A stretch of 64,000 bases of DNA. It comes from Candidatus Latescibacterota bacterium (lineage in GTDB: Bacteria > Latescibacterota > UBA2968 > UBA8231). Of this stretch, positions 1-64,000 are shown one piece after another (positions within the stretch are counted from its first letter, which is position 1; every line of letters begins with the position of its first letter). The notes under the pieces are model-generated. The model was given only the letters and a program-made list of their open reading frames with translations. It made no database searches and was not told the origin of the DNA. The stretch covers positions 1,984,001-2,048,000 of the forward strand of contig OZ241889.1 of assembly GCA_965203355.1 (NCBI GenBank), in the 5' to 3' direction. Made by a program: the position numbers and the translations under genes.

Positions 1-1
1 C

Positions 2-1678
2 TTGGCGGCGACCGGGATTCCGACCTTTATCGTCGGCACCTTGCTGGCGATTATTTCATCGCCGTATTACGGAGCGACCGCGGAAAACGACTGGGCGGGC
101 AACATCCATCCCTACCTGCCCGATTGGGTCATTCCCCGCGCTGACGGCGATGCCATGCGTTGGTTCTACGAGGGGCTGCCCAAGGGCCAAGCCCTGCCGT
201 TCGAGGTCTGGATCGGGCCGCTGTTTTGGCTGTTGAGTCTGATCCTGACTGTGTACTTCGCCTGCTTTTGCTTGGTCGTGATCTTCCGCCGCCAGTGGGT
301 CGAGCACGAGCGGCTGGTTTTCCCGCTGATGGAAATGCCGAGGTTGCTAATCGACGACGACGGGCGGGCGATTGTGCGCTCCAAAGGGTTTTGGATTGGC
401 GCGGCGATTCCATTGGCGATGATCCTGTTCAACATCATTGGCTCGTTCTACATCGGCTTTCCCAAGATCAACTTCAACCACGCCGTTAATCTGCAACTGA
501 GCCGGGAATTTCCCACCATCAGTCTGATGCTTTACTTCCCGGTGATCGGCTTTATGTACTTGGTCAGCACCAGCGTTTCGTTCAGCATCGTGTTCTTTTA
601 TTTGGTGGCTGTGGTGCAAGAGGGCATTACCAACCGCATCGGTTACGACGTGACGCGGCCCGACGCTTTCGTCTGGGGAATGCAGTCGCTTTCTTGGCAG
701 GCGTGGGGCGGCTTTACGGCGATGGTGTTGTTGAGCTTGTGGATGGCGCGGGGGCATGTACTCGCTGTCGTGCGCCAAGCCTTGGGGGGACGCCGGACGA
801 TAGATGACCGCGAGGAAATGGTTTCCTATCGCACGGCGGTTTGCGGATTCACGGCCGCGTTGGGGTACATGCTCGGCTGGCTGTGGCGGTCTGGGATGGA
901 TCTCCACCTGGCCGCGCTTTTTGTCTTTGGCGTGTTGGTCGCCTACTACGGCATCACGCGCTTGGTGGTGCAGGCCGGGGTCTATTTTTTGACGCCGCCG
1001 GTGGGTGCTCAGGCTTTTGCTCTGGCGATAACCGGCACCGGGATCGGGGGGCACGGTTTAGTGGCGTTGGGGGTTTCCTATACTTGGTTCGGCGATGTGC
1101 AATCGCTTTTCATGCCCGCGGCCGCGCACGGCGCCCGGCTCGGTGAACTGTACCGGGTGCGCCGGTCCATGGCCTTGGCGCTGGGCCTTGCTGCGGTCGT
1201 CGGCTTCACTACTTGCCTCTATTTCGTCCTTTCGCTGTGCTACAAATACGGCGCGGGCAATTTTGGTTCTTGGTATTTTATCGCTGGTGGCGGTGCCGGC
1301 GGCATGGCGTACAACGGAGTGATCCGCCACTTTAACGATCCTTGGCCGACCGACTGGAACAAGCTGTCTTACTTTGGGATCGGCATGGTGGCGTACTCGA
1401 TTTTGGCCTTCCTCCAGTATCGCTTTCACTGGTGGCCGCTACACCCGGTGGGCATTGCGGTAGCCCCGCTGTGGATGACTCGACTCATTGCGTTTTCAGT
1501 CTTGCTGGCGTGGGTGGCTAAGAGCGCGATTATGCGCTATGGCGGGATCGCGGCCTACCGTCAGGCGCGGCCGTTTTTCATGGGGTTGATCGCCGGGTAT
1601 TTCTTGGGCGTTGGCATGTCGTATTTGGTGGATATTTTTTGGTTTATGGGCGAAGGGCATGCGTACTTTCACGGGTGA
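2..1678 (+). CDS. Polytopic membrane protein, DUF6785/DUF6784-like (OPT-related putative transporter); 5'-partial
   Basis: ORF open from the window edge with many hydrophobic helices. Motifs RRQWVEHERLVFPL and FHWWPLHPVG...RYGG...RPFFMGLIAG are typical of this family. Confidence 0.75.
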   Translation: MAATGIPTFIVGTLLAIISSPYYGATAENDWAGNIHPYLPDWVIPRADGDAMRWFYEGLPKGQALPFEVWIGPLFWLLSLILTVYFACFCLVVIFRRQWVEHERLVFPLMEMPRLLIDDDGRAIVRSKGFWIGAAIPLAMILFNIIGSFYIGFPKINFNHAVNLQLSREFPTISLMLYFPVIGFMYLVSTSVSFSIVFFYLVAVVQEGITNRIGYDVTRPDAFVWGMQSLSWQAWGGFTAMVLLSLWMARGHVLAVVRQALGGRRTIDDREEMVSYRTAVCGFTAALGYMLGWLWRSGMDLHLAALFVFGVLVAYYGITRLVVQAGVYFLTPPVGAQAFALAITGTGIGGHGLVALGVSYTWFGDVQSLFMPAAAHGARLGELYRVRRSMALALGLAAVVGFTTCLYFVLSLCYKYGAGNFGSWYFIAGGGAGGMAYNGVIRHFNDPWPTDWNKLSYFGIGMVAYSILAFLQYRFHWWPLHPVGIAVAPLWMTRLIAFSVLLAWVAKSAIMRYGGIAAYRQARPFFMGLIAGYFLGVGMSYLVDIFWFMGEGHAYFHG

Positions 1679-1781
1679 GGGGGTACTTGCGAGTTGCTAA
1701 ATGGTTCCTTACGCTTTCGCTCAGTACGCGAAAAGCGCACGTGGGAAGCAATATCCTGAAATCGACGAAAAGGAGCGGAAC

Positions 1782-2558
1782 ATGAGCAGACTTCAAGTTT
1801 ATTTATCTTTCTTAGTAACGGCTTTTGTTTTTGTAAGCTACGCAGAGTCAGAGGATGCGGCGTCCGCGCCCGCGCAGACCGAGTGGGGATACGGTGCCGA
1901 GAACGGACCAGCCGTTTGGGGGCGGCTCAGCCCAGAGTATGTCCTTTGTGCGGAGGGAACAGCGCAATCGCCGATCGACCTAGTAAATCCTACGTCGGCA
2001 GAGCTTCCTGCCATCGCCTTCAACTACCAGTCCACAGATCTGCACATCCACCACAATGGACACGCAATTGAAGTGGCATCCTCGGGTGTAAACTGGATTG
2101 AAGTGGATAGTACGCGGTATGAACTCCGGCAATTCCATTTCCACGCCCCGAGCGAGCACACCTTAGCAGGCCAATCGTCTGCCATGGAGATGCACCTCGT
2201 CCACCAAAGTGAGGACGGCGCGTTGGCGGTCCTTGGGGTGCTCATTGAGCGCGGTAGTGAACAGGCCGCGTTCAAACCGCTGCTGTCGCATTTGCCAAGT
2301 GCTCCAAGCGAAATGCAACGTGTTGAGCAGGTGAATGCAGGCGATTTGTTACCGGCTGCGAGGTCCTCCTATCGCTACAATGGCTCGTTGACTACGCCGC
2401 CTTGTTCGCAAGGCGTCCAATGGTTGGTGCTGACGACGCCCATTGAATTGTCTGAAGCGCAAATCGCCGCGTTTGTCGCTGTCGTCAATGGCAACAATCG
2501 GCCGGTACAGCCGCTGAATGGGCGCGAACTTTTTACGGATGGTTCTGCCAGTCAGTAG
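1782..2558 (+). CDS. Alpha-class carbonic anhydrase, secreted/periplasmic
   Basis: QSPIDL, Zn-ligand motifs FHFHAPSEH and EMHLVH, GSLTTPPC, NNRPVQPLNGR. ATG 1782 follows AAGGAG and starts a signal peptide (ORF track starts at 1701). Confidence 0.93.
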   Translation: MSRLQVYLSFLVTAFVFVSYAESEDAASAPAQTEWGYGAENGPAVWGRLSPEYVLCAEGTAQSPIDLVNPTSAELPAIAFNYQSTDLHIHHNGHAIEVASSGVNWIEVDSTRYELRQFHFHAPSEHTLAGQSSAMEMHLVHQSEDGALAVLGVLIERGSEQAAFKPLLSHLPSAPSEMQRVEQVNAGDLLPAARSSYRYNGSLTTPPCSQGVQWLVLTTPIELSEAQIAAFVAVVNGNNRPVQPLNGRELFTDGSASQ

Positions 2559-2674
2559 AATTGCCCATTGATCGATGGACGGATAGCGGCCCTGGCAAAA
2601 AGCCCGCCGGTCTTATTGGGCTTTTACCCTATCTTGACAGCCGCTCGTCCCATTCCACAGACAAAGCGAATCTC

Positions 2675-5600
2675 ATGGCCAAACCCAAACTACTCAATGC
2701 GCTTTTCTTGCTGTTTGCCGCTGCCATGATTGCGGTCGTCGGCTTCGGCGATCCGGGCGCGGTCAATCGCGCGGTCAACGATTTCTTCGGCTGGGCACCC
2801 AACCCGCCCGTAGAGGCGCGGATGGTAGAACCCGCGCAAGCGGCCGCGCTGCGCGCCTTGGTCGCCGACATAGACGAAGCGGAGATTGCGGCTGAGATTG
2901 CGCGCTTTGCTGCTTTTGGCTCGCGCGTACCGGGGTATGCCGGGGAACGGCAGGCCCGCGACTACGTGCGCCAGCGGTTTGAGGCGCTGGGGCTGGAGGA
3001 CGTGCAGAGCGAGGCATTTAAGGTGGCCGTGCCCATTGATCGCGGCGGCGAGTTAGTGGTGCAAGGCGGCGACAGCAAGCGGCTCTACAGCCTGTGGCCC
3101 AACAGCGTACGCACGCCCTCGCTGGGGCCGGACGGCGTGCGCGGCCCCCTGATCTACGGCGGCCAAGGTGCGCTCGAAGCATTGGACGGCCAGCGCGTGG
3201 AGGGCAGCGTGGTGCTGTTGGATTTTGCCAGCGGCCAAAACTACCTCCATGCCGCATCGCTGGGCGCCAAGGCCATCGTCTTTTTCGACAACGGCGGCGT
3301 CAACCGCGAGCAGGCCGCGGACAAGTTCCTCAAGGTGCCGGTCGACATCCCGCGATTTTGGCTTGAGCGACAAGATGCGCTCGACTTGCTGGCGCGCTGG
3401 CGAGATGGGCCGGTTGCCGTCCACTTGAATGCTCGGATGGATTGGGAAGGGGTGGAGGCGCACAACGTGTATGGGTACCTGCCCGGATCGCCCGAGATGC
3501 TGCCGGCCAAGAGCCGCGAAAAGCCACAGGCGTGGCGCGATCAAACCATCGTCGTCCAAGCCTATTACGACGCGATCTCGGTGGTGCCGGCCCTCGCGCC
3601 CGGCGCGGAAAACGCGGCCGGGATCGTGGCCTTGCTCCAGCTAGTGGAACTGCTCAAAGCATATCGCCCGCACTACTCGGTGCTTTTTTTGGCGACCTCC
3701 GGGCACTTTGAGGGCCTGTCTGGGATCAACGATTTCCTCTACCGCCACAGCCGCCGCAGCGACTATTTCCGCGAACGCATGAGCGAAGCCGAGCGCATCG
3801 ACTTCGACCTGATGTTATCGCTGGATCTGTCGAGCCACGCCGCCGGTACGGTCAGCTTTGGCATGGGCACTTTTTACAATCCCAAGTGGCGCACCGACAA
3901 CTACATCAAATACATGTTGACGCCCTATTCCAAGCGGCTGAGCCTGGCGGTCGAAGAAACGTTTGGCGACACCACGCGCCACTACGAGGGCCTGGCCCCG
4001 CCCAAGCGCACGTGGAAAAACTTCATGCCCATTCCGCTCGCTTTTGCCAGCGAGGCCGCGGCTTTCGTCGGCCAGAAAGCCCTCGCCCTGGCCACGGCCA
4101 ACGACGCGCGCGAGCGGATCGACACGCCGCTCGATTTGCCAGAAGCCGTGGACGCGCAAAACCTCACTCGGCAGATCCAGACGCTGGGGGCCATGGTGGC
4201 GTGGGCTGGCCGAGACGCCGCGCTGCTCAAGCCGACCAAACTGGAGCTGGAGGACTACGGCCACAGTTTGGCAGGTGCGATCTATTGGTTTGACCGCGAC
4301 GTCAATTTTGCCGTGCCCAAAAAGCCCGTGCCGCAAGCCCTCGTGACCTATCAACAGCTCGGCCCGAACTCGGTCGGCGGGGTGCGCACCTTGATCGCCC
4401 AAGAGGCCGACGACGCGGGTCGCTTTCGCTTTGACATCATGCGCAACCGATTGAGCAACGCCATCCGCGCGTACGAACTCAGTCCCCACGGTGAAATCAT
4501 CTCGGCACCGGACCTGGGCCAAGAGGGCGACGAGACGTACCCGACTGTGCATCCGTGGGGCTGGTGGGAAAACGAGATGCTGCAAGTGCTCTTCAAATGC
4601 CGGGCACTGAGTTTGTTTGAGACGGTTGACTCGCGCTACCTGTCGGTTTTGGATCACGTGACCGTGCTCGACGAGCGCGACGGCGTGCCGCAGTCGTGGG
4701 GAGCCGACTTTGTCGAAAGGCAGAGCCATGAGGAGAGCAAGGTAACGCTCGCGGCGGTGGTGTACGCCCAGCCCGGCACTCAGGTCAAAGCGCTGATGAG
4801 TACGAGCCTCTTCGGCGTGCGCTACCTGCTGAGCGGTGCGCCCGCCGCCTGGGTGGCTGATCCGGTGCGCCCAGCCGACGTGGATGCGGCGACGATGAAG
4901 CAAGCGCTCGGGCGCGGCTATCCCGTGGATCGAGGGGTGGTGCTGCGTCCTGGGTATGCGGCCGCGCGCGACATGTGGGTCCTCGACGACGTGCGGATCA
5001 AGCAGTTGGCGCGCTACGGGGTGCGCAACGACAAGTTCATGCGTCTGCACGAAGAGGCGCGCTTGGCCCTGTTGGAGGCCGAAGAGCACTTGCAGGCGCG
5101 GCGCTACAGCGAGTTCAAGCGGGCCACGCGCAAGGCGTGGGGCCTTGAAGGGCGGGGCTACCCAGACATCAAATCGACGGCGGACGACACGGTCTATGGG
5201 GTCATTTTCTACTTCGCGCTGCTACTGCCGTTTTCGTTTTGCTGCGAGCGGTTGTTTTTCGGCTTTGCCGACATTCGCCGTCAGGTGGCCGGCGCGGCGT
5301 TTTTCTTTTTGGCGATTTTCCTCATCATGCGCGTCATCCATCCGGCCTTTAAGCTGAGTTCGTCGCCGTACATCATCTTTTTGGCCTTTGTCATCTTTGC
5401 GATTGGCGGCACGGCCTTGCTGATGATCTTAGGTCGCTTTACCCGCGCTGTCGGCCAGCGCAAGCGGGCGGCGGCGGGCGTCCACGAAGCGGACATCGGT
5501 CGTCTCAGCGCCACGGCCGCGGCCGCGTCGTTGGGCATTTCCAATCTCCGCAAGCGCAAGCTGCGCACCGCGCTGACGGTCGTCACGCTGACGCTGTTGA

Positions 5601-7282
5601 CCTTTACGGCTCAAGCCTTCACCTCGGTGCAGAGCTATCTCAAGTTCTATCAGATCCCCCGCCCGAATGCGCCCAGCTACGAGGGGGCTCTGCTGCGCGA
5701 CCGGGGCTGGAAGGGCTTGCAGCTATCGGTGCTCGACTACGCGAAAAGCGCGTTTGGCAACCAAGCGCAGGTGCTGCCGAGGTCGTGGATTACTTCCAAG
5801 GTCATTGGCGAGCGGGCCTATATCGACATTGAACGCGAGCCAACGCAGAAGAAGAGTTTTGCCTCGGCGCTGCTCGGGGTGACGCCGGGCGAGGGGGCGC
5901 TGATGGGGCTGGAAGGGCTGTTGGTGGGGCCGGCGAGCCGCTGGTTTGCGGCAGATGAGCGCGACGTGTGTATCCTGCCGGTGGCTATGGCGGCGATCTT
6001 GGGCATTGGCCCGGCCGATGTGGGCACGGCCCAGATTGGGCTGATGGGACGGTCTTATCGAGTCATTGGCTTAATCGACGGCGAAGTCATCGACGGCCTG
6101 CGCGACTTGGACAACGAAAGCCCGATGCCGGTGGATACGGTCGCCGAGGCCAAGAAGATGGAGCAAATGGCCGACTTAGATCCGCGCCTGATGGACACGG
6201 CTGCGATTGAGACCTTTACCCATCTGCTGGCCAACAACGTGGCGTTTTTGCCCTACCAGCAGGTCGTCGATTTGGGCGGTACGCTGCGCTCCATTGCCAT
6301 CGCGGGCTTTGCCGATCGGGAGACCTTGCTCGCCGCGGTGGAGGAGTTTGTGTCGCGGGTGGCGGTGCCGCTTTTTGTCGGGGCCGACGACCGCGTGCGG
6401 GTGTACACGTCTATGGGATCGGCGTCCTTAGCCGGGATTGGCAATCTCTTTGTGCCCTTGTTGATTGCCTCGCTGATCGTGCTCAACACCATGCTCGGAG
6501 CCGTGTACGAGCGCGCTGGCGAGATCGGCGTGTACTCGTCGGTGGGGCTGGCCCCGAGCCACATTGCCGCGCTCTTCATCGCCGAGGCCCTCGTGTTTGC
6601 CATTGTCGGCGCGGTGTTGGGCTATTTGGTCGGGCAGACGACGACGCTGCTGCTGGCGCACTACGCGCTCTTGGGCGGGATGTTTCTCAATTACTCGTCG
6701 TTGTCGGCGATTTTCTCGACCTTGGTGGTGATGGTGGTAGTGGTGCTCTCGACCTTGTATCCAGCGCGCAAGGCCGCCAACATGGCCGTGCCCGACGTGA
6801 CGCGGCGCTGGGAGTTCCCGCCGCCCGATGGCGACGACTGGTGCTTTGATTTTCCCTTTACGCTGGGTAAGGGCGATGCCTTAGGCTCGTGCGCGTACCT
6901 GCATCGAGTTTTCTCGTCGTATGGCGAGGGATCGGTGGGCGACTTTATGACCGAGGGCGTGGATTTTCACTTGGAGCAGGGCGGCGCGCAGCCGGTCTAT
7001 CGGCTGGAACTGATGGTGTGGCTGGCGCCCTACGATTTGGGCGTGAGTCAGCGGGTGTGCTTGCGCACCTTGCCGACCGACGACATGCCGGGCATTTACC
7101 GCATTGAGATGCACTTGCAGCGCGTCAGCGGCGATGTGGTGAGCTGGCAGCGGCTCAATACCAGCTTCCTCAATGTGCTGCGCAAGCGCTTCTTGGTCTG
7201 GCGGACGATTGCGCCCGAGGTGCGGGAGGAATACTTGGCGGCGGGTGAGAAGTTGGCGGCGGGGATGGGGGTGGCGGTTTAG
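2675..7282 (+). CDS. Large membrane protein: N-terminal M28-like peptidase/PA region fused to a C-terminal FtsX/MacB-like ABC permease
   Basis: GSRVPGYAGE, AYYD...APGAENAAG (M28-like fold); SNLRKRKLRTALT and VYERAGEIGVYSSVGLAP (FtsX permease); several TM segments. Start at ATG 2675 preferred over TTG 2561. Confidence 0.75.
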   Translation: MAKPKLLNALFLLFAAAMIAVVGFGDPGAVNRAVNDFFGWAPNPPVEARMVEPAQAAALRALVADIDEAEIAAEIARFAAFGSRVPGYAGERQARDYVRQRFEALGLEDVQSEAFKVAVPIDRGGELVVQGGDSKRLYSLWPNSVRTPSLGPDGVRGPLIYGGQGALEALDGQRVEGSVVLLDFASGQNYLHAASLGAKAIVFFDNGGVNREQAADKFLKVPVDIPRFWLERQDALDLLARWRDGPVAVHLNARMDWEGVEAHNVYGYLPGSPEMLPAKSREKPQAWRDQTIVVQAYYDAISVVPALAPGAENAAGIVALLQLVELLKAYRPHYSVLFLATSGHFEGLSGINDFLYRHSRRSDYFRERMSEAERIDFDLMLSLDLSSHAAGTVSFGMGTFYNPKWRTDNYIKYMLTPYSKRLSLAVEETFGDTTRHYEGLAPPKRTWKNFMPIPLAFASEAAAFVGQKALALATANDARERIDTPLDLPEAVDAQNLTRQIQTLGAMVAWAGRDAALLKPTKLELEDYGHSLAGAIYWFDRDVNFAVPKKPVPQALVTYQQLGPNSVGGVRTLIAQEADDAGRFRFDIMRNRLSNAIRAYELSPHGEIISAPDLGQEGDETYPTVHPWGWWENEMLQVLFKCRALSLFETVDSRYLSVLDHVTVLDERDGVPQSWGADFVERQSHEESKVTLAAVVYAQPGTQVKALMSTSLFGVRYLLSGAPAAWVADPVRPADVDAATMKQALGRGYPVDRGVVLRPGYAAARDMWVLDDVRIKQLARYGVRNDKFMRLHEEARLALLEAEEHLQARRYSEFKRATRKAWGLEGRGYPDIKSTADDTVYGVIFYFALLLPFSFCCERLFFGFADIRRQVAGAAFFFLAIFLIMRVIHPAFKLSSSPYIIFLAFVIFAIGGTALLMILGRFTRAVGQRKRAAAGVHEADIGRLSATAAAASLGISNLRKRKLRTALTVVTLTLLTFTAQAFTSVQSYLKFYQIPRPNAPSYEGALLRDRGWKGLQLSVLDYAKSAFGNQAQVLPRSWITSKVIGERAYIDIEREPTQKKSFASALLGVTPGEGALMGLEGLLVGPASRWFAADERDVCILPVAMAAILGIGPADVGTAQIGLMGRSYRVIGLIDGEVIDGLRDLDNESPMPVDTVAEAKKMEQMADLDPRLMDTAAIETFTHLLANNVAFLPYQQVVDLGGTLRSIAIAGFADRETLLAAVEEFVSRVAVPLFVGADDRVRVYTSMGSASLAGIGNLFVPLLIASLIVLNTMLGAVYERAGEIGVYSSVGLAPSHIAALFIAEALVFAIVGAVLGYLVGQTTTLLLAHYALLGGMFLNYSSLSAIFSTLVVMVVVVLSTLYPARKAANMAVPDVTRRWEFPPPDGDDWCFDFPFTLGKGDALGSCAYLHRVFSSYGEGSVGDFMTEGVDFHLEQGGAQPVYRLELMVWLAPYDLGVSQRVCLRTLPTDDMPGIYRIEMHLQRVSGDVVSWQRLNTSFLNVLRKRFLVWRTIAPEVREEYLAAGEKLAAGMGVAV

Positions 7283-7312
7283 CTGACCGAGCGAGACGCT
7301 ACTTTTCTGTTG

Positions 7313-7747
7313 TCATTCCTCTTTTACAGTGCCCAATTGTACCGCTGGGTTCTCGGTTTTTTCTTTTGCGGCGGCGGTAGCGAGTTTTTGGTCGAAGGTC
7401 GCCAGCTTGGCCTTGCGGCGGATGGCTGTTTCTAAGTAGCTAGCATCGTATATAGTTAGGTCATGGCGTTGTGCAAGCTCCAAAACCGCCGTTTCGTCGT
7501 GTTCGTCGTCCACAGTGAACGAGAAATCTTGGGTAAGTTGAAGCAAGCAATCATTCAGGTCGCTTTGTTTGATTCGCCCCCTTTTCATCGCCATCAGTAG
7601 GACGTTGCGTACCTCATACCAGAAAATAGCTGGCGTCATACAGTCTCCGGCAGGTAAATTTTTCACTATTTCTTTGGCCGATTGATTGTGCTCTTCGTCT
7701 TTCAACAGAGCGGCAATCATCACTGATGCGTCGAGCACGGTAAGCAT
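7313..7747 (-). CDS. vapC: VapC-family PIN domain ribonuclease toxin
   Basis: MLTVLDAS...WYEVRN...TIYDASYL...LATFDQKL has the four acidic PIN residues. ATG at 7747 overlaps the res stop codon (TGATG). Confidence 0.9.
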   Translation of the reverse strand: MLTVLDASVMIAALLKDEEHNQSAKEIVKNLPAGDCMTPAIFWYEVRNVLLMAMKRGRIKQSDLNDCLLQLTQDFSFTVDDEHDETAVLELAQRHDLTIYDASYLETAIRRKAKLATFDQKLATAAAKEKTENPAVQLGTVKEE

Positions 7748-10590
7748 CAGCGTCTCCCCTCGTCTCTCCAAGCCCGTATCTCATCCTGTGTTACGGGATC
7801 CATTCTTCTGAGTCGCTCATTGGCAACCTTGAACGCTTGCGCCATGACTAGTTCTTGCAGCGTCGGGTGATGGTCCGAAAATTCTGACTGATTGATGCGC
7901 GTGTATTTCCAAGGCTTTCCAGTGATTTCGCTTACGCGTTTGCACCAGTCCCGTGCGGCGGCGTCCTTTTCGACAGTGCCTTCCCATACTCGGCCTTTGG
8001 TTTCGAGGATCCAATGCACTAGACCGTCCCGCGCCTTCTGCACAGCGATCCAGTCAGGATAGTAGAAGCCGATGGCCCCACTGGGCTTTAGGTAATCGAT
8101 GCGGAACACGGTTCCAGATGCGCCCTGTTCTGTCGTTCCAAGCGCGGCAAAGCTAAGGATGTCTTGGGCTTTGTCGAGGAATTCGGCAAAGCTGCGCTCA
8201 AAGGCGTTGTACGTGGCCACGAAGTTGAAGATGGTCTTTTTTGCTTCCAATGGCGGCAAGTTGCGCCGCCAGCTAAAGGCTTTTGTCAGGGATAGAAGAG
8301 CATTCTCATGCTCAAGTTCGACAGTACGCCGCTCAATGGTAAGCGTAGCGACCTCGCGGGCGATGTATTTGGCAATGCCCTCCTGCAATTCTAGTCGGGC
8401 CAGATGAGAGCGGACGGTTTCATCGGTCAGTTCGATTTTTCGCCCAAAACAACGGTTCACGACGTAGTCTTGCACAATCGGATACATCTCCGCAAAGCGG
8501 TTGGTCAGCTTAGCACGGTCAGCGGCTTTGTTGGCGATGCTCGCCAGAAGTTCTTGGGCGGGACGTGGCTCAACAGCAATGTCGGTTTGATGGACCTCGG
8601 TCTCCGTGGTAGTAAATTCCATCTTCAGACTGATTCGGAATGGTTCGGCTAGTTCTTCTTGATTGAAAATCGCTTCAAGCGAACACACATCCAAGGTGGA
8701 CAGCTTGCGGAAATTATGCTTTAGGTTCGGCTTGGTTATAGGCAGGGCAATGTCGTATTGAAGCCGTTCTTGCATGGGTTTGACGACGACTGGACGCGGC
8801 GGATTTTCCTTCGTGTCCATCACGCCAACGCCCTCGGCTTCGAGTTGTTCGCGCAGGACTTTGAGCAGGTTGCGCGTACCAAGTACCTCAAGCGTCTGCG
8901 TTTGGTCTGGGCTTACCTGTGCCATCAGGCGCAGGCCACGCCCGATCACCTGCTCCGGGAGTATTTCGGCTTTCGCGGTGAAAGGTCGCAGCCCAAGCAC
9001 AACCGTCACGTTGCGGACGTCCCAGCCTTCGCGCAGCATCATTACACTGACAATCGCCTTGATCTTGCTCGTGGCCTTGTCGATGTCTCGCGCTGCTTGT
9101 CGGGCTTTGTCAAGGTCTCCTTGCCGAACTTCTCCGGTATTGTCCGTGTGGATAACGAGTACCTCGGATTCCTTGAAGCCGAATGCCGGTGTTGTCCACA
9201 GGTATTTTCCCAAGGCGTCCGCATAGACATTTTTCTCGGCCATGATAAAGAGCACCGGCCTCGTGTTGAGCTGTTTGTAAACTGTCCAGTGTTCCTGCCA
9301 GCGTTGCACGGCAGCCTGCAACCAGTAGCTATACTTCTCTGCCACGTTTTCTTTTGTAATCCCGGCCGGATCTTCGTTTGGCTGATTCGGGTCGTCCGCC
9401 TTGGTTACGATGAGTGGTGCTTTGACGATTTTATCTTCTACGGCTTGGGCTAACGGGTAGTCCACGACCGTCCATGGGAAGTACATGCCGTTCTGGTCTT
9501 TTGGCGTGGCCGAAAAGTCGAGCCAAGCGCAGAGACCTTGCGGCAGCGTTTTGTGAATGGCTAATAATGATTTATTCCAAGCCAAGTCGTCTTGGTGGAC
9601 GTGATGCGCTTCGTCATTTAGCACGACGAGATCCTGCAAAGACTTCACACGCTCTAGCATGGAACGCTGGCTGGATGATGCGAGGTCTTTTTCGGGCTTC
9701 CGGCCTAAAAGGGCATCAACGGCGTTTGCCAGTATCCTCTCCTCGTCGCGAGATTCGTAGAGTTGGTGGATGTTGGAGAGGAACAAGTTCCCGGAGGGGG
9801 CCGGTTCGGGCGTCTCGCCGCGCAAGATCACCTTTTGCGCGAAGTGGCCTTTCCACTCAGGTGGAATCAGGGGCAACTCGTGGAATATGCGATTGTTGGC
9901 AAAGTCCTTTTCTAGCCGCTGATAGACGATCACGTTGGGGGCTACGATGAGAAAATTGGTGGAGAGTTCCGAGCCGGGGACGCGCTGCTTGTGGAAGCGG
10001 GACCAGACGATGGCCATGGCCATCACCCAAGTTTTACCCGAACCAGTGGCCATTTTGAAGGCGAAGCGGCGCAGGTTTTCGGGTGGAAGGTCCTGTTCGC
10101 CATCTCGGTTTAGTTCCGGCACATAACGGCGAATTTGCCGCTGACCGTTCATCGTGGTCTGAAATTCGATATTACTTGAGAATAAGTCTTTCTGAGTGAT
10201 TTTTCCGTATGTCTCGATGAGGGCCTTGACATCTCGCTGATTGGCGATCTCTACCAGCCACACCAGCGTCTCAATCGCTTCGCGTTGGCAAAAGTAATAG
10301 CGGAACGGCGCGTTAAATCCGCTGATTTCGTGGTCCTCGTCAAACCAATACTCAAACAAGCGGCGAGTGACTTCGGATGCACCTGTATAGTCACTGTCGC
10401 GCCAAGCATCTACTTTGTCGCGGATTTTCGGCACCAATAGGATATTGCTCGGGCGTCGGCCGGATGTATCCTCGCGCCAGCCGGAAGGTACGGCAGCATC
10501 TTTGACCAAGTGGGACGTGGGTCTTTCCCACGGACAGCGATCGCGGATTTCCGGCAGGTCCTGGTCGTAATTAATGACGGCTTGTGCCAT
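7747..10590 (-). CDS. res: Type III-like restriction endonuclease Res subunit (SF2 helicase + PD-(D/E)xK nuclease) with an antitoxin-like C-terminal tail
   Basis: MATGSGKT (Walker A), LNDEAHH (DEAH box), FSATP, MLREGWD, EQVIGRGLR, YYPDW...LETKG nuclease motif. Adjacent to a DNA methyltransferase. Confidence 0.9.
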   Translation of the reverse strand: MAQAVINYDQDLPEIRDRCPWERPTSHLVKDAAVPSGWREDTSGRRPSNILLVPKIRDKVDAWRDSDYTGASEVTRRLFEYWFDEDHEISGFNAPFRYYFCQREAIETLVWLVEIANQRDVKALIETYGKITQKDLFSSNIEFQTTMNGQRQIRRYVPELNRDGEQDLPPENLRRFAFKMATGSGKTWVMAMAIVWSRFHKQRVPGSELSTNFLIVAPNVIVYQRLEKDFANNRIFHELPLIPPEWKGHFAQKVILRGETPEPAPSGNLFLSNIHQLYESRDEERILANAVDALLGRKPEKDLASSSQRSMLERVKSLQDLVVLNDEAHHVHQDDLAWNKSLLAIHKTLPQGLCAWLDFSATPKDQNGMYFPWTVVDYPLAQAVEDKIVKAPLIVTKADDPNQPNEDPAGITKENVAEKYSYWLQAAVQRWQEHWTVYKQLNTRPVLFIMAEKNVYADALGKYLWTTPAFGFKESEVLVIHTDNTGEVRQGDLDKARQAARDIDKATSKIKAIVSVMMLREGWDVRNVTVVLGLRPFTAKAEILPEQVIGRGLRLMAQVSPDQTQTLEVLGTRNLLKVLREQLEAEGVGVMDTKENPPRPVVVKPMQERLQYDIALPITKPNLKHNFRKLSTLDVCSLEAIFNQEELAEPFRISLKMEFTTTETEVHQTDIAVEPRPAQELLASIANKAADRAKLTNRFAEMYPIVQDYVVNRCFGRKIELTDETVRSHLARLELQEGIAKYIAREVATLTIERRTVELEHENALLSLTKAFSWRRNLPPLEAKKTIFNFVATYNAFERSFAEFLDKAQDILSFAALGTTEQGASGTVFRIDYLKPSGAIGFYYPDWIAVQKARDGLVHWILETKGRVWEGTVEKDAAARDWCKRVSEITGKPWKYTRINQSEFSDHHPTLQELVMAQAFKVANERLRRMDPVTQDEIRAWRDEGRR

Positions 10591-10591
10591 G

Positions 10592-12442
10592 CTATTTCAC
10601 CTCCACGTCAAGAGCTTGCGAGGTATCGTTGCCGAAGATGTCGATTACCTTGACTAGCACTCGGTATTTGCCAGGTTGCCCGTATGTGTGGGGATCGGAA
10701 GCGAGCAGGAGGGTGCGGTTTTTGCGGGTGCGGTAGGAGACCCAGCCCTGCATGAAGGTGTCGTTTTGAAAGTCCCAGTCAACGGCCCAGTAGTCGATGT
10801 AGTCGGACCACTTCGCAACTTTGTCGCGCACTTCGTCGGGGATGAGTTCCGAGTTGGGGATGACGAAGTTTTGCAGTTTCACTTGCGCGGTGAGTTTCTG
10901 CGGTTTTTTGACCGTTGCCTTTAGATAAGCCAGCTCGAAGAAGCGGACATCGCCTTTAGCGGTCGCCTGTTCTTCCATGACTTCGCGGGGGATTTGCAAC
11001 AGCGAAAGGTTGACGCCTTTGTTTTTTGCTGCTGGCACCACGAGGTTTTGTAAGCCCATTTCCCATTCCCAGCCGAGGATATGCAGGTCTTTTTGCTTGA
11101 GCTTGGTGCATTCTTCCACGGCGTTGTCGATTTCGTCTAAGGTCACAGGCGCGTCTACTGCGCCGATGTGGATTAAGGCGCGGCCTTTTTTGCCGTGTAG
11201 ATGCGCTAGGCCCGAAAGCGGCTGTGCGCCGTAGAGTTTGAGGATGAAGGCGAGGTATTCGTAGAGTGCTTGCTCGGATGGCGGCTGATTTGCGTTACCA
11301 AACGTCACACCTTGCCAGTACTGGCGCTCGTATTTGCCGAGATTGAGAATCTCGAAGGGCTTGCAGTTTTCAATGCCGAGCAGACGCTTGCGGGTGACGT
11401 GGATGCCCCAGCGACCCAAGTCGCAGCCGATCCAGCGGCGGCCTAGTTTTTCGGCGACGGCGAGCGTGGTGCCAGAGCCGCAGAAGAAGTCGGCGACGAT
11501 ATCATTCGGGTTAGAGCATGTTTCGATGATTCTGCGAAGTAGAGCCTCTGGTTTCTGCGTTGGATAACCCGTTCTTTCGTTTCCAACGCCCGCGATGATG
11601 GAGATGTCCCATACGTCTCGAAGGGGTAGTCCTTTAGTAGGTTCATCAATTGTGATTTTTCTTGTTCTTGTTTCTGGATCAAGAATCTGCGTTTTCCCCC
11701 CGAATCTCTTTTCGTAGCTCTCCGATACATCTTCATATTGCTTATGGAATCGGTGCTCCTGATGTTTAGAGGTTTTGCGATAAAACAGTATATCGTCGTG
11801 CATTTTCTGAAATACTGATTGAGTACCTGGCCATCTCTTATAGCTCCATATTATATGGTTGCAGAATTGGCTTGAGCCCATGATCTCGTCCATTATTTGA
11901 CGAACCGTGGCCGATGTCGTTGAGTCCAAGTGAACAAACATTGAGCCATGTGGTGCAAGTAGTTCTCTCATTATCATAACGCGAGAAGAAATCATGCTGA
12001 AAAATGAAGAAAGTCCTTTTCCCCACGTATCCCTGTACGCCTTTTCTTCAATTATAGATTGTTCCTTTGGAATTTTTTCATTTGACTCTCCAATCTGAGC
12101 CATAAACGAAAAATCCGCTCCTGTCGCAAAAGGCGGGTCTATGTAGATCAGGTCAATTTTCCCAGCGAATTTTTCTAGCAACGAACTCATCACCAGCAGG
12201 TTGTCGCCCCAAACGAGCTTGTTCTTCCAGCCATCTTCAAAGGTGTCGCCTTCATTACCTTCGTACATGTCGAATAGTGACAATCCTTTAGTTTTTTGTA
12301 CCTCGCGCGTGGCGCGGCTTTCATTGACCGTCTCAATCACTTGAAAAGGCAGATTAACTCGCGGAACCTCCCTGAGTGTACCATCCTCGTCGTACTTGCC
12401 GGGCCATACTAGTTCCGTCTTGGTGATGTCGATTTTTGCCAT
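10592..12442 (-). CDS. mod: Adenine-specific DNA methyltransferase (Mod subunit, beta class)
   Basis: YIDPPF catalytic motif precedes YPTQKPEALL and DFFCGSGTT (SAM-binding). 1-nt gap to res. Confidence 0.92.
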   Translation of the reverse strand: MAKIDITKTELVWPGKYDEDGTLREVPRVNLPFQVIETVNESRATREVQKTKGLSLFDMYEGNEGDTFEDGWKNKLVWGDNLLVMSSLLEKFAGKIDLIYIDPPFATGADFSFMAQIGESNEKIPKEQSIIEEKAYRDTWGKGLSSFFSMISSRVMIMRELLAPHGSMFVHLDSTTSATVRQIMDEIMGSSQFCNHIIWSYKRWPGTQSVFQKMHDDILFYRKTSKHQEHRFHKQYEDVSESYEKRFGGKTQILDPETRTRKITIDEPTKGLPLRDVWDISIIAGVGNERTGYPTQKPEALLRRIIETCSNPNDIVADFFCGSGTTLAVAEKLGRRWIGCDLGRWGIHVTRKRLLGIENCKPFEILNLGKYERQYWQGVTFGNANQPPSEQALYEYLAFILKLYGAQPLSGLAHLHGKKGRALIHIGAVDAPVTLDEIDNAVEECTKLKQKDLHILGWEWEMGLQNLVVPAAKNKGVNLSLLQIPREVMEEQATAKGDVRFFELAYLKATVKKPQKLTAQVKLQNFVIPNSELIPDEVRDKVAKWSDYIDYWAVDWDFQNDTFMQGWVSYRTRKNRTLLLASDPHTYGQPGKYRVLVKVIDIFGNDTSQALDVEVK

Positions 12443-12549
12443 TGTATTGCTCCTTAAATTTCTCAGAGCCTCGTTCGGCTGCTGATTCCCTATTCGCAGT
12501 TTTAGGAACGTTTCTCAGATGAGGATGTCAAAACCAACGAGTGCAAGGC

Positions 12550-13239
12550 TCATAATAGCCCGGCCTTGCTAAAACTGAAAGTCTGCGACTCCGACACGAT
12601 CAGGTGGTCGGCAACCCGCAAGCCAATGGTTTCGGCGGCGAGCACGATAGCACGCGTGACCAGTTTGTCTTGCTCGCTCGGCTCGACGTTGCCGTTTGGA
12701 TGGTTATGCGCGAGTACAAGGGCCGCCGCTTGGCGTTTGAGCGCGGCTTCTACGACGCGGCGTGGATACACCGCTGCGCGATCAATTGTACCTTCCTGAA
12801 GCATTTCGACGCCATTGTGAAGTAGCCGATATGCCGAGTCGAGGTACGCCACGGCAAATACTTCGTGCTTGAGGTGGCCGATCTGCATACGCCAGAAGTT
12901 ACTGATCCGCTCCGGGTCACTCAGCACTTCCGCTTCTTCTGATACTTCCTGCAAGTAGCGCGTCGCCGCTCCGCGGATGACCTTTAGGGAGATCGCGGTG
13001 ACCTCGCCGATACCCTTGACTGACCGCAATTCGGCTAGGGGCGCGTCCAAAATCCCTCGCAGACTGCCGAAGCGATTGAGCAGGGCCTTGGCTTGTTGCT
13101 TCACGTCCGAGCGAGGGATGGCCAAGGTCAATAGCAATTCAACGACCTCGTGTTCGGCGAATCCGTCAAAGCCGCTCTTGAGGAAGCGATCGCGGAGCCG
13201 CTTGCGGTGCCCGTGGTAGTGCGGTTCAATCTTCGCCAT
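12550..13239 (-). CDS. radC: RadC-family JAB/MPN protein
   Basis: GHRKRLRDRF N-terminus, HhH motif VKGIG, VYPRRVV, AHNHPNG..PSEQD, DHLIV. Confidence 0.93.
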   Translation of the reverse strand: MAKIEPHYHGHRKRLRDRFLKSGFDGFAEHEVVELLLTLAIPRSDVKQQAKALLNRFGSLRGILDAPLAELRSVKGIGEVTAISLKVIRGAATRYLQEVSEEAEVLSDPERISNFWRMQIGHLKHEVFAVAYLDSAYRLLHNGVEMLQEGTIDRAAVYPRRVVEAALKRQAAALVLAHNHPNGNVEPSEQDKLVTRAIVLAAETIGLRVADHLIVSESQTFSFSKAGLL

Positions 13240-13678
13240 TATCCTGCTCTTTAGATTTGTTCAAACATTCGCGCCCGGCTGTCGTCAGGCGATAGCGTTG
13301 CTTGCTGCTGCGCGGCTTGTCGGGAATCGTCATTTCGATTAGACCGGCTTGCAGGGCGGGGAGCAGGTAGGTTGCTCGGAAATGATCCTCGTGCTTCAAG
13401 TTGAGAGCGTCTTGGATTTGTCGTCTGCTCATTTCGCCTGACATTACATCTAGCAGACGCACTTCCCCGGTAACTTCCCCGGTAACTTCCCCGGTAACTT
13501 TCCCGGTAACTTGATCTTCTAGTTCCCGCACTTCGGGATCCGGCCGAAAAATAACGACGAAAAATGCTCCCCGGACCTTGAATTCCGGTTCTGGGCAACC
13601 TTGTTCCCGCGCTTCGTCCCGAATACGGCGGATGCCAGTGCCTTGCTGGATGAGCATATCAAGATCCGCAGATTTCAT
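13226..13678 (-). pseudogene. Internally deleted AlbA_2/HATPase (RecG-C-like) regulator retaining a Fic-like C-terminal wHTH
   Basis: N-terminus MKSADLDMLIQQG resembles the start of AlbA_2 proteins but joins directly to GTGIRRI..PEPEF (end of the HATPase_c_4 region). It continues with a VTGE linker and HFRATYLLPAL..IEMTIPDKPRSSKQRYRLT. Confidence 0.6.
13461..13512. repeat. 12-bp tandem repeat ACTTCCCCGGTA x4.3 (encodes the VTGE/VTGK linker)
   Basis: Directly visible; one mismatch in the fourth unit. Confidence 0.95.
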
Positions 13679-13835
13679 AGATTCTGAGGCCGCCGGTGTC
13701 GCTTGGTTGTGGAATGGACCTGCGTTGCGCGATGAGACTGCTCAATTGATAGGGTTTGCACGCTTGATGTCAAGCTGTGGGGGTGTTCTGCTATTGTCTC
13801 GGCCCGGCCGTCCCATACTTTAAGGCAGGCAAAAA

Positions 13836-14843
13836 ATGGAAAACCGCGCAGATTACACGTTGTTGCACCTCGACCAGCCCGAAGCGTTGGCCGAGTACGC
13901 GCGCGCTCGGGGATGGCTTTTGCCGACGGAATCAGTGCGCGAGTTGGGCCGCGCTGGCGAGGGCAATATGAACCTCACCCTGCGCGTGCAGACCGCCGAG
14001 CGTTCCTTCATACTCAAGCAAGCGCGGCCTTGGGTCGAGAAGTACCCGGCCATTCCGGCGCCCAAGGAACGGGTGCTGGTGGAGGCCGCTTTTTACCAAG
14101 CTGTGGCCGATTGCCCGCTGGTGGCCGAGCGCATGCCCGGCTTCTTGGGTTGGGACGAAGAGCATTTTGTCGCCGCGTTTGCCGACTTGGGGGAGACCGC
14201 GGATTGTACGGATTTGTACCAGGATGGCCGGGCCGCGTTTGCGCCTTTGCCGGGCCTGTGCCACTGGTTGGCGGCCCTGCACCAAGCGCCCTTTGACGAG
14301 CCGACCCGAGCGCGCTTGGAAAACCGCGCCATGCGTCAGCTCAACCACGAGCATTTGTACTGCTTCCCGCTGCGCCCGGACAACGGCCTCGACCTCGACG
14401 CGATCACGCCCGGGCTGGCGCGGGCCGCTCGGGCCTTGCAAGAGGACGCGGCGTATGGTCGCGCCCTGGCCGAGTTGGGTGCGCTCTACTTGGAAAATGG
14501 CCCCTGCCTGTTGCACGGGGATTTCTATCCAGGCAGTTGGGTGCGCGCTGGCGGGCAGGTGTGGATCATCGATCCGGAGTTTTGCTTTTTTGGCCCGCCG
14601 GAATTCGATGTGGGTATTCTCATCGGCCACTTGTTGCTCGCCGGTCGTCCCTTGGAACTGGCGCAGTCGGCGTTTGCCCACTACGGCACCGAGCCCCCGC
14701 TTTCCCATAGCTTGACGCTACAATTTGCCGGCATGGAGATCATGCGGCGACTCATCGGCGTAGCCCAGTTGCCGCTAACGGCTGACCTGCGGCGCAAGGA
14801 GGGGCTATTGGCGATCTCGCGGGAGTTGGTGTTGGGACGTTAG
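13836..14843 (+). CDS. Aminoglycoside-phosphotransferase-fold kinase, 5-methylthioribose kinase-like
   Basis: GEGNMN, ILKQARPW, LLHGDFYPGS, IIDPEF. Confidence 0.8.
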   Translation: MENRADYTLLHLDQPEALAEYARARGWLLPTESVRELGRAGEGNMNLTLRVQTAERSFILKQARPWVEKYPAIPAPKERVLVEAAFYQAVADCPLVAERMPGFLGWDEEHFVAAFADLGETADCTDLYQDGRAAFAPLPGLCHWLAALHQAPFDEPTRARLENRAMRQLNHEHLYCFPLRPDNGLDLDAITPGLARAARALQEDAAYGRALAELGALYLENGPCLLHGDFYPGSWVRAGGQVWIIDPEFCFFGPPEFDVGILIGHLLLAGRPLELAQSAFAHYGTEPPLSHSLTLQFAGMEIMRRLIGVAQLPLTADLRRKEGLLAISRELVLGR

Positions 14844-14845
14844 GG

Positions 14846-15784
14846 ATGGCTGCATTGCCCGATGTCATTCCGTTGACGCCCTATTACCGGGCGATGGTGT
14901 GGGGCGGACGCCGCTTAGCCACGCTCTACGGCAAAGCCCTGCCAGACGATGCGCTCATTGGCGAGTCCTTTGAGTTGTCGGCGTACCAAGGGCGCGAGAG
15001 CCGGGCGGTGGACGGTCGGTCGCTGCGCGAGTTGGTGGAAACGCATCGCGCCGACTTGGTCGGTGCGGCGGTGTGGGCGCGCTACCGGGGGCGTTTCCCT
15101 TTGCTTGTTAAACTGCTCGACGCGCAGCAAAACTTGTCGATCCAAGTGCATCCCAACGACGAGTACGCCCAGCGCCATGGATTGGGCGATAGCGGCAAGA
15201 TGGAGGCGTGGTACGTGCTGCAATCAGACGGCGGTCGCGTGGTTTGCGGGCTGGCCGAGGGCGTGGGGCGTGCCGAGTTCGTCGCCGCCCACGCGGCCAA
15301 CCGCGTCGCTGAGGTCGTCCGCTTTTATCCGGTGGCGCGAGGCGATGTGCTCTTTTTGCCGCCGGGCACGGTACACGCCCTGTGCCGGGGGGTCGTCCTG
15401 TACGAGGTGCAGCAAACGAGCGACCTGACCTTCCGCATTTACGACTACGGCCGGCCGCGGGTGCTGCACTGGGAGCAGGCCCTGGCGGTCATCGACTTTG
15501 CCCAAGGCCAGCCCAAGCCGGTGTCTCATCCGGTGCTGCGCGGCCAAGTGCTGGTAGAGTCCGAGCATTTTGTGCTGCGCGGTTGTGGCCTAGCGGGCGG
15601 CCAAGCCGAGCATGGGGCTGAGGGCGCGTTTCTGTCGCTGACGGTCGTCCGCGGGCGGGCGCGGGTGGGCGCGTGGGCCTTGGCCGCGGGCGAGACCGCG
15701 CTGGTGCCGGCCGGGCGGGCTTGTGCTGTCGCGCCGTTAGGTGGCGAAAGATTGGAGTATTTGATCGCTTCAGTACCCAGCTAA
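14846..15784 (+). CDS. Class I mannose-6-phosphate isomerase-like cupin
   Basis: VWGGRRL, FPLLVKLLDA, LSIQVHP, GKMEAW, GTVHA, EVQQTSDLTFRIYDYGR. Confidence 0.88.
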   Translation: MAALPDVIPLTPYYRAMVWGGRRLATLYGKALPDDALIGESFELSAYQGRESRAVDGRSLRELVETHRADLVGAAVWARYRGRFPLLVKLLDAQQNLSIQVHPNDEYAQRHGLGDSGKMEAWYVLQSDGGRVVCGLAEGVGRAEFVAAHAANRVAEVVRFYPVARGDVLFLPPGTVHALCRGVVLYEVQQTSDLTFRIYDYGRPRVLHWEQALAVIDFAQGQPKPVSHPVLRGQVLVESEHFVLRGCGLAGGQAEHGAEGAFLSLTVVRGRARVGAWALAAGETALVPAGRACAVAPLGGERLEYLIASVPS

Positions 15785-15854
15785 AAAGCCTTGCTGGAAC
15801 GCCCGTCCCGATTATCATTAACCAACGCAACCAACAACAACAAAGGAGTGCATT

Positions 15855-16658
15855 GTGAATCTATTTTCGCTCGCGGGAAAAGTCGCCCTAGTCACCGGCG
15901 CGAGTCGCGGCATTGGCCGCGGCGTAGCCCTGGGCATGGCGGAGGCCGGTGCTACGGTTATCTGTGCCGCCCGCACCCGCAGCCAACTCGACGAAGCCGT
16001 CGCGGCCATTGAGGCCGCCGGGGGCGCGGCGTGTGCGGTTGAGTTGGATATGGCCGACCTAGCGGGCATGGACGCGGCCTTGGAGCCATGCGGCCCCATA
16101 GACATCTTGTTCAACAACGCTGGCATGAACATCCGCCAGCCCATCGTCGAGGTCTCAGAGGAAAACTACGACCAGATCATGGCCGTCAACCTCAAGGGCC
16201 TGTACTTCCTCAGCCAGAAGGTCGGTCGCCAGATGATCGAGCGCGGCCAAGGCGGCAAGATCATCAACATTGGCTCGCTGACCACCGGCTACGCCTTGGC
16301 CAACGTGTCGGTGTACACCGCGACCAAAGGGGCTGTCGGCCAGCTTACCAAGGGCCAAGCCATTGAGTTCGGGCCGCACAACATCCAAGTCAATGCGATC
16401 TGCCCGGGCTTTGTGCTCACCTCGCTCACCGAGAAGATGTGGGCCGATTCGACCATGCGCGCTTGGGGCGAGGGGCGGGTCGCGCTCAATCGCTTGGGGA
16501 CGCCCGCCGATTTGGTTGGCACGGCCATTTTTCTCGCCGCGCCCGCCTCGGATTACGTCACCGGTCAGTGCCTCTACGTCGATGGCGGCTTTATGGCTGG
16601 CGACGAGTGGCCCTTGCCGCCGGCGGCTGGTGCGAATGCCGCGAGGAAAGCGGTATAA
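15855..16658 (+). CDS. SDR oxidoreductase (gluconate 5-dehydrogenase/KduD-like)
   Basis: TGASRGIG, NNAG, YTATK catalytic motif, VDGG. GTG start after AAGGAG. Confidence 0.88.
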   Translation: MNLFSLAGKVALVTGASRGIGRGVALGMAEAGATVICAARTRSQLDEAVAAIEAAGGAACAVELDMADLAGMDAALEPCGPIDILFNNAGMNIRQPIVEVSEENYDQIMAVNLKGLYFLSQKVGRQMIERGQGGKIINIGSLTTGYALANVSVYTATKGAVGQLTKGQAIEFGPHNIQVNAICPGFVLTSLTEKMWADSTMRAWGEGRVALNRLGTPADLVGTAIFLAAPASDYVTGQCLYVDGGFMAGDEWPLPPAAGANAARKAV

Positions 16659-16694
16659 CCGCAGATTTTCCACCCCAATAAGGAGTTAGCTTGC

Positions 16695-18650
16695 ATGTCT
16701 GAAGTCTATGAGCCCAAGGCCGATGTACGCGCCCGCGCTCACGTCAAAAGCATGGACCAGTATCGGGAAGAGTACGCGCACTCCATCGCCGACCCAGCGG
16801 CTTTTTGGGCCGCCAAGGCCGAGGCGTTCCACTGGTTCAAAAAGTGGGATACCGTGCGGTCGTACAACTACGACATGGACGCCGGGCCGATTGCGATTGA
16901 GTGGTTTGTCGGCGGCCAGACCAACATCGCGTACAATTGCCTCGACCGGCACCTCGCGGCCAAAGGCGATCAGGTCGCCATCATCTGGGAGGGCAACGAG
17001 CCGGGGGAAGAGGCCACGCTGACCTATAAAGAGCTACACGAACAGGTCTGCAAGTTCGCCAACGTGCTCAAGGCGCGTGGCGTGGCCAAGGGCGATCGCG
17101 TCTCCATCTACCTGCCGATGGTACCCGAACTGGCCATTGCCATGCTGGCCTGCGCTCGCATTGGCGCGATTCACTCGATCGTGTTCGGCGGCTTTTCCGC
17201 GGACGCGCTGGCCGACCGCATTGTCGATTCCACCTGTACCACGGTCATCACCTGCAACGGTACGCATCGCGGCGACAAGCCCATTCTGATGAAACCCGTG
17301 GCGGACCAAGCCATGGCCGACGCGGCCGCGCGCATGGACGCCGAGGTAGCTACCTGCATCGTGGTTGACCGTGCGGACTTTGCCGTGGAGATGCAGGACG
17401 GCCGCGACTGCTGGTGGCACGAGCTGATGGCTGATGCAGACGCCGACTGCGCTTGCGCGGTCATGGACGCCGAGGACCCGCTCTTCATCCTCTATACCTC
17501 GGGCTCCACCGGCAAACCCAAGGGAGTCCAGCACACAGTCGGCGGGTACATGGTCTATACCGGCACTACGCACAAGTACGTCTTCGACTACCACGACGGC
17601 GACATCTACTTCTGCGCGGCCGACATCGGCTGGGTCACCGGCCACTCGTACATCATATACGGTCCGCTGGCCAACGGCGCGACCACCGTGATGTTTGAAG
17701 CCATTCCCACCTATCCCAACCCGGACCGCTATTGGCAGACTATTGAGAAGTGGAACGTCAATCAGTTCTACACGGCCCCGACCGCCATCCGCGCAATTGC
17801 CGCGGCGGGCGAGGAATGGCCGGCCGGCTACGAGATGCCTTCCCTGCGCCTGCTGGGCACGGTCGGCGAGCCGATCAACCCCGAAGCTTGGCGCTGGTAT
17901 CACAAAAACGCCGGCAAGGAGCGCTGCCCCATCGTCGATACGTGGTGGCAGACCGAGACCGGCGGTATCCTCATCACGCCGCTGCCCGGCGCGACCCCCA
18001 CCAAGCCCGGTTCGGCCACTTTTCCCTTCTTCGGCATTGAGCCGGTCGTGCTCGACCCGGAGAGCGGCACCGAGATCGAAGGCAACGGCGTCGCGGGTGT
18101 CTTGGCCCTGCGCGCCCCTTGGCCGGGGCAAATGCGCACGGTGTACGGCGATCACGAGCGCTTTGAGCAGACCTATTTCCAGCAGTACAAAGGCTACTAC
18201 TTTACCGGCGATGGCTGTCGGCGCGACGAGGATGGCTACTATTGGATCACCGGCCGCGTCGACGACGTAATCAATGTCTCGGGCCACCGCATGGGCACGG
18301 CCGAGGTCGAGAGCGCGTTGGTGCTACACGCCAAGGTAGCCGAGGCCGCGGTCGTTGGTTTTCCGCACGCCATCAAGGGCGAGGGTATTTACGCCTACGT
18401 GACGCTCAATGCCGGCGAGGAATACACCGACGCGCTCAAAGGCGAACTCAAGCAACAGGTGCGCACGGCCATCGGCCCAATCGCCACCCCGGATGTCATT
18501 CACTGGGCGCCGGGTTTGCCCAAGACGCGCTCGGGCAAAATCATGCGCCGCATCCTGCGCAAAATTGCCACCGGCGAGACCGACTCCATCGGCGACACGT
18601 CAACGCTAGCCGAACCAGCGGTTGTAGAATCGCTTATGGCCAATAAGTAG
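16695..18650 (+). CDS. acs: Acetyl-CoA synthetase (AMP-forming)
   Basis: [61 protein letters not shown]. Confidence 0.97.
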
Positions 18651-20620
18651 TGAGGGCAGCAATACCCGAAAGCAACGCGGACCCCTTCTCGCACGAGTGG
18701 CTGGAGACCAACGGCTTGGGTGGCTGGGCTTCCTCCACAGTGAGCGGGGCGCACACGCGGCGCTACCACGGCCTACTGGTTGTGGCGACCTGTCCGCCGG
18801 TTGGCCGGGCGGTGTTGCTGTCGCGGCTCGACGAGACCTTGGTCTTGCCCACCGGCCGGGTCGAGCTAAGTTGCCGCATTTTCCCCGGGGCCATTCATCC
18901 CCGGGGCGACCAATGGCTGACTGACTTCGCACTGGAACCGGTGCCGACGTGGACGTACGCGGGCGATGGGTGGGTATTGCGCAAGCGGCTGGCTTTGCTC
19001 GCGGGCGAGCACGCCTTGGTCGTCGCGTACGAGCTAGTGGAAGCGTCTGAGCCGCTTTGTTTGGCGTTGCGTCCCTTTTTCGCGGGCCGGGACTATCACC
19101 ACTTGATGCAGGCCAACGATCGAGTGGCAACAACAGCCGATTGGGCTGAGGACGTGTTGATCTATCGCCCCTATCGGGCGTGGCCGGCCACGCACCTCCG
19201 CGCGTCAGGGGCGGCCTGGGAAGCCGATCCAGACTGGTACTACAACTTCCAATATCCGCGCGAGGAAGAACGCGGCCTCGATCACCGCGAAGACCTGTTT
19301 ACGCCCGGCTACCTGCGTTTGCCGCTCGTCCCCAGCGCGACCGTTGGCGTACTGGCGGCTACTCAACCGCCCGCCTGCCGCGACCCCCTCGCACTCCTGG
19401 CCGCCGAAATCGACCGCCGTCAGCGGGTGGCGGGGTGCGCTCCTTGGGCGGCCGATCCGTTGCTGCGGTCGCTGGCGCGGGCGGCCGATCAGTTTGTGGT
19501 GCGGCGCGGCGATGGCCTACACACCATTGTCGCAGGCTATCACTGGTTCACGGATTGGGGCCGCGACACCATGATCGCGCTGCCCGGCCTCTGCTTGGTC
19601 ACCGGGCGCTTTGCCGAGGCGCGGGGCATCTTCGCGGCGTTTGCCGAGCACGTCAGCGAAGGCATGATCCCCAACCGCTTTCCCGACGCGGGCGCGGCGC
19701 CAGAATACCACGCTGTGGATGCGACCTTGTGGTTTTTTGTCGCACTCTACAAGTATTTGCAGTACACCGGGGATTACGAGTTTGCCCGTGTGCTATGGCC
19801 GACGCTAGCGGACATAGTCGCTTGGCACGAGCGCGGTACGCGCTATCAGATACGAGTTGATGCCGACGGCCTGCTCGCGGCTGGGGAGCCGGGGGTGCAA
19901 TTGACGTGGATGGATGCCAAGATCGGCGATTGGGTGGTCACGCCGCGCACGGGCAAGCCGGTGGAGGTCAATGCGCTCTGGTACAATGCGCTCAAAATTT
20001 TACAACACTTGGCCGAGACCTTGGGTCAACGCGCCGATTACGGCCCGCGCGCCGCTGAGGTGTTGGCGTCCTTTGAGCACCTGTTCTGGTGCGAAGAACG
20101 CGGCTACCTCTGCGATGTGGTCGCGCCCGAGGGGCCAGATTGGGCCATCCGCCCCAATCAAGTTTTCGCGCTCTCGTTGCCTTTTCCACTCGTCGAGGGA
20201 ACGCGGGCGCGGCGGATTTTATCGGTAATTGACCAACACTTGCTGACCCCGCGCGGTCTGCGCAGCCTAGCGCCGAGCGATCCGGCGTACTGCGCTCAGT
20301 ATGCGGGCGGCCCTTGGGAACGCGACAGCGCGTATCACCAAGGCACGGTTTGGGGGTGGCTCCTCGGCCCGTACATCACCGCTCTCTGCCGCTGCCACGG
20401 TCGCGCGGGTCGCCAGCGCGGACGCGCCCTGCTCGACGGCTTTGCCGCGCACCTGAACGAGGCGGGCTTGGGCATGGTCTCAGAGATATTTGACGCCGAG
20501 CCGCCTTTCGCGCCGCGCGGCTGCATTGCCCAGGCATGGAGCGTGGCCGAGTTGTTGCGGGCTGGGGTCGAGGATGTGGGGGCCTTGGTTGCATACCGAA
20601 AACGTCCCGAGACCACTTGA
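18650..20620 (+). CDS. Amylo-alpha-1,6-glucosidase / glycogen debranching enzyme
   Basis: EWLETNGLGGWAS, TRRYHGLL, AGYHWFTDWGRDTMI, QLTWMDAK, YHQGTVW, GCIAQAWSVAE. Confidence 0.92.
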   Translation: MRAAIPESNADPFSHEWLETNGLGGWASSTVSGAHTRRYHGLLVVATCPPVGRAVLLSRLDETLVLPTGRVELSCRIFPGAIHPRGDQWLTDFALEPVPTWTYAGDGWVLRKRLALLAGEHALVVAYELVEASEPLCLALRPFFAGRDYHHLMQANDRVATTADWAEDVLIYRPYRAWPATHLRASGAAWEADPDWYYNFQYPREEERGLDHREDLFTPGYLRLPLVPSATVGVLAATQPPACRDPLALLAAEIDRRQRVAGCAPWAADPLLRSLARAADQFVVRRGDGLHTIVAGYHWFTDWGRDTMIALPGLCLVTGRFAEARGIFAAFAEHVSEGMIPNRFPDAGAAPEYHAVDATLWFFVALYKYLQYTGDYEFARVLWPTLADIVAWHERGTRYQIRVDADGLLAAGEPGVQLTWMDAKIGDWVVTPRTGKPVEVNALWYNALKILQHLAETLGQRADYGPRAAEVLASFEHLFWCEERGYLCDVVAPEGPDWAIRPNQVFALSLPFPLVEGTRARRILSVIDQHLLTPRGLRSLAPSDPAYCAQYAGGPWERDSAYHQGTVWGWLLGPYITALCRCHGRAGRQRGRALLDGFAAHLNEAGLGMVSEIFDAEPPFAPRGCIAQAWSVAELLRAGVEDVGALVAYRKRPETT

Positions 20621-20642
20621 GATTTCAACACGCACCACTACC
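20592..20642 (+). repeat. 51-bp direct repeat, copy 1
   Basis: CATACCGAAAACGTCCCGAGACCACTTGAGATTTCAACACGCACCACTACC matches 21095-21145 at 47 of 51 positions. Confidence 0.93.
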
Positions 20643-20652
20643 CGATTTCCAT

Positions 20653-20693
20653 TTGACAGGTCTTGACTGAATACTTATAAAATAAGCTATAAT
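20653..20693 (+). promoter_or_regulatory. Overlapping sigma70-like promoters for the accessory operon
   Basis: TTGACA(20653)-N17-TATAAA(20676) and TTGACT(20663)-N19-TATAAT(20688) in an AT-rich patch. Confidence 0.7.
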
Positions 20694-20698
20694 TCACA

Positions 20699-20829
20699 GC
20701 GGCGGGTATACAACCTCCGCCGTTTGCGGCACTCTTAGTCGGATTAACAGGACATGGGCACAGCGTCAATATCACAAAGCATATCATCGTTGGGATCGGT
20801 GCTTGATGCGATGACAGTGCCTTGTTTTG
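20699..20829 (+). ncRNA. Candidate structured leader RNA (short hairpin plus ~82-nt irregular hairpin)
   Basis: GCGGCGG/CCGCCGT stem at 20699-20723. CAGGACATGGGCAC (20748) pairs with GTGCCTTGTTTTG (to 20829), with inner GTCA/TGAC and AAGCA/TGCTT stems. No family recognised. Confidence 0.4.
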
Positions 20830-20885
20830 CGCTTGAAATAACGCCGAGTCTTAAATCTCATAGGTCGTTAAAAAACAATGACTTA

Positions 20886-20901
20886 CCCCCCCCCCCCCCC
20901 C
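20886..20901 (+). repeat. C16 homopolymer tract within a short leader ORF (ATG 20878)
   Basis: ATG ACT TA followed by 16 C; counted directly. Confidence 0.9.
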
Positions 20902-21094
20902 TCAATTTTCTCGGGCATTAAGCTCTAAATTCATTCATCAGCCTCTTCCCTCAGTTTCCCTTCCTCAGCGGAAGCGGGAAGAGGTATTGCTCTGCCGCAT
21001 CGGCCTGTCCCACCGGCCACCTAATAAACGAAAACCATCCTCGGTATTCCTAGCGGTTGTCGGCCGGGAGGTCGTAGCACTGGGCGGTCCAAGA

Positions 21095-21145
21095 CATACC
21101 GAAAACGTCCCGAGACCGCTTGAGATTTCAAAGCGTACCACTACC
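21095..21145 (+). repeat. 51-bp direct repeat, copy 2
   Basis: CATACCGAAAACGTCCCGAGACCGCTTGAGATTTCAAAGCGTACCACTACC, 503 bp downstream of copy 1. Confidence 0.93.
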
Positions 21146-21183
21146 AAACATGATAAGCCCGTAACTACTTACTCCAAAAAGTA

Positions 21184-22431
21184 ATGCAAGATTGGAATTG
21201 GGATAAGAACGCTTGGACTTGTTCCAAGGATAACCGCGAACATCATGCGCTCGCTAATTTTTGTGCGGTTTGCGGCGTTGCTGTCGAGAGCAAACCTGTC
21301 GATTGCATGGCCGACGTACCTCCTGGAAATAGCAAAGACAGTGCCGTCGAGAAGCTGCCGGTCATTATGGACCAAGTCGACGACCTCTTTAACGTATTCG
21401 GCCAGCCTCTATTAGTGAGTAAATCTAGTGGAAAAATGAGTACCTACATAGAGAGCGAATCACGCGCCCTGCCTCAACTCAATGGGGCTTCTTTGCGTCA
21501 GGTGGATTTTGACCGCTGGTGGATTTACGCGCTCACTGAGGAGGGAACGCTTCAAGTATTTCCGACCCCTGCATTATTGAACGACGATATGCTTCAAGCC
21601 GCTCGGTGGAAGCAGATTGCCGTGGAACATGAGCGCATCAAGAACATTGCCTTTGGCCGGGATCGGCTTTTCCTACTCGACCAAGAGGCATTGACTATTC
21701 ATGTATATAGTGTAGATAAAGCAAGTTGCCATCGATACTGGAAGAAAGAGACAGACATCTTCGACCAATTGAAAGAGCCATACGAGAATTCGTCGCCTAT
21801 CGAAGAAATGATTCCAATTCGGGGAAGCGAATCCTATCTGGGCTTAATAGAAGAGCAAAACAGGGTTGCTTTCTTGGATTTAGAACAAGGAGAGAAAATT
21901 CCGTATATGGACCCACTCGGCGACACATTAGAAGCCTGGGCGGGAGTGATGTACGGCGAAGAGCCGAAAAAGCCGTCAATATGGCTATTGACTAAAGAGG
22001 GTGACCTAGCGGCCCTAAATTTAGTCGGCCAACAGGTGAGAAAAGATATACTTAGCCAAGGCGAGGTGTGGGCCCTACAGGTATTGCGGATCGAATCCGA
22101 CTATTGGTATGTGGCGATGGAGCACAATCGAATGCTGTTGTTCGATCCATTGGATCGGCAAATTAAGTCCGAATTGGAGTGTAGTCCCGGATATTACTTG
22201 GAGCAAATCCATAAGACTAAAGGCATGGGCGGCTTGATCACCAACTTCCAAAAAGGGGGAGTGGGAGCTAATACGTCATTCCATCTTTCCCGTCTTGATG
22301 AACGGGGAGGGATGCCCTTGCGCAGCTATCCTTTCGGAGAAGAGCCGGTTGCGCCGCCAGCGGGTTTCGGCAAGTACGTGTACGTGCTGACTAAGGATCA
22401 TCTATATCGCTATGATCTATTGGCCATTTGA
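21184..22431 (+). CDS. Hypothetical protein: N-terminal Zn-ribbon plus probable beta-propeller
   Basis: WTCSKD...NFCAVCG ribbon; repeated beta-strand blades (WWIYALTEEGTLQVF, LFLLDQEALTIHVY, APPAGFGKYVYVLTKDHLYRYDL). Confidence 0.6.
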   Translation: MQDWNWDKNAWTCSKDNREHHALANFCAVCGVAVESKPVDCMADVPPGNSKDSAVEKLPVIMDQVDDLFNVFGQPLLVSKSSGKMSTYIESESRALPQLNGASLRQVDFDRWWIYALTEEGTLQVFPTPALLNDDMLQAARWKQIAVEHERIKNIAFGRDRLFLLDQEALTIHVYSVDKASCHRYWKKETDIFDQLKEPYENSSPIEEMIPIRGSESYLGLIEEQNRVAFLDLEQGEKIPYMDPLGDTLEAWAGVMYGEEPKKPSIWLLTKEGDLAALNLVGQQVRKDILSQGEVWALQVLRIESDYWYVAMEHNRMLLFDPLDRQIKSELECSPGYYLEQIHKTKGMGGLITNFQKGGVGANTSFHLSRLDERGGMPLRSYPFGEEPVAPPAGFGKYVYVLTKDHLYRYDLLAI

Positions 22432-24031
22432 AAACCAGCGACTCTGGTACGTTGCTCTGCTGTGTTGCCTAGCGTTTAGCGGCCCTCGTGCCGCCGCGGA
22501 GACCAATGTCAGCATCTTGGTTGATGGCTCTGGTTCAATGGAGGGCTTCCAACAAACAGGTGAGCTACAGAAACTGCTGGTCTCGCTAGAAAAAGCTTGC
22601 CAAGACCATCAACTGGAGGCGCGCACTTTATTTTTTGTATCCCAACACCCGGACTCGCTAGTGTGGAACAAGGCGGAGTCGTACCAGACTCAAGGCGCAC
22701 AATGGGGCAGCTATACCAATTTGCTCAGGGCTTTTGAAGAAGGGCTTGGATGGGCACCTATTACCTTTTTTCTTACCGACAATGTCCAAGCGACCACCAA
22801 TGACGAGGATGTTCGGGGGCTTTATACACGTTTTGCCGAGGATGTGGTACAAGTACTGTGGGCGGTGCCGCTGAATCTGTCCTTCGACGGGAGGTTGTTC
22901 AATCACCCGGACAAGGCTTACCATCAAGGCCGGCGTGGGGCGGTCCTTTATGCCTATCTCACAGAAGAAAGTCAACGTGCTAGATTCGGCAAACTCATCT
23001 CCCAACTCAGCGCTGGCGGCTTGGAACCGATGCTGATGAAACCGCTAGACCACCGCATTGTTCTACATCGCAAACGCAGTACCCCTTCGGACCAGCCGAT
23101 CGACATCGGCATGGACGAATACGAGGCGATAAATTTTTCCTTTACGCTAGAGTCGCAATTGAGCTATCTGAATATTGATCCAACGGATGAGCATGGTAAT
23201 CAAGTCCGGTTGAAGACGAGCCAGCCTAGGATCGATCCCATGAAGGCTGAGGATCGGCGGTATTGGATTCGAGCTAGCGGGAAAGGACGAGTTACTCCAC
23301 CCCGCCTTGAAGAGAAACTGGAGCATAAAACCCAGAACAAATATCGCTATTCGTGCCGGGTCCGCCTAGGCCCGTTCTTGCCCAGCGAAGTTGGCTTCTT
23401 CGACCAGCTTGACATGGCGCGTACAAGCCCGATTCCAGTGCAATATATGTTCAAGGTCGTCTTGGAGATACCGCCTGGCTCGTTTCGCATGACTCCGGTT
23501 TATAAGGAGAAATACTTTACCGACAACCCCCAAGAAGTCGAGCGTATCTATACGCCAGACGATCTGATACACTTCCTGCACCGAGACCGAGAAGGCTTGG
23601 AAGTGGTACCCAAGGGAGGAGCCATAAGAGGCAGGTTACAAGTCCGTTCCCCGCTCTATCTGTGGCGGGCTTGGGTCGCGGTGATCTTGCTACCCTTCGC
23701 TGTGATAGCTGCCGGGGGAATGGTTTATTTTAGGAGGCTGGTTTATCGGCTAGCAGACGTCAAATACAAGCACTGGATGCGCCCCGGCACTCAAAAGGAA
23801 TTGGAGTACACAAACCAAAGCGGAAAGGATATTGTTTTGGGATATTTGCGGCGAGACAGCCTGTTCAAATGCAAATACCGCTTACTGCCGGTCGAAGAGG
23901 GCGACGAAAGGGCTGAACTAAGAAATCGGATGGACGATCCGGTCGGAAAGGAGGGGGTGGCTTTTGAAAGGGATGAAAAATGGGTTTTCAACCACAAGGG
24001 CAATGAATTTAAACTGGAACGCCTCAAATAA
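22412..24031 (+). CDS. Signal-peptide, vWA-like extracytoplasmic protein with a C-terminal TM anchor and cytoplasmic tail
   Basis: Signal peptide ending AAA-E; ILVDGSGSM (DxSxS MIDAS), FFLTDN; TM AWVAVILLPFAVIAAGGMVYF followed by about 100 aa. Confidence 0.65.
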   Translation: MIYWPFENQRLWYVALLCCLAFSGPRAAAETNVSILVDGSGSMEGFQQTGELQKLLVSLEKACQDHQLEARTLFFVSQHPDSLVWNKAESYQTQGAQWGSYTNLLRAFEEGLGWAPITFFLTDNVQATTNDEDVRGLYTRFAEDVVQVLWAVPLNLSFDGRLFNHPDKAYHQGRRGAVLYAYLTEESQRARFGKLISQLSAGGLEPMLMKPLDHRIVLHRKRSTPSDQPIDIGMDEYEAINFSFTLESQLSYLNIDPTDEHGNQVRLKTSQPRIDPMKAEDRRYWIRASGKGRVTPPRLEEKLEHKTQNKYRYSCRVRLGPFLPSEVGFFDQLDMARTSPIPVQYMFKVVLEIPPGSFRMTPVYKEKYFTDNPQEVERIYTPDDLIHFLHRDREGLEVVPKGGAIRGRLQVRSPLYLWRAWVAVILLPFAVIAAGGMVYFRRLVYRLADVKYKHWMRPGTQKELEYTNQSGKDIVLGYLRRDSLFKCKYRLLPVEEGDERAELRNRMDDPVGKEGVAFERDEKWVFNHKGNEFKLERLK

Positions 24032-24046
24032 CACTAGGGAGTCGAG

Positions 24047-25096
24047 ATGAAACGGCACATTGCGCTCGGATTCATACTGGCTATCGGCTGGATGGGGTGT
24101 GGCGGATCGGGACAAAGCGGCTCCACGTTTACCCAGCAGATTGCCAAGGAAGAGAAGGGAAGCGTGGTATTCCTCAAGGTCTCTACCAATGAGGGAGAAG
24201 GCCTGGGGAGCGGAATCATTGTTAAGTCAACGGGCCAAATTCTCACGGCGCACCATGTGATCAAGGGGATCAAAGAAGGATGGGCCAAGCCCTTCAAAGG
24301 GGCTTGGATGCCGATTACGGGTGTTGTCGCCCAAGACGAACTCAAGGATCTGGCGGTGATAAACGTCGATCCGGGCAACCAATTCCTACAGCAGTCTAGG
24401 CTTGGATCGGGAGAGTATATAAGTTCGGGCGATCCCGTAGTGGCAATAGGCAACCCGTTGGGGCTAGAGTACTCGGTTACCGAAGGAATTATCTCCGAGG
24501 TTCGCACTACCCCGGAGGGGCTCAGGCTGATTCAGACGGATGCTGCCGTATCGCCGGGCAATAGCGGCGGCCCCTTATTCGACCAGAACGGGGAGGTCAT
24601 TGGTGTGGTAAGTTTTAATCTAAGCTCTAGCCGCGACGAGGGGCAGAATCTCAATTTTGCGGTCTCAATTGATGAAGCTAGACCCCTGTTGGGGCTCCCC
24701 TCGGACCAATTTGAACCTGTTCGGGTAGGAGTCCCGCCACCGGAGACTAGGTCGCAGGCCTCCTTTCGTTACGTGGGGATTGTACGCATCGTCTGTATTT
24801 TGGTATTTTCTGTAACCTTATATCTCTTTTCGGCCTACATAGTCTTTAGCGGGCTCATCAAGAACCGAGACAAGCACCCGGCCACGGCTTTTGGCATATC
24901 CGCCCTCTTATCGTGGGGGGGCTTTGCGTTGATTGCCGCCTTTGTGTTGAGTGGCCTTTTTGATTTTTTAATGGGCTGGGTGTCAGATTCGCAAATTGAA
25001 TGGAGAATCTTCATCGCCGGACTGGTGTTCGCACTTTTCATCGTGGTGATAGTAAGACTTGTTTCCCGGCCATCGACCGTTAAAGATTCAGAATGA
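24047..25096 (+). CDS. Trypsin-like (S1C, PDZ-less) serine protease with lipoprotein signal and three C-terminal TM helices
   Basis: GWMGC lipobox-like; LTAHHV, DLAVI, SPGNSGGPL triad; three hydrophobic segments at the C-terminus. Confidence 0.85.
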   Translation: MKRHIALGFILAIGWMGCGGSGQSGSTFTQQIAKEEKGSVVFLKVSTNEGEGLGSGIIVKSTGQILTAHHVIKGIKEGWAKPFKGAWMPITGVVAQDELKDLAVINVDPGNQFLQQSRLGSGEYISSGDPVVAIGNPLGLEYSVTEGIISEVRTTPEGLRLIQTDAAVSPGNSGGPLFDQNGEVIGVVSFNLSSSRDEGQNLNFAVSIDEARPLLGLPSDQFEPVRVGVPPPETRSQASFRYVGIVRIVCILVFSVTLYLFSAYIVFSGLIKNRDKHPATAFGISALLSWGGFALIAAFVLSGLFDFLMGWVSDSQIEWRIFIAGLVFALFIVVIVRLVSRPSTVKDSE

Positions 25097-25187
25097 GAGA
25101 CGACCGCCGGAGACTTCGACCTGAGCGCGGCCGAAGATTTTCAGGCCACATCTAATACCCGTTGGAGCAAAATTGAAGGAGAACGCT

Positions 25188-28100
25188 ATGCCTGAAGTCA
25201 GTACTCTATTTCAAGCAAAAGAAGACAAGAAAAAGATCAATATCCGTCCCACGCTTTTGATTGGTTTGGGCGGCACGGGAAAGGAAGTACTGCGGCGACT
25301 GCGGCGGATGTTCTACGAGAAGTACAGAGTCGTGGGTTTACCCGTCATGGAGTACCTATGGTTCGATACTGATATCCGCAATGAGTCTCTGAGTGGGGAG
25401 GCTCCAGACGAGTTAGACAAACGCATTGACCTTGCTACTTCACAGAAGATTGATGGGCGGATTCAGCCTGAGGAGTTGGCTGGATACCGACGTAACAAGA
25501 ATGCCTATCCGCATATATGGGAATGGTTGCCCAGCCAACTAGACGCGCTACCCGACAATGCCATCACACAAGGGGCCGGGCAGATCCGTTCCTTCGGACG
25601 GTTGGCTTTCTTCCACCATTATGCAAAAATTCGCAACGCCATCAGCACATTGGGGGAAAATGTCCGTGCCGGAGAGGCCGTCGAGGCCATGAACCGCCAT
25701 TACCCTGATTATGAGGTGGATACTACCACCTTGGAGATCATTACTGTGTCTTCCCTCGGTGGTGGAACGGGGTCTGGTTGCTTTATCGACATCGGATTTC
25801 TATGTCGTTCTTTGTTCTCGGCTTCTACGCGCACGACTTTTCTTGCCATGCCCACGGTTTTCGACGGGGTGGTGGGTCCCACAGGGGTAGAGGCCGTCCA
25901 TGCCAACGGCTTCGCCGCGCTCAAGGAACTCGAGTACTTCATGCAGCCCCGGTTCAACACAGACGAGGAGACAAGTGAGTACTCTACTCACCGATTTAAT
26001 TGGGATGGAACTACACAGGACGTGCCAGCTCCGCCTTTTTCTACGGTCTATATGCTCGACAAGAAGAATAGGGCTGGAGAACACATTGATGAATTCACCG
26101 ATACATTCCAGATGATTGCTGAGTTTCTGCTGCTGGATTTCGACAAGACCGGATTCGCTACTCAAAAGCGCAGCGTACGTTCCAATATGGAGCAGTACCT
26201 ACAGAACGTGACCACCTTCCGCAGCGGAGAATATGTCCAGTATTTTCCATGCCGATACGCATCTTTTGGACTCTCCCAGATTGAATTGAATCAGCCTCGT
26301 CTGGCCAATGCGGCTGCCAACCGTTGTGCTCAGTATCTGGTAGAACTCATCATAGCCAAGGACAACAGAATCCCCCAAGGTTATGATGATGCCGATGTCA
26401 AGCCCCGCATGGAGCAAATGGGCCTGACTAAGGAACTCTTTTTGCAACGCTGCCTGGTCAAGCCAGGAAAGGATTTCACCTTGATTGACGAGGTCGTCAA
26501 CGAGTTGATCGAACCGGAGTTTAATAAGTTGCGGGACGAGCTGTACGCGGCACCGGTAGTAGAGGACCAAAAGGTTTTGGAGCACCAAGTGGAACAAACG
26601 CGGCAGCAGGTGGATGAATTGGTCCGCCAAGTACGGGAACGAGTAGGGGAAAGACTGTTGCAGCAAGGGACCAGAAAGGGTGATGGTGTGACGCAGATTT
26701 TGGAAAATATCGGCGAGAACCGTCCTATGCTCGAAAAGCGAGTAGAGGATGAATGCCTGAGATTGCTGTGCGACCCCTTGGAGTTTGGCCCCAAATTCAT
26801 GGTTGAGTGGCTGAAGATCGCCGTCCCTGCACTGGAGCGAGTCAAAGAGGAATTGCAGGCCATGGAGAATCGGCACATAGAAGCTCCAGAGGCTCCGCCG
26901 ATCAAAATCGAATTTTCCGACGAGTACAATAAGTACGAGGCTCTCCTACGAGCGGCTCGGCAGGAGATGCCCTTTGCCTTCTTAACGAAACGCATTGCTA
27001 TCAACCATTACCAAGAACGCAAACGGAAGTCTTTTAATCAGAATGCCCAACTCATCACCCGTAATCTGGTGGAGCAGGTAGAGGCCGTCAGGGACCAACT
27101 CAAGCAATGGGTCACCGATCGCTATGAGCAGGAGGCAGCCCGCCGGCTGCTCAATCCCAATTCCGGGAGACATAAGCAGGAAAAGGGCCTGCTTGACAAT
27201 ATAATCGGTTTTGTTGGCCAACAGACCGAAGTCCGGGGTGCCGATGGCGAGCTTCAGGTGGAACTCAGTGGTTTGCTAGCCAAGGTGGAGAAGTTTCAAG
27301 AGCATCTTCAAGAGATGGCTAACCGCTTTAAGGGCTTCCATCGTTCTTATAGCAAACGGGAGTCTCGTGTTCGCAATCTTAATCTCATGCCTAAACTTAA
27401 CTACCGCGAGGAAATAGAGACGTACCTGCGCGAGAAAAAAGGACGGACAGGTGCCGGTTTCAATGAAGTTTTGCAAGGTGTTTTGGGGATGTATTTCCTC
27501 TCGGAAGAGGCCCAGTCGCTGTTTGCTGAATACGCTACTCGCGAAGGGAACGAGATCGATGCCATACGCGATTGTACCCGCATTATCTTCGATCGCTCTG
27601 CTAATAGGGATAATATATCTCGTGCTTGGGAAGAGGTAGAGGATTCATTGAGTAAGTTCGCGTTTGGCCTATTTAAGGAGTTCTATGCTGATAGAAACGC
27701 CGTTCAAGAGGTGCAAAACCAGAACTATAATGAGAAAGATGAGATCCAAAAAAGATCAAGGCTGGCCGAACCCCGGATGTCCGAGTCAACACCACGTTTC
27801 TTGGGTATGGATCCTCATATTCAGATAACAATAGGACATCCTCCAGGTGAAGACAGATGGGAAACGCTAATCAAACAAAACGTGCAAGACCCTCAACCGG
27901 AGAACCACGCTCCCGATTCGGTTATATTTGTTAGCCAATGGATGGCCTTTCCTTTATTCGCTATCGACAATTTGCGGCAACTACACGAAGCATATGAAAA
28001 AAACCTTATGACGCCACAAAATGTATACCGTCGGTATACGACCAAGGACTATATCAAATACCCGGAGATTCTACCGCCTAAAGACGACTACGAAGCGCGA

Positions 28101-28637
28101 AAGCTAGTGGATGCCTTACAGCCACTCATTGATGGTATCCTACTCGGGATAGTGATTTATGACGACGACCGAGGATTCTACCGAACCTACCGCGCACAGG
28201 GCCGAAGGCACGAAGACCATTACGGACTAGATCTCGAGGGGGCACGCCGGACTTTGGCCCGAGACCAGAATATACGAGATCGGCTGCGCCAAGAGGTACA
28301 AAACATTAAGGATAACTGGCAATTGAATGGCAATAACCTCGCTTTTAAGCAGTACTTGGCCCTCCGAAGCCATATAATGGATAAGGTGTATCCCTCTAAC
28401 AAAGTTATGATGCGCGGCGAGCGTGCGAAGGCGGATGGCTTATTCCACGACCTGCTCGGGAAGGCTTTCGAAGAGGCTTTCAAGGATGTGCGAGAGTGCT
28501 TGGGCATCAGTACCCGCGAGTTGGACGATCTTGTAGAGCAATACCTGAATGACAAAGATAATTTTGCCAAACGCCTGGACTATCGCGATCCGCACTGCAA
28601 AGACGCCATATATGTGATGACGGCTACCGATGTTTAG
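25188..28637 (+). CDS. Tubulin/FtsZ-like GTPase domain protein (Tubulin_2/FtsZl1-like) with long helical C-terminal extension
   Basis: LLIGLGGTG, GAGQIRSFGRLAF, SSLGGGTGSG (tubulin signature), ANGFAALKEL; about 750 aa helical/coiled-coil tail. ATG 25188 follows AAGGAG. Confidence 0.88.
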   Translation: MPEVSTLFQAKEDKKKINIRPTLLIGLGGTGKEVLRRLRRMFYEKYRVVGLPVMEYLWFDTDIRNESLSGEAPDELDKRIDLATSQKIDGRIQPEELAGYRRNKNAYPHIWEWLPSQLDALPDNAITQGAGQIRSFGRLAFFHHYAKIRNAISTLGENVRAGEAVEAMNRHYPDYEVDTTTLEIITVSSLGGGTGSGCFIDIGFLCRSLFSASTRTTFLAMPTVFDGVVGPTGVEAVHANGFAALKELEYFMQPRFNTDEETSEYSTHRFNWDGTTQDVPAPPFSTVYMLDKKNRAGEHIDEFTDTFQMIAEFLLLDFDKTGFATQKRSVRSNMEQYLQNVTTFRSGEYVQYFPCRYASFGLSQIELNQPRLANAAANRCAQYLVELIIAKDNRIPQGYDDADVKPRMEQMGLTKELFLQRCLVKPGKDFTLIDEVVNELIEPEFNKLRDELYAAPVVEDQKVLEHQVEQTRQQVDELVRQVRERVGERLLQQGTRKGDGVTQILENIGENRPMLEKRVEDECLRLLCDPLEFGPKFMVEWLKIAVPALERVKEELQAMENRHIEAPEAPPIKIEFSDEYNKYEALLRAARQEMPFAFLTKRIAINHYQERKRKSFNQNAQLITRNLVEQVEAVRDQLKQWVTDRYEQEAARRLLNPNSGRHKQEKGLLDNIIGFVGQQTEVRGADGELQVELSGLLAKVEKFQEHLQEMANRFKGFHRSYSKRESRVRNLNLMPKLNYREEIETYLREKKGRTGAGFNEVLQGVLGMYFLSEEAQSLFAEYATREGNEIDAIRDCTRIIFDRSANRDNISRAWEEVEDSLSKFAFGLFKEFYADRNAVQEVQNQNYNEKDEIQKRSRLAEPRMSESTPRFLGMDPHIQITIGHPPGEDRWETLIKQNVQDPQPENHAPDSVIFVSQWMAFPLFAIDNLRQLHEAYEKNLMTPQNVYRRYTTKDYIKYPEILPPKDDYEARKLVDALQPLIDGILLGIVIYDDDRGFYRTYRAQGRRHEDHYGLDLEGARRTLARDQNIRDRLRQEVQNIKDNWQLNGNNLAFKQYLALRSHIMDKVYPSNKVMMRGERAKADGLFHDLLGKAFEEAFKDVRECLGISTRELDDLVEQYLNDKDNFAKRLDYRDPHCKDAIYVMTATDV

Positions 28638-31600
28638 GGAAGTGAGTCAAGAGTGGGCCGACAAGGTGATGGGTGCTTGTCCTGTTTGTCAGTGGCCTTA
28701 TGGCAGTCGAATCATCTTTTGCAGCAGTTGCGGGATTCAACTTGCCCGTCTAAAGGTATCTCCCAAGCCCGGTGAGTCGTTGACGCTTTTCGCAGGCTTT
28801 CCAGTCATCATGCGGTTCGAGAATACCGGGAAAATACCGGTGAAACTGGAACGTCTCGACGGAGTGGAATGGGGAGAATGGGTTTCGGAAACGGATTGGC
28901 CAGTCTCCTTGGGGCCAGAGGAAAAAATAGAAATACGCCGGCAGCATACCGGGCGTCTCGGTCAACGGGGACGGTTGACCCTGCACTCCACGGTGCCACC
29001 GATCTTATTTTCTTACCGAGTCCAAAAAGCTCCCCGAATCTGGCTGACTGACGAGCAGGGGCGGGAGTTTGCCCAAGGTACTGATGGTGCCCAGTTGTGG
29101 CCGGTAAATCGGGAAGCCCAAAGGCACGATTTAGTCCTTCACACCACAAGCGAAGTGGTTTTGGAAAAGCCTCCCCGTCTGGCCAAGGGAAATCAGGTGG
29201 TGAGTATAATGCCGGTGGAAGAGGTAAGCTATCCTTTCCGCTTAGGGCCAGATAATTCCCTTTCGATAAGGCTTACCCAAGATCAGCCGCTGTCTGAAGA
29301 AGATCATTCAGTACATCTCGTTTTCCCAATCCAGAACATAGGTGATGTCGATTTTCATCTCAATCTAAAGCACAGTCTTCGGCCAGTGATCAAGGTGGAG
29401 TTCAATCCGCTGAGTTTCACCGGTGATAATGCACTTATCAGTGGAAGCCGAAAACAGAAGAATGTGAGTACTACCATTACGCACTTACGGGGCGCACCAC
29501 TACGCATAAATATCGTGACTAGCGATACGTCTTGGTTGCAGGTCGTCGACACGAAAGAGACCCCGATTACCCTGAACTCTCAGAATTCAACGGCGGGAAC
29601 CGATGAGAAAAGTATGCTGGATCTCCAGTTGCAAATAAAGACTATCGACATCCCCCGGGTAACAGAATCAAAGCATTTTAGACCCGAGATCATTGTCAAG
29701 GGGGAGGCTATAAGCGAGGAAGATTCGGCGTTCGAAGATAGGTATTCTCTCTCTGTCGAAGTAAGACCGCCCAAAAAGTTAGACTATCCTATTGGCATAG
29801 ATTTTGGGACGACCAATTCCTGCTTGGCCTATTATGATGAAGATGAAGAAATAATCTTGGCAAAACTCGAGCTGAGTGAATCTCGTGACGAAGTGCCGAC
29901 TGTTTTTCAGTTTCTGGCAATAAATGATAAAACGGAACGGTTGGAATTTTCCAAACCTCTGGCTCCTAATGAGCATCACTTGATGGCGACCGAGAACAAA
30001 GAAGCCATCATGCGCTTTGGGCGTCAGCCATTTCAGCAGATTAACGATCATTCTATGAGCAGTATCTGTTGGAATTTCAAATATGCTCTCAGTCAACCCA
30101 ACGATCGGAATATCTATATTTCTACCGGGATGTCGGAAGGTATCTTGATCAACGGACATCCCCCCATCAATAGGCGGGACATTAGTCTGACTCCGGTGGA
30201 CCAAGTAGCTATTTATCTTCGATTTATGGTAGAACACTTCATTGGAGAATCCAGGTATTTGCCTAGCGAGTGTGTGCTGACTTATCCGGCGGTATTCAAT
30301 CGCCAAAAACAGGCTCTGCAAGACGCCGCCGAAAAGGCCTTGCAGGATCGCGATATTAAGTTTCACTTGGCCATTAGTGAACCTGAAGCTGTTGCGGTGT
30401 ATTATGCGTGGAAGCAGCTTGAAGAAGAAGATGGTGATATAGGTGAGATCATTGGGGTATTCGACTGTGGTGGGGGAACGACCGATATGTCCATCGTCCG
30501 TTATACTGATGATGGCAATGGAGCGCAGATGGAGATTCTCGGTTCCGATGGCGACAACCAGCTGGGAGGAAACCTGCTGACATTTCACTTGGCTAAATAC
30601 TTCTACGAGCAACTCGTCCCTGAGCAGCACCGCAGTCGCTATCCCTTTGCAAAAGATCTACGTGATGGCTTACGGACACAAGATTCCATTGTGAAAAAGA
30701 ACTTTCTGTATCTTTATGATTTAGCTGAGGAGATCAAGAAAAACAGCAAGACCTATGAGAGATTCGATGAATGTTTTTCCCAAGCTCGCTACAAGGAACT
30801 GAACCAGACAAAAGATAAGGGGGTGCTGGACCTGCTAGACAGTGACAAAAAACTGAATTGGCCCAGGATTGAGTTGGTAGGCCGGGAAGAGGGCGATGAG
30901 TTTCTCGCGGGAGGATTAAAGCGCAGCATAAACGGCGAGAGCTTGCCAGAGGAACTTAGCTCTATGGATTATCAAGCTATTCGCTCTGTGCTCAGCGAAC
31001 AATTGAAACAGGGTTTCGAAAAACTAGCTATGATGCAGAAGGAGCTTTACGACCGAAAGATTATATCGGAGCGCAGGCTGGACCAGCTGATCTTGGCTGG
31101 TAATTCGTCTAAACTGCCGATTGTGAAAGAGGTCGCCCGGGAGATGATAGAAGCTAAAAAGTTCTCGGACTCTGCTCTTTCTTCAGAGGCGGGCTCCAAT
31201 GATGGCTTGAAGGCGAGCGTGGCTTCGGGAGCGACTATTTACAGCAGGTCTCAACGTGATCCAGAGTCCAGACTCCGAGTCCTTGGGATAAACAAGCTAA
31301 ATTATCCGATAGGTTCCCACAGTCCAATGCGAGGTTTCAGCCCCATTTTCGACCGTTGGATTTCCCTAAGTGAGGGGGAGGTACATTCCTATGCGAGCAA
31401 GGTTTTCTCCAAGGATCGACTTTCTCATATATTACTGTACGAATTTTTCGATTGGAACTATAAAAATCGGAAAGTAAAGCCACGTAAAGTAGCGGATATT
31501 CCCATGCCGGTAAAGGACGGAGCTTTTAACCAGGTCTCTTATTGGCAGTACAAGCTTGAGCTTCGAGGCGACAAAGACAATATCGGTCGGCTCTATTATA

Positions 31601-31689
31601 ATTTCGCGGCAGGACAGGAAGAGGATGGGAGTGATTTTGAAGAAGTCTATGATGAATACCTGGAGTGTGAGGATTTTAGTTATAGTTGA
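28630..31689 (+). CDS. Divergent Hsp70-family ATPase with N-terminal Zn-ribbon and Ig-like domains
   Basis: CPVC..FCSSCG; beta-rich ~330 aa region; GIDFGTTNS, ISEPEAVA, FDCGGGTTD, GDNQLGG, LAEEIK, LAGNSSKLP, VASGA. Confidence 0.85.
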   Translation: MFREVSQEWADKVMGACPVCQWPYGSRIIFCSSCGIQLARLKVSPKPGESLTLFAGFPVIMRFENTGKIPVKLERLDGVEWGEWVSETDWPVSLGPEEKIEIRRQHTGRLGQRGRLTLHSTVPPILFSYRVQKAPRIWLTDEQGREFAQGTDGAQLWPVNREAQRHDLVLHTTSEVVLEKPPRLAKGNQVVSIMPVEEVSYPFRLGPDNSLSIRLTQDQPLSEEDHSVHLVFPIQNIGDVDFHLNLKHSLRPVIKVEFNPLSFTGDNALISGSRKQKNVSTTITHLRGAPLRINIVTSDTSWLQVVDTKETPITLNSQNSTAGTDEKSMLDLQLQIKTIDIPRVTESKHFRPEIIVKGEAISEEDSAFEDRYSLSVEVRPPKKLDYPIGIDFGTTNSCLAYYDEDEEIILAKLELSESRDEVPTVFQFLAINDKTERLEFSKPLAPNEHHLMATENKEAIMRFGRQPFQQINDHSMSSICWNFKYALSQPNDRNIYISTGMSEGILINGHPPINRRDISLTPVDQVAIYLRFMVEHFIGESRYLPSECVLTYPAVFNRQKQALQDAAEKALQDRDIKFHLAISEPEAVAVYYAWKQLEEEDGDIGEIIGVFDCGGGTTDMSIVRYTDDGNGAQMEILGSDGDNQLGGNLLTFHLAKYFYEQLVPEQHRSRYPFAKDLRDGLRTQDSIVKKNFLYLYDLAEEIKKNSKTYERFDECFSQARYKELNQTKDKGVLDLLDSDKKLNWPRIELVGREEGDEFLAGGLKRSINGESLPEELSSMDYQAIRSVLSEQLKQGFEKLAMMQKELYDRKIISERRLDQLILAGNSSKLPIVKEVAREMIEAKKFSDSALSSEAGSNDGLKASVASGATIYSRSQRDPESRLRVLGINKLNYPIGSHSPMRGFSPIFDRWISLSEGEVHSYASKVFSKDRLSHILLYEFFDWNYKNRKVKPRKVADIPMPVKDGAFNQVSYWQYKLELRGDKDNIGRLYYNFAAGQEEDGSDFEEVYDEYLECEDFSYS

Positions 31690-31768
31690 ATGCTTTGTCG
31701 TAATGTATCTGAGTGAGTAATACATAGAAAGATAAAGACCTAAAAAAACGAAACCGAGTGAGATAGCT

Positions 31769-32704
31769 ATGGCAGAATTCCAAGAAAAAGTTGACGCCCT
31801 AGGCAACGAAACTGCCCACTGGGAAAAAGAGCTCCAAGCTCTGCAGGAAATAGTATCCAAGACAAAACAGATCCGTGAAGAACTACACAAAAGAGATCTC
31901 AGCGATCTTGGCTTCGCGCAGACCCTTGATATAGCCAAGTGCTTCGATGGAGTGGAAGAGACCGTTGTGAAGAGGATAGGCGGGTTCTTATATCATATGA
32001 GTGAGTTCAGAGACAAGCTGGAAAAGTTCCGCGGCGATATGGAGGCGTCCTTCGATGACTACGAAAAGATCTGCGAATCTATCCCTGTCAATACGAGATT
32101 TCAAGAGTTACAAAAACTAGAAGCCGATCTACAGAAGAGCCTAAAATCGTTCCAACAAGAAGTACAGGATACCTCTGAAAAATGGAGTAAAAAATACTCA
32201 GATATTACAGGTACCCGAGAGCGTTTTCGAGAAATATTCGACGAACTGTCCCTAGAAGCTAAAGAAAATATGCCATCGACACAGGATGCTGAGAACATTA
32301 ACCAGGACATCGAAAAGCTCAAAGAAGCAGTGAATAGATTGGAGTTGTCTTCTCCCGTGCAGGAGGAATCGGGCCTCAGAGGTCAACTGACGACGATTCA
32401 AAACAAGATGGACAATCTCAGTAGTCCGTGGGATTCTGAACTAATCGATTTAGTCAAACGGTTAGGTGAAAAAGAAAAATCACTAGAACAAAAACTGGCG
32501 AAATTGGAAAAATTTGTCCAAGAACGCGATCTCGAGTTGGTTTGGCCACAACGGGGAGACGAATATTCGCAAGAATATCACAAAATTTTAGATGAGCGAG
32601 AAGATGCTCAGATAGGCCGTGGTCAAGTAATTCAGCTAGTCGCTCCTGGATTACGCCGGGGGACTGACGTATTAATCAAGGCCGGGATTTGGCTGGCGAA
32701 ATGA
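31769..32704 (+). CDS. Long coiled-coil protein with GrpE-like C-terminal domain
   Basis: Heptad-rich N-terminal ~250 aa. C-terminus LELVWPQRGDEYSQEYHKI...GQVIQLVAPGLRRGTDVLIKAGIWLAK parallels the GrpE beta-domain pattern (G.PFDP..H....G.V..V...GY....LR.A.V.V). Confidence 0.7.
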   Translation: MAEFQEKVDALGNETAHWEKELQALQEIVSKTKQIREELHKRDLSDLGFAQTLDIAKCFDGVEETVVKRIGGFLYHMSEFRDKLEKFRGDMEASFDDYEKICESIPVNTRFQELQKLEADLQKSLKSFQQEVQDTSEKWSKKYSDITGTRERFREIFDELSLEAKENMPSTQDAENINQDIEKLKEAVNRLELSSPVQEESGLRGQLTTIQNKMDNLSSPWDSELIDLVKRLGEKEKSLEQKLAKLEKFVQERDLELVWPQRGDEYSQEYHKILDEREDAQIGRGQVIQLVAPGLRRGTDVLIKAGIWLAK

Positions 32705-32752
32705 GAAAAAGGGTAACTGAAACTTGCAACTACAGCAGAGAAATCCCCTCCC

Positions 32753-34384
32753 ATGAATTTAGACTTCTTAGCCCAGAACAGCGATCAGATTCGGGACTTT
32801 TTTGTCGTTTTCATTGTCTTGGTAGGTCTAGTCGCGCTTGTCCTATTTGTCCAAGGATACAGAAGAACGCAGACATATCGTCTCGGATTGGGTGCTGTGG
32901 AGATGTGGGAGAGGTGCAATCCAGATTTTAATATAGAAGAAAAGACCGACCAATCCCCTGAAGATATTATTAAGGAAGCCAAACATCCCTTGGCTGTCTC
33001 TTGGCTCGAACGTTTTAGAGCCTTATACCGGCAAAATAGGGCTCCAGATGTAGATAGTCTTGTCGGCTCTATCGAATACGAGCTTGCCCGGTACGACGAA
33101 GTATTCCGTTCGCTTACCAGCAGCCTCATTCTATTGGGCCTACTAGGCACATTTGTTGGATTGATAATCGTGGTCATACCTATCCCGGGTATTATCCAAG
33201 GGGCGCAAATCTCACCAACATTGAATCAAGAGGTAAAAATAGAGGATGTATTTAGTACCATTCTAGAAGGACTGGGGCAGTCAGTAGAAGGAATGCCACT
33301 GGCGTTCATTACCAGCATAATAGGGCTTTTCGCTACCTTAATCCTAAATGGCTTATACAGTCTTCTATTACTCCGCACTAGGAACATATTGTTGGCAGAC
33401 ATAGAAGAGTGTTTCAACGTGAAAATCGCCCATAGGTTTGCTGTAATTCCACCACAGCTACGTTTGAGTCACACCTTTACTCGAACAGTAAACGACCTAT
33501 ACGATAAGTACTTCACTGCTCTTTCCGAATACTTAGACAAAAGACTCAAGGAAATTGCCGAAAATAACGCCCGCTTGGTTGCACTTATAGAAGAGAGCGG
33601 CACGAAGCTCAAGGAGAGTAGCGAGGCCAGTCTGAAGAGCGCGGAGATTATTGATCAGCACAAGGATACGGTAGCTGCGGGGTCGGAAAAAATAATGAGA
33701 GCGGCTATAGAGTTTTCTCGACACATCGAGAACTTTGAGCGGCTAAGCTCGCCTCTGAATGCGCTCAAGATCAGCGTCGATACTATGCTCAGGGAGAGCG
33801 AGAGACTGATGGTCCGACAATTTCAAGCCTTTGATGAGCGGATGGACAAACAATCTAAGTCATTCGAGGCGCGAATGGAGACCCTAGGAGATGGCCTAGC
33901 CGAGACTCTGGATACGATAAGAGGATTGAACGACACAGATTATCGTCCCAATTTCGTGAACATCCAGAACCTGCTCATAGCGGTCCGGCAGAGCCAAGAT
34001 GCCTTCCTCGAATTTCAGAGGAAGACGCTCAACGAGCAAGGCGAAGTGTTTGAAGGAGTCAAGAAAACCCTACAAGATGAGTTGGAAAGGTTTCGCCAAG
34101 ATCTGAATGGCTCGAACAAGGAGATAAAGTCGTTGCAGAACCAGCTAGGCCAAGTGGTAGGAGCCATCAATCAAGGATTCGAAAAAACTGGGGAGGAACT
34201 CCAAGTACTGAAAGCTATCGATTTGATGGTCCAGCAGCTCGAAGACATGAATACGACGGCGCAAGCTATAGAAACTCAGTTTGATGGTATAGCGAAATCG
34301 CCGCAAGGTATTACCGTAATATCTCGAAGAAAATGGGGTTGGAGTGGTATCCGCCGATTATTCAAGAAAAATAGCAAGAAATAG
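32753..34384 (+). CDS. MotA/TolQ/ExbB-family proton channel with long coiled-coil tail (ZorA-like)
   Basis: TM1, ~90-aa cytoplasmic loop, LILLGLLGTFVGL, GMPLAFITSIIGL, then about 330 aa helical tail. Confidence 0.8.
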   Translation: MNLDFLAQNSDQIRDFFVVFIVLVGLVALVLFVQGYRRTQTYRLGLGAVEMWERCNPDFNIEEKTDQSPEDIIKEAKHPLAVSWLERFRALYRQNRAPDVDSLVGSIEYELARYDEVFRSLTSSLILLGLLGTFVGLIIVVIPIPGIIQGAQISPTLNQEVKIEDVFSTILEGLGQSVEGMPLAFITSIIGLFATLILNGLYSLLLLRTRNILLADIEECFNVKIAHRFAVIPPQLRLSHTFTRTVNDLYDKYFTALSEYLDKRLKEIAENNARLVALIEESGTKLKESSEASLKSAEIIDQHKDTVAAGSEKIMRAAIEFSRHIENFERLSSPLNALKISVDTMLRESERLMVRQFQAFDERMDKQSKSFEARMETLGDGLAETLDTIRGLNDTDYRPNFVNIQNLLIAVRQSQDAFLEFQRKTLNEQGEVFEGVKKTLQDELERFRQDLNGSNKEIKSLQNQLGQVVGAINQGFEKTGEELQVLKAIDLMVQQLEDMNTTAQAIETQFDGIAKSPQGITVISRRKWGWSGIRRLFKKNSKK

Positions 34385-34405
34385 CTAGAGCCATCGGCTG
34401 GATGC

Positions 34406-35080
34406 TTGGGAAAGCAGCCCCGGATGAAAAGGAATCGCAGTAGCCATAGTGGACTCAATTTTTGGCCTTCTTTCACGGACGCAATCACGGCTATCTTCAT
34501 TTGCGTCACTTTTTTTCTTGTTGTGATGGTGATCAAAAATTATGTGGATCTGAGCCGGCTGCGGACGCTGGAAGAATTGGTAGGTAAGATAGAGAAAGAT
34601 CTCGATGAGTTAGAGGGATTTATGGTAGAGGAAGACGTCGTCGTGGAAGAAGGTACCATTGTGATGCACAGTGACATCTTGTTCTCTTTTGATAAGTCCG
34701 ATCTAGGTGATATTCCCATCGAAGGGCAAGATCGGCTCAGGCGAATAGGGCGAAAATTAAAACAGTTTATTGAAGAAAAAGATAGTAAATTGTTCAGTAT
34801 TGTGGTAGAGGGACATACCGACAGTTACGGCGAGAGGGAATACAACCGCAATCTATCCCTGAAACGATCGCAAACTGTAGTGGACTATTGGGAGCAGGTC
34901 GGTTTCACTTGGGAAGATTTCGATATAGTCCCGGTTGGCTTAGGCGAGCGTGATCTGGTTGTCCTAACCGGAACAAAGGAGGAACAGTCCCCTAATCGAC
35001 GTATCGTGATCCGGTTGGTGCCTAAATTTAGCCAACTAATCCAGAGCCTACAGGAGCAGAACATCCTACTGAGGGATTAG
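34406..35080 (+). CDS. MotB/OmpA-family peptidoglycan-binding protein (ZorB-like)
   Basis: FWPSFTD TM with the conserved Asp; ILFSFDKS, VEGHTD, NRNLSLKRS, NRRIVI. Alternative start ATG 34424. Confidence 0.88.
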   Translation: MGKQPRMKRNRSSHSGLNFWPSFTDAITAIFICVTFFLVVMVIKNYVDLSRLRTLEELVGKIEKDLDELEGFMVEEDVVVEEGTIVMHSDILFSFDKSDLGDIPIEGQDRLRRIGRKLKQFIEEKDSKLFSIVVEGHTDSYGEREYNRNLSLKRSQTVVDYWEQVGFTWEDFDIVPVGLGERDLVVLTGTKEEQSPNRRIVIRLVPKFSQLIQSLQEQNILLRD

Positions 35081-35248
35081 CAGCACTCTGTCATTCAACC
35101 TCTTTATTGTGGCGTCGGGCGGTAAGGATTGTTCGGCGCGATCGCGAAAGAATTGGAGAGCCTCCAGACGCCCACTTCCGCGACGATTTTCACCCTGACA
35201 TAGCTGTTGCAAGATCGAGAAGTAGCGGGCGATATGGGCTGGGCGCCC

Positions 35249-35278
35249 TTGACAGATTTCAACGCAGCCCTTTAAACT
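35249..35278 (+). promoter_or_regulatory. sigma70-like promoter of the B12 operon
   Basis: TTGACA-N18-TAAACT immediately upstream of the riboswitch. Confidence 0.6.
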
Positions 35279-35289
35279 TGAGTAAACAA

Positions 35290-35480
35290 CGGCGCAGGTG
35301 CCCGCTGCTGCATGGCAGTGGGAGAATAGGGAAGGCAGTGCAAATCTGCCGCGGTCCCGCCACTGTGACCGGTTGACGGCTTAGGGGTCGTCGCGTCCCC
35401 GACATCAGCCACTGATCCGCATGCGGATCGGGAAGGAGTCGGGCGGCATATAACCGGAAGTCAGGAGACCTGCCTGCGAC
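35290..35480 (+). promoter_or_regulatory. Cobalamin (AdoCbl) riboswitch
   Basis: AGGTGCCC..AATAGGGAAG..GTGCAAATC..CCCGCCACTGTGA..GCCACTG..GGGAAGG..GAAGTCAGGAGACCTGCC (B12 box), upstream of a TonB-dependent receptor. Confidence 0.95.
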
Positions 35481-35521
35481 CGAGGTGAACGACACCCTTC
35501 GGCAGAAAGGTTGGTCCGCCG

Positions 35522-37783
35522 GTGCCTAGCACAAGCTTTCCGACCCGCACTCATTCGAGGGCGGGCTTTTTTATTGTTTTCATCGTACTGGCCCTGCATC
35601 CCGAGGCCCTCTTGGCCGGGTCGCTACAGGGCCGATTGCTCGACCCAGACGCGGAACGCCCCGTGCCCGGTGCCGTATTGACGCTGCTAAGTGCTCCATC
35701 CGGCGCAATCCATTCCGTCCGCAGCGATACCACCGGCTCCTTCCGTCTCGAAAATCTGTCGCCAGGCACTTGGGATTTGCGGGTGGAGCGGCTGGGCTAC
35801 CGGCCTCTGCACAGCCAGATCCAGATCGGCGTGGCGCCCACCTCAGTCGAGTTGCATCTGCAATCCCGGCCCATGCTCATGGACGAGTTGGTGGTCCGCG
35901 CCCGGCGCGACCCCGAGGGCAAGCACGTTGCCTCTTTTGTCGAAACCATTGTCTTAGGTGCCCGGCGCACGCCCGGCGCGGACTTGGCTCAGACGCTCGA
36001 CCGCGCTACCGGCGTCAACATCCGCCGCTACGGCGGGTTGGGCAGTTTTAGCACCTTTTCCATTCGCGGGTCCACGGCCGAACAGGTGCAAGTTTTTCTC
36101 GATGGGATGCCGCTCAACTCGGCTGTTGGTGGCGGCGTGGATCTAGGCGGCTTGCCCATCGGCGGCGTTGAAAGCGTCGATATATACCGGGGTGCGGTGC
36201 CCGCACGCTTTGGCGGCAACAGTCTCGGGGGGGTGGTTCACATTCGCACGCAACCGCTCGGTGGCAAAGTCCGCCGGGGCTTGCACACGGCGTCTGGTTC
36301 GCACGGTACCCGCCAACTGGGTGCTTCGCTCAGCGGCCCGTATAAGGGGTGGGAATACTTGGGCTTGGTCAACTACCGAGCCAGCCGCAACGACTTTCGC
36401 TTTTGGGACGACAACGGCACCGAGTACAACGCTCGAGACGACGGCTGGGCGCGCCGGCTCAACAGCGATTTTCGCGGCTTGCGCGGCTTGGCCAAAATCG
36501 GGCGCGGCTGGGGCGCGAGTCGCTTGCAGATTCACAACACTTTTGACCTGAGCTACAAAGGCATCCCCGGCCTTGGCAACAACCAGTCCCTACACACGCG
36601 CTACGACACGTGGCGGCACAGTGCCGAAGCGGTGCTCTTCGGCCCACTGGGCGATGGCCGCGCTGGATACCGAATCAAAGCCCATCACTCGCGCCAAAAA
36701 GACGAGTACCAAGATCGGCGCGGCGAAGTGGGCTTGGGCCGCCAGCACGACCGCAACATCACCCAGCGTTTGGGGCTGCGCGGCGCGGTGAATGCGCTCC
36801 TGCCCGGTGAGCCTCTGCTGACCGCTTTTGTCGCGGCGCGGCGCGAGACCTTTGCACCCGACGATCGGCTTCGCCCTGAAAGTCGGCTCTTGCGCAGTCG
36901 CCGCCGGGCGCTGGCGGTCGGCACCGAGGTGGAGGTGCCGTTGGGACCGCGCTTGACGCTCCAGGCTGGCACGCAGGCCGAAGGGCTTGACGACCGCTTT
37001 TTCGAGCGGAAGAACTTCGCGCCGAGCGCGGTGTTGCCGCGCCGCAACAACGGCGTAATCCTGTGGGGCTATCGCCTGGGGGGGGCCTTGGATTTAGGGG
37101 CTGGTTTGGTGCTCAAAGCCCACAATGGCCGCTATCAGCGTGCGCCCAATTTCTTTGAACTGTTCGGCGACCGCGGCGCGGTAATCGGCAATACCAACCT
37201 CGTCAGCGAAGAAGGGCACCACTGGGATGTGGGTTTGGTTTTTCGCGGTTCCGCCGCTGGCGTGGGACTGGGGCTGGCCGAGGTCGCGTACTACCACAAT
37301 CGCGTCGAAGACCTCATTCGCTTCATGCAAAACTCACAGCGGGTGTCGAGGCCCTACAATATGGGGGGGGCCTTGCTGCGCGGCGTGGAAACGCGGGTTG
37401 AGGCGCGGCTGTTGCCCAGGCTCGCGCTCCGCGGCAACTACGCGTACCAACGCGCCGAAAACCGCACTCCGCTCTCTTTTGAACGGGGCCATGACCTGCC
37501 CGGGGCGCCGCGCCATCGGCTCAATACGCGCCTCTCCCTCGGCTTGGGCCGCGCTGACATCTACGGCGAATTCAGCCGCGAAAGCCAGCATTTTCTCGAC
37601 CGGGCCAATCTGCGCCCCGTGCCCGTGCGCGCCTGGTACAATCTCGGCGGCACTACGCCGCTGGGCGCGGGCATCGCTTTGTCTTGGGAGCTGCGCAATC
37701 TGACCGACAATCAAATAGCCGATCTGTGGGGCTATCCGCTGCCGGGCCGCTCGTATGGGGTTTCCGTGCATTATAACCGCTAA
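35522..37783 (+). CDS. btuB: TonB-dependent receptor, probable cobalamin transporter
   Basis: Carboxypeptidase-like N-domain, plug (FSIRGS..QVQVFLDG, VDIYRG), C-terminal NLTD..GYPLPGRSY. Riboswitch context. Confidence 0.85.
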   Translation: MPSTSFPTRTHSRAGFFIVFIVLALHPEALLAGSLQGRLLDPDAERPVPGAVLTLLSAPSGAIHSVRSDTTGSFRLENLSPGTWDLRVERLGYRPLHSQIQIGVAPTSVELHLQSRPMLMDELVVRARRDPEGKHVASFVETIVLGARRTPGADLAQTLDRATGVNIRRYGGLGSFSTFSIRGSTAEQVQVFLDGMPLNSAVGGGVDLGGLPIGGVESVDIYRGAVPARFGGNSLGGVVHIRTQPLGGKVRRGLHTASGSHGTRQLGASLSGPYKGWEYLGLVNYRASRNDFRFWDDNGTEYNARDDGWARRLNSDFRGLRGLAKIGRGWGASRLQIHNTFDLSYKGIPGLGNNQSLHTRYDTWRHSAEAVLFGPLGDGRAGYRIKAHHSRQKDEYQDRRGEVGLGRQHDRNITQRLGLRGAVNALLPGEPLLTAFVAARRETFAPDDRLRPESRLLRSRRRALAVGTEVEVPLGPRLTLQAGTQAEGLDDRFFERKNFAPSAVLPRRNNGVILWGYRLGGALDLGAGLVLKAHNGRYQRAPNFFELFGDRGAVIGNTNLVSEEGHHWDVGLVFRGSAAGVGLGLAEVAYYHNRVEDLIRFMQNSQRVSRPYNMGGALLRGVETRVEARLLPRLALRGNYAYQRAENRTPLSFERGHDLPGAPRHRLNTRLSLGLGRADIYGEFSRESQHFLDRANLRPVPVRAWYNLGGTTPLGAGIALSWELRNLTDNQIADLWGYPLPGRSYGVSVHYNR

Positions 37784-37798
37784 CTGAGGAGGATTTTT

Positions 37799-39205
37799 GT
37801 GTCTCGCATTTCCATTTTAGCCGTATCTGTCTTGCTGCTGGCCCACTCGTCTTCGGCGCAGCGCGATCTCTTCGTCATCACCACGGACTTTGCTACCGGC
37901 AGCACGGCCTTTTTGGCCGCGAATGCGGCGGCGGCCGAGGTGAATTTGTTGGGCATTCACTCGGATGCCATGGGGCACTACCACGATGGCCGCGTCTATA
38001 TCGTCAACCGCCTAGGACAGGACAATGTCTTGGTGCTGGACGCGCTGGATTTGCATGCGCCGCTGACGCAGTTTTCGGTCGGCAATGGCACCAACCCGCA
38101 CGACATTGAAATCGTCGCACCCGACAAGGCGTATGTAACGCGCTACGAGACGGCGTCTTTGCTGATCGTCAATCCCCAAAACGGCGCGGAATGGGGTCAA
38201 ATCGATCTGAGCGCGTTTGCCGATGCCGATGGCCTGCCCGAAGTGGCGCAAATCGTCCGCGTGGGCGATCGGCTCTACTTGAGCTGTCAGCGGCTCGACC
38301 GCGACGGTGGGTGGGGACCGGCTGACGTCAGCTACCTGATCGTCGTCGATCTCACCCGCGACGCGCTGGTGGATGTGGACCCGGATGTCGAGGGCGTACA
38401 GGGCATTGCGCTGCGTGCGGCCAACCCCAACAGCATGGCCGTGATCGGCGAACAGATTGCCGTGGGGGTAGCAGTCGGTTTTGGCGATCGGGCCGGCGGC
38501 GTGGAAATCGTCGATACGGCGACCAACCGCAGCCTGGGGCTGGCCGTCAGTGAAGAGGACTTGGGTGGCGATATTACATCCATGATACTCGTCGATCACA
38601 ACCGAGGCTATGCTGTGGTGGCGGACGAAAATTTCGCCAACAGCGTCCGGCCCTTTGAATTGTCCAGCGGTGCGGTGGGCGTTCCCTTGGAAAATGTCAG
38701 CGGCGGCTACATCCCCAGCTTGGCGGTAGATGGCGACCGCTTGATCGTCGCCGATCGCGGCAGTTTCGCCGACCCAGCCAGCGCCGGGCTCAAGTTCTAC
38801 GACGCGGCCACGGGCGCGTTCCTGAGCGGCCCCATCGACACCGGCCTACCGCCGCAGGACATCGTGGTCTTGGGCGATGCGGCCGTTCCCACGGCCGTGG
38901 CCGAGACAGCCGACCGCTTGCCGCCGGCATTCGCCTTGGCAGCGGCCTATCCCAACCCCTTCAACGCTTCGGTGCAGATTCCCTTTGCGGTCTGGCAGGT
39001 CCACGCCCCGGTCGAGTTGACTGTCCACGACGTTTTGGGCCGCCCCGTCCGCACGCTGGCTTCTGGTGCGGTCGCGGCTGGACGACATGTTTTCCACTGG
39101 GATGGTCGCAATGCCGCCGGTGAGCCGGTCGGCAACGGCGCGTATCTGGTGCAGTTGCGCGCTGGCAGTCAACGGGCGGTGGCCAAGGTGATGTTGATTA
39201 AATGA
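37799..39205 (+). CDS. Secreted beta-propeller (YncE/BtuG-like) protein with FlgD-Ig/T9SS-type C-terminal domain
   Basis: Signal peptide; YIVNRLG, NPHDI..KAYVTRY blades; AYPNPFN...WDGRN..G.GAYL C-terminal domain. Confidence 0.7.
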   Translation: MSRISILAVSVLLLAHSSSAQRDLFVITTDFATGSTAFLAANAAAAEVNLLGIHSDAMGHYHDGRVYIVNRLGQDNVLVLDALDLHAPLTQFSVGNGTNPHDIEIVAPDKAYVTRYETASLLIVNPQNGAEWGQIDLSAFADADGLPEVAQIVRVGDRLYLSCQRLDRDGGWGPADVSYLIVVDLTRDALVDVDPDVEGVQGIALRAANPNSMAVIGEQIAVGVAVGFGDRAGGVEIVDTATNRSLGLAVSEEDLGGDITSMILVDHNRGYAVVADENFANSVRPFELSSGAVGVPLENVSGGYIPSLAVDGDRLIVADRGSFADPASAGLKFYDAATGAFLSGPIDTGLPPQDIVVLGDAAVPTAVAETADRLPPAFALAAAYPNPFNASVQIPFAVWQVHAPVELTVHDVLGRPVRTLASGAVAAGRHVFHWDGRNAAGEPVGNGAYLVQLRAGSQRAVAKVMLIK

Positions 39206-39235
39206 GCGGGCAAATAAACAAGAAAGGCAACAGGC

Positions 39236-39799
39236 ATGGTTACGCTATCTAAGCTCTACACTAAGACGGGCGACGGCGGCACGACGCGGCTCGGCGATAT
39301 GTCGCAAGTGCCCAAGACCAGTGCTCGCATCGCCGCTTATGGATGCGTGGATGAACTGAACTCGGTGATTGGGCTGGCGCGGGCCAGCGGTGCTGTGCGC
39401 GACGACGTGCTCGCCCGGGTGCAAAACGATCTCTTCGATTTGGGGGCCGATTTGTGCGTTCCGCTGGCCGATGGGGCCGAAGAACGCCTGCGCGTACAGC
39501 CGCAGCAGGTCCTTTTCCTAGAGCGGCAAATTGACGATCTCACGTGCGATTTGGCGCCATTGCGGAGCTTTATCTTGCCCGGGGGACGGCTTCCCGCGGC
39601 TTGGCTTCACTTGGCGCGGACGGTGTGTCGCCGCGCCGAGCGGGCCGTTTGGCAACTCGCCGAGCAAGAGCCGGTCGGCCCGCCGGTTTTGCAGTACCTC
39701 AACCGGCTCTCCGACTTGCTGTTCGCGCTGGCGCGGGCTGCCAACGATGGTGGGGCGGCGGATGTGTTGTGGGAGCCGGGGGCGGGGAGTGGTCAGTAG
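39236..39799 (+). CDS. pduO: ATP:cob(I)alamin adenosyltransferase, PduO type
   Basis: KLYTKTGDGGTT, AYGCVDELNS, FILPGG, ARTVCRRAER, YLNRLSDLLF. Confidence 0.95.
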   Translation: MVTLSKLYTKTGDGGTTRLGDMSQVPKTSARIAAYGCVDELNSVIGLARASGAVRDDVLARVQNDLFDLGADLCVPLADGAEERLRVQPQQVLFLERQIDDLTCDLAPLRSFILPGGRLPAAWLHLARTVCRRAERAVWQLAEQEPVGPPVLQYLNRLSDLLFALARAANDGGAADVLWEPGAGSGQ

Positions 39800-39904
39800 C
39801 CAGTAGCCAGTAGCCAGTGGCCAGTCCCCTATCTCCCCGTCCCTTTTGAGGTAAGGCCGGGTCGAAACTGACCACTGACCACAGATCACTGACCACTGAC
39901 CACT
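39788..39904. repeat. Inverted arrays of 7-bp tandem repeats (AGTRGYC x5 ... ACTGACC x5)
   Basis: Left arm 39788-39825 and right arm 39867-39904 are roughly reverse-complementary. Confidence 0.88.
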
Positions 39905-39917
39905 AAGGAGACATTCG

Positions 39918-41075
39918 ATGGACAAAGTGTATTTTTGGCTCGGGCTGGCTTTTGGCGCGGCCGCGGCGAGCGGGGCCGATTGCGGCGATACCTACGATCC
40001 GGCGCAGGATTATTTTCCCCACAAGGTCGAGTTGCAATACGCCGAGAGCTTTGCGATTGAGTATTTCAACCATTACAAAGTGATCACCGTGCGTACTCCG
40101 TGGCCCGGTGCCGAAGAAGCGGTCCAGTACTTATTGGTCCAATGCGGTACGCCCGCACCCGACGGGTACGATGGCGTTCAGCGCATCACCGTGCCCATTC
40201 GCCGTCTCGCGGCCTTATCGACCACGCAACTGCCGCACCTCGAATTGCTCAATGCGCTCGAAAGCCTAGTCGCCGTCAGCGACATTGAGATGGTAAATTC
40301 GCCCGGCGTCAACCAGCGTTTTGCGGCGGGCAAAATCGCCGAAATTGGCCACGGTGCCGAGGTTAATCTCGAGGTAGTGCTGGCATTGGCGCCCGACGTG
40401 GTGATGACCGTGGCTTCGGCTCAATCCCGGTACAACGCCCATCCGGTCTTGCAGCAAGCCGGCGTGGCCGCGGTCGTCAACGCCGAATACACCGAGCCTT
40501 CGCTTTTGGGCCGCACGGAATGGCTCAAGTTCACGGCGGCCTTTTTCAACGCCGAGGCTTTGGCGGCAACGCGCTTTGCGGATATTGTGGCTCAGTACCA
40601 GCAATACGCGGCTTTGGTGCAGGATGTGCCCAGGGGCCAACGCCCTACGGTGTTCGGCGGCTCGCTCTGGCGCGACACTTGGCACGTTGCCGGCGGCAAA
40701 AGCTATGCGGCGCAGTTGATCGCGGCGGCCGGCGGCGCGTACCTGTGGGCCGACGACGATTCCAAAGGGAGCTTGCCCTTGGACTTTGAGGCCGTGTACG
40801 AAAAGGCCCACCTGGCCGATGTGTGGCTGACCATGCGCAACGAATGGCATTCGCTGGCCGAGGTGCAGGCGGCGGACGAGCGCTATGGCGCGTTTGCCGC
40901 GTTTGCCAACGGCCGAGTGTACAATGCCAATGCGCGGCTCAACGCGCATGGCGGCAACGACTACTGGGAAAGCGGCTTGGTCGAACCCCATGTTGTGCTG
41001 GCTGATTTCATACAAATCCTGCATCCCGACCGCCTGCCGGAACACGCGCTCAAGTTCCATAAAAAGCTAGACTGA
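39918..41075 (+). CDS. ABC transporter substrate-binding protein (cobalamin/Fe-siderophore class)
   Basis: VPIRRLAALSTT, EPSLLGRTEWLKF, NDYWESG..PHVVLAD. AAGGAG RBS. Confidence 0.9.
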   Translation: MDKVYFWLGLAFGAAAASGADCGDTYDPAQDYFPHKVELQYAESFAIEYFNHYKVITVRTPWPGAEEAVQYLLVQCGTPAPDGYDGVQRITVPIRRLAALSTTQLPHLELLNALESLVAVSDIEMVNSPGVNQRFAAGKIAEIGHGAEVNLEVVLALAPDVVMTVASAQSRYNAHPVLQQAGVAAVVNAEYTEPSLLGRTEWLKFTAAFFNAEALAATRFADIVAQYQQYAALVQDVPRGQRPTVFGGSLWRDTWHVAGGKSYAAQLIAAAGGAYLWADDDSKGSLPLDFEAVYEKAHLADVWLTMRNEWHSLAEVQAADERYGAFAAFANGRVYNANARLNAHGGNDYWESGLVEPHVVLADFIQILHPDRLPEHALKFHKKLD

Positions 41076-41081
41076 GAAGCT

Positions 41082-42143
41082 GTGGCGACTGCTTCCACGA
41101 CTGATACACCGCGCCGGGGACTCTTGCTGGCAATGGCCGGAGCCTTGCTCGGCTTTTTTGCCCTCAGCTTGGGCGTGGGGTCGGTGTCCATTCCCCTCGA
41201 TGCGGTGGTCGCCATCCTGTGGGGCGAAACCGACCAAAAGCCGAGTTGGAGCCATATTATCTATGCGATCCGCCTGCCGCGTGCGCTCACCGCGCTATTG
41301 GCTGGCGCGGCCCTGAGCGTCAGCGGTTTGCAAATGCAGACCCTGTTCCGCAATCCCCTCGCCGATCCCTTCATCCTCGGCATCAGCGCTGGAGCCAGTT
41401 TGGGCGTGGCGTTGGTCGTCTTGGGCACGGGCGTCACCGGAGCCGGGTTGCTGGTTGGTTTGGGGCTTTTGGGGCAGGTCGGCGTGGTGGCCGCGGCCGT
41501 GGTTGGCGCGGCCTTGGTGTTGGGCTTGGTGCTTTTCGTGGGGCGGCGCGTGCAGCACACCATGACCTTGCTTATCCTCGGCCTCATGTTCGGCTATCTG
41601 ACCAGTGCCGCGGTCAGCGTGTTGCTCTACTTCAGCATACCCGAGCAGGTGCAGACTTACGTTCTGTGGACCTTTGGCAGCTTTGGCGCGGTCACTTGGG
41701 GCCAGCTTACTTTTTTGGCCCCGGTGGTGTTGGCGGGTTTGGCAATTGCCGGACTGCTGGTTAAACCGCTCAATGCCCTGCTGCTCGGCGAAACGTATGC
41801 GCGCAGCATGGGGCTGGGGGCGCGGCGGGCGCGATGGTGGATTATTGCGAGTGCCGCGCTGCTGGCTGGCGCGGTCACGGCCTATTGCGGCCCGATTGGC
41901 TTTTTGGGCGTGGCGGTGCCGCATTTGTGCCGCGCTCTTTTCAATACTTCTGACCACCGAGTACTGCTGCCGGCCAGCGCACTCTTGGGCGGCATTTTAG
42001 CGCTGACTGCGGATCTAGTGGCCCGTTTGCCCGGCAGCGATGCCACCCTGCCGCTCAACGCGGTTACCGCTCTGATCGGCGCGCCCGTGGTCACTTGGAT
42101 TATCCTGCGCCGCCGGACGCTGCGGCCGGCTTTTGCCGCCTGA
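41082..42143 (+). CDS. FecCD/BtuC-family ABC permease
   Basis: IRLPRALTA, QTLFRNPLADPFILGISAGA, GPIGFLGVAVPH. Confidence 0.93.
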   Translation: MATASTTDTPRRGLLLAMAGALLGFFALSLGVGSVSIPLDAVVAILWGETDQKPSWSHIIYAIRLPRALTALLAGAALSVSGLQMQTLFRNPLADPFILGISAGASLGVALVVLGTGVTGAGLLVGLGLLGQVGVVAAAVVGAALVLGLVLFVGRRVQHTMTLLILGLMFGYLTSAAVSVLLYFSIPEQVQTYVLWTFGSFGAVTWGQLTFLAPVVLAGLAIAGLLVKPLNALLLGETYARSMGLGARRARWWIIASAALLAGAVTAYCGPIGFLGVAVPHLCRALFNTSDHRVLLPASALLGGILALTADLVARLPGSDATLPLNAVTALIGAPVVTWIILRRRTLRPAFAA

Positions 42144-42160
42144 GTGCCGTGGCTGTGGCG

Positions 42161-43153
42161 ATGCTACAAACGCGCGCCCTGTGCATTGGCTACGCGCCCA
42201 AACGCCGCCCGCGCCTGGCGGTGGCCGCCGACATTAACGTGGAATTGCCCAAGGGGGAATTGGTGTGTCTGTTAGGCCCCAATGGGGCGGGCAAGTCCAC
42301 GCTCATGCGCACGTTGGCTGGCCTGCAAAAGCCGCTGGCGGGCGAGGTGCTCCTCGAAGGCCGCGACCTGCACGGGCTGACCGAGCGCGAGCGGGCGCGG
42401 CTTTTGGGCTTAGTTCTGACCGAGCGGATCGATGTGGGCAACCTATCGGCCTATGCACTCGTGGCGTTGGGCCGCTACCCGTACACCGGCTGGGACGGTC
42501 GCCTGGCGGCCGCGGACGAAGCGGTGGTGCGCTGGGCTATGGACGCGGTGGGGGCCAGGGAACTGGCCGCGCGGAGTGTTGGCGAGTTGAGCGATGGCGA
42601 GCGGCAAAAGGTGATGATTGCCCGCGCCTTGGCGCAGGAACCAGCGGTGCTGCTGCTAGATGAACCCACGGCCTTTTTGGACTTGCCGCGGCGCGTCGAA
42701 ATCGTGCAGTTGTTGCGCCGCTTAGCTGGCGATCGCGATCGCGCGGTCTTGCTCTCCACGCACGATTTGGACTTGGCCCTGCGCTGCGCCGACTGCCTCT
42801 GGCTGCTGCCGCCAGGCGGCCCTTTGCACACCGGGGCACCGGAGGACTTGGTGTTGAGCGGGGCTTTTCAGCGCACGTTTGCGGACGTGGCATTCGACCC
42901 GGCCCTTGGTTCTTTCCAACTGGTGCAAGAGCCGGAAGGCGCAGTCGGTTTAGTGGGAGAAGGGCTTCATGCCCGGTGGACGGTGCGCGCGTTGGAACGG
43001 GCTGGTTTCTGCGTGGCGGAAGACGCGCCGACGCGCGTCGAGATCATCCACGACAAGGGCGACCCGGCTTGGCGGCTTCACACGGCGGCCGGCGTGCGCG
43101 TCTGCGCTACGCTATACGAGGTGGTCAAGTGTTTGAAAGCCCCAAGCCCTTGA
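42161..43153 (+). CDS. ABC transporter ATP-binding protein (BtuD/FepC-like)
   Basis: GPNGAGKST, LSDGERQ, LLLDEPT, STHD. Start uncertain (GTG 42149 or ATG 42161). Confidence 0.9.
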   Translation: MLQTRALCIGYAPKRRPRLAVAADINVELPKGELVCLLGPNGAGKSTLMRTLAGLQKPLAGEVLLEGRDLHGLTERERARLLGLVLTERIDVGNLSAYALVALGRYPYTGWDGRLAAADEAVVRWAMDAVGARELAARSVGELSDGERQKVMIARALAQEPAVLLLDEPTAFLDLPRRVEIVQLLRRLAGDRDRAVLLSTHDLDLALRCADCLWLLPPGGPLHTGAPEDLVLSGAFQRTFADVAFDPALGSFQLVQEPEGAVGLVGEGLHARWTVRALERAGFCVAEDAPTRVEIIHDKGDPAWRLHTAAGVRVCATLYEVVKCLKAPSP

Positions 43154-43232
43154 GGTTGCTCGGGCCGCTGGCATTTTCAAAGGATGAGGATGCAGGAGCG
43201 CACGGGCATATCGCCAGTAAAAAACAAAACTT

Positions 43233-43357
43233 ATGAACCGCATCGTTTCTCTATTGCCTAGCAGCACTGAAATCGTCTGCGCCCTTGGTTGGCCGTTCGC
43301 ACGAGTGCGATTATCCGCCCGGTGTCGGCGAGTTGCCGGCCTGTACGGCCCCTAAGC
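43233..43357 (+). pseudogene. Remnant of a cobalamin-binding periplasmic protein gene
   Basis: ATG 43233 reads MNRIVSLLPSSTEIVCALG, then in another frame VGRSHECDYPPGVGELPACTAPK; the rest of the gene is absent. Confidence 0.75.
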
Positions 43358-43410
43358 GACACGCACGAGCACCGGGGCTGGGATCGGTGGGAAGCCTGAA
43401 GAGGGGTGCC

Positions 43411-44508
43411 CTACCGCGTCGAAAACTTGTGTATGGTGACCGTCCGGTAGGTTTCCCCCGGACGCAACACCACCGACGGAAAGCCCGGCTGGTTGATCGC
43501 GTCGGGATAGTGCTGGGTCTCTAGGCACAGGCCGTGGTACTGATTGTAGATTGTCCCGCCCTTGCCCCGCACGCCGTCGAGGTGGATGGCCGAGTAAAAC
43601 TGCACGCCCGGCTCGGTAGTGTACAGTTCCATCACTCGTCCGCTCTCGGGTTCGTACACCTCGGCGGCCAACCCCGGCTCAGCCCGCCCCCCATGGTCGA
43701 GCACGTAGTTGTGATCGTAGCCGCCGACCGGTGCAAGCTGCCCGATCCGCCCGCCAATGGCGGATGGTTTGCCAAAGTCGAGGGGCGTACCCGCCACCGG
43801 CAAAATGCGCCCGGTGGGGATTTGAGTGGCGTCCGGCTCGGTGTAGTAGCGGGCGTGGAGCGTGAGGATGTGCCCGAGCACGGGACCGCTGCCAGCCAAG
43901 TTGAAATAGGAATGGTTGGTCAGATTGATGGGCGTCGGCTTGTCGGTGGTCGCCTCGTAGGCGATGACTAGTTCGTCGCGGTGGGTCAAGGTGTACGAGA
44001 CACGCACCGGCACGGTGCCCGGATAGCCCTCCTCGCCGTCTTGGCTCACGTAATGTAGGCGCACCGTTGGTCCGCGGTTGTCGTCCGCGACTTCGGCGTC
44101 CCATACTACTTTGTCGAAGCCCACTATCCCGCCGTGCAGGTGATTGGGGCCGTTGTTGACGGCCAGTGGGTACTCTTGGCCGTCTAGGGAGAATTTGCCA
44201 CCGGCGATGCGGTTGGCGACCCGCCCGGTGATACAGCCGAAGTACGGATTCTCCCGCTCGTACTGCGCCAAACGGTCAAAGCCCAATACGACATCGCCGA
44301 GCGTTCCGGCGCGATCGCGCACGAGGAGTTCGGTGATGATCCCACCATAGGTGATGACGCGGGCTATGGTGCCGCGGTCGTTTGTGAGAGTGTAGCGCTC
44401 GACGGGCTGTCCCGCTGCGGTCGTTCCAAAGCTGTCTTTGCTCACCTCGGCTTCTCCGGCGGTGGCGGCCAAGGCGACCGCCAGTAGCATGGTGCTGGGC
44501 TTTTGCAT
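43411..44508 (-). CDS. galM: Aldose 1-epimerase (galactose mutarotase) with signal peptide
   Basis: GRVANRIA, NHLHGG, EEGYPG, NLTNHSYFNL, GYDHN, CLETQHYPD. ATG 44508 follows GGAGG. Confidence 0.93.
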   Translation of the reverse strand: MQKPSTMLLAVALAATAGEAEVSKDSFGTTAAGQPVERYTLTNDRGTIARVITYGGIITELLVRDRAGTLGDVVLGFDRLAQYERENPYFGCITGRVANRIAGGKFSLDGQEYPLAVNNGPNHLHGGIVGFDKVVWDAEVADDNRGPTVRLHYVSQDGEEGYPGTVPVRVSYTLTHRDELVIAYEATTDKPTPINLTNHSYFNLAGSGPVLGHILTLHARYYTEPDATQIPTGRILPVAGTPLDFGKPSAIGGRIGQLAPVGGYDHNYVLDHGGRAEPGLAAEVYEPESGRVMELYTTEPGVQFYSAIHLDGVRGKGGTIYNQYHGLCLETQHYPDAINQPGFPSVVLRPGETYRTVTIHKFSTR

Positions 44509-44651
44509 GGCCCTTCCTCCATTCGCGGTGCTTGCGCTTCCTTTTTGCCAGACGTAACATAGGCATTTCGCATTCGCCGGGGCAACCACGAGGGTTGCCC
44601 TGTTCGCGTCGAGGGCGTCGTCCCTTAAACTTCACTAAGCGAGATAAATCT

Positions 44652-45650
44652 ATGAAAACGCCTCTTTTGCTCCTCGTCTTGATTTTCGGCGCCTGTGGTG
44701 GTAGCGATGCGCCGCAACCGGCGGCTAAGCCCCAAGTCGCTTTCGTCACCAATGGCGTTGGGCCTTTTTGGACTATTGCCGCCAAAGGAGTTGAGGCGGC
44801 CGCCGCCGAGTTTGCCGCCGCCGCTGAGGTGCAGATGCCCGGCGAAGGGGTTGCCGATCAGAAGCGCATCGTCCAAGCCCTGCTGGCCCGCGGCATTGAC
44901 GGCATGGCCATAAGCCCCATTGACCCGGACAATCAGACCGACCTGCTCAACGAAGCCGCCGCCCACACCCACCTGATCACCCACGATTCAGACGCGCCCA
45001 AGAGCAACCGCCTTTGCTTTATTGGCATTGACAACTACTCAGCCGGTCGCGCCTGCGGAGCCTTGGTCAAAGAAGCACTGCCCAGCGGCGGCAACATCAT
45101 GATCTTCGTTGGTCGCCTCGAACAGCTCAACGCCCGCCAGCGCCGCCAGGGCCTCATTGACGAACTGCTCGGTCGCTCTTTTGACCCGACGCGCCACGAC
45201 CCCAACAGCGGCCCGATTGTCGGCGACTCATACACCATTCTCGACACGCGCACCGACCAGTTCGACTACGCGAAAGCCAAAGCCCAAGTCGAGGACGCTA
45301 TGGCCAAATACCCAGACCTCCACGGCGTCGTCGGCCTATTTGCCTACAATCCGCCGATGTGCCTTGAAGCGATCAAGGAAGCGGGCAAGACCGGCCAGAT
45401 CCAAATCATCGCCTTTGACGAAGAAGCCCCCACTCTCCAAGGCATCATCGACGGCCACATCTACGGCACGGTGGTGCAAAACCCGTACCGCTACGGGTAC
45501 GAGTCCGTGCGGATCCTCGCGGCCCTCGCCCGCGGCGACCGCTCGGTTTTGCCCGAGGGTGGGGTCCTCGACGTGCCAGCGCGGTCCATCCGCCGCGATA
45601 ATGTCGAAGCCTTTTGGGACGAACTGAAAACCCTGACCGGCACTCACTAA
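44652..45650 (+). CDS. Sugar ABC transporter substrate-binding lipoprotein
   Basis: FGAC lipobox; FWTIA, ISPID, IGIDNY, AFDE, VVQNPY. Confidence 0.9.
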
Positions 45651-47140
45651 TGGCCCTGTTGGTTGCGCGCGGCATTAGCAAGCGCTTTCCCGGCGTGTTG
45701 GCCCTCGACACGGTAGATATGGCGGTGGAGGCCGGGGAAGTCCTCGCCGTCATCGGCGAAAACGGGGCTGGCAAATCCACCCTGATGAAAATTCTCGCGG
45801 GCATTGAGACCCCGGACAGCGGCCAGATTGTGCGCGATGGGGAGGCGGTAATCATGGACTCGCCGCGCCGCGCCACTGCGCTCGGCATCGCCTTGATCCA
45901 CCAAGAACTCAACTTTTGCGCCAACCTTTCGGTCGCCGCCAACCTCTACCTCGGCCGCGAGCCCCAGCAGTGGGGCCTGATCGACCGCTCCACCATCCGC
46001 GCGGGGGCGGTCCAAGCGCTCGCGCAACTCGGGCTCGAGGTGTCGCCGGACACCCTGATGGGCGACTTGCCCATTGGCCACCAGCAACTCGTCGAAATTG
46101 CCAAGGCGCTTTTGACCGAGGCGCGGATTCTGATTATGGACGAGCCCACCTCCAGCCTCACCAGCCAAGAAGCCGAGGTGCTTTTTGCGGCCATTGGCGA
46201 ACTGCGTGAGCGCGGGGTGGCTATCATCTATATATCCCACCGCCTCGGAGAGGTCGAAGCCTTAGCCGATCGCGTCTTGGTTCTCTGCGATGGGCAAAAC
46301 GCCGGCGAACTGGCGCGCGCCGAGATCAGCCACGATGCTATGGTGGCCAAAATGGTCGGCCGCGATGTCGCGCAGTACTACGCGCACCAACCTCATCCGG
46401 CCGGCGACATCGCCCTCCAAGCCGAGGATTTGGTTATTCCGGCGTGGCCCGAGCACCGGCTCAATTTTGCGGTGCGACGCGGTCAGCTCGTCGGCATCGC
46501 CGGGCTCGTGGGCGCGGGGCGCACCGAACTGTTGCAGGTGCTCTTCGGCATCGTTCCCGCGCTGGCCGGCCAAGTGCTCGTCGACGGCGCACAGCACGCC
46601 ATCCGCTCGCCGGTTGATGCCATCCGCGCTGGCTTGGCCCTGGTGCCCGAAGATCGCAAGCAACAGGGGCTGATCCTCGAAATGGCTCTGCGCGACAACA
46701 TCGGCCTGCCCGGCTTGGGGCGCTACCAGTGCTTGGCCGGTTGGGCCAATTTTGCCCGCCAAGCCGCGGACGCCGACCAGATGATCGAGCGCCTCGCCAT
46801 CCGCACGCCCGGCCCAGCCCAAATCGTCCAGTACCTATCCGGCGGCAACCAGCAAAAGGTGGTGCTGGGCAAGTGGCTGGCGCTCGAGCCGCGCGTGTTG
46901 CTGCTCGACGAACCAACCCGCGGCATCGACGTGGGGGCCAAACAAGCGATTTACCATCTGATGGAAGAGTTGGCCGCCAGCGGCGTGGCGGTGCTGTTTG
47001 CGTCGAGTGAGTTAGAGGAGATTTTGGGGATGGCCGATGCGGTGTTGGTCATGCACGAGGGCCGCATTACCGGCCAACTCCAGCGCGACGCGCTCAGCGA
47101 GGAGGCGATTATGAGCTTAGCGACCGGGAAGGCGGCTTAG
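45650..47140 (+). CDS. Sugar ABC transporter ATP-binding protein (RbsA-like)
   Basis: GENGAGKST, MDEPT, LSGGNQQKV, DEPTRGIDVGAK. TAATG coupling to the upstream gene. Confidence 0.93.
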   Translation: MALLVARGISKRFPGVLALDTVDMAVEAGEVLAVIGENGAGKSTLMKILAGIETPDSGQIVRDGEAVIMDSPRRATALGIALIHQELNFCANLSVAANLYLGREPQQWGLIDRSTIRAGAVQALAQLGLEVSPDTLMGDLPIGHQQLVEIAKALLTEARILIMDEPTSSLTSQEAEVLFAAIGELRERGVAIIYISHRLGEVEALADRVLVLCDGQNAGELARAEISHDAMVAKMVGRDVAQYYAHQPHPAGDIALQAEDLVIPAWPEHRLNFAVRRGQLVGIAGLVGAGRTELLQVLFGIVPALAGQVLVDGAQHAIRSPVDAIRAGLALVPEDRKQQGLILEMALRDNIGLPGLGRYQCLAGWANFARQAADADQMIERLAIRTPGPAQIVQYLSGGNQQKVVLGKWLALEPRVLLLDEPTRGIDVGAKQAIYHLMEELAASGVAVLFASSELEEILGMADAVLVMHEGRITGQLQRDALSEEAIMSLATGKAA

Positions 47141-47143
47141 AAG

Positions 47144-48112
47144 ATGAAGAAAATACTGGGGATACTCGGCTTGTTGCTGGCGATTTTTGGGGTCACTTGG
47201 ATCGCCGAGCCTAAGTTTGTCAGTGCCTATAACCTGCAAAATATCATCCGCTGGACTTCGCTATTTGGCATCATTTCCATTGGCGTGGCCTTTGTCATTA
47301 TCACCGGCGGGATCGACTTGTCAATTGGCTCGTTGATCGGCTTGGTGGGCTGTCTGCTGCCCATGCTGTTGGCCGCTGGGTACTCGCCGGTGCTGGCGCT
47401 GTTGGCCGTGGTGGTTTTGTCGTTGGCTATTGGGTTGATGCACGGCTTGCTGATCACGCGCTTGGGGCTACAGCCGTTTGTTGTGACGCTGTGCGGTCTG
47501 CTGTTTTATCGCGGCTTTGCCCGCTGGCTGACCCACGACCAAGTCCAGGGTTTTGGCTCGTCTTACGAGGGGCTGCGCCAACTGGCGATTGGCAAGGTCC
47601 CGCTGGGGGGCGGTTTTGCGCTGCCGATTCCGTTTTTCCTCTTGGTGCTGGCCGGGGTACTCGCCGCGCTCTTCCTCAACCGCACGATATGGGGCCGCTA
47701 CCTGTTGGCCCTGGGCCGCAATGAGACAGCGGCGCGGTACAGCGGCATCCAAATCGAGCGGATGAAAGTGTTGGCGTACGTGTTGTGCTCAGGCACGGCT
47801 GGCGTGGGCGGCATCCTGTTTGCCCTCGACGTCAATTCGGTGCAACCGGCCGCGCACGGCAATTTTTACGAATTGTATGCGATTGCCGCCGCCGTGTTAG
47901 GGGGCTGTTCCCTGCGCGGTGGCGAGGGGGCGATTTTGGGGGTCGTCATTGGCGCGGCCGTCATGCGACTGCTCTACAATGCGATCAATGTCTCGGGCAT
48001 TCCCACCCAACTCGAGTTTGCCATTATCGGCGCGGTGATTTTGGCGGGCGTGATCGCCGATGAGTTGATCCGCCGCGTGGCGGCCCGGCGCCGAGCGGGC
48101 CGAGGGAATTGA
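47144..48112 (+). CDS. Sugar ABC transporter permease (RbsC-like)
   Basis: IITGGIDLSIG, GRNETAARYSGI, YELYAIAAAVLGG. Confidence 0.93.
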   Translation: MKKILGILGLLLAIFGVTWIAEPKFVSAYNLQNIIRWTSLFGIISIGVAFVIITGGIDLSIGSLIGLVGCLLPMLLAAGYSPVLALLAVVVLSLAIGLMHGLLITRLGLQPFVVTLCGLLFYRGFARWLTHDQVQGFGSSYEGLRQLAIGKVPLGGGFALPIPFFLLVLAGVLAALFLNRTIWGRYLLALGRNETAARYSGIQIERMKVLAYVLCSGTAGVGGILFALDVNSVQPAAHGNFYELYAIAAAVLGGCSLRGGEGAILGVVIGAAVMRLLYNAINVSGIPTQLEFAIIGAVILAGVIADELIRRVAARRRAGRGN

Positions 48113-48149
48113 TTTGGCATGGAACGAAATTTTCCAAAGGAGAACGCCT

Positions 48150-49061
48150 ATGCGTCGCTTTACCCGCACCCCCCATTACAGCGGGCCGGACGACCCGGAG
48201 ATCGGCCACGTGCGCGGCACCTTGTCGCTCGGAGAAACCGTCGTCATCGAGACCATTGGCGGAGCGGACAACGACTTTGAAGCGGCCGGGGAGACGCGCG
48301 CCGGCATGATCACTTCCGGGGAGAGCCACCGCCGCTACGCCCGTCCCGGCGGCCCCTTTCTCATCGAGGGCATTGAGCCGGACGATTGGCTGGCCATTGA
48401 GATCATCGCTATTGAAGTCGGCCCCTACGGCTTCTACCGCAATGGCGGTCCCAATTGGGGCAATTGGCGCTGCGTGGCGCCGGTGCGCGATGGGTTGATT
48501 CACTTTCCGCCGGATTTTGTCGTGCCGGTGCGGCCCATGATCGGCGTCGTCCAGCTCGAATCGTGGGCACCCAACGCCATCGACCACGGCGGCAACATGG
48601 ATTTCAACGCCATCCAGCCCGGTAGCACCGTCCACATCCGCGCGCAAAAGCCCGGCGGCCTGCTCTCGCTAGGCGATGTCCATGCGCGCATGGGCGATGG
48701 CGAGTTGACCGGGGCTGGAGTAGAGATTGACTCGGCCATCACGCTCAAGGTGGATCGCTCGCCCGGATTTCCCAATAGCAGTCCCGTGGTTGAGACCACT
48801 AGGGTTGTGGAAGACGCCGAGGAATATCTCACCAGCGCACGTGCAGAAGCGTGGGGGGACGCACTCAAGGCCGCATGGCTCGAAATGGTGGCCCTGATTT
48901 GCGACCGCTACGACACTACGTACGAATACGCCAACATGATCGTCGGCACCATTGGGGACGCCCGCCCGGGCTTTGCCACTGGCTACATGGGCGGGTACGC
49001 AACCTGTCAGATCGCAGTGACCAAGAAGCTGCGGCGCACGGGCGCGCCGTACCGGCCCTAG
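48150..49061 (+). CDS. Acetamidase/formamidase family protein
   Basis: GGPFLIEG, PMIGV, HGGNMD, LGDVHARMGDGE..GVE. ATG 48150 follows AAGGAG. Confidence 0.85.
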   Translation: MRRFTRTPHYSGPDDPEIGHVRGTLSLGETVVIETIGGADNDFEAAGETRAGMITSGESHRRYARPGGPFLIEGIEPDDWLAIEIIAIEVGPYGFYRNGGPNWGNWRCVAPVRDGLIHFPPDFVVPVRPMIGVVQLESWAPNAIDHGGNMDFNAIQPGSTVHIRAQKPGGLLSLGDVHARMGDGELTGAGVEIDSAITLKVDRSPGFPNSSPVVETTRVVEDAEEYLTSARAEAWGDALKAAWLEMVALICDRYDTTYEYANMIVGTIGDARPGFATGYMGGYATCQIAVTKKLRRTGAPYRP

Positions 49062-49202
49062 GGGTAGAAGCCGCTGGCGTCAGTCGGCGCGGTGCAGGGG
49101 CCGGGCTCCGAGCAGAGCATATCGCACTAAGGCCGCCTTGCTCGGGGATTTTGGCGGCGATATATTGAGCGGCCATTCGCTATTTATAGAAAGGAAGCTG
49201 CG

Positions 49203-51689
49203 ATGAGCGAGCCATTTGTGCCGTTGGATTTGAGCGCGGTCTATAACGCCGGTACTGGCAATGTTGAGTCCGAAGGCGGCAAACTCTGGCCGGCACCTGC
49301 CGACGCGCCCGACCATACCCCGCTCGTGGGGCTGCCTTGGGGCGAGCAGCCGTTTTGGGGGGTGCCCTTTAGTTTGGCCGCCGTAGGTGCTGAGCAGGCC
49401 GTGGTGTTGGTGGCGCGAAGCGCTGGCGGCGGGGTGAGCACGGCGGCGGATATCCCGGTACATGCCAAAGCGCGGCGCGTTCTCTATGCCCACACTTGTG
49501 CGCCGGTGTCCGGGGAGTGGGCCACGGTCGAGGGCACGGGCGAGGAGATTGGGACCTATCGCGTCCTCTATGCCGACGGTAGCTCGGTCGAACAGCCGCT
49601 GCGCCGCCGCTTTGAAATCCACGACGTGCGGGTGCCTTGGGGGCACCATCCCTTTCTCTGTCGCAACTGCCGCCACTACTACTCGGTGCCACTGGACAGC
49701 CGCGAATACGGCTATGGCATGGTGCAGACCGGGGCTTTTACGCGCGAGGGCGGCGACCTCCAAGGTTGGTGGCTCTACGACTGGGAAAATCCCGCGCCCG
49801 ACCAGGAGATTGCAGCGATCGCAGTGTCGGCGGCTGGTCCTACGGCGCTTGCTTTGGCCGGCATTACGCTCTGCCATGAAGCGCGCGATCCCTTTGCTTG
49901 GCCGGCGCGGCGCGAGGTGGCGCTGCGGGTCGATGCCGAAGGAGTGCCCGAAGTGGCGATGGAGCGCGGCGAAATCGTGCGGCAGGATCAGCTTTGGGTG
50001 CCGAGCGCGGATTTCCTCACCTCCGAGGAAGCGGGCTGGGGACGCGGCGGCCAAGAGACGATCGCCGGTGGCTATCTGGAAATCCACGGCTCAACCGAAG
50101 GGCAACTCGCCGTTAAGGCGGGCGACGACGTCGAAGAGCGCATTGGCTGGGGCGACGTGCTCAAAGAAAAGAAAATCGCCCAAGGGAAAGTGCATATTGA
50201 GGTCGTCGCGCCGGCGGGCAAGCAGTGGGTCCACGTGCGGGTCGAGGATGCGGATACCGGCCAGCCGGTGGGTACCCGCGTCCACTTTCGCACTGAGAAC
50301 GGAGCCTATCTGGCACCGCACGGTCACCAAGCCGACGTCAATGTGGCGTGGTTCGAGGACCTGGGCGGCGACTGCAAGACCGGGGGCGTACCCTACGCCT
50401 ACATCGACGGCACCTGCCAGATCGACTTGCCCATCGGCCCGGTGTACGCCGAGGTCGTGCGCGGCTTTGAGTACCAGCCGCTGCGCCAGCAAGTTGAGAT
50501 CAAGCCCGGACAGAACGCGCTGACCCTCAAGATCAAACGCACCTTTGACATGAAGCAGCGCGGCTACTATTCCGGGGATACCCACGTGCATTTCCTGTCC
50601 TCCCAGTCGGCGCACCTAGAGGCCGCAGGCGAGGATCTCAACGTCGTGCATTTGTTGGCGAGCCAGTGGGGTCGGCTGTTTACCTCGTGGGAGGAGTTCA
50701 CCGGCGGTTTAGCACCAACCAGCAGCGACAATCACTTGGTTTGGGTCAGCCAAGAAAACCGACAACACGTGCTCGGCCACATCAGCTTACTCGGCCTGAA
50801 GGAACTGGTCGCGCCCATGTGTACCGGCGGGGCCAATGAGGATTGGGTGGGCGGCTCGGTGGATGCGCTGATGGCCGATTGGGCCGAGGAGTGCAAAAAA
50901 CAGGGCGGGCTGGTCATTATGCCGCACCTGCCGCTGCCCGATTTTGAGAACGCGGCCAACATCGTCTTGGGCCACGCAGACGCCGGCGAGATGTGCTGGA
51001 TTTGGGAGGGCGAACAGATTAGCTCAGCCGAGCGAGGTTACTACCGCTGGCTCAATGTAGGCCAGAAGCTGCCGATTGTCGGCGGCACCGACAAGATGTC
51101 CAATGGCCGCATTTTGGGCGGGTCGCGCACGTATGTCAAGCTGCGCGATGGCGAGGAGTTTACCTTTGACAATTGGTGCCAAGCCGTGCGGCGCGGCCAG
51201 ACGTTTGCCAGCACGGGCGCGATGATCAATCTACAGGTCGAGGGGCGGGAGATGGGCGAGGAAATCCACCTGCCCGGCAACGGCGGCACCGTTGAGGTGG
51301 CGGCAAACGCGGAAAGCGTCTGGCCGCTCACTGGGCTGGAGTTGATTTGCAATGGCGAGTCCATTACGCGCGAGGTCGCCGCGCCCGGTGCCGAGCAGAT
51401 CGAACTGAAGTTCAAGCTCAAAGCCGAGCGTTCCTGCTGGGTGGCGGCGCGCTGCTGGGGGCCGCACCACACGGACGCCGGGCCGGTGATGGCTCATTCC
51501 TCGCCGGTCTATATCGACGTAGGTCGGCGCTGCGTGTTTGCACCGGCCGAGGGCAATTATCTGCTGACGCATATGGAAGGCGGCATTGCTTGGGCCGAGC
51601 GGATCGGCGTCTTCCGCGACGAGGCGATCCGCCAGCGGCTGATCGGCCTGTTCAACGAGGCCCGGGGCGAGTTACTCCGGCGCATGTGA
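49203..51689 (+). CDS. CehA/McbA-family metallohydrolase (PHP-like)
   Basis: RGFEY, YSGDTHVHF, QENRQHVLGH, YYRWLNVG, GGTD..GGSRTYV, AHSSPVYI. Confidence 0.8.
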   Translation: MSEPFVPLDLSAVYNAGTGNVESEGGKLWPAPADAPDHTPLVGLPWGEQPFWGVPFSLAAVGAEQAVVLVARSAGGGVSTAADIPVHAKARRVLYAHTCAPVSGEWATVEGTGEEIGTYRVLYADGSSVEQPLRRRFEIHDVRVPWGHHPFLCRNCRHYYSVPLDSREYGYGMVQTGAFTREGGDLQGWWLYDWENPAPDQEIAAIAVSAAGPTALALAGITLCHEARDPFAWPARREVALRVDAEGVPEVAMERGEIVRQDQLWVPSADFLTSEEAGWGRGGQETIAGGYLEIHGSTEGQLAVKAGDDVEERIGWGDVLKEKKIAQGKVHIEVVAPAGKQWVHVRVEDADTGQPVGTRVHFRTENGAYLAPHGHQADVNVAWFEDLGGDCKTGGVPYAYIDGTCQIDLPIGPVYAEVVRGFEYQPLRQQVEIKPGQNALTLKIKRTFDMKQRGYYSGDTHVHFLSSQSAHLEAAGEDLNVVHLLASQWGRLFTSWEEFTGGLAPTSSDNHLVWVSQENRQHVLGHISLLGLKELVAPMCTGGANEDWVGGSVDALMADWAEECKKQGGLVIMPHLPLPDFENAANIVLGHADAGEMCWIWEGEQISSAERGYYRWLNVGQKLPIVGGTDKMSNGRILGGSRTYVKLRDGEEFTFDNWCQAVRRGQTFASTGAMINLQVEGREMGEEIHLPGNGGTVEVAANAESVWPLTGLELICNGESITREVAAPGAEQIELKFKLKAERSCWVAARCWGPHHTDAGPVMAHSSPVYIDVGRRCVFAPAEGNYLLTHMEGGIAWAERIGVFRDEAIRQRLIGLFNEARGELLRRM

Positions 51690-51853
51690 TAGTGGCCGGT
51701 GGCCCGTCCCGACCCGTCCCGGATAGTGGCCAGTGGCCAGTGGCCTGTCCCAACCCATCCCCAGAAGCGATCGGGGGACTGACGACTGATCACTGACGAC
51801 TGATCACTGACGACTGACGACTGACGACTGACCACCGACCACTGACCACTAAC
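51690..51853. repeat. Inverted arrays of 7-bp tandem repeats (AGTGGCC-like left arm; (G/C)ACTGA(C/T) x11 right arm)
   Basis: Left arm 51690-51745; 11 heptamers at 51777-51853. Same family as 39788-39904. Confidence 0.9.
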
Positions 51854-51866
51854 CAAGGCAAATCCC

Positions 51867-52751
51867 ATGCTGACGCAAACACAGATTGATGAGTTCCGCC
51901 GCAACGGCTTTCTCAACGGCGGGCGCGTGCTCTCCGACGAGGAGCTTGGCGAATTGAGCGACGCGCTCGACGAGATTTTGACCAAAGGCCCGGATGGCTT
52001 TGCCCCGGGCGAGGCGCAGCCGGTATCCTTCCGCGATCTGGCCGGCGGGGGCGGCGTCAGCGAGCACCCAGTGTGGCAGATCGTCAATATCTGGGAGGCT
52101 GCGCCCGCTTGGGAACGGCTGATTTATCATCCGGCGGTCGTGCGAGGGATTAGCCAACTCACCGGCCATGCCGACCTCCAAGTCTGGCACGACCAGATTC
52201 AGTACAAACCCGCGCGCTACGGCGGCTCGACGCACTGGCACCAAGACGCGCCCTTGTGGCCGATTATCAAGCCGATGACGCCGGTCTCGGCGTGGATCCC
52301 TTTAGACGACGCGACCGAGGAAAACGGCTGCATGTGGATGGTGCCCGGCAGCCACGAGTGGGGCAATCAGATCGAGTTTTTGCGGACACAGGGGGGTTTG
52401 TCGCTGCTGGAAAACTTCAAGGACTTACAGGGCTTTACCCCGCCCGCCGACGCCGAGATCGGTGTGGTGGAGGCGCGGCCTTGGCCGGTGATGCGCGGGG
52501 AGGTTTCCTTCCACCACTCGCTGACTTGGCACGGCTCGCCCTTCAATCGGTCGCCGCGGCCCCGACGCGCCATTGCCATTCACTACATGACGGGCGCGGC
52601 GCGCTTCGACCAAAGCGGCGAGCACCTGATGAAGCAGTTCGTCGATTTGCCCGACAAGGCCCCGATGGCCGAGGCTGGCCCGCACTTTCCGGTGGTGTGT
52701 CGCGACGAGGAGCCGGTGGGGATGCCCGAGCGGCTGCGGGTGCCGGGCTAG
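51867..52751 (+). CDS. Phytanoyl-CoA dioxygenase (PhyH) family Fe(II)/2OG oxygenase
   Basis: WHQD, WIPLDDATEENGCM..PGSH, HHSLTWHGS..N...RR. Confidence 0.9.
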   Translation: MLTQTQIDEFRRNGFLNGGRVLSDEELGELSDALDEILTKGPDGFAPGEAQPVSFRDLAGGGGVSEHPVWQIVNIWEAAPAWERLIYHPAVVRGISQLTGHADLQVWHDQIQYKPARYGGSTHWHQDAPLWPIIKPMTPVSAWIPLDDATEENGCMWMVPGSHEWGNQIEFLRTQGGLSLLENFKDLQGFTPPADAEIGVVEARPWPVMRGEVSFHHSLTWHGSPFNRSPRPRRAIAIHYMTGAARFDQSGEHLMKQFVDLPDKAPMAEAGPHFPVVCRDEEPVGMPERLRVPG

Positions 52752-52752
52752 G

Positions 52753-53982
52753 CTACTCGGACTTTGGCGGCTGGGCAAACAAGTTTGACCAATCCATCCG
52801 GCCGGTTAGCTGCATGGTGGCAAAGAGCGTGGCAACGCACAAGATGGTAATGGCCAAGCCGGTATAGCCGACAAAGAAGAAAGTGTAGGAGAAAAGCACC
52901 AAGTAGATGAATTGGGCCAATCCGACCTCCACCAAGGCCAGCCGCAGGCCGACCACGAGCCGCATGTAGGAGATGACCAAGAAAACGGATACGGCCGCCG
53001 CCAGCAAAAAGGCGTAGTGAATGAGCAAGTGGTCGGCCAAATAAGCCAAAAGCAAGTGGAAGCTGAAAAAGGCCGCACCGACGAAGAAGTAATTCATCGG
53101 ATGGATGTCGATGCCTTTGACCGCGGCAAAGACGAAGAGCGCGAAGAAAAAGAGGAAGAGGGATATGGGCGCGGCCAGGGTCACGTCTTGGACCCAAGGG
53201 CCTGGATTGAGGCGTGCGGGCATGACCATGCCGAGGGAGGCTCCCGTGAGCAAGCGATCGTATTGCCAAGTGAGACGCCAGCCCTCGGCCGTGCGCTCCT
53301 TTTGGGTGGGCGACAGGCTTTGGCGCGGGAAATCAATGGCGTCGAAATCAGTGTGCATGACCAGCTCGAAATCGGAGACCTGCTCGACGTGGTCGCCGAA
53401 GCGGTACCACCACTCGTCTAAACCTTGCGATTGATAGGAAAGACGGATCGGGCGGCTCTGGCCCGGTGCTAAGTGCAAGGGCTGTCGCAAGTGCCCTTCC
53501 GCCAGCGGCAGTGGGGCGATGGGTTGGCTGTCGACGGATAGGGCAAAATTGTCGTACACAGCTTGGGAAGTAGGTAGGGCCAGGTCGAAGGTCAGGTCGA
53601 GGGGGCGGTCGGTCGAGTTGGTCGCGATGTAAGTGGCGTCTAGTGCCACTTGGTAGGTAGCGTACCACAGCAGGCCCTTGCGGCGGTGTTCGAGGTTTAG
53701 CCCGACTTGTAGGCGGCTGGCTGCTAGGGGCAGGAGATGCCGCCGCTCCTTGATGTGCTCGGTCTCTTGGCCGTCGGCGGTCTGTGTGACGACGGTTTCC
53801 TCGGTGGTCCAGTACAGAAGTGGAGCGCGTTGGTGCTGGGAAGCACCCCACAACTGGCCGACCTCGGCTTTGAGTTTGGTGTCTTGGCTGTGGGTGCGGT
53901 GCGAGACGACCTGTGACAAGACGATCCAAGCGACACTCGTGCAGGCAAAAATGAAGCCGATAGCGGCGATGCGGTATAGCAT
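52753..53982 (-). CDS. creD: Inner membrane protein, CreD family
   Basis: RRKGLLWY, IHPMNYFFVGAAFFSFHLLLAYL, C-terminal TM bundle ending TGRMDW. ATG 53982 follows GAAGGAG. Confidence 0.75.
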   Translation of the reverse strand: MLYRIAAIGFIFACTSVAWIVLSQVVSHRTHSQDTKLKAEVGQLWGASQHQRAPLLYWTTEETVVTQTADGQETEHIKERRHLLPLAASRLQVGLNLEHRRKGLLWYATYQVALDATYIATNSTDRPLDLTFDLALPTSQAVYDNFALSVDSQPIAPLPLAEGHLRQPLHLAPGQSRPIRLSYQSQGLDEWWYRFGDHVEQVSDFELVMHTDFDAIDFPRQSLSPTQKERTAEGWRLTWQYDRLLTGASLGMVMPARLNPGPWVQDVTLAAPISLFLFFFALFVFAAVKGIDIHPMNYFFVGAAFFSFHLLLAYLADHLLIHYAFLLAAAVSVFLVISYMRLVVGLRLALVEVGLAQFIYLVLFSYTFFFVGYTGLAITILCVATLFATMQLTGRMDWSNLFAQPPKSE

Positions 53983-54108
53983 AAAGCCCTCCTTCAATTG
54001 CGTTTAGAACATCTTGCCGACAGCGAAGGTTCCTCTTAGAAAGATAATCGCCTCAAAAGCTAGTGGCGACAGGAGTCGCTGCTTATACGGCCCCGTCGTC
54101 AGGAACCG

Positions 54109-55789
54109 TCAATGCAATAGCGTCAGTTTATGCGTCTCGACCGTTCCATCAACCGCAAGCACCAACAGATAGGTGCCCGACGCTTGGGACTGCCCGGCTT
54201 GGTCGCGTCCGTCCCAGACGAATTGGTAACGGCCCGCCGGCCGCATCCCCTCGGCCGCCAACACCCGCACCTGTATAGATACGCACCCCAACCGACGCCG
54301 ACTGCGTCAACTCGAAGGCGAGGGTGACCGCTGGGTTGAAGGGATTGGGATACAGGCGCAGGGCGGCCACCGCTTCTTCGGCAGGGTTCGCCGCCTGCTC
54401 CTCGACAACGGTGCCGACTGGCGATCCCATCCACTCGCTGACCCGACAGATCCGACGCAAATGGGAAAACGATCCGCCCTCCCACGTATAGCCCCCAGAC
54501 AACATCGCGACTAAGAGATCCCCCTGTTGAGTAAAGAGTATGGACCAAGGTTGCCAGATAGTAGCCTGCAATGCCGGACCGTCATCGCCGATATGGTCTT
54601 GACAGCGATGCTCCGATAAACGCTTTCCAGCCGCTACGCGCTTTCCGGCTGAACAGCCTCGTAAATAACGGAAATCGAATCCGTTGCCGGCGACGGTTTC
54701 GATAATGCCGTCTGGCCGAACTCGATGAATGCGGTTGAAATAGTAATTGGCGATATACAAGCTACCCTGTGGGTCGATAGCGAGGCCTGCGGGGAAGTCT
54801 AAAAGGGCTTCGGTCGCCGGCTGGCCTTCGGCACCAAAGTACTGACGCCATTTGCCCTCAACTTCCTCGCCGACAATCTGATCGGGATCTTCCCCCAACC
54901 CGGTGATAGGTTCAGACTCGCCATCGGCAGAAAGGCGAAAGACCTGATGGCCCAGCGAAAAATACAGTACCCCTTGGCCATCCATGATAAGTTCCCGTAC
55001 TGAGTCTGCTTCCAGCAGCGTGGAGACGATCCCTTGGCCATCAATACGCCGGATGCCTCCCCGGCCGGCGACTAGCAGATTGCCTTCCCGATCGAAAACC
55101 AGCGCGTTGATGATGTCAAATTGCGCCTCGCTGGCCGGTCCACCATCGCCGCTGGACCCGACTTCGCCGGTGCCAGCAAAGGTGACTACCAACCCATCCG
55201 CCTCTAAACGTGCTATGCGGACTTTACTCGGCTCGCCGCCGGACCACACCGAATTGACATAATCGACGAAGTAGAGCCGACCCTGCCGGTCAAAGGTCAT
55301 CGCGCCTGGCGCGATGCGGGCGTCCAGAGCCGCGACGGTATCCTCCAAGACATTGAAACGCCGGAACACAGGGGGCATAGCAGTAGTTGTTTCATCGTAT
55401 CCGAGGGGATGCCGGTCGTAATCATAGTCGCCCTGGCGGTACGAGATGTGATACTGAGGAACGCCGACGATACGGGTGGCAGTGCCGTCGGCTTCGAGCC
55501 GGTAGATGATGGTTTGGTCGGCTATGTAGATGCGTCCTTGAGGGCCTACGGCCAACGTCTGCGGATAGTAGCTGTGGTACTCCGGCGCGGCGACGAGGTC
55601 GATCAGACCCCTTGTACTTTCGTGCTTTATTGGCGGGTAGATCGTGTAATCGCTGAAGGCGGCGAGGTAATCGCCGTCGGGAGCGGTTACGGTAGTGATG
55701 GTGCCCGGCGCACCACACGGTGACAGCCCCCACAGCGTTGCGCTCGGCGACAGCAAGCCCAATAAGGCGAGGAGAACCGGAGTCCGCAT
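54109..55789 (-). pseudogene. NHL-repeat secreted protein with frameshifted FlgD/T9SS-type C-terminal domain
   Basis: NHL motifs (FAGTGEVGSSGDGGPA, FPAGLAIDPQGSLYIA). A 14-bp deletion at 54273/54274 relative to its paralogs moves the last ~54 codons into another frame (ending 54109); the main frame stops at 54149. Confidence 0.8.
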
Positions 55790-55802
55790 AGCATAGCTCC
55801 CG

Positions 55803-57509
55803 TCAATGCAATAGCGTCAACTTGTGCGTCTCGACCGTTCCATCAACCGCAAGCACCAACAGATAGGTGCCCGACGCTTGGGACTGCCCGGCTTGGTCGC
55901 GTCCGTCCCAGACGAATTGGTAGCTACCCGCCGGCCGCATCCCCTCGGCCGCGAGCACCCGCACTTGCTGCCCTAATTCATTATAGATACGCACCCCAAC
56001 CGACGCCGAATGCGTCAAGTCGAAGGCGAGGGTGACTGCTGGGTTGAACGGATTGGGATACAGGCGCAGGGCGGCCACCGCTTCTTCGGCAGGGTTCGCC
56101 GCCTGCTCCTCGACGGCCGTGTCGGCTGGCGATCCCATCCACTCGCTGACCCGACAGATCCGACGCAAGTGGGAAAACGCTCCGCCCTCCCACATATAGC
56201 CCCCAGACGACATCGCGACTAAGAGATCGTCTTCGGGCGTTAGCAGCAACCGGGAGGGCCACCAGATCGGAGCATCTAACGCCGAACCGCCATCGCCGAT
56301 ATGATCTTGGCAGTTAGGCCGCGAAAACTCTTCGCCATCCGCCACCCGTTTATCAGCGGCCATACAGCCTGGGGAAAAACCGTAATCCAAGCCGTTGCCA
56401 GCGATGGTTTCGAGGATGCCGTCGGGTCGGACGCGATGGATGCGGTGGAAATTAGCATTGGTAATATACAGCGTCCCTTGAGCGTCGAGTACCATGTCCG
56501 CTAGGTAGTCGAAAGGGGCCTCGGTCGCCGGTCGGCCGTTGGCGACAAAGTATCCACCTAACCGTTCTTCCGATTGCCATTCCCCTTCTAACGCGGCCTT
56601 TGCCATGGCTGAGTGCTCGTCCTGATTATGCGGATCGCCCCAATTCGATCCGGCCACGTGTTCGATCTCGCCATCGGCATGGCGGCGGAAGACCTGAGTC
56701 CGCGTCCCAAAATACAACATCCCTTGGCCAGCCACTCGCAACGATCCGGCCCAAGGCACCTCCACTAGCGTGGTGATTTTCCTTTGCGCGTCCATGCGCC
56801 GAATGCCCTTATTGCCCGAAAACAGCAGACGATCCTCCTGATCGAATACGAGCGAATAGATGATGGTCTCCTCAAATGGGCCGACAAAGGTGACCACCTG
56901 TCCATTGGCGTCCAACCGGGCGATGCGCACCAGGGTCGGCAATAGTGCTTCGGTCCAACTTCGGTCGACATAATCGACGAAGTAGAGCCGACCGTGCCGG
57001 TCGAAGGTCATCGCGCCTGGCGCGATGCGGGCATCCAGTGCCGCGACGGTATCTTCCAAGACATTGAAACGCTGCAACCAAGGGGGCATAGCAGTTCTTG
57101 TTTCATCGTATCCGAGGGGATGTTGGTCGTCGTCATAGTCGCCCTGGCGGTACGTGATATAATACTGGGGAACGCCGACGATGCGGGTGGCGGTGCCGTC
57201 GGCTTCGAGCCGGTAGATGATGGTTTGGTCGGCTATGTAGATGCGCCCTTGGGGGCCTACGGCCAACGTCTGCGGATAGTAGCTGCGGTACTCCGGTGCG
57301 GCCACCACGTCGATCAGGCCCCGTACGGTTTCGCGCTTTATTGGCGGATAGATCGTGTAATCGCTGAAGGCGGCGAGGTAATCGCCATCGGGAGCGGTTA
57401 CGGTGGTGATGGTGCCCGGCGCACCACAGGGCGGCAACCCCCACAGTGAGGTCGCCAAGAATAGCAGCCCCACCAAAACGGAGAGAACGCCATACCGATG
57501 CCTAAGCAT
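55803..57509 (-). CDS. NHL-repeat secreted protein with FlgD/T9SS-type C-terminal domain (paralog of 54109-55789)
   Basis: Signal peptide, NHL blades, GDGGSALDA, YPNPFNP...WDGRD...SGTY. Confidence 0.85.
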   Translation of the reverse strand: MLRHRYGVLSVLVGLLFLATSLWGLPPCGAPGTITTVTAPDGDYLAAFSDYTIYPPIKRETVRGLIDVVAAPEYRSYYPQTLAVGPQGRIYIADQTIIYRLEADGTATRIVGVPQYYITYRQGDYDDDQHPLGYDETRTAMPPWLQRFNVLEDTVAALDARIAPGAMTFDRHGRLYFVDYVDRSWTEALLPTLVRIARLDANGQVVTFVGPFEETIIYSLVFDQEDRLLFSGNKGIRRMDAQRKITTLVEVPWAGSLRVAGQGMLYFGTRTQVFRRHADGEIEHVAGSNWGDPHNQDEHSAMAKAALEGEWQSEERLGGYFVANGRPATEAPFDYLADMVLDAQGTLYITNANFHRIHRVRPDGILETIAGNGLDYGFSPGCMAADKRVADGEEFSRPNCQDHIGDGGSALDAPIWWPSRLLLTPEDDLLVAMSSGGYMWEGGAFSHLRRICRVSEWMGSPADTAVEEQAANPAEEAVAALRLYPNPFNPAVTLAFDLTHSASVGVRIYNELGQQVRVLAAEGMRPAGSYQFVWDGRDQAGQSQASGTYLLVLAVDGTVETHKLTLLH

Positions 57510-57521
57510 AATCTTCTCCCG

Positions 57522-58480
57522 TCAATGCAATAGCGTCAACTTGTGCGTCTCGACCGTTCCATCAACCGCAAGCACCAACAGATAGGTGCCCGACGCTTGG
57601 GATTGCCCGGCTTGGTCGCGTCCGTCCCAGACGAATTGGTAGCTACCCGCCGGCCGCATCCCCTCGGCGGCTAGCACCCGCACCTGTTGACCCAACTCGT
57701 TGTAGATACGCACCCCAACCGACGCCGAATGCGTCAAGTCGAAGGCGAGGGTGACTTCTGGGTTGAACGGATTGGGGAAAACGCTTGCCTGCGTAACGCT
57801 ACTCTCCTTTGGGACGCGGCCGACTGCGATCTTTGAACTCTGGCCATCGCCGCCAAACAGAGAACGAATGCTGTTAGCACCTACGTAAATGTACGCATGG
57901 CCAGACGAGTCATTGGACGTGACCGTCCGCTGACCTAAGTTTTCGTAAGCGGACCTATTGTTAGCGCACCATTTAGTACTAGAGGTCATGGCGTTTCGAC
58001 CCGTAGCATGACCCAAGCCGAGGGCGTGCCCCAATTCGTGAGTCACAACGCTCTGCACATCCTTGGAACCCGTCCCACAGCGAGACGTGGTAGTCGTCCA
58101 ATTTCTGCGATCGTTGAGGACGATATCGACATCGGAAAACTCGCCGATGTCAACTCCGCTGGTCGGTGCCGTGAGCAGAGTATATCCATTAACGTGACTG
58201 ATGGTGCTGTGGTTGGACCAGAAAATGGTATTGACTCCGTCGTTGGGATTGTTGGTTCGATGTATATCCATTCCGTTATAGGTGATGCTGAGAGCAGTCG
58301 AATCAACGTTATGCCAAGAGGCGATGGCACTCTGAATGGCACTAACCGACGACCGCTCCCATCATGCGGTAATACATAGCACACCTCCTTGTTGTTGGAC
58401 CATCGTTTGCCGCAGCGTGGTCGGTCCCAATCCGCTTGCGAATCGGCGGTGCGGACGCTAGTCGCGCTTATCAAAAAAAC
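57522..58480 (-). pseudogene. Matrixin (M10-like) zinc metalloprotease with C-terminal sorting domain, 5' end disrupted
   Basis: THELGHALGLGH..NAM metzincin motif in 57522-58271. The frame is closed upstream by TGA near 58362, and plausible coding sequence continues in other frames with stops. Confidence 0.65.
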
Positions 58481-58696
58481 GCATCAAGCGATCCATACGT
58501 TCCATTGCCAGCATGGAAAGCCACCGGCATTGAGGGTCGTCAGGCGGTCTTGGGGAATGTGCTATCGCGGTTGGGTGTTTACTGGCATCGGTGGCCGGGG
58601 ACCCCACCGGTTTTACTGGTGGCCGTTGCACCTGCTGAGGTTTATCGTCAGCGGCCTAATATTGGCTATATTTGTAGGTGGAATTTATTTTTTGTG

Positions 58697-60517
58697 GTGA
58701 ACAGCTACACCGATTATCCATCTATTTTGTACCTGCCTTTAATTTTCTTTCTACTGTGCTGCGGTTGTGGTGCGTCCGAACACCCAGCCTTTTTCGTCGA
58801 GGTGGCTGCCGAGGCCGGGCTGGATTTCCGCCACACTAGTGGGGCCAGCGGCGATTACTTCCTAATTGAGACGATGGGAGCTGGTGCGGCCTTTTTCGAT
58901 TGCGACAACGATGGCTGGCTGGACGTTTATTTGGTGGATGGTTTCGACCTGTCGCCGTGGCGCGAGCGCTTAGTGCCGGTCAATCTCGTGGCCGGGGATT
59001 CAGCGGGGACCTGGGTCGTCGAAGAATTCCGACCGCCCCTGCGCTACGATGGCCGAGTGGATACTTCGGTATTGGCGTTGCGTCAGGCTCCTGACGTAGG
59101 CCAGACGCAAAATCGCCTCTATCAGAATATGGACGGGGCCTTCCGCGAGGTCACTGAGCAAATGGGGACAGGCGACTTGGGCTATGGTATGGGGGTTGCT
59201 GTCGGCGATTACGACAACGATGGTCGCTCGGATCTATATGTGACCAACTATGGCCGCAATGCCTTCTATCGCAATCGGGAGAACAGCACCTTTGCCGACC
59301 GGGCGCAGGTGGCCGGCGTGGCCGATCCCCACTGGAGCACGAGTGCGGCCTTTTTTGACTACGACAACGATGGTGATCTCGATCTATATGTGGTGAATTA
59401 CCTCGACTTGACGCCGGACACCAACCGCTTGTGCGGCGGTGCGGTCGCTAGTACCGGGGCCTCCTTGCGCGTTCCGGCTGGCCAGCGGACTTATTGCAGC
59501 CCGAGGCGGTACAACGGTGCGCCAGACGCGCTCTTTCGCAACGAGGGAAACGGGCGGTTTTCTGATGTGACACAAGCCAGCGGGGTATTTAGTCCCTTTG
59601 GCAAAGGGCTCGGGGTAGCGGCCGCTGATTTTGACTCCGATGGGTACCTCGATGTGTACGTGGCCAACGACGGCACACGCAATTTTTTCTATCGCAACCG
59701 CGGCGATGGCGCGTTTGTCGAGTCTGGGTTAGCAGCCGGAGCGGCGTACAATGGCGACGGCCAAGCCGAGGCTGGCATGGGGGTCGCGGTCGGCGATGGG
59801 GATGCCGATGGGGATGTCGATCTGTTGGTGACCAACTTTTCCCGCGAGAGCAACACGCTCTACCGCAACGATGGCGATGGCCGCTTTGCCGATGCGACGG
59901 AGGTCGCCGGCCTGAGCGGCCCGACCTTGCTACCACTGGGGTTTGGCGCGTTTTTTGCCGACGTTGACAACGATGTCGACGTGGATTTGTTCGTGGCCAA
60001 CGGCCACGTCCTCGACCGCATCGCCTTACAGGACTCAGCATTGACCCACGCCCAGCCCAACCAGCTTTTTATTAACGATGGCCACGGTGTCTTTGCCGAC
60101 GCGTCGCCCCGCAGCGGCCCGGCTTTTGGGCTGTCCGCGGTGTCGCGCGGGGCCGCTTATGGCGATGTCGATAACGACGGGGACTTGGATGTGCTGGTGA
60201 CCAATGTCGATGGTGCGGCGCGGCTGTACCGCAACGAGCTGCGGTCGGAACATCACTGGCTGTCCTTGCGGTTGGTGGGGACGCGGGCGAACCGCGATGC
60301 CGTTGGTGCGCGGGTGCGGGTGTTCTGCGGCGATGTGGTACAAACGCGCCAGCAGATTGGCGGGGGGACCTATCTGTCGGCGAGCGATAGTCGGTTGCAC
60401 TTTGGCTTAGGCGACTGCGCACTAGTGGAGCGGATCGAAATCACTTGGCCCGATGGCAGTGTGCAAGAGCGGCGCAGCGAGCCGGTTGATCATTTTTTGG
60501 TTGTGGAGCAGGAGTAG
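58697..60517 (+). CDS. CRTAC1/ASPIC-UnbV family FG-GAP repeat protein
   Basis: ETMGAGAAFFDCDNDGWLDVY, repeated GDYDNDG, NRDAVGARV, GGTYLSASDSRLHFGLG, ITWPDG. Start uncertain (GTG 58694/58697 or TTG 58727). Confidence 0.88.
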   Translation: MNSYTDYPSILYLPLIFFLLCCGCGASEHPAFFVEVAAEAGLDFRHTSGASGDYFLIETMGAGAAFFDCDNDGWLDVYLVDGFDLSPWRERLVPVNLVAGDSAGTWVVEEFRPPLRYDGRVDTSVLALRQAPDVGQTQNRLYQNMDGAFREVTEQMGTGDLGYGMGVAVGDYDNDGRSDLYVTNYGRNAFYRNRENSTFADRAQVAGVADPHWSTSAAFFDYDNDGDLDLYVVNYLDLTPDTNRLCGGAVASTGASLRVPAGQRTYCSPRRYNGAPDALFRNEGNGRFSDVTQASGVFSPFGKGLGVAAADFDSDGYLDVYVANDGTRNFFYRNRGDGAFVESGLAAGAAYNGDGQAEAGMGVAVGDGDADGDVDLLVTNFSRESNTLYRNDGDGRFADATEVAGLSGPTLLPLGFGAFFADVDNDVDVDLFVANGHVLDRIALQDSALTHAQPNQLFINDGHGVFADASPRSGPAFGLSAVSRGAAYGDVDNDGDLDVLVTNVDGAARLYRNELRSEHHWLSLRLVGTRANRDAVGARVRVFCGDVVQTRQQIGGGTYLSASDSRLHFGLGDCALVERIEITWPDGSVQERRSEPVDHFLVVEQE

Positions 60518-62160
60518 TGGGCGCGTTGATATGGTACGCGGTCGGGTTGCTCGTCGGGGCCGCTAGCGGGTGGAGCGAGCCGCTCGCTGTGCAATTCGTA
60601 GATCGGGCACCGGCCGCTGGCCTGACGCAGCGCAATGTCTCGGGCATCGACCAAAGCTACATAGTCGAGGGGATGATGGGCGGTGCCGCCTTTTTCGATT
60701 ACGACCGCGATGGCGACGTGGATTTATACGTGACCAACGGCTCTTCCTTTGCGGGCTTTGCCGCGGGCGAGCATCCGGCTAACCAACTCTACCGCAACGA
60801 TGGTGGCCACTTTGCCGATGTGACGCTCGCCGCTGATGTCGGGGATACGAGCTGGTCAATGGGATGCGCGGTGGCCGATTACGACAACGATGGCCACTCG
60901 GATCTCTACGTTACCAACTTTGGCCGCAACACCTTGTATCGCAACGCGGGTGCCGGTCGTTTTGCCGATGTGACGGGAGAGACTGGCGTCGGCGATATAG
61001 GGTGGGGCACCGGTGTCAGTTTTGGCGATTACGACCGCGATGGCGACGTGGATTTGTACGTGGCCAATTACGTGGATTTTTCCCTCGACTACGAGTCCCC
61101 AATCCCTTGCCTGTGGAAGAACGTGAAAGTGTATTGCGGGCCGGTAGGTCTGCTCCCGGCGGCGGATGTGTTCTACCGCAACAACGGCGATGGGACGTTC
61201 TCGGAGTGGACGCAACAGGCCGGGCTGAAAGGCGAAAAGTTCTACGGCATGAGTGCCCTGTTCGGAGACTACGACGCCGACGGATGGCCTGACCTGTTCG
61301 TGGCCAACGATTCCACGCCCAACCTGCTTTTTCGCAATCGCCAGGATGGCCGCTTCACCGAGGAGGCACTCATGGCCGGGGTGGCGTATAGCGGGGAGGG
61401 CGTGACGCAGGGGTGCATGGGGGCCACGTGGGGCGATTACGACAACGACGGTCTGTTCGATCTCTTTGTCTCCAATTTTGCCGACGAGTACAACGCGCTG
61501 TACAAGAACGAGGGGGGCGGCTTTTTTGCGGATGTGTCTTTTGCCGCGGGGATCGGGGCGGCACCGGCTGAATTGGTTTCGTGGGGTACGGGCTTTTTCG
61601 ACTACGACAACGACGGCGATCGCGATCTCTTCGTGGCCAACGGCCACACCTACCCGCAGGCCGACTTGCCGCGGGTCAACTCCAGCTATGAGCAAGCTAA
61701 CTCGCTGTTTGAAAATAGGGGCGGGCGGCTACGGGAGGTGTCAGCCACAGCTGGCCCGGGCTTTGTCTTGCGCCGCGTCAGCCGCGGGACCAGTTTGGCC
61801 GACTACGACAACGATGGCGACATCGACTTATTCGTTCTCAATCTCAACAGCAGGCCAACCCTGTTGCGCAACGACGGCGACCTTGGCAACCACTATCTGC
61901 TGGTGCGGACGGAGGGCACAGTGAGCAATCGCGACGGGATTGGTGCACACGTTATTATCCATGCCGGTGGGCAGACCCAGTACGCCGAGGTGCAAAGCGG
62001 GGGAAGCTATTTGTCGCACAACGATCTGCGGCTACACTTTGGCTTGGGTCGGGCCGAGCGCGTGGAGCGGCTCGAAGTACGCTGGCCTAGCGGGACAGTT
62101 CAGGTTCTGAATGACATTGCTGCCGATCAGGTAGTGACCGTTGTCGAGCCGTGTCAATAG
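60517..62160 (+). CDS. CRTAC1/ASPIC-UnbV family FG-GAP repeat protein
   Basis: DYDRDGDVDLY repeats, SNRDGIGA, SGGSYLSHNDLRLHFGLG, VRWPSG. Confidence 0.92.
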   Translation: MGALIWYAVGLLVGAASGWSEPLAVQFVDRAPAAGLTQRNVSGIDQSYIVEGMMGGAAFFDYDRDGDVDLYVTNGSSFAGFAAGEHPANQLYRNDGGHFADVTLAADVGDTSWSMGCAVADYDNDGHSDLYVTNFGRNTLYRNAGAGRFADVTGETGVGDIGWGTGVSFGDYDRDGDVDLYVANYVDFSLDYESPIPCLWKNVKVYCGPVGLLPAADVFYRNNGDGTFSEWTQQAGLKGEKFYGMSALFGDYDADGWPDLFVANDSTPNLLFRNRQDGRFTEEALMAGVAYSGEGVTQGCMGATWGDYDNDGLFDLFVSNFADEYNALYKNEGGGFFADVSFAAGIGAAPAELVSWGTGFFDYDNDGDRDLFVANGHTYPQADLPRVNSSYEQANSLFENRGGRLREVSATAGPGFVLRRVSRGTSLADYDNDGDIDLFVLNLNSRPTLLRNDGDLGNHYLLVRTEGTVSNRDGIGAHVIIHAGGQTQYAEVQSGGSYLSHNDLRLHFGLGRAERVERLEVRWPSGTVQVLNDIAADQVVTVVEPCQ

Positions 62161-63998
62161 ACGATAGAGACGAGGCACTGACGTTTCTGTTGGCCGCGGT
62201 CGGTCTCTGCGGTGAAGCGAATGAGGTAAGATCCCGGCGGCACGAGGTGGTCGCTGAGAGTGCGGCCGTCCCACTCGACGGCAAAGCGGCCACTGGTGGC
62301 AGGTCCGGCGTAGATGTCTCTCACCTTGCGGCCGGCTAGATCGAAGGCCGCGAGTTCTACTTGAATAGCATCCACTATATACAGAAGGTCGTATTCGATC
62401 CGCACGGTATCGTTGCGGCCGTCGCCGTTGGGGGTAAAAACCGCCGGGTGCAGAGCGAGGCGACCGATGAGCGGCTGGTCTAAGCTAAGTAAGGCCACTT
62501 GCAGACTGCTGGTCGCCTTTGGGGTCACGGGCTGGGCGACTTCAAACGGGCGGCTGCTATCGCGAATTCGCCCCGCAAAGCGAGTGTTGTACGCGAATAC
62601 CTCAGCGCGGAAATCGACCTCAATCTGCTCGGCGGTCCGCTGCTGGTCCATGCGGGGCAGCGCGACTTCAAACCCCTCAGCGGTATGCTGCGCGATGGTA
62701 TAGGCGACATCCACCCCGCCGACCCGCACGGCCTCTACGGCCTGTACCTGTGCGGTAGTGGCGATAGCTAGGTGATCGAATCCGAGGTCGCCGGCTGCGA
62801 TGTGCGGCTCTAGATAGAAGGTGAATGAGGTCGGGGTCAGGGCTTGGGCTTGCAGCGGTTGGATTTGCCCGAGGGCTTGGGAAGCGGGCGGCGGGATGGA
62901 CGCGCTGAATTGCAAGTAAGCGAGGTGCCCCGTCGCTTCGACAGTCGAATGGAATTCGGCCCTAAACTGAGCGTAACGGCGCAACCGATTGACCGGCATT
63001 GGCCCGCGACCTGGCGCAAAGGCAAAGGGCGCGTTCCAGAAGTTCCAGTCCTCGATGTCTGGGGTGGAGCCGGCCTGCTCGCCCTTTTGTAAGCGGTTGT
63101 AGGTTTGTAGGGTGATCGGTTGGCCAGCGGCGTCGAAGCGGGTAAGCTCATTGCCGCGGAACGTGCGCCGCCAATAGGTGTTGGGGTCGTCGTCGTCGCC
63201 TGTGCGTACACTCAACTCAATGCGGGCCTCAGCGTCGATATGGCCGTCCCAAGTCAATGCGCCCAAAGCGGCCGGTTGGCCCAAGTCGATGATATTGGAG
63301 GTATAGCGGGAGAAGGCGGCCGGTCCGGCCCCGTAAATCTCAAATTCGGCGATCTCCCAGATGCCACGACTGTTTTCGGGTAACTCGATGAACACCTGTT
63401 GAATGGGTTCTTCGGGCAGAGCCAACTCCATGACGGCTTGGGTGTTCTCACTCACGCGGTGGACGATGTCAAAGTCGAGCGTGCTGTTGCGCCAGCTAAC
63501 CGCGTACTCGCGGGTACCGTCGACGAGGGGGTCGCCGTCACTGGTACCTAGGATGAAGCTCTCAACAAAGCGGGTCGCCGCAAAGCGCGGGCGTGGGTAA
63601 AAGCGCACGCGATCGACGAAGAAACGCCCGCCAAAGTCAAAGACCCAATACTTGCGCTGGGGACCGTAACCGACGACGCGAAGATAACGCCCGTCCCCTA
63701 GATAAGCGGTTTCCGGGTCGCCGTCAAAGATCAGGATGTCGTCTTCGTACCACTCTCGCCAGCCGTTCCACTCTAGGATGAGGATGCGGCCACCGAGGGA
63801 CTCTACGAGCGGTGCCAAGTTGACCGAGGTAGTTAGCGATAACGGACCGATGCGTTCTGGCTGCAAGTCGATCCATTGGGCCAGTCCGTGCTGGTTGGGA
63901 TCCACGGCTTCCCACGATAGTTGCACGAACTCGTACTCGGCTTCCAACTCTGGTTTGGGCAGGTCGCTCCCGCCGATGCGATAGATGGTAAGCGCGTG
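62154..63998 (-). CDS. Secreted protein with FlgD-Ig/gliding-motility-type C-terminal domain; 5'-partial
   Basis: Frame is open to the window end (HALTIYRIGGSDLPKPELE...). C-terminal VFTPNGDGRND...FDLAGRKVR...WDGR...PPGSY. Confidence 0.8.
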   Translation of the reverse strand, partial: HALTIYRIGGSDLPKPELEAEYEFVQLSWEAVDPNQHGLAQWIDLQPERIGPLSLTTSVNLAPLVESLGGRILILEWNGWREWYEDDILIFDGDPETAYLGDGRYLRVVGYGPQRKYWVFDFGGRFFVDRVRFYPRPRFAATRFVESFILGTSDGDPLVDGTREYAVSWRNSTLDFDIVHRVSENTQAVMELALPEEPIQQVFIELPENSRGIWEIAEFEIYGAGPAAFSRYTSNIIDLGQPAALGALTWDGHIDAEARIELSVRTGDDDDPNTYWRRTFRGNELTRFDAAGQPITLQTYNRLQKGEQAGSTPDIEDWNFWNAPFAFAPGRGPMPVNRLRRYAQFRAEFHSTVEATGHLAYLQFSASIPPPASQALGQIQPLQAQALTPTSFTFYLEPHIAAGDLGFDHLAIATTAQVQAVEAVRVGGVDVAYTIAQHTAEGFEVALPRMDQQRTAEQIEVDFRAEVFAYNTRFAGRIRDSSRPFEVAQPVTPKATSSLQVALLSLDQPLIGRLALHPAVFTPNGDGRNDTVRIEYDLLYIVDAIQVELAAFDLAGRKVRDIYAGPATSGRFAVEWDGRTLSDHLVPPGSYLIRFTAETDRGQQKRQCLVSIVY

Positions 63999-64000
63999 AG

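Follow-up and report, generated by a model that had tools for sequence, protein, structure and literature searches.

A VapB-like tail on a type III-like restriction subunit as the candidate antitoxin of a coupled VapC

Toxin–antitoxin modules and restriction systems often adjoin each other, and a physical link between the two has rarely been pinned down. Here we ask where the antidote might lie for a vapC gene that closes a restriction–modification operon and comes without an antitoxin gene of its own. The locus is found within the window, i.e., the whole stretch of 64,000 nucleotides analyzed from a Candidatus Latescibacterota genome, and an earlier note on this DNA had proposed that the restriction subunit itself is the antitoxin. 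We consider it probable that Res is a covalently tethered antitoxin of VapC, by way of an antitoxin C-terminus grafted in frame onto its end.

The three genes mod, res, and vapC form one tight operon on the minus strand. The upstream gene, mod (10592..12442), encodes a type III DNA methyltransferase of 616 aa (Pfam N6_N4_Mtase, E 2.5e-48; PADLOC MTase_III, E 8.4e-126), residues 6-610 of which cover positions 17-613 of the 616-position PADLOC profile, i.e., its full length, and a single base separates its stop codon from the res ATG. Next comes res (7747..10590), which encodes a type III-like restriction subunit of 947 aa plus stop, fused tail included. Its SF2 helicase/ATPase core spans residues 152-364 (9499..10137; Pfam ResIII, E 7.1e-18), and motif residues place a putative PD-(D/E)xK-type endonuclease region at residues ~785-900 (7891..8238). 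Across a 26-sequence alignment, both the helicase motifs (GSGKT and NDEAHH) and the nuclease residues P845, D846, E863, T864, and K865 are invariant. Res further matched PADLOC REase_III (E 1.4e-16) and the NCBIfam BPTD_3080-family restriction endonuclease profile (E 4.6e-89, below the equivalog cut-off). The Pfam RE_endonuc match to the nuclease region was weak (E 0.048), and a PDB fold search with a model of the Res C-terminal part returned no match at E ≤ 0.001, the best plausible fold matches being TnsA-type nucleases (probability 0.84-0.92, none significant). Judged from these sequence features, the locus has the Mod and the SF2-helicase Res of a type III restriction–modification system, with ATP-dependent cleavage as a predicted activity.

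The third gene, vapC (7313..7747), encodes a product of 144 aa plus stop, in which a PIN domain is readily recognized (Pfam PF01850, E 3.5e-18). Residues D6, E45, D101, and D119 are present and invariant across 46 aligned relatives, in agreement with the intact acidic active site read earlier. The nearest relative with a solved structure is PAE0151 (2fe1, E 7.8e-16), determined as the toxin alone, and the vapC product has no PADLOC family. By its fold and these four acidic residues, VapC is a PIN-domain toxin with predicted RNase toxicity. The res stop codon TGA (7749-7747) and the vapC ATG (7747-7745) have one base in common, forming a TGATG overlap (7745..7749); the overlap holds as first described, with the vapC start corrected from 7750 to 7747. 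The same junction was found in 11 of the 12 loci read in the phylum, and TGATA in the 12th. Six bases ahead of the vapC ATG, within the E-G-R codons of res, lies a Shine-Dalgarno-like run, GAGGGGAG (7754..7761), which probably serves as the ribosome-binding site of vapC. A promoter and terminator scan returned fewer sites than shuffled sequences did, and none near the res–vapC junction. Neither flank of vapC holds an ORF for a separate antitoxin, as already noted: upstream lies res, and on the other side a convergent gene for a 1573-aa product stops at 7282, at a distance of 30 bases.

As had been claimed, Res continues beyond its nuclease domain. The match to the NCBIfam restriction endonuclease profile ends at residue 900 (profile position 957 of 970), ahead of the tail, and tail-less relatives end at positions equal to Res residues ~914-927, making Res ~32 residues longer. 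Its last 32 residues are MAQAFKVANERLRRMDPVTQDEIRAWRDEGRR, encoded at 7845-7750. We delimit the VapB-derived tail as residues 914-947 (7750..7851, minus strand), a helix, short turn, and helix ending in EGRR; in the AF2 model, the two helices span residues 911-929 and 935-943, and pLDDT within this block is 74-89.

We compared this tail with free antitoxins of the Phd/YefM and RHH types encoded upstream of related vapC genes. An hhalign comparison paired the tail end to end with antitoxin columns 50-84 of 84, i.e., the portion that follows the PhdYeFM domain (probability 87.1%, E 4e-6, 35 columns). The endings of free antitoxins upstream of VapC relatives follow the pattern ...I[RK]E.I[ED]EGR. 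in 7 of 8 cases, and for one free antitoxin, 103 of its 150 closest relatives have EG[RK] within the last 9 residues, which upholds the claim that antitoxins of this kind often carry an EGR-type C-terminal ending. Free antitoxins with differing N-terminal domains still end like the Res tail: among five that were scanned, three had PhdYeFM, one a FitA-like RHH, and one no recognized family. An HMM of free antitoxin C-termini (the last 36 residues of 110 proteins) matched 79 of 120 tail-bearing Res proteins (best score 18.4 bits), and its 8 top matches all lay at the very C-terminus of Res; none of the 207 long ORFs taken from tail-less loci was matched. The homology between tail and antitoxins, suggested earlier as a check, is seen with profiles only (HMM and hhalign). 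A full-length antitoxin HMM gave Res tails only 4-7 bits; a word-based small-protein search with the last 57 Res residues, a method too insensitive for a tail this short, returned nothing; and Pfam and NCBIfam placed no antitoxin domain in those 57 residues, with no NCBIfam match to the tail. A Pfam DUF4936 match to the tail (E 0.089) was at chance level and was set aside. From these profile comparisons, the tail is homologous to the C-terminus of a Phd/YefM-type VapB whose DNA-binding half has been lost. Among free antitoxins, the E-G-R codons vary and the conserved feature is therefore the protein motif; in res, the E-G codons double as a Shine-Dalgarno-like run, which could explain in part why the last residues are conserved. 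As to how such an ending may work, the portions of one structural account that we draw on describe VapB C-termini inserting acid-flanked Arg residues into the PIN active site (PMC5389673). A sequence search for a solved complex of the present antitoxin type found none, the antitoxin matches covering the N-terminal domain only.

The tail is present, in frame, in 119 of the 120 best Res relatives among the protein clusters listed, so that the fusion, whose recurrence the earlier note had asked about, is not a one-off scar. In a FastTree phylogeny of Res residues 1-905, i.e., with the tail removed to keep it from influencing the grouping, all 37 tail-bearing Res sampled formed one clade (SH-like support 96) nested among tail-less Res. 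Values of dN/dS were 0.14-0.36 for the tail vs 0.04-0.24 for the preceding domain. These sequence patterns indicate that the tail was gained once and retained under purifying selection. Assembly error is ruled out by the 119 clusters together with relatives' contigs across the junction: contigs from two other studies (records 7 and 15) span it without indels, one of them (X9, record 15) from an RNA library, which can hold DNA, so that this contig is no proof of a single transcript. For the strain itself, a run from an independent study with identical sequence (X4) yielded no contig over 7752-7763 and is silent on the junction.

We then considered whether tail and toxin occur together. A VapC profile that matched 14 of 14 positive-control loci matched none of 5,439 ORFs in 157 tail-less Res loci, of which 154 held a complete Res, with at least 450 nt downstream in 137 of these 154; on the link between tail and vapC that the earlier note had asked about, Res homologs without the tail lack vapC in this sample. 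In the nearest tail-less relatives (L017, L111, and L113; 73-75% identity), Res likewise stops short of the tail, and vapC is missing. Conversely, vapC or its remnant was found in all 12 tail-bearing loci read, as well as in the window and in one further locus (L002). The tail-bearing loci read represent one tail subtype, ...PVTQ.EIR.W[KR][DE]EGR., and, with one exception, are syntenic loci from a single phylum; these counts are therefore not independent. Beyond these loci, 14 of the 120 listed Res clusters sit on contigs exactly as long as that of a listed close VapC cluster, and a 15th such same-size pair was found by cluster look-up; for the deeper tail subtypes, ...EEVRQARDEGRA and ...EEFLQWRDEGRREW.., no cluster's contig size matched that of a listed VapC. 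In other collections, the best 80 of 583 matches in a metagenome scan were all tail-less loci, IMG/VR held tail-less relatives only, a plasmid search gave two distant matches, and the ESM Atlas gave generic type III endonuclease clusters only. A sample of 401 genomes from one other phylum contained no match, and 401 genomes from another phylum yielded a single tail-bearer (G168), on a 2.7-kb contig that is possibly mis-binned.

The way in which these loci decay is informative as well. Five of the syntenic loci (those of the window, G001, G140, G051, and G053) retain both genes whole, and three have an intact res beside a broken vapC. In seven, both genes are broken, and none combines a broken res with an intact vapC. 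The three vapC lesions all differ: a 4-bp deletion (G105), another deletion (G145), and a transposase insertion (G062). This order of decay, vapC first, is the one expected of a toxin and supports, at the level of sequence, VapC acting as one. The tail-bearing Res kept in three genomes without a working VapC means that the need for the tail is not confined to the presence of the toxin or that these losses are recent.

A complex prediction for VapC with Res residues 901-947 scored 0.51 (runs 0.50-0.53), with the best of three controls at 0.00; no interface was returned. The runs share at least 91% of their contacts, and partner pLDDT is at least 69. Of 80 solved complexes, 58 reached the mark applied to such predictions, as did 2 of 110 mismatched pairs; those that did so with a score of 0.60 or under include both of these mismatches and only 7 of the solved complexes. 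This prediction lends weak support to binding of VapC by the Res tail.

Taken together, we infer that Res supplies the antitoxin because its tail is homologous to antitoxin ends, co-occurs strictly with VapC, arose once and was long retained, and because vapC decays first. The core of the original proposal, Res as antitoxin, is well supported by these comparisons, and a guard or addiction role is what we infer. In the mechanism we envisage, the toxin-neutralizing end of a Phd/YefM-type VapB would have been joined in frame to the end of res, and coupled translation would yield VapC directly after each Res chain. The tail would then keep VapC inactive through a helix on the side of the PIN domain and through its terminal R-D-E-G-R-R, which would extend to the acidic active site in the manner of solved VapBC pairs, such that Res would act as the antitoxin. 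Removal of the Res C-terminus while VapC persists, possibly through res loss or truncation, proteolysis, or perhaps a phage factor acting on Res, would set loose an RNase, with arrest or death of the cell as the outcome. Such an arrangement would make res hard to lose, i.e., addictive, and could provide a second line once restriction is disabled. The more specific idea that VapC is a guard, silent on whole Res and freed when the Res end is lost or dislodged through a phage anti-restriction factor, a protease, or res loss, with abortive infection or death of the res-less cell as the result, we put forward only tentatively.

Much of this evidence could also be read with VapC as an accessory subunit and the tail as a docking peptide that gates the RNase onto invader transcripts when Res engages unmodified DNA. 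A homologous tail, strict co-occurrence, coupled translation, and an intact, conserved PIN site would fit equally well, and distant Res relatives offer a possible parallel, since they are extended differently at the C-terminus and an RnlA/LS-type HEPN RNase is faintly indicated there. If RNase-like, these extensions hint that RNase coupling to this Res family arose more than once; the HEPN lead, however, scores below 0.95 and has no Pfam support. We regard such an accessory role as unlikely, since the tail derives from the VapC-inhibiting segment of free antitoxins and ends in the Arg/acidic motif that, in the solved pairs as far as the source drawn on above describes them, blocks the active site, and since toxin-first decay fits a dangerous protein better than a helpful subunit.

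Tethered inhibition by Res must also be weighed against two readings that give the fusion less meaning. A neutral deletion may have joined res to the end of a neighboring vapB, with VapC harmless or neutralized in trans. The fusion must have started as such a deletion, and frame-fusing deletions do happen here, as in one chimeric ORF that joins a Res fragment to the C-terminal half of VapC (L003); moreover, three related genomes of the same phylum (G017, G045, and G097) have free VapBC pairs whose antitoxins end in the same way. A mere scar is nonetheless hard to reconcile with a tail kept in frame in nearly all of the best relatives, with one origin followed by wide divergence at a tail dN/dS < 0.4, and with invariant VapC catalytic residues. 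As for neutralization in trans, a search with the tail in G001, used as a stand-in for the window's own genome, yielded nothing at E ≤ 10 beyond the tail of Res, and a single VapC match was found in each of the four other intact-locus genomes (G001, G140, G051, and G053). We therefore hold the scar to be very improbable. We see even less of a case for the tail being translated separately as a small antitoxin, its continuity with the Res frame being incidental, as in the stand-alone 32-aa antitoxin that the earlier note had imagined starting from an internal ATG at 7845. This in-frame ATG (7845-7843) does lie 1-3 residues from where tail-less Res proteins end, but only the window's closest subgroup has the Met, the position being W in 5 of 8 aligned phylum sequences and other residues in most of the 120 relatives. 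No Shine-Dalgarno-like run precedes the ATG, no promoter-like site lies nearby, and a separate gene would have no need to keep the Res frame in 119 of 120 relatives.

If Res is indeed the tethered antitoxin, the missing antitoxin would be located in its last 32-34 residues, across at least 119 protein clusters of one origin, and this would be the first restriction enzyme with a covalently fused antitoxin, along with a whole clade of such enzymes. Among openly accessible papers, supplements aside, our search turned up no description of a restriction subunit with a fused antitoxin segment. The locus would offer a concrete design for safeguarding a defense gene against loss or for giving it a suicide RNase as backup. 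It would also present the neutralizing end of an antitoxin as a portable module, one that can be attached to different DNA-binding domains or to an unrelated enzyme. For annotation, it suggests that "orphan" toxins may have an antidote hidden in the end of a large neighboring gene.

Compared with known systems, the locus shares the mod–res order, ResIII helicase, and putative nuclease motif of ordinary type III restriction–modification systems, which have neither the tail nor vapC. With canonical VapBC pairs that have a Phd/YefM- or RHH-type VapB (e.g., the free pairs at L196, L198, L199, and L005), it shares the VapC/PIN subfamily (35-38% identity), the C-terminal antitoxin segment, and the stop/start coupling. 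Unlike these pairs, it has no separate antitoxin gene and no DNA-binding domain, hence no autoregulating repressor, and the putative neutralizing segment is the end of a 947-aa Res expressed from the mod–res operon. Classical antitoxins are labile; the tail sits on a 105-kDa enzyme that gives no sign of turnover. PIN-like genes transcriptionally coupled to type I restriction–modification subunits, without antitoxins, were described by Matelska et al. 2017 (PMC5499597), and the text of that study on which we rely states that a direct interaction between the toxin–antitoxin and restriction partners had not been shown. Those cases are type I with no antitoxin substitute identified, whereas the present locus is type III with the Res tail as the likely antitoxin. 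The closest parallel in logic, not in family, is PrrC, which the portions consulted of two reports describe as an RNase encoded in a restriction–modification locus, latent with the type Ic enzyme EcoprrI and freed when a phage factor inhibits that enzyme (PMC1484252, PMC2610378). PrrC combines an ABC-ATPase with an ACNase and is held non-covalently by a type I partner, without an antitoxin-derived motif, whereas VapC is a PIN domain only, of 144 aa; if our reading is correct, a PrrC-like logic would have been arrived at here by a different route.

Three tightly packed genes lie on the minus strand of the window: mod (10592-12442, 616 aa), a type III DNA methyltransferase; res (7747-10590, 947 aa), a type III-like restriction subunit bearing a C-terminal tail; and the PIN gene vapC (7313-7747, 144 aa). 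Only 1 base separates the mod stop from the res ATG, and in the TGATG at the next junction the A is common to the res stop TGA (7749-7747) and the vapC ATG (7747-7745). The sequence statements of the earlier note were correct on re-reading the window, apart from the vapC start, which is 7747 and not 7750. A convergent gene (1573 aa; PA, peptidase M28, and FtsX-like domains) ends 30 bases past vapC. The match of Mod to a type III methyltransferase model extends along the entire protein (PADLOC, E 8.4e-126; Pfam N6_N4_Mtase, E 2.5e-48), Res includes a helicase (ResIII, E 7.1e-18), and a PIN domain makes up VapC (E 3.5e-18). The putative PD-ExK nuclease residues P845, D846, E863, and K865 are invariant in the Res alignment, as are D6, E45, D101, and D119 in 46 VapC relatives. 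Compared to a syntenic locus (L003:1579-3459), Mod (10592-12442) is a mosaic in which both ends are ~95% identical and residues ~143-297 only ~30%, a pattern suggesting that the target-recognition region was exchanged. Directly 5' of mod (12550-13678) are two ORFs. One encodes a RadC-like JAB protein of 229 aa; the other, 150 aa long, combines a Fic-like C-terminal domain, an HATPase_c_4 end, and a short VTGE repeat, and appears to be left over from a larger regulator.

The last 32-34 residues of Res (914-947) are an addition to the protein, since the NCBIfam restriction-endonuclease profile is exhausted at residue 900 (profile position 957 of 970) and the nearest tail-less relatives stop at alignment positions corresponding to Res residues ~914-927. 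No tail was found in 157 loci with Res relatives at 24-75% identity (80 metagenome loci, the best 80 of 583, and 77 IMG/VR loci). A search with Res residues 740-947 returned 1191 proteins at E ≤ 0.001; the best 120 were 59-100% identical in that region and mostly 945-953 aa long, and 119 of these carried the extension, while one (P0073) stopped short. Three tail subtypes could be distinguished: that of the window (...M.PVTQ.EIR.W[KR][DE]EGR.), a second (...MSREEVRQARDEGRA), and a third (...SHEEFLQWRDEGRR) often followed by 4-6 extra residues. In a FastTree tree built on Res residues 1-905 only, all 37 sampled tail-bearers formed one clade (SH-like support 96) nested within 34 tail-less Res, with L012/L022/L111, L017/L113, and L013 as nearest tail-less neighbors; on this phylogeny, such a placement indicates a single gain of the tail, then long divergence.

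The earlier note had left open whether the fusion recurs or is a one-off scar, and the 119 tail-bearers among the best 120 of 1191 matches establish that it recurs. A neutral deletion scar is a weak explanation for a tail with pairwise dN/dS of 0.14-0.36 (where computable); values in the nuclease region before it are 0.04-0.24. An assembly artefact was ruled out by the same recurrence, clade, and dN/dS numbers, together with relatives' contigs, assembled in two further studies, which span the junction without indels. The tail could also act as a separate peptide, the earlier note having offered a 32-aa product from an internal ATG at 7845; the tail does start a few residues from that Met, and this alternative is likewise weak beside a segment kept in frame with Res in 119 of the best 120 relatives.

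The origin of the tail is suggested by VapC relatives at 28-38% identity from gammaproteobacterial MAGs (loci L005, L006) and genomes of the phylum (L195, L196, L198, L199, L200), each with an ordinary small antitoxin gene upstream. The N-terminal domains of these free antitoxins differ among the five scanned (PhdYeFM in L196, L198, and L005, a FitA-like ribbon-helix-helix in L199, and no Pfam family in L200); despite this, 7/7 end in ...[ST]I[RK]E.I[ED]EGR., an ending not found at an eighth locus (L007). With the L196 antitoxin as query, a full HMMER search yielded 3045 relatives at E ≤ 0.001; EG[RK] occurred within the last nine residues in 103 of the best 150, and some relatives were nearly the Res tail itself (e.g., P0269, ...TQAEIREWREEGRR). 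An HMM made from the 36 C-terminal residues of each of 110 free antitoxins matched 79/120 tail-bearing Res (best score 18.4 bits, the top matches shown being at the very C-terminus), against 0/207 long ORFs from tail-less loci. Profile-profile comparison aligned tail columns 26-62 to antitoxin columns 50-84 of 84 (probability 87.1%, E 4e-6), i.e., to everything past the DNA-binding domain, end to end. The proposed HMM comparison of the Res C-terminus with antitoxins thus supported homology. At the nucleotide level, the conserved E-G-R codons provide a purine-rich GA[AG]GG run a few bases 5' of the toxin start, both in the window (GAGGGGAG, 7754-7761, 6 bases 5' of the vapC ATG) and in the antitoxin genes of L005, L006, and L195-L200, and the ending may double as protein motif and ribosome-binding site. 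The E-G-R codons vary among free antitoxins, and protein-level selection is therefore real.

An AF2 model covering the 207 C-terminal residues of Res (mean pLDDT 74.9) placed helices at 911-929 and 935-943, followed by a free EGRR end. In VapB, one helix lies against the side of the PIN domain, and the extended end brings Arg residues with acidic neighbors into the active site (PMC5389673). The predicted tail layout fits this mode of blocking, and by analogy the tail would contact VapC as VapB does. In a single complex prediction with 3 controls, VapC and Res 901-947, both supplied as alignments, scored 0.51 (runs 0.50-0.53) against 0.00 for the best control, with ≥91% of contacts common to the runs and partner pLDDT of at least 69. 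The mark for this score is reached by 58/80 solved complexes and 2/110 mismatched pairs, although the range up to 0.60, which includes 0.51, holds only 7/80 solved complexes and both passing mismatches. The complex prediction called for in the earlier note hence separates the pair from its controls and, as a model's confidence, lends weak support to the tail binding VapC. Sequence searches turned up no solved complex of this antitoxin type, making recall of a known structure by the predictor less likely. A tail search of G001, one of four genomes with intact loci, returned nothing but the Res tail, with no second tail-like segment up to E ≤ 10, and all four (G001, G140, G051, G053) had one VapC match each.

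Tail and toxin also occur together. The VapC profile, which matched 14/14 positive-control loci, had 0 matches in the 5,439 ORFs that the 157 tail-less loci contain; 154 of these loci include a complete Res, 137 of them with ≥450 nt downstream. All tail-bearing loci with readable DNA have vapC, or a vapC wreck, directly after TGATG (TGATA in one). For clusters without DNA, we used identical size of the longest contig in the Res and VapC clusters as a proxy; on this basis 14 of the 120 Res clusters listed had a counterpart among the listed close VapC clusters (52-63% identity), a 15th pair being found separately. Since these pairs include the first-branching subgroup of the tail clade (P0042/P0043/P0046 kind), the pairing is probably as old as the tail's origin; the other two tail subtypes, which account for 60-70 of the listed Res clusters (e.g., P0048, P0050, P0058, P0075), had no proxy partner among the best 120 of 543 VapC matches. 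Taken together, these comparisons show, at the sequence level, a VapB-derived, putatively neutralizing segment fused to Res, conserved, and, among the loci read, exclusive to those with VapC.

Two taxonomic observations concern this dataset. L002 is a whole 2660-base contig binned as Chloroflexota whose proteins are 80-90% identical to the other phylum's locus; a sample of 401 genomes from its labelled phylum yielded no further tail-bearer, and L002 is probably mis-binned. The G051 (L097) VapC appears identical, over the 100 alignment columns shown, to P0136, labelled Gemmatimonadota by one source, so that taxonomic labels conflict.

Within the phylum, the Res C-terminus was matched in 17/167 genomes. 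Among syntenic loci, res and vapC are both intact in 5 (window, G001, G140, G051, G053), res is intact and vapC broken in 3, both are broken in 7 (G132, G056, G057, G049, G055, G002, G003, with one lesion common to G057 and G049), and the combination of broken res with intact vapC occurs in 0. In these three, vapC was disrupted in different ways: G105 lost 4 bp within a TGCT repeat, G145 has a deletion following codon 4-5, and in G062 (L096:2422-3417) a DUF772 transposase gene, adjoining an intact res, sits after ~codon 39. On the complete chromosomes of G002 and G003 (L003:1579-4204, L004:1724-4138), mod is intact and res and vapC are only fragments; in L003, one chimeric ORF runs from a piece of Res into the C-terminal half of VapC. 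Both loci are now orphan methyltransferases. As Res is ~6.5× longer than vapC, independent neutral decay predicts the opposite bias. Toxin-first decay is thus supporting evidence for a dangerous vapC, not proof, given the small sample of related genomes.

We propose that translation of vapC is coupled to termination on res, and that the Res tail would bind VapC and keep it silent; with no repressor domain, the module would be expressed along with the R-M operon. If the Res C-terminus were lost, truncated, or destroyed, VapC would be freed, a risk that would explain why vapC is lost first in decaying loci and would make res addictive. A phage factor might be one trigger of such release, as it is for PrrC and EcoprrI. 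VapC might instead be a gated effector of the Res complex, which the strict pairing of both genes would also suit; we consider this unlikely, and the antitoxin ancestry of the tail and the order of decay both fit the tail as antidote.

Elsewhere in the family, five distant tail-less Res (31-33% identity) carry Pfam-unrecognised C-terminal extensions of 214-240 aa (L076:5647-6351, L078:5743-6384, L079:4168-4839, L082:5644-6363, L089:5273-5956). All five end regions contain [FI]RN..VAH, which we take to resemble the Rx4-6H motif of HEPN RNases, and ESM Atlas pointed to RnlA-toxin_DBD / HEPN_RnaseLS clusters (0.91 and 0.88), to be read as leads. Through these extensions, the Res family may have acquired an RNase module a second time, independently.

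Unlike VapBC, a type II TA module with a separate antitoxin gene and a DNA-binding domain, the locus has neither, and is therefore not filed as a plain VapBC pair, although it would work like one with the antitoxin borne by Res. Each part has precedents (type III R-M systems, VapC toxins, and Phd-type VapB endings); in the full-text literature searched, no restriction subunit was described with an antitoxin segment fused to it. A 2017 PIN survey describes PIN genes within type I R-M operons, some of them lacking an antitoxin, and states that direct TA-RM interaction was not yet demonstrated (PMC5499597). In PrrC/EcoprrI, where an RNase guards a type Ic R-M enzyme, a phage factor is reported to trigger release (PMC1484252, PMC2610378). 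The survey's cases are type I R-M; the present locus is type III.

What the first reader, a model, noticed from the sequence alone, without database searches (positions are those of the whole stretch)
21184..35080. Candidate new system: Zorya-like MotAB motor combined with a giant tubulin-like GTPase, private Hsp70/GrpE pair, membrane protease and vWA protein
Seen: eight co-oriented, low-GC, closely spaced or overlapping genes (Zn-ribbon propeller, vWA-TM, protease-3TM, tubulin-like, Zn-ribbon/Ig/Hsp70, GrpE-like, MotA-like with long tail, MotB/OmpA-like). Known: Zorya anti-phage systems use a ZorAB stator-like motor with other partners (ZorC/D, ZorE or ZorF/G), and FtsZ-like 1 (Tubulin_2) genes have been described in operons with vWA, GTPase and OmpA genes. 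I do not recognise this combination: there is no nuclease/helicase effector and no separate P-loop GTPase, while Hsp70+GrpE are present. Inference: envelope sensing (vWA, protease, PG-anchored motor) triggers a chaperone-controlled polymerising GTPase for anti-phage/anti-predator defence or membrane remodelling.
Basis: partly seen in the sequence, partly recalled or inferred. Interest (0 to 1): 0.9.

Follow-up and report, generated by a model that had tools for sequence, protein, structure and literature searches.

The report
Tubulin-Hsp70-vWA operon with Zorya-type motor
A 14.7-kb accessory gene island encodes an eight-protein, envelope-spanning machine that joins a Zorya-like wall-anchored ion motor to a giant tubulin-like GTPase and its own Hsp70 chaperone; the parts were known from computer surveys, this combination was not, and its function (perhaps immunity or membrane repair) is untested.

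Summary
Eight co-oriented, tightly packed genes (21184-35080) encode: a zinc-ribbon/beta-propeller protein, an exported vWA protein with a membrane anchor, a membrane-tethered HtrA-like protease, a 1154-aa Tubulin_2 protein, a zinc-ribbon/Ig/lidless Hsp70, a GrpE-like coiled-coil protein, and a ZorA-like/ZorB-like pair.

All eight genes recur in the same order in 13 of 13 Latescibacterota loci examined, down to 25-45% identity. They form a 14.7-kb low-GC block (20579-35243). In 8 of 10 close relatives examined, that site is empty.

The core (propeller, vWA, tubulin, Hsp70, GrpE-like) is widespread in metagenomes. It matches the uncharacterised FtsZl1-vWA operons (2010) and the tubulin/HSP70 "conflict systems" (2020). 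The Zorya-type motor is a minority add-on: 2 of 80 metagenome loci.

No known Zorya effector, P-loop GTPase or nuclease is present.

A defence role is plausible but not shown. Only 2 of 17 related loci sit beside recognised defence genes.

My searches found no paper that combines ZorAB with tubulin or Hsp70. Earlier notes of this scan describe similar stator-tubulin cassettes on other DNA.

Verdict: a real, rare, new variant of a known but untested kind.

The parts
20579..35243 (.). Limits of the inserted accessory block (about 14.7 kb), judged against the empty sites of close relatives
   Evidence: Homology to five empty-site loci ends at window 20578-20580 and resumes at 35243-35248. GC is 0.49 against 0.63-0.64. 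No tRNA was found in the window, and no integrase or transposase family was among the Pfam hits of its eight genes.
21184..22431 (+). g1: cytoplasmic zinc-ribbon plus beta-propeller protein (415 aa), with no family in Pfam, NCBIfam or PADLOC
   Evidence: C13, C27 and C30 are invariant or nearly so. AF2 gives pLDDT 87.8 and pTM 0.89. Foldseek hits WD40, BamB and 8-blade designs at about 1e-9. The family is rare: 100 representatives at E<=1e-10 among 1.84 billion.
22412..24031 (+). g2: exported vWA domain with an intact MIDAS, then a beta-rich region, one TM segment (422-440) and a cytoplasmic tail of about 100 aa
   Evidence: No Pfam vWA hit was found.
24047..25096 (+). g3: HtrA-like serine protease domain (exported, no PDZ domain) tethered by three C-terminal TM segments
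   Evidence: Trypsin_2 at 8e-28. DegP/HtrA models match at 6e-40 but far below their cut-offs. The GNSGGP motif is visible in the sequence.
25173..28637 (+). g4: giant tubulin-like GTPase (FtsZl1 / Tubulin_2, residues 28-390) with a helical C-terminal extension of about 760 aa and unknown fold
   Evidence: Tubulin_2 at 1.1e-67. G197, G198, T199, G200, G202, N245 and E252 are invariant. The profile finds no solved relative, only coiled-coil matches for residues 440-715.
28630..31689 (+). g5: zinc ribbon, three Ig-like beta-sandwiches, then Hsp70 NBD and an SBD-beta-like domain, without a helical lid
   Evidence: Invariant residues: C17, C20, C31, C34, D391, G393, K484, E584, D612, G614-616.
31769..32704 (+). 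g6: coiled-coil protein with a GrpE-like C-terminal beta-domain; probable nucleotide-exchange factor for g5
   Evidence: Pfam GrpE gives E 5e-4, below the cut-off. The family profile against GrpE 4ani_A gives E 0.073, colinear at the C-terminus. One member of my g6 alignment, the L038 460-aa protein (17% identical to g6), passes Pfam GrpE at 1.9e-9 and 37.9 bits.
32753..34384 (+). g7: ZorA-like channel subunit with three TM segments and a helical cytoplasmic tail of about 300 aa
   Evidence: PADLOC ZorA3 at 2.3e-8. The profile against ZorA 8qyy_A gives E 0.015. T133 is nearly invariant and S188 invariant. Pfam MotA_ExbB does not hit g7 but hits its L052 counterpart at 1.4e-11.
34406..35080 (+). 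g8: ZorB-like subunit with an N-terminal TM carrying invariant Asp25 and a C-terminal OmpA-type peptidoglycan-binding domain
   Evidence: PADLOC ZorB1 at 4.4e-21 over the full length. OmpA at 2.4e-12. The profile matches ZorB structures 8vvn_B at 1.3e-13 and 8qyd_F at 1.8e-12 over the full length. W20, P21, F23, D25, H137 and R154 are invariant.

Best explanation
The island encodes one envelope-spanning, eight-protein accessory system of the FtsZl1 (Tubulin_2)-vWA-Hsp70 class that has taken on a Zorya-type ZorA5B2-like motor.

Proposed working, all of it inferred:
1. On the outside, three parts engage an envelope event such as phage attack or wall or membrane damage. These are the peptidoglycan-binding ZorB-like subunit, the exported MIDAS-bearing vWA domain and the membrane-tethered HtrA-like protease.
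2. Ion flow through the Asp25 pathway turns the ZorA-like pentamer and its roughly 300-residue tail.
3. On the inside, the tail and the cytoplasmic tail of the vWA protein recruit the zinc-ribbon propeller and the giant tubulin-like GTPase.
4. The GTPase polymerises at that membrane site as the output. It takes the place of the nuclease that Zorya uses.
5. The lidless Hsp70, with its GrpE-like exchange factor, loads, holds in check or dismantles the polymer.

The most likely biological role is a conflict (anti-phage or anti-invader) response. An envelope-repair role is a close second.

Shown here: gene content, folds, conserved catalytic residues, co-inheritance as a block, and accessory status.
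Not shown: any interaction, polymerisation, trigger or phenotype.
For: One unit:
- All eight genes keep the same order in 7 of 7 close loci (63-92% identity) and in 6 of 6 loci of a second clade. In that clade the identities are g4 about 45%, g5 about 36%, g1 26-29% and g7 24-28%. Its g6 slot holds a TM-anchored protein with the same C-terminal motif.
- Two distant metagenome loci also join tubulin to ZorA/ZorB-like genes: L052 and L087. L052 also has Hsp70.

Accessory block:
- 16 of 167 species genomes of the phylum have a g4 match, 15 strong and 1 weak.
- Among 24 genomes whose flanking gde gene is at least 85% identical, 7 carry the cluster.
- Of 10 cluster-less relatives fetched, 8 have gde directly beside the TonB-receptor gene. 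The other 2 carry different cargo there, one of them LRR proteins, a ThsB-type TIR and a trypsin-like protease.
- The tubulin gene is broken by an IS in L007, and IS3 copies sit in the cluster in L031.
- dN/dS is 0.13-0.50, against 0.09-0.20 in the flanks, and always below 1.

Active-site conservation:
- ZorB-like Asp25.
- Tubulin GGGTGSG, N245 and E252.
- Hsp70 D391, K484, E584 and D612.
- MIDAS residues.

Zorya likeness. The Zorya mechanism is as read in passages of PMC11946911.

Hints of immunity:
- L052 lies directly after Type I RM S and M genes and a GmrSD-like gene.
- One homologue fuses TIR domains to Tubulin_2 (P0113).
- Kaur et al. 2020 class tubulin/HSP70 gene sets as conflict systems.
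Against: - Only 2 of 17 long tubulin+Hsp70 loci have PADLOC-recognised defence genes within about 10 kb: L052 and L045. This count sets aside trypsin-like proteases that belong to the operons.
- No nuclease, NADase, pore or other classic effector is present, and PADLOC recognises no complete system.
- In the close clade the island always sits in one chromosomal site, without mobility genes, with one exception (L005).
- No relatives were found on viral contigs.
- The GrpE assignment is weak, and the ZorA assignment rests on modest E-values.
- No Tubulin_2 protein has a solved structure or a shown polymer, as far as and my reading go.
Confidence: 0.4

Rival explanations
1. In this view the PMF-driven motor and the periplasmic vWA and protease parts act on the wall or outer membrane. 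The tubulin-like polymer shapes or seals the inner membrane, and Hsp70 recycles it.
For: - Makarova and Koonin 2010 proposed membrane remodelling for FtsZl1-vWA-OmpA operons.
- Five of the eight proteins are membrane-bound or exported.
- Defence neighbours are few, at 2 of 17 loci.
- No toxic effector is present.
- A 2025 paper proposes vWA proteins as force transducers of 5:2 motors (PMC12204202, passages read).
Against: - The distribution is patchy, the site is empty in close relatives and the genes are broken by IS in places, so the cell does without it.
- The motor is nearest to the anti-phage ZorAB rather than to TolQR, ExbBD or MotAB.
- g2 lacks the N-terminal anchor topology of the published vWA transducers.
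Confidence: 0.3
2. It is a dedicated quality-control or assembly system for an exported or surface client. The Hsp70/GrpE pair and the HtrA-like protease would be the working parts, and tubulin and the motor would be scaffolds. This might be linked to the many T9SS cargo genes nearby.
For: - An Hsp70 with an SBD-beta-like domain, a GrpE-like factor and an HtrA-like protease sit in one operon.
- T9SS-tail proteins flank the site, and one relative carries a 1927-aa T9SS Ig protein in the same site.
Against: - No J-protein was found, and no secretion component appears among the family hits of the eight genes.
- The Hsp70 is cytoplasmic whereas the protease is periplasmic.
- Related loci from other lineages have the core without any T9SS context.
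- The T9SS neighbours stay in place in genomes that lack the island.
Confidence: 0.1
3. These are two unrelated systems that merely lie side by side: an orphan ZorAB-like pair and an FtsZl1-vWA-Hsp70 operon.
For: - Most Tubulin_2 loci lack stator genes. Only 2 of 80 metagenome loci have a ZorB-like hit.
- ZorAB-like pairs occur with many other partners, according to earlier unchecked notes of this scan.
Against: - The two parts stay adjacent and co-oriented, with gaps of 21-79 nt, in 13 of 13 Latescibacterota loci, across divergence down to about 25% identity.
- They are gained and lost as a single block.
- They recur together in the distant loci L052 and L087.
Confidence: 0.05

Closest known systems
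FtsZl1 (Pfam Tubulin_2) - vWA operons, Makarova and Koonin 2010, Biol Direct 5:33 (PMC2875224; abstract and passages read, supplements closed)
   Same: A Tubulin_2 protein shares an operon with a membrane-associated vWA protein carrying an intact MIDAS and with an OmpA-family peptidoglycan-binding protein. The function is predicted only.
   Different: - The paper names protein kinases and a P-loop GTPase as frequent partners. Neither is present here.
- The paper's main text never mentions Hsp70, DnaK, GrpE or MotA.
- It read the OmpA-family partner as an outer-membrane protein. Here it is a ZorB/MotB-type inner-membrane stator subunit paired with a ZorA-like channel.
- Its unnamed families A1-A2 and B1-B9 are in supplements that I could not open, so some of my proteins may be among them.
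DO-GTPase/GAP1-N2 conflict systems with tubulin or HSP70+GrpE themes, Kaur, Burroughs, Iyer and Aravind 2020, eLife 9:e52696 (PMC7159879; passages read)
   Same: Tubulin homologues with helical C-terminal extensions, vWA proteins with TM helices, HSP70 plus GrpE, zinc ribbons and trypsin-like peptidases appear as parts of predicted NTP-dependent conflict systems that work near the membrane.
   Different: - Those systems are defined by a DO-GTPase plus GAP1 core. No P-loop protein exists here.
- There, the tubulin theme and the HSP70+GrpE theme are described as non-overlapping and mostly in Firmicutes and Actinobacteria. Here both sit in one operon in Latescibacterota.
- The paper does not mention MotA, and its one OmpA mention concerns a different system.
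Zorya anti-phage systems types I-III (ZorAB plus ZorCD, ZorE or ZorFG); Hu et al. 2024 Nature (PMC11946911, passages), Mariano et al. 2025 (PMC11890865, passages)
   Same: - A ZorB-like subunit has the essential TM aspartate and a peptidoglycan-binding domain, with full-length profile matches to 8vvn_B and 8qyd_F.
- A ZorA-like subunit has three TM segments and a long helical cytoplasmic tail.
- The gene order is A then B.
   Different: - None of ZorC, ZorD, ZorE, ZorF or ZorG is present.
- The tail is about 300 residues, against about 500 in E. coli ZorA.
- The partners are six proteins of another system class.
- Sequence similarity of the A subunit is weak.
DnaK-GrpE chaperone pair
   Same: The NBD has conserved catalytic residues, the fold after it is SBD-beta-like, and the neighbouring gene has a GrpE-type C-terminal beta-domain motif.
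   Different: - There is no helical lid, and no J-protein was found.
- The N-terminus carries about 380 extra residues: a zinc ribbon and three Ig-like domains.
- All DnaK/HscA models score far below their cut-offs.
- GrpE similarity is below Pfam's cut-off.
ArnA-ArnB module of Sulfolobus (zinc-ribbon FHA protein plus vWA protein; PMC6509490, abstract read)
   Same: - A zinc-ribbon protein gene lies next to a gene for a vWA, beta-sandwich and C-terminal-region protein.
- The g2 profile hits chain 8s05_A at 6e-7.
- The g1 profile weakly hits 8s05_C and ArnA 5a8i_A at E 0.02-0.03.
   Different: - g1 has a propeller rather than an FHA domain.
- The vWA domain of g2 is exported.
- There are no kinase or phosphatase genes.
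- That 8s05 is the ArnA-ArnB complex is my guess, because its title says only 'Conserved protein'.

Membership tests
Zorya (types I-III) | ZorB: N-terminal TM helix with the essential Asp, and a C-terminal peptidoglycan-binding domain | tested here: met
   PADLOC ZorB1 matches at 4.4e-21, residues 8-218 against profile positions 7-228 of 232. D25, H137 and R154 are invariant in 11 sequences. Full-length profile matches to ZorB structures 8vvn_B (1.3e-13) and 8qyd_F (1.8e-12).
Zorya (types I-III) | ZorA: MotA/ExbB-type channel subunit with a long helical cytoplasmic tail | tested here: met
   PADLOC ZorA3 matches at 2.3e-8 over residues 121-504. There are three TM segments and a helical region of about 300 aa. 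Support is modest: the PDB ZorA match has E 0.015, and Pfam MotA_ExbB does not hit g7.
Zorya (types I-III) | A type-defining soluble partner: ZorC+ZorD, ZorE, or ZorF+ZorG | tested here: not met
   None of the eight proteins hits any such PADLOC model. Nor do 20 neighbouring window proteins at E<=1e-5.
Zorya (types I-III) | 5:2 stoichiometry and protection against phage | not testable with these tools
FtsZl1-vWA operons (Makarova and Koonin 2010) | FtsZl1 / Tubulin_2 family protein | tested here: met
   PF13809 matches at 1.1e-67 and 229 bits against a cut-off of 27, covering profile positions 1-355 of 356.
FtsZl1-vWA operons (Makarova and Koonin 2010) | A vWA protein with an intact MIDAS in the same operon | tested here: met
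   DGSGS at residue 38, with T102 and D123, is conserved. The profile hits vWA chain 8s05_A at 6e-7. Pfam's own vWA models did not hit.
FtsZl1-vWA operons (Makarova and Koonin 2010) | Frequent partners: a diverged P-loop GTPase, a Ser/Thr kinase, an OmpA-family protein | tested here: inconclusive
   The OmpA domain is present. No Walker A motif occurs in any protein, and there is no kinase family hit. The paper calls these partners frequent, not obligatory.
DO-GTPase/GAP1 conflict systems (Kaur et al. 2020) | One or two TRAFAC DO-GTPases | tested here: not met
   No [AG]xxxxGK[ST] motif occurs in any of the eight proteins. g1 has the zinc ribbon common in DO-GTPases, but it folds as a propeller.
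DO-GTPase/GAP1 conflict systems (Kaur et al. 2020) | GAP1 protein (GAP1-N, -M and -C domains) | not testable with these tools
   I found no GAP1 hit, and I do not know of a GAP1 model in the libraries searched. All eight proteins have other assignments, so no candidate remains.
Hsp70-GrpE chaperone system | Hsp70 NBD with catalytic residues, plus a substrate-binding domain | tested here: met
   PF00012 matches at 3.8e-18. D391, K484, E584 and D612 are invariant. About 650 columns align with DnaK/BiP at E 1e-20. The helical lid is absent.
Hsp70-GrpE chaperone system | GrpE nucleotide-exchange factor | tested here: inconclusive
   Pfam GrpE scores 20.2 bits, below the 25.8 cut-off. The PDB GrpE match 4ani_A has E 0.073. 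One member of my g6 alignment, the L038 460-aa protein (17% identical to g6), scores 37.9 bits.
Hsp70-GrpE chaperone system | J-domain co-chaperone | tested here: not met
   No DnaJ family hit occurs among the eight proteins.

The most novel reading that the evidence does not exclude
This is a fourth kind of Zorya-type immune system. The wall-anchored ZorAB-like motor senses phage attack on the envelope. Its output is not a nuclease but a GTP-driven tubulin-like polymer, assembled at the entry site and controlled by a private Hsp70/GrpE pair. That would make it a bacterial cytoskeletal immune effector, comparable in logic to the polymerising immune GTPases and septin cages of eukaryotic cell-autonomous immunity.
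Probability: 0.25. Interest if true: 0.9.

Novelty: new variant of a known kind. Interest (0 to 1): 0.65.

Why it matters
- No member of the Tubulin_2 (FtsZl1) family has a known function or, by sequence search, a solved structure. Yet the family is widespread.
- This island gives the family a concrete, testable context: a compact, self-contained 14.7-kb block in which the tubulin-like protein is wired to a motor whose mechanism is now understood (Zorya).
- If the motor drives or triggers the polymer, that would show a new output for 5:2 ion motors and a new role for tubulin and Hsp70 homologues in bacteria.
- If the role is immunity, it adds a non-enzymatic, cytoskeletal effector class.
- It also suggests a reinterpretation. 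The 'OmpA-family' partners noted with FtsZl1 in 2010 may be stator B subunits, at least in loci like this one.

Tried and rejected
- **Complex prediction.** g5 residues 380-900 with two copies of g6 residues 195-311 gave no answer (score 0.01). I draw no conclusion from it.
- **Expression.** No RNA holder was listed among the public runs, and I did not lay reads. I draw no conclusion.
- **Window's own genome.** None is held, so I worked from relatives.
- **Viral contigs.** No relative of g4 was found.
- **Earlier-findings look-ups.** The look-up by sequence and by place found nothing.
- **ESM Atlas.** A search with the g4 C-terminal part gave only low-score Tubulin_2 clusters (best 0.82). These are leads at most.
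- **Profile of g4 against PDB.** It found no tubulin or FtsZ, only coiled coils.
- **att-like duplication.** I looked for a duplication of the empty-site sequence (CTTGACAGATTTCAAC) at both island ends. The left-end look-alike is imperfect and is not seen in the other island-bearing loci. The pattern has at least one match in 22 of 100 shuffles. Rejected as evidence of site-specific integration.
- **The insert in the L007 tubulin gene.** I first suspected an intein or intron. It has stop codons in frame, no Rfam hit, and a DDE transposase on the other strand, so it is an IS.
- **Flagellar MotAB, TolQR/ExbBD or GldLM identity for g7/g8.** Rejected. The best full-length matches are ZorB models and structures, MotB models are far weaker, and there is no flagellar context.
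- **Word-indexed homologue search with the g7 profile.** It returned 26 close relatives and one weak 23%-identity hit. This says nothing about the family's range.

Full report
**1. What is there**

The window holds eight + strand ORFs at exactly the coordinates given. I call them g1 to g8.

| Gene | Coordinates | Length |
|---|---|---|
| g1 | 21184-22431 | 415 aa |
| g2 | 22412-24031 | 539 aa |
| g3 | 24047-25096 | 349 aa |
| g4 | 25173-28637 | 1154 aa |
| g5 | 28630-31689 | 1019 aa |
| g6 | 31769-32704 | 311 aa |
| g7 | 32753-34384 | 543 aa |
| g8 | 34406-35080 | 224 aa |

g1/g2 and g4/g5 overlap, and the other gaps are 15-79 nt. The block is 49% G+C against 63-64% around it. Third-codon G+C is 0.46-0.60 against 0.75-0.81 in the flanking genes.

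The flanks are ordinary genes:
- Upstream: acetate-CoA ligase and a glycogen-debranching enzyme.
- Downstream: a cobalamin riboswitch, a TonB-dependent B12-type receptor, a T9SS-tail protein and a PduO-type adenosyltransferase.

**2. The eight proteins**

- **g1.** It has no family hit. With a 19-row alignment it folds confidently (pLDDT 87.8, pTM 0.89) into an N-terminal zinc ribbon and an all-beta propeller. Foldseek's best matches are WD40 domains, BamB and designed eight-blade propellers at E about 1e-9.
- **g2.** It has no Pfam hit. It has a signal-like N-terminus, then DGSGS at residue 38. T102 and D123 complete a MIDAS that is invariant or nearly so in 18 relatives. The family profile hits the vWA chain 8s05_A at 6e-7. 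A single TM segment at 422-440 is followed by a basic tail of about 100 residues. This topology is kept in 17 of 18 relatives.
- **g3.** It is an HtrA-like trypsin-fold protease (Trypsin_2 at 8e-28) without a PDZ domain. It is anchored by three C-terminal TM segments.
- **g4.** It is a Tubulin_2/FtsZl1 protein (1.1e-67) with an invariant GGGTGSG motif, plus invariant N245 and E252. I read these two, by analogy, as the T7-loop residues needed for polymer-activated GTPase activity. Its C-terminal 760 residues have no solved relative, and residues 440-715 look like coiled coil.
- **g5.** It models well (pLDDT 84.4). The model shows a zinc ribbon, three beta-sandwich domains, an Hsp70 NBD and a C-terminal beta domain. 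About 650 columns align with near-full-length DnaK and BiP at E 1e-20, but there is no helical lid. The four zinc-ribbon cysteines and the catalytic D391, K484, E584 and D612 are invariant in 22 sequences.
- **g6.** It is a coiled-coil protein whose last 60 residues carry the GrpE beta-domain pattern. Statistical support is weak: Pfam gives E 5e-4 below the cut-off, and GrpE 4ani_A gives E 0.073. One member of my g6 alignment, the 460-aa protein of locus L038, is only 17% identical to g6 and passes Pfam GrpE at 37.9 bits.
- **g7.** It has three TM segments and a helical tail of about 300 residues. It matches PADLOC ZorA models (2.3e-8), and its profile matches ZorA structure 8qyy_A weakly (E 0.015).
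- **g8.** It matches ZorB1 over its full length (4.4e-21), and its profile matches ZorB structures 8vvn_B and 8qyd_F (1.3e-13 and 1.8e-12). The TM motif FWPSFTD with Asp25, and the OmpA-type GHTD...R motif, are invariant.

The GrpE call is the weakest.

**3. Is it one conserved unit?**

Yes.
- A scan of species-representative genomes with g4 found seven loci, all titled as Latescibacterota MAGs. All seven hold all eight genes in the same order, at 63-92% identity.
- A search of 167 genomes of that phylum found g4 in 16: 15 strong and 1 weak. They fall into a close clade (70-85% identity) and a second clade (45-47%).
- I fetched six loci of the second clade, and all six keep the order. Identities fall to 26-29% for g1 and 24-28% for g7. 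The g6 slot holds a 266-313-aa protein with an N-terminal TM anchor and the same C-terminal motif.
- dN/dS within the close clade is 0.13-0.50, against 0.09-0.20 for three flanking genes. The genes are therefore under purifying selection, but a weaker one.

**4. It is an accessory block in a variable site**

- Among 24 genomes whose debranching-enzyme gene is at least 85% identical to the window's, only 7 had a g4 match.
- I fetched the site from 10 of the 17 without a match. In 8 of them the debranching-enzyme gene lies 0.3-1.1 kb from the TonB-receptor gene.
- In the other 2 the site holds different cargo. One has a 1927-aa T9SS Ig-domain protein. The other has two LRR proteins, a ThsB-type TIR protein and a trypsin-like protease.
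- Comparison with the empty sites puts the block at window 20579-35243.
- It carries no recognised integrase or transposase, and the window holds no tRNA gene.
- In one close relative (L007) the tubulin gene is split by an IS with a DDE transposase. In L031 three IS3-type copies sit behind the Hsp70 gene. The cell can evidently do without the system.

**5. How far does it reach?**

- A metagenome scan with a g4 alignment kept 80 of 232 confirmed loci.
- I built profiles from the two Latescibacterota clades. A g2-like gene was found in 31 of 80 loci and a g5-like Hsp70 gene in 31 of 80. Among the 30 loci of at least 15 kb, 19 have the Hsp70 gene.
- Pfam scans show a recurrent order: a zinc-ribbon protein of about 420-445 aa, a protein of about 530-630 aa of the g2 type, a small TM protein, Tubulin_2, then a ZnR-Hsp70 of about 880-1030 aa. 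A GrpE-domain membrane protein sometimes follows.
- Stator genes are rare. A ZorB-like hit occurs in only 2 of 80 loci. L052 has an eleven-gene operon ending in MotA_ExbB (1.4e-11) and OmpA genes, with ZorA2 and ZorB1 PADLOC hits. L087 has tubulin followed 4 kb on by ZorA-like, ZorB-like (8e-21) and protease genes; the stretch between holds two long opposite-strand ORFs.
- The g1 family is rare: 100 representatives at E<=1e-10 among 1.84 billion.
- No relative was found on viral contigs.

So the core is a widespread, uncharacterised module, and the Zorya-type motor is a minority add-on. That add-on is fixed in these Latescibacterota.

**6. Is it a defence system?**

For:
- The motor's nearest relatives are anti-phage ZorAB.
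- The distribution is patchy, with a variable site and decay by IS.
- A TIR-Tubulin_2 fusion exists among homologues (P0113).
- L052 lies directly behind Type I RM S and M genes and a GmrSD-like gene.
- The window itself has a PIN gene and a Type III RM pair 8 kb upstream, separated from the island by five housekeeping genes.

Against:
- Of 17 non-redundant long loci with tubulin and Hsp70, only 2 (L052, L045) have PADLOC-recognised defence genes nearby at E<=1e-8.
- No classic effector is present.
- PADLOC sees no complete system.

I therefore hold a conflict role as the leading reading, not an established one, at about 0.4. Membrane or envelope remodelling or repair follows at about 0.3.

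**7. Comparison with what is known**

- **Makarova and Koonin 2010** defined FtsZl1 and its operons with vWA, OmpA-family, kinase and P-loop GTPase genes, and proposed membrane remodelling. Their main text has no Hsp70, DnaK, GrpE or MotA.
- **Kaur et al. 2020** described DO-GTPase/GAP1 systems with a tubulin theme or an HSP70+GrpE theme. The two themes are stated as non-overlapping, and MotA is not mentioned.
- **This island** has no P-loop protein at all. It has both themes together, plus a ZorAB-like pair.
- **Zorya papers and stator-evolution papers** that I searched and read in passages mention neither tubulin nor Hsp70 partners.
- **Membership.** It fails Zorya on the defining effector genes, and it fails the DO-GTPase systems on the GTPase. 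It fits the loose FtsZl1-vWA operon class.
- **Earlier notes of this scan** are unchecked AI notes on other DNA. They report similar tubulin/Hsp70/vWA modules and several stator-tubulin cassettes. So this is not the scan's first sighting of the theme.

**8. Verdict**

The finding is real and well conserved. It is a new variant of a known but experimentally untouched kind. The mechanism I give is inference from anatomy:
1. A motor and periplasmic sensors engage an envelope event.
2. A tubulin-like polymer forms as the output.
3. Hsp70 and its GrpE-like factor control that polymer.

No interaction was shown.

Noticed in passing
window 7313-13678 (- strand): A second low-GC islet (52-54%) holds a PIN-domain gene, a Type III restriction pair (Res 947 aa, Mod 616 aa; PADLOC MTase_III at 8e-126), a RadC-like JAB gene and a short Fic-like C-terminal fragment. 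It lies 8 kb upstream of the island, separated from it by five housekeeping genes.
   Followed up: partly
window 35279-35491 (+): A cobalamin riboswitch (RF00174, 110 bits) lies directly after the island, in front of the TonB-dependent B12-type receptor, the PduO adenosyltransferase and FecCD/ABC transporter genes. The island was inserted just upstream of this riboswitch's promoter region.
   Followed up: partly
window 20592-20642 and 21095-21145: A 51-nt direct repeat (92% identical, 503 nt apart) lies at the left edge of the island and just upstream of g1. It was found only in the window, not in any related locus. The g1 upstream gap is about 400-500 nt longer here than in the relatives. Its origin is unexplained.
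   Followed up: partly
L007:11481-12491 (- strand): In one close relative the tubulin-like gene is split after about residue 470 by a 1.2-kb insertion that carries a DDE transposase (DDE_Tnp_1_5 at 7e-39).
   Followed up: yes
L031:16799-22641: Three copies of an IS3-type element (109-aa HTH ORF plus 304-aa rve ORF) are inserted among the genes downstream of the Hsp70 gene. No ZorA/ZorB-like gene was found within the stretch held.
   Followed up: partly
L119:9959-16004 and L111:1923-8518: The same chromosomal site (debranching enzyme | TonB receptor) carries other cargo in two relatives. One has two LRR proteins, a ThsB-type TIR protein (4.8e-8) and a trypsin-like protease. The other has a single 1927-aa He_PIG/T9SS-tail protein. 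The site behaves as a variable hotspot.
   Followed up: partly
L042:7831-9386 and L045:8041-9603; L042:13512-17175: In two related metagenome loci, tandem nucleotidyltransferase-HepT (MNT/HEPN-type) genes sit inside the operon between the g2-type gene and the tubulin gene. L042 also has a caspase-FGE-sulfatase fusion and an RRXRR/HNH gene just downstream of the tubulin gene.
   Followed up: no
protein P0113: A 1267-aa homologue carries TIR domains (PF01582, PF13676) fused to Tubulin_2, according to precomputed Pfam.
   Followed up: no
window 2561-7282 (+): A 1573-aa protein has an FtsX-like permease region. It matches a PADLOC 'CARF_LolE_TM' model at 8e-50, probably through the LolE/FtsX membrane part only.
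   Followed up: no
window 49203-51689 (+): An 828-aa ORF has no Pfam family at E<=1e-5.
   Followed up: no
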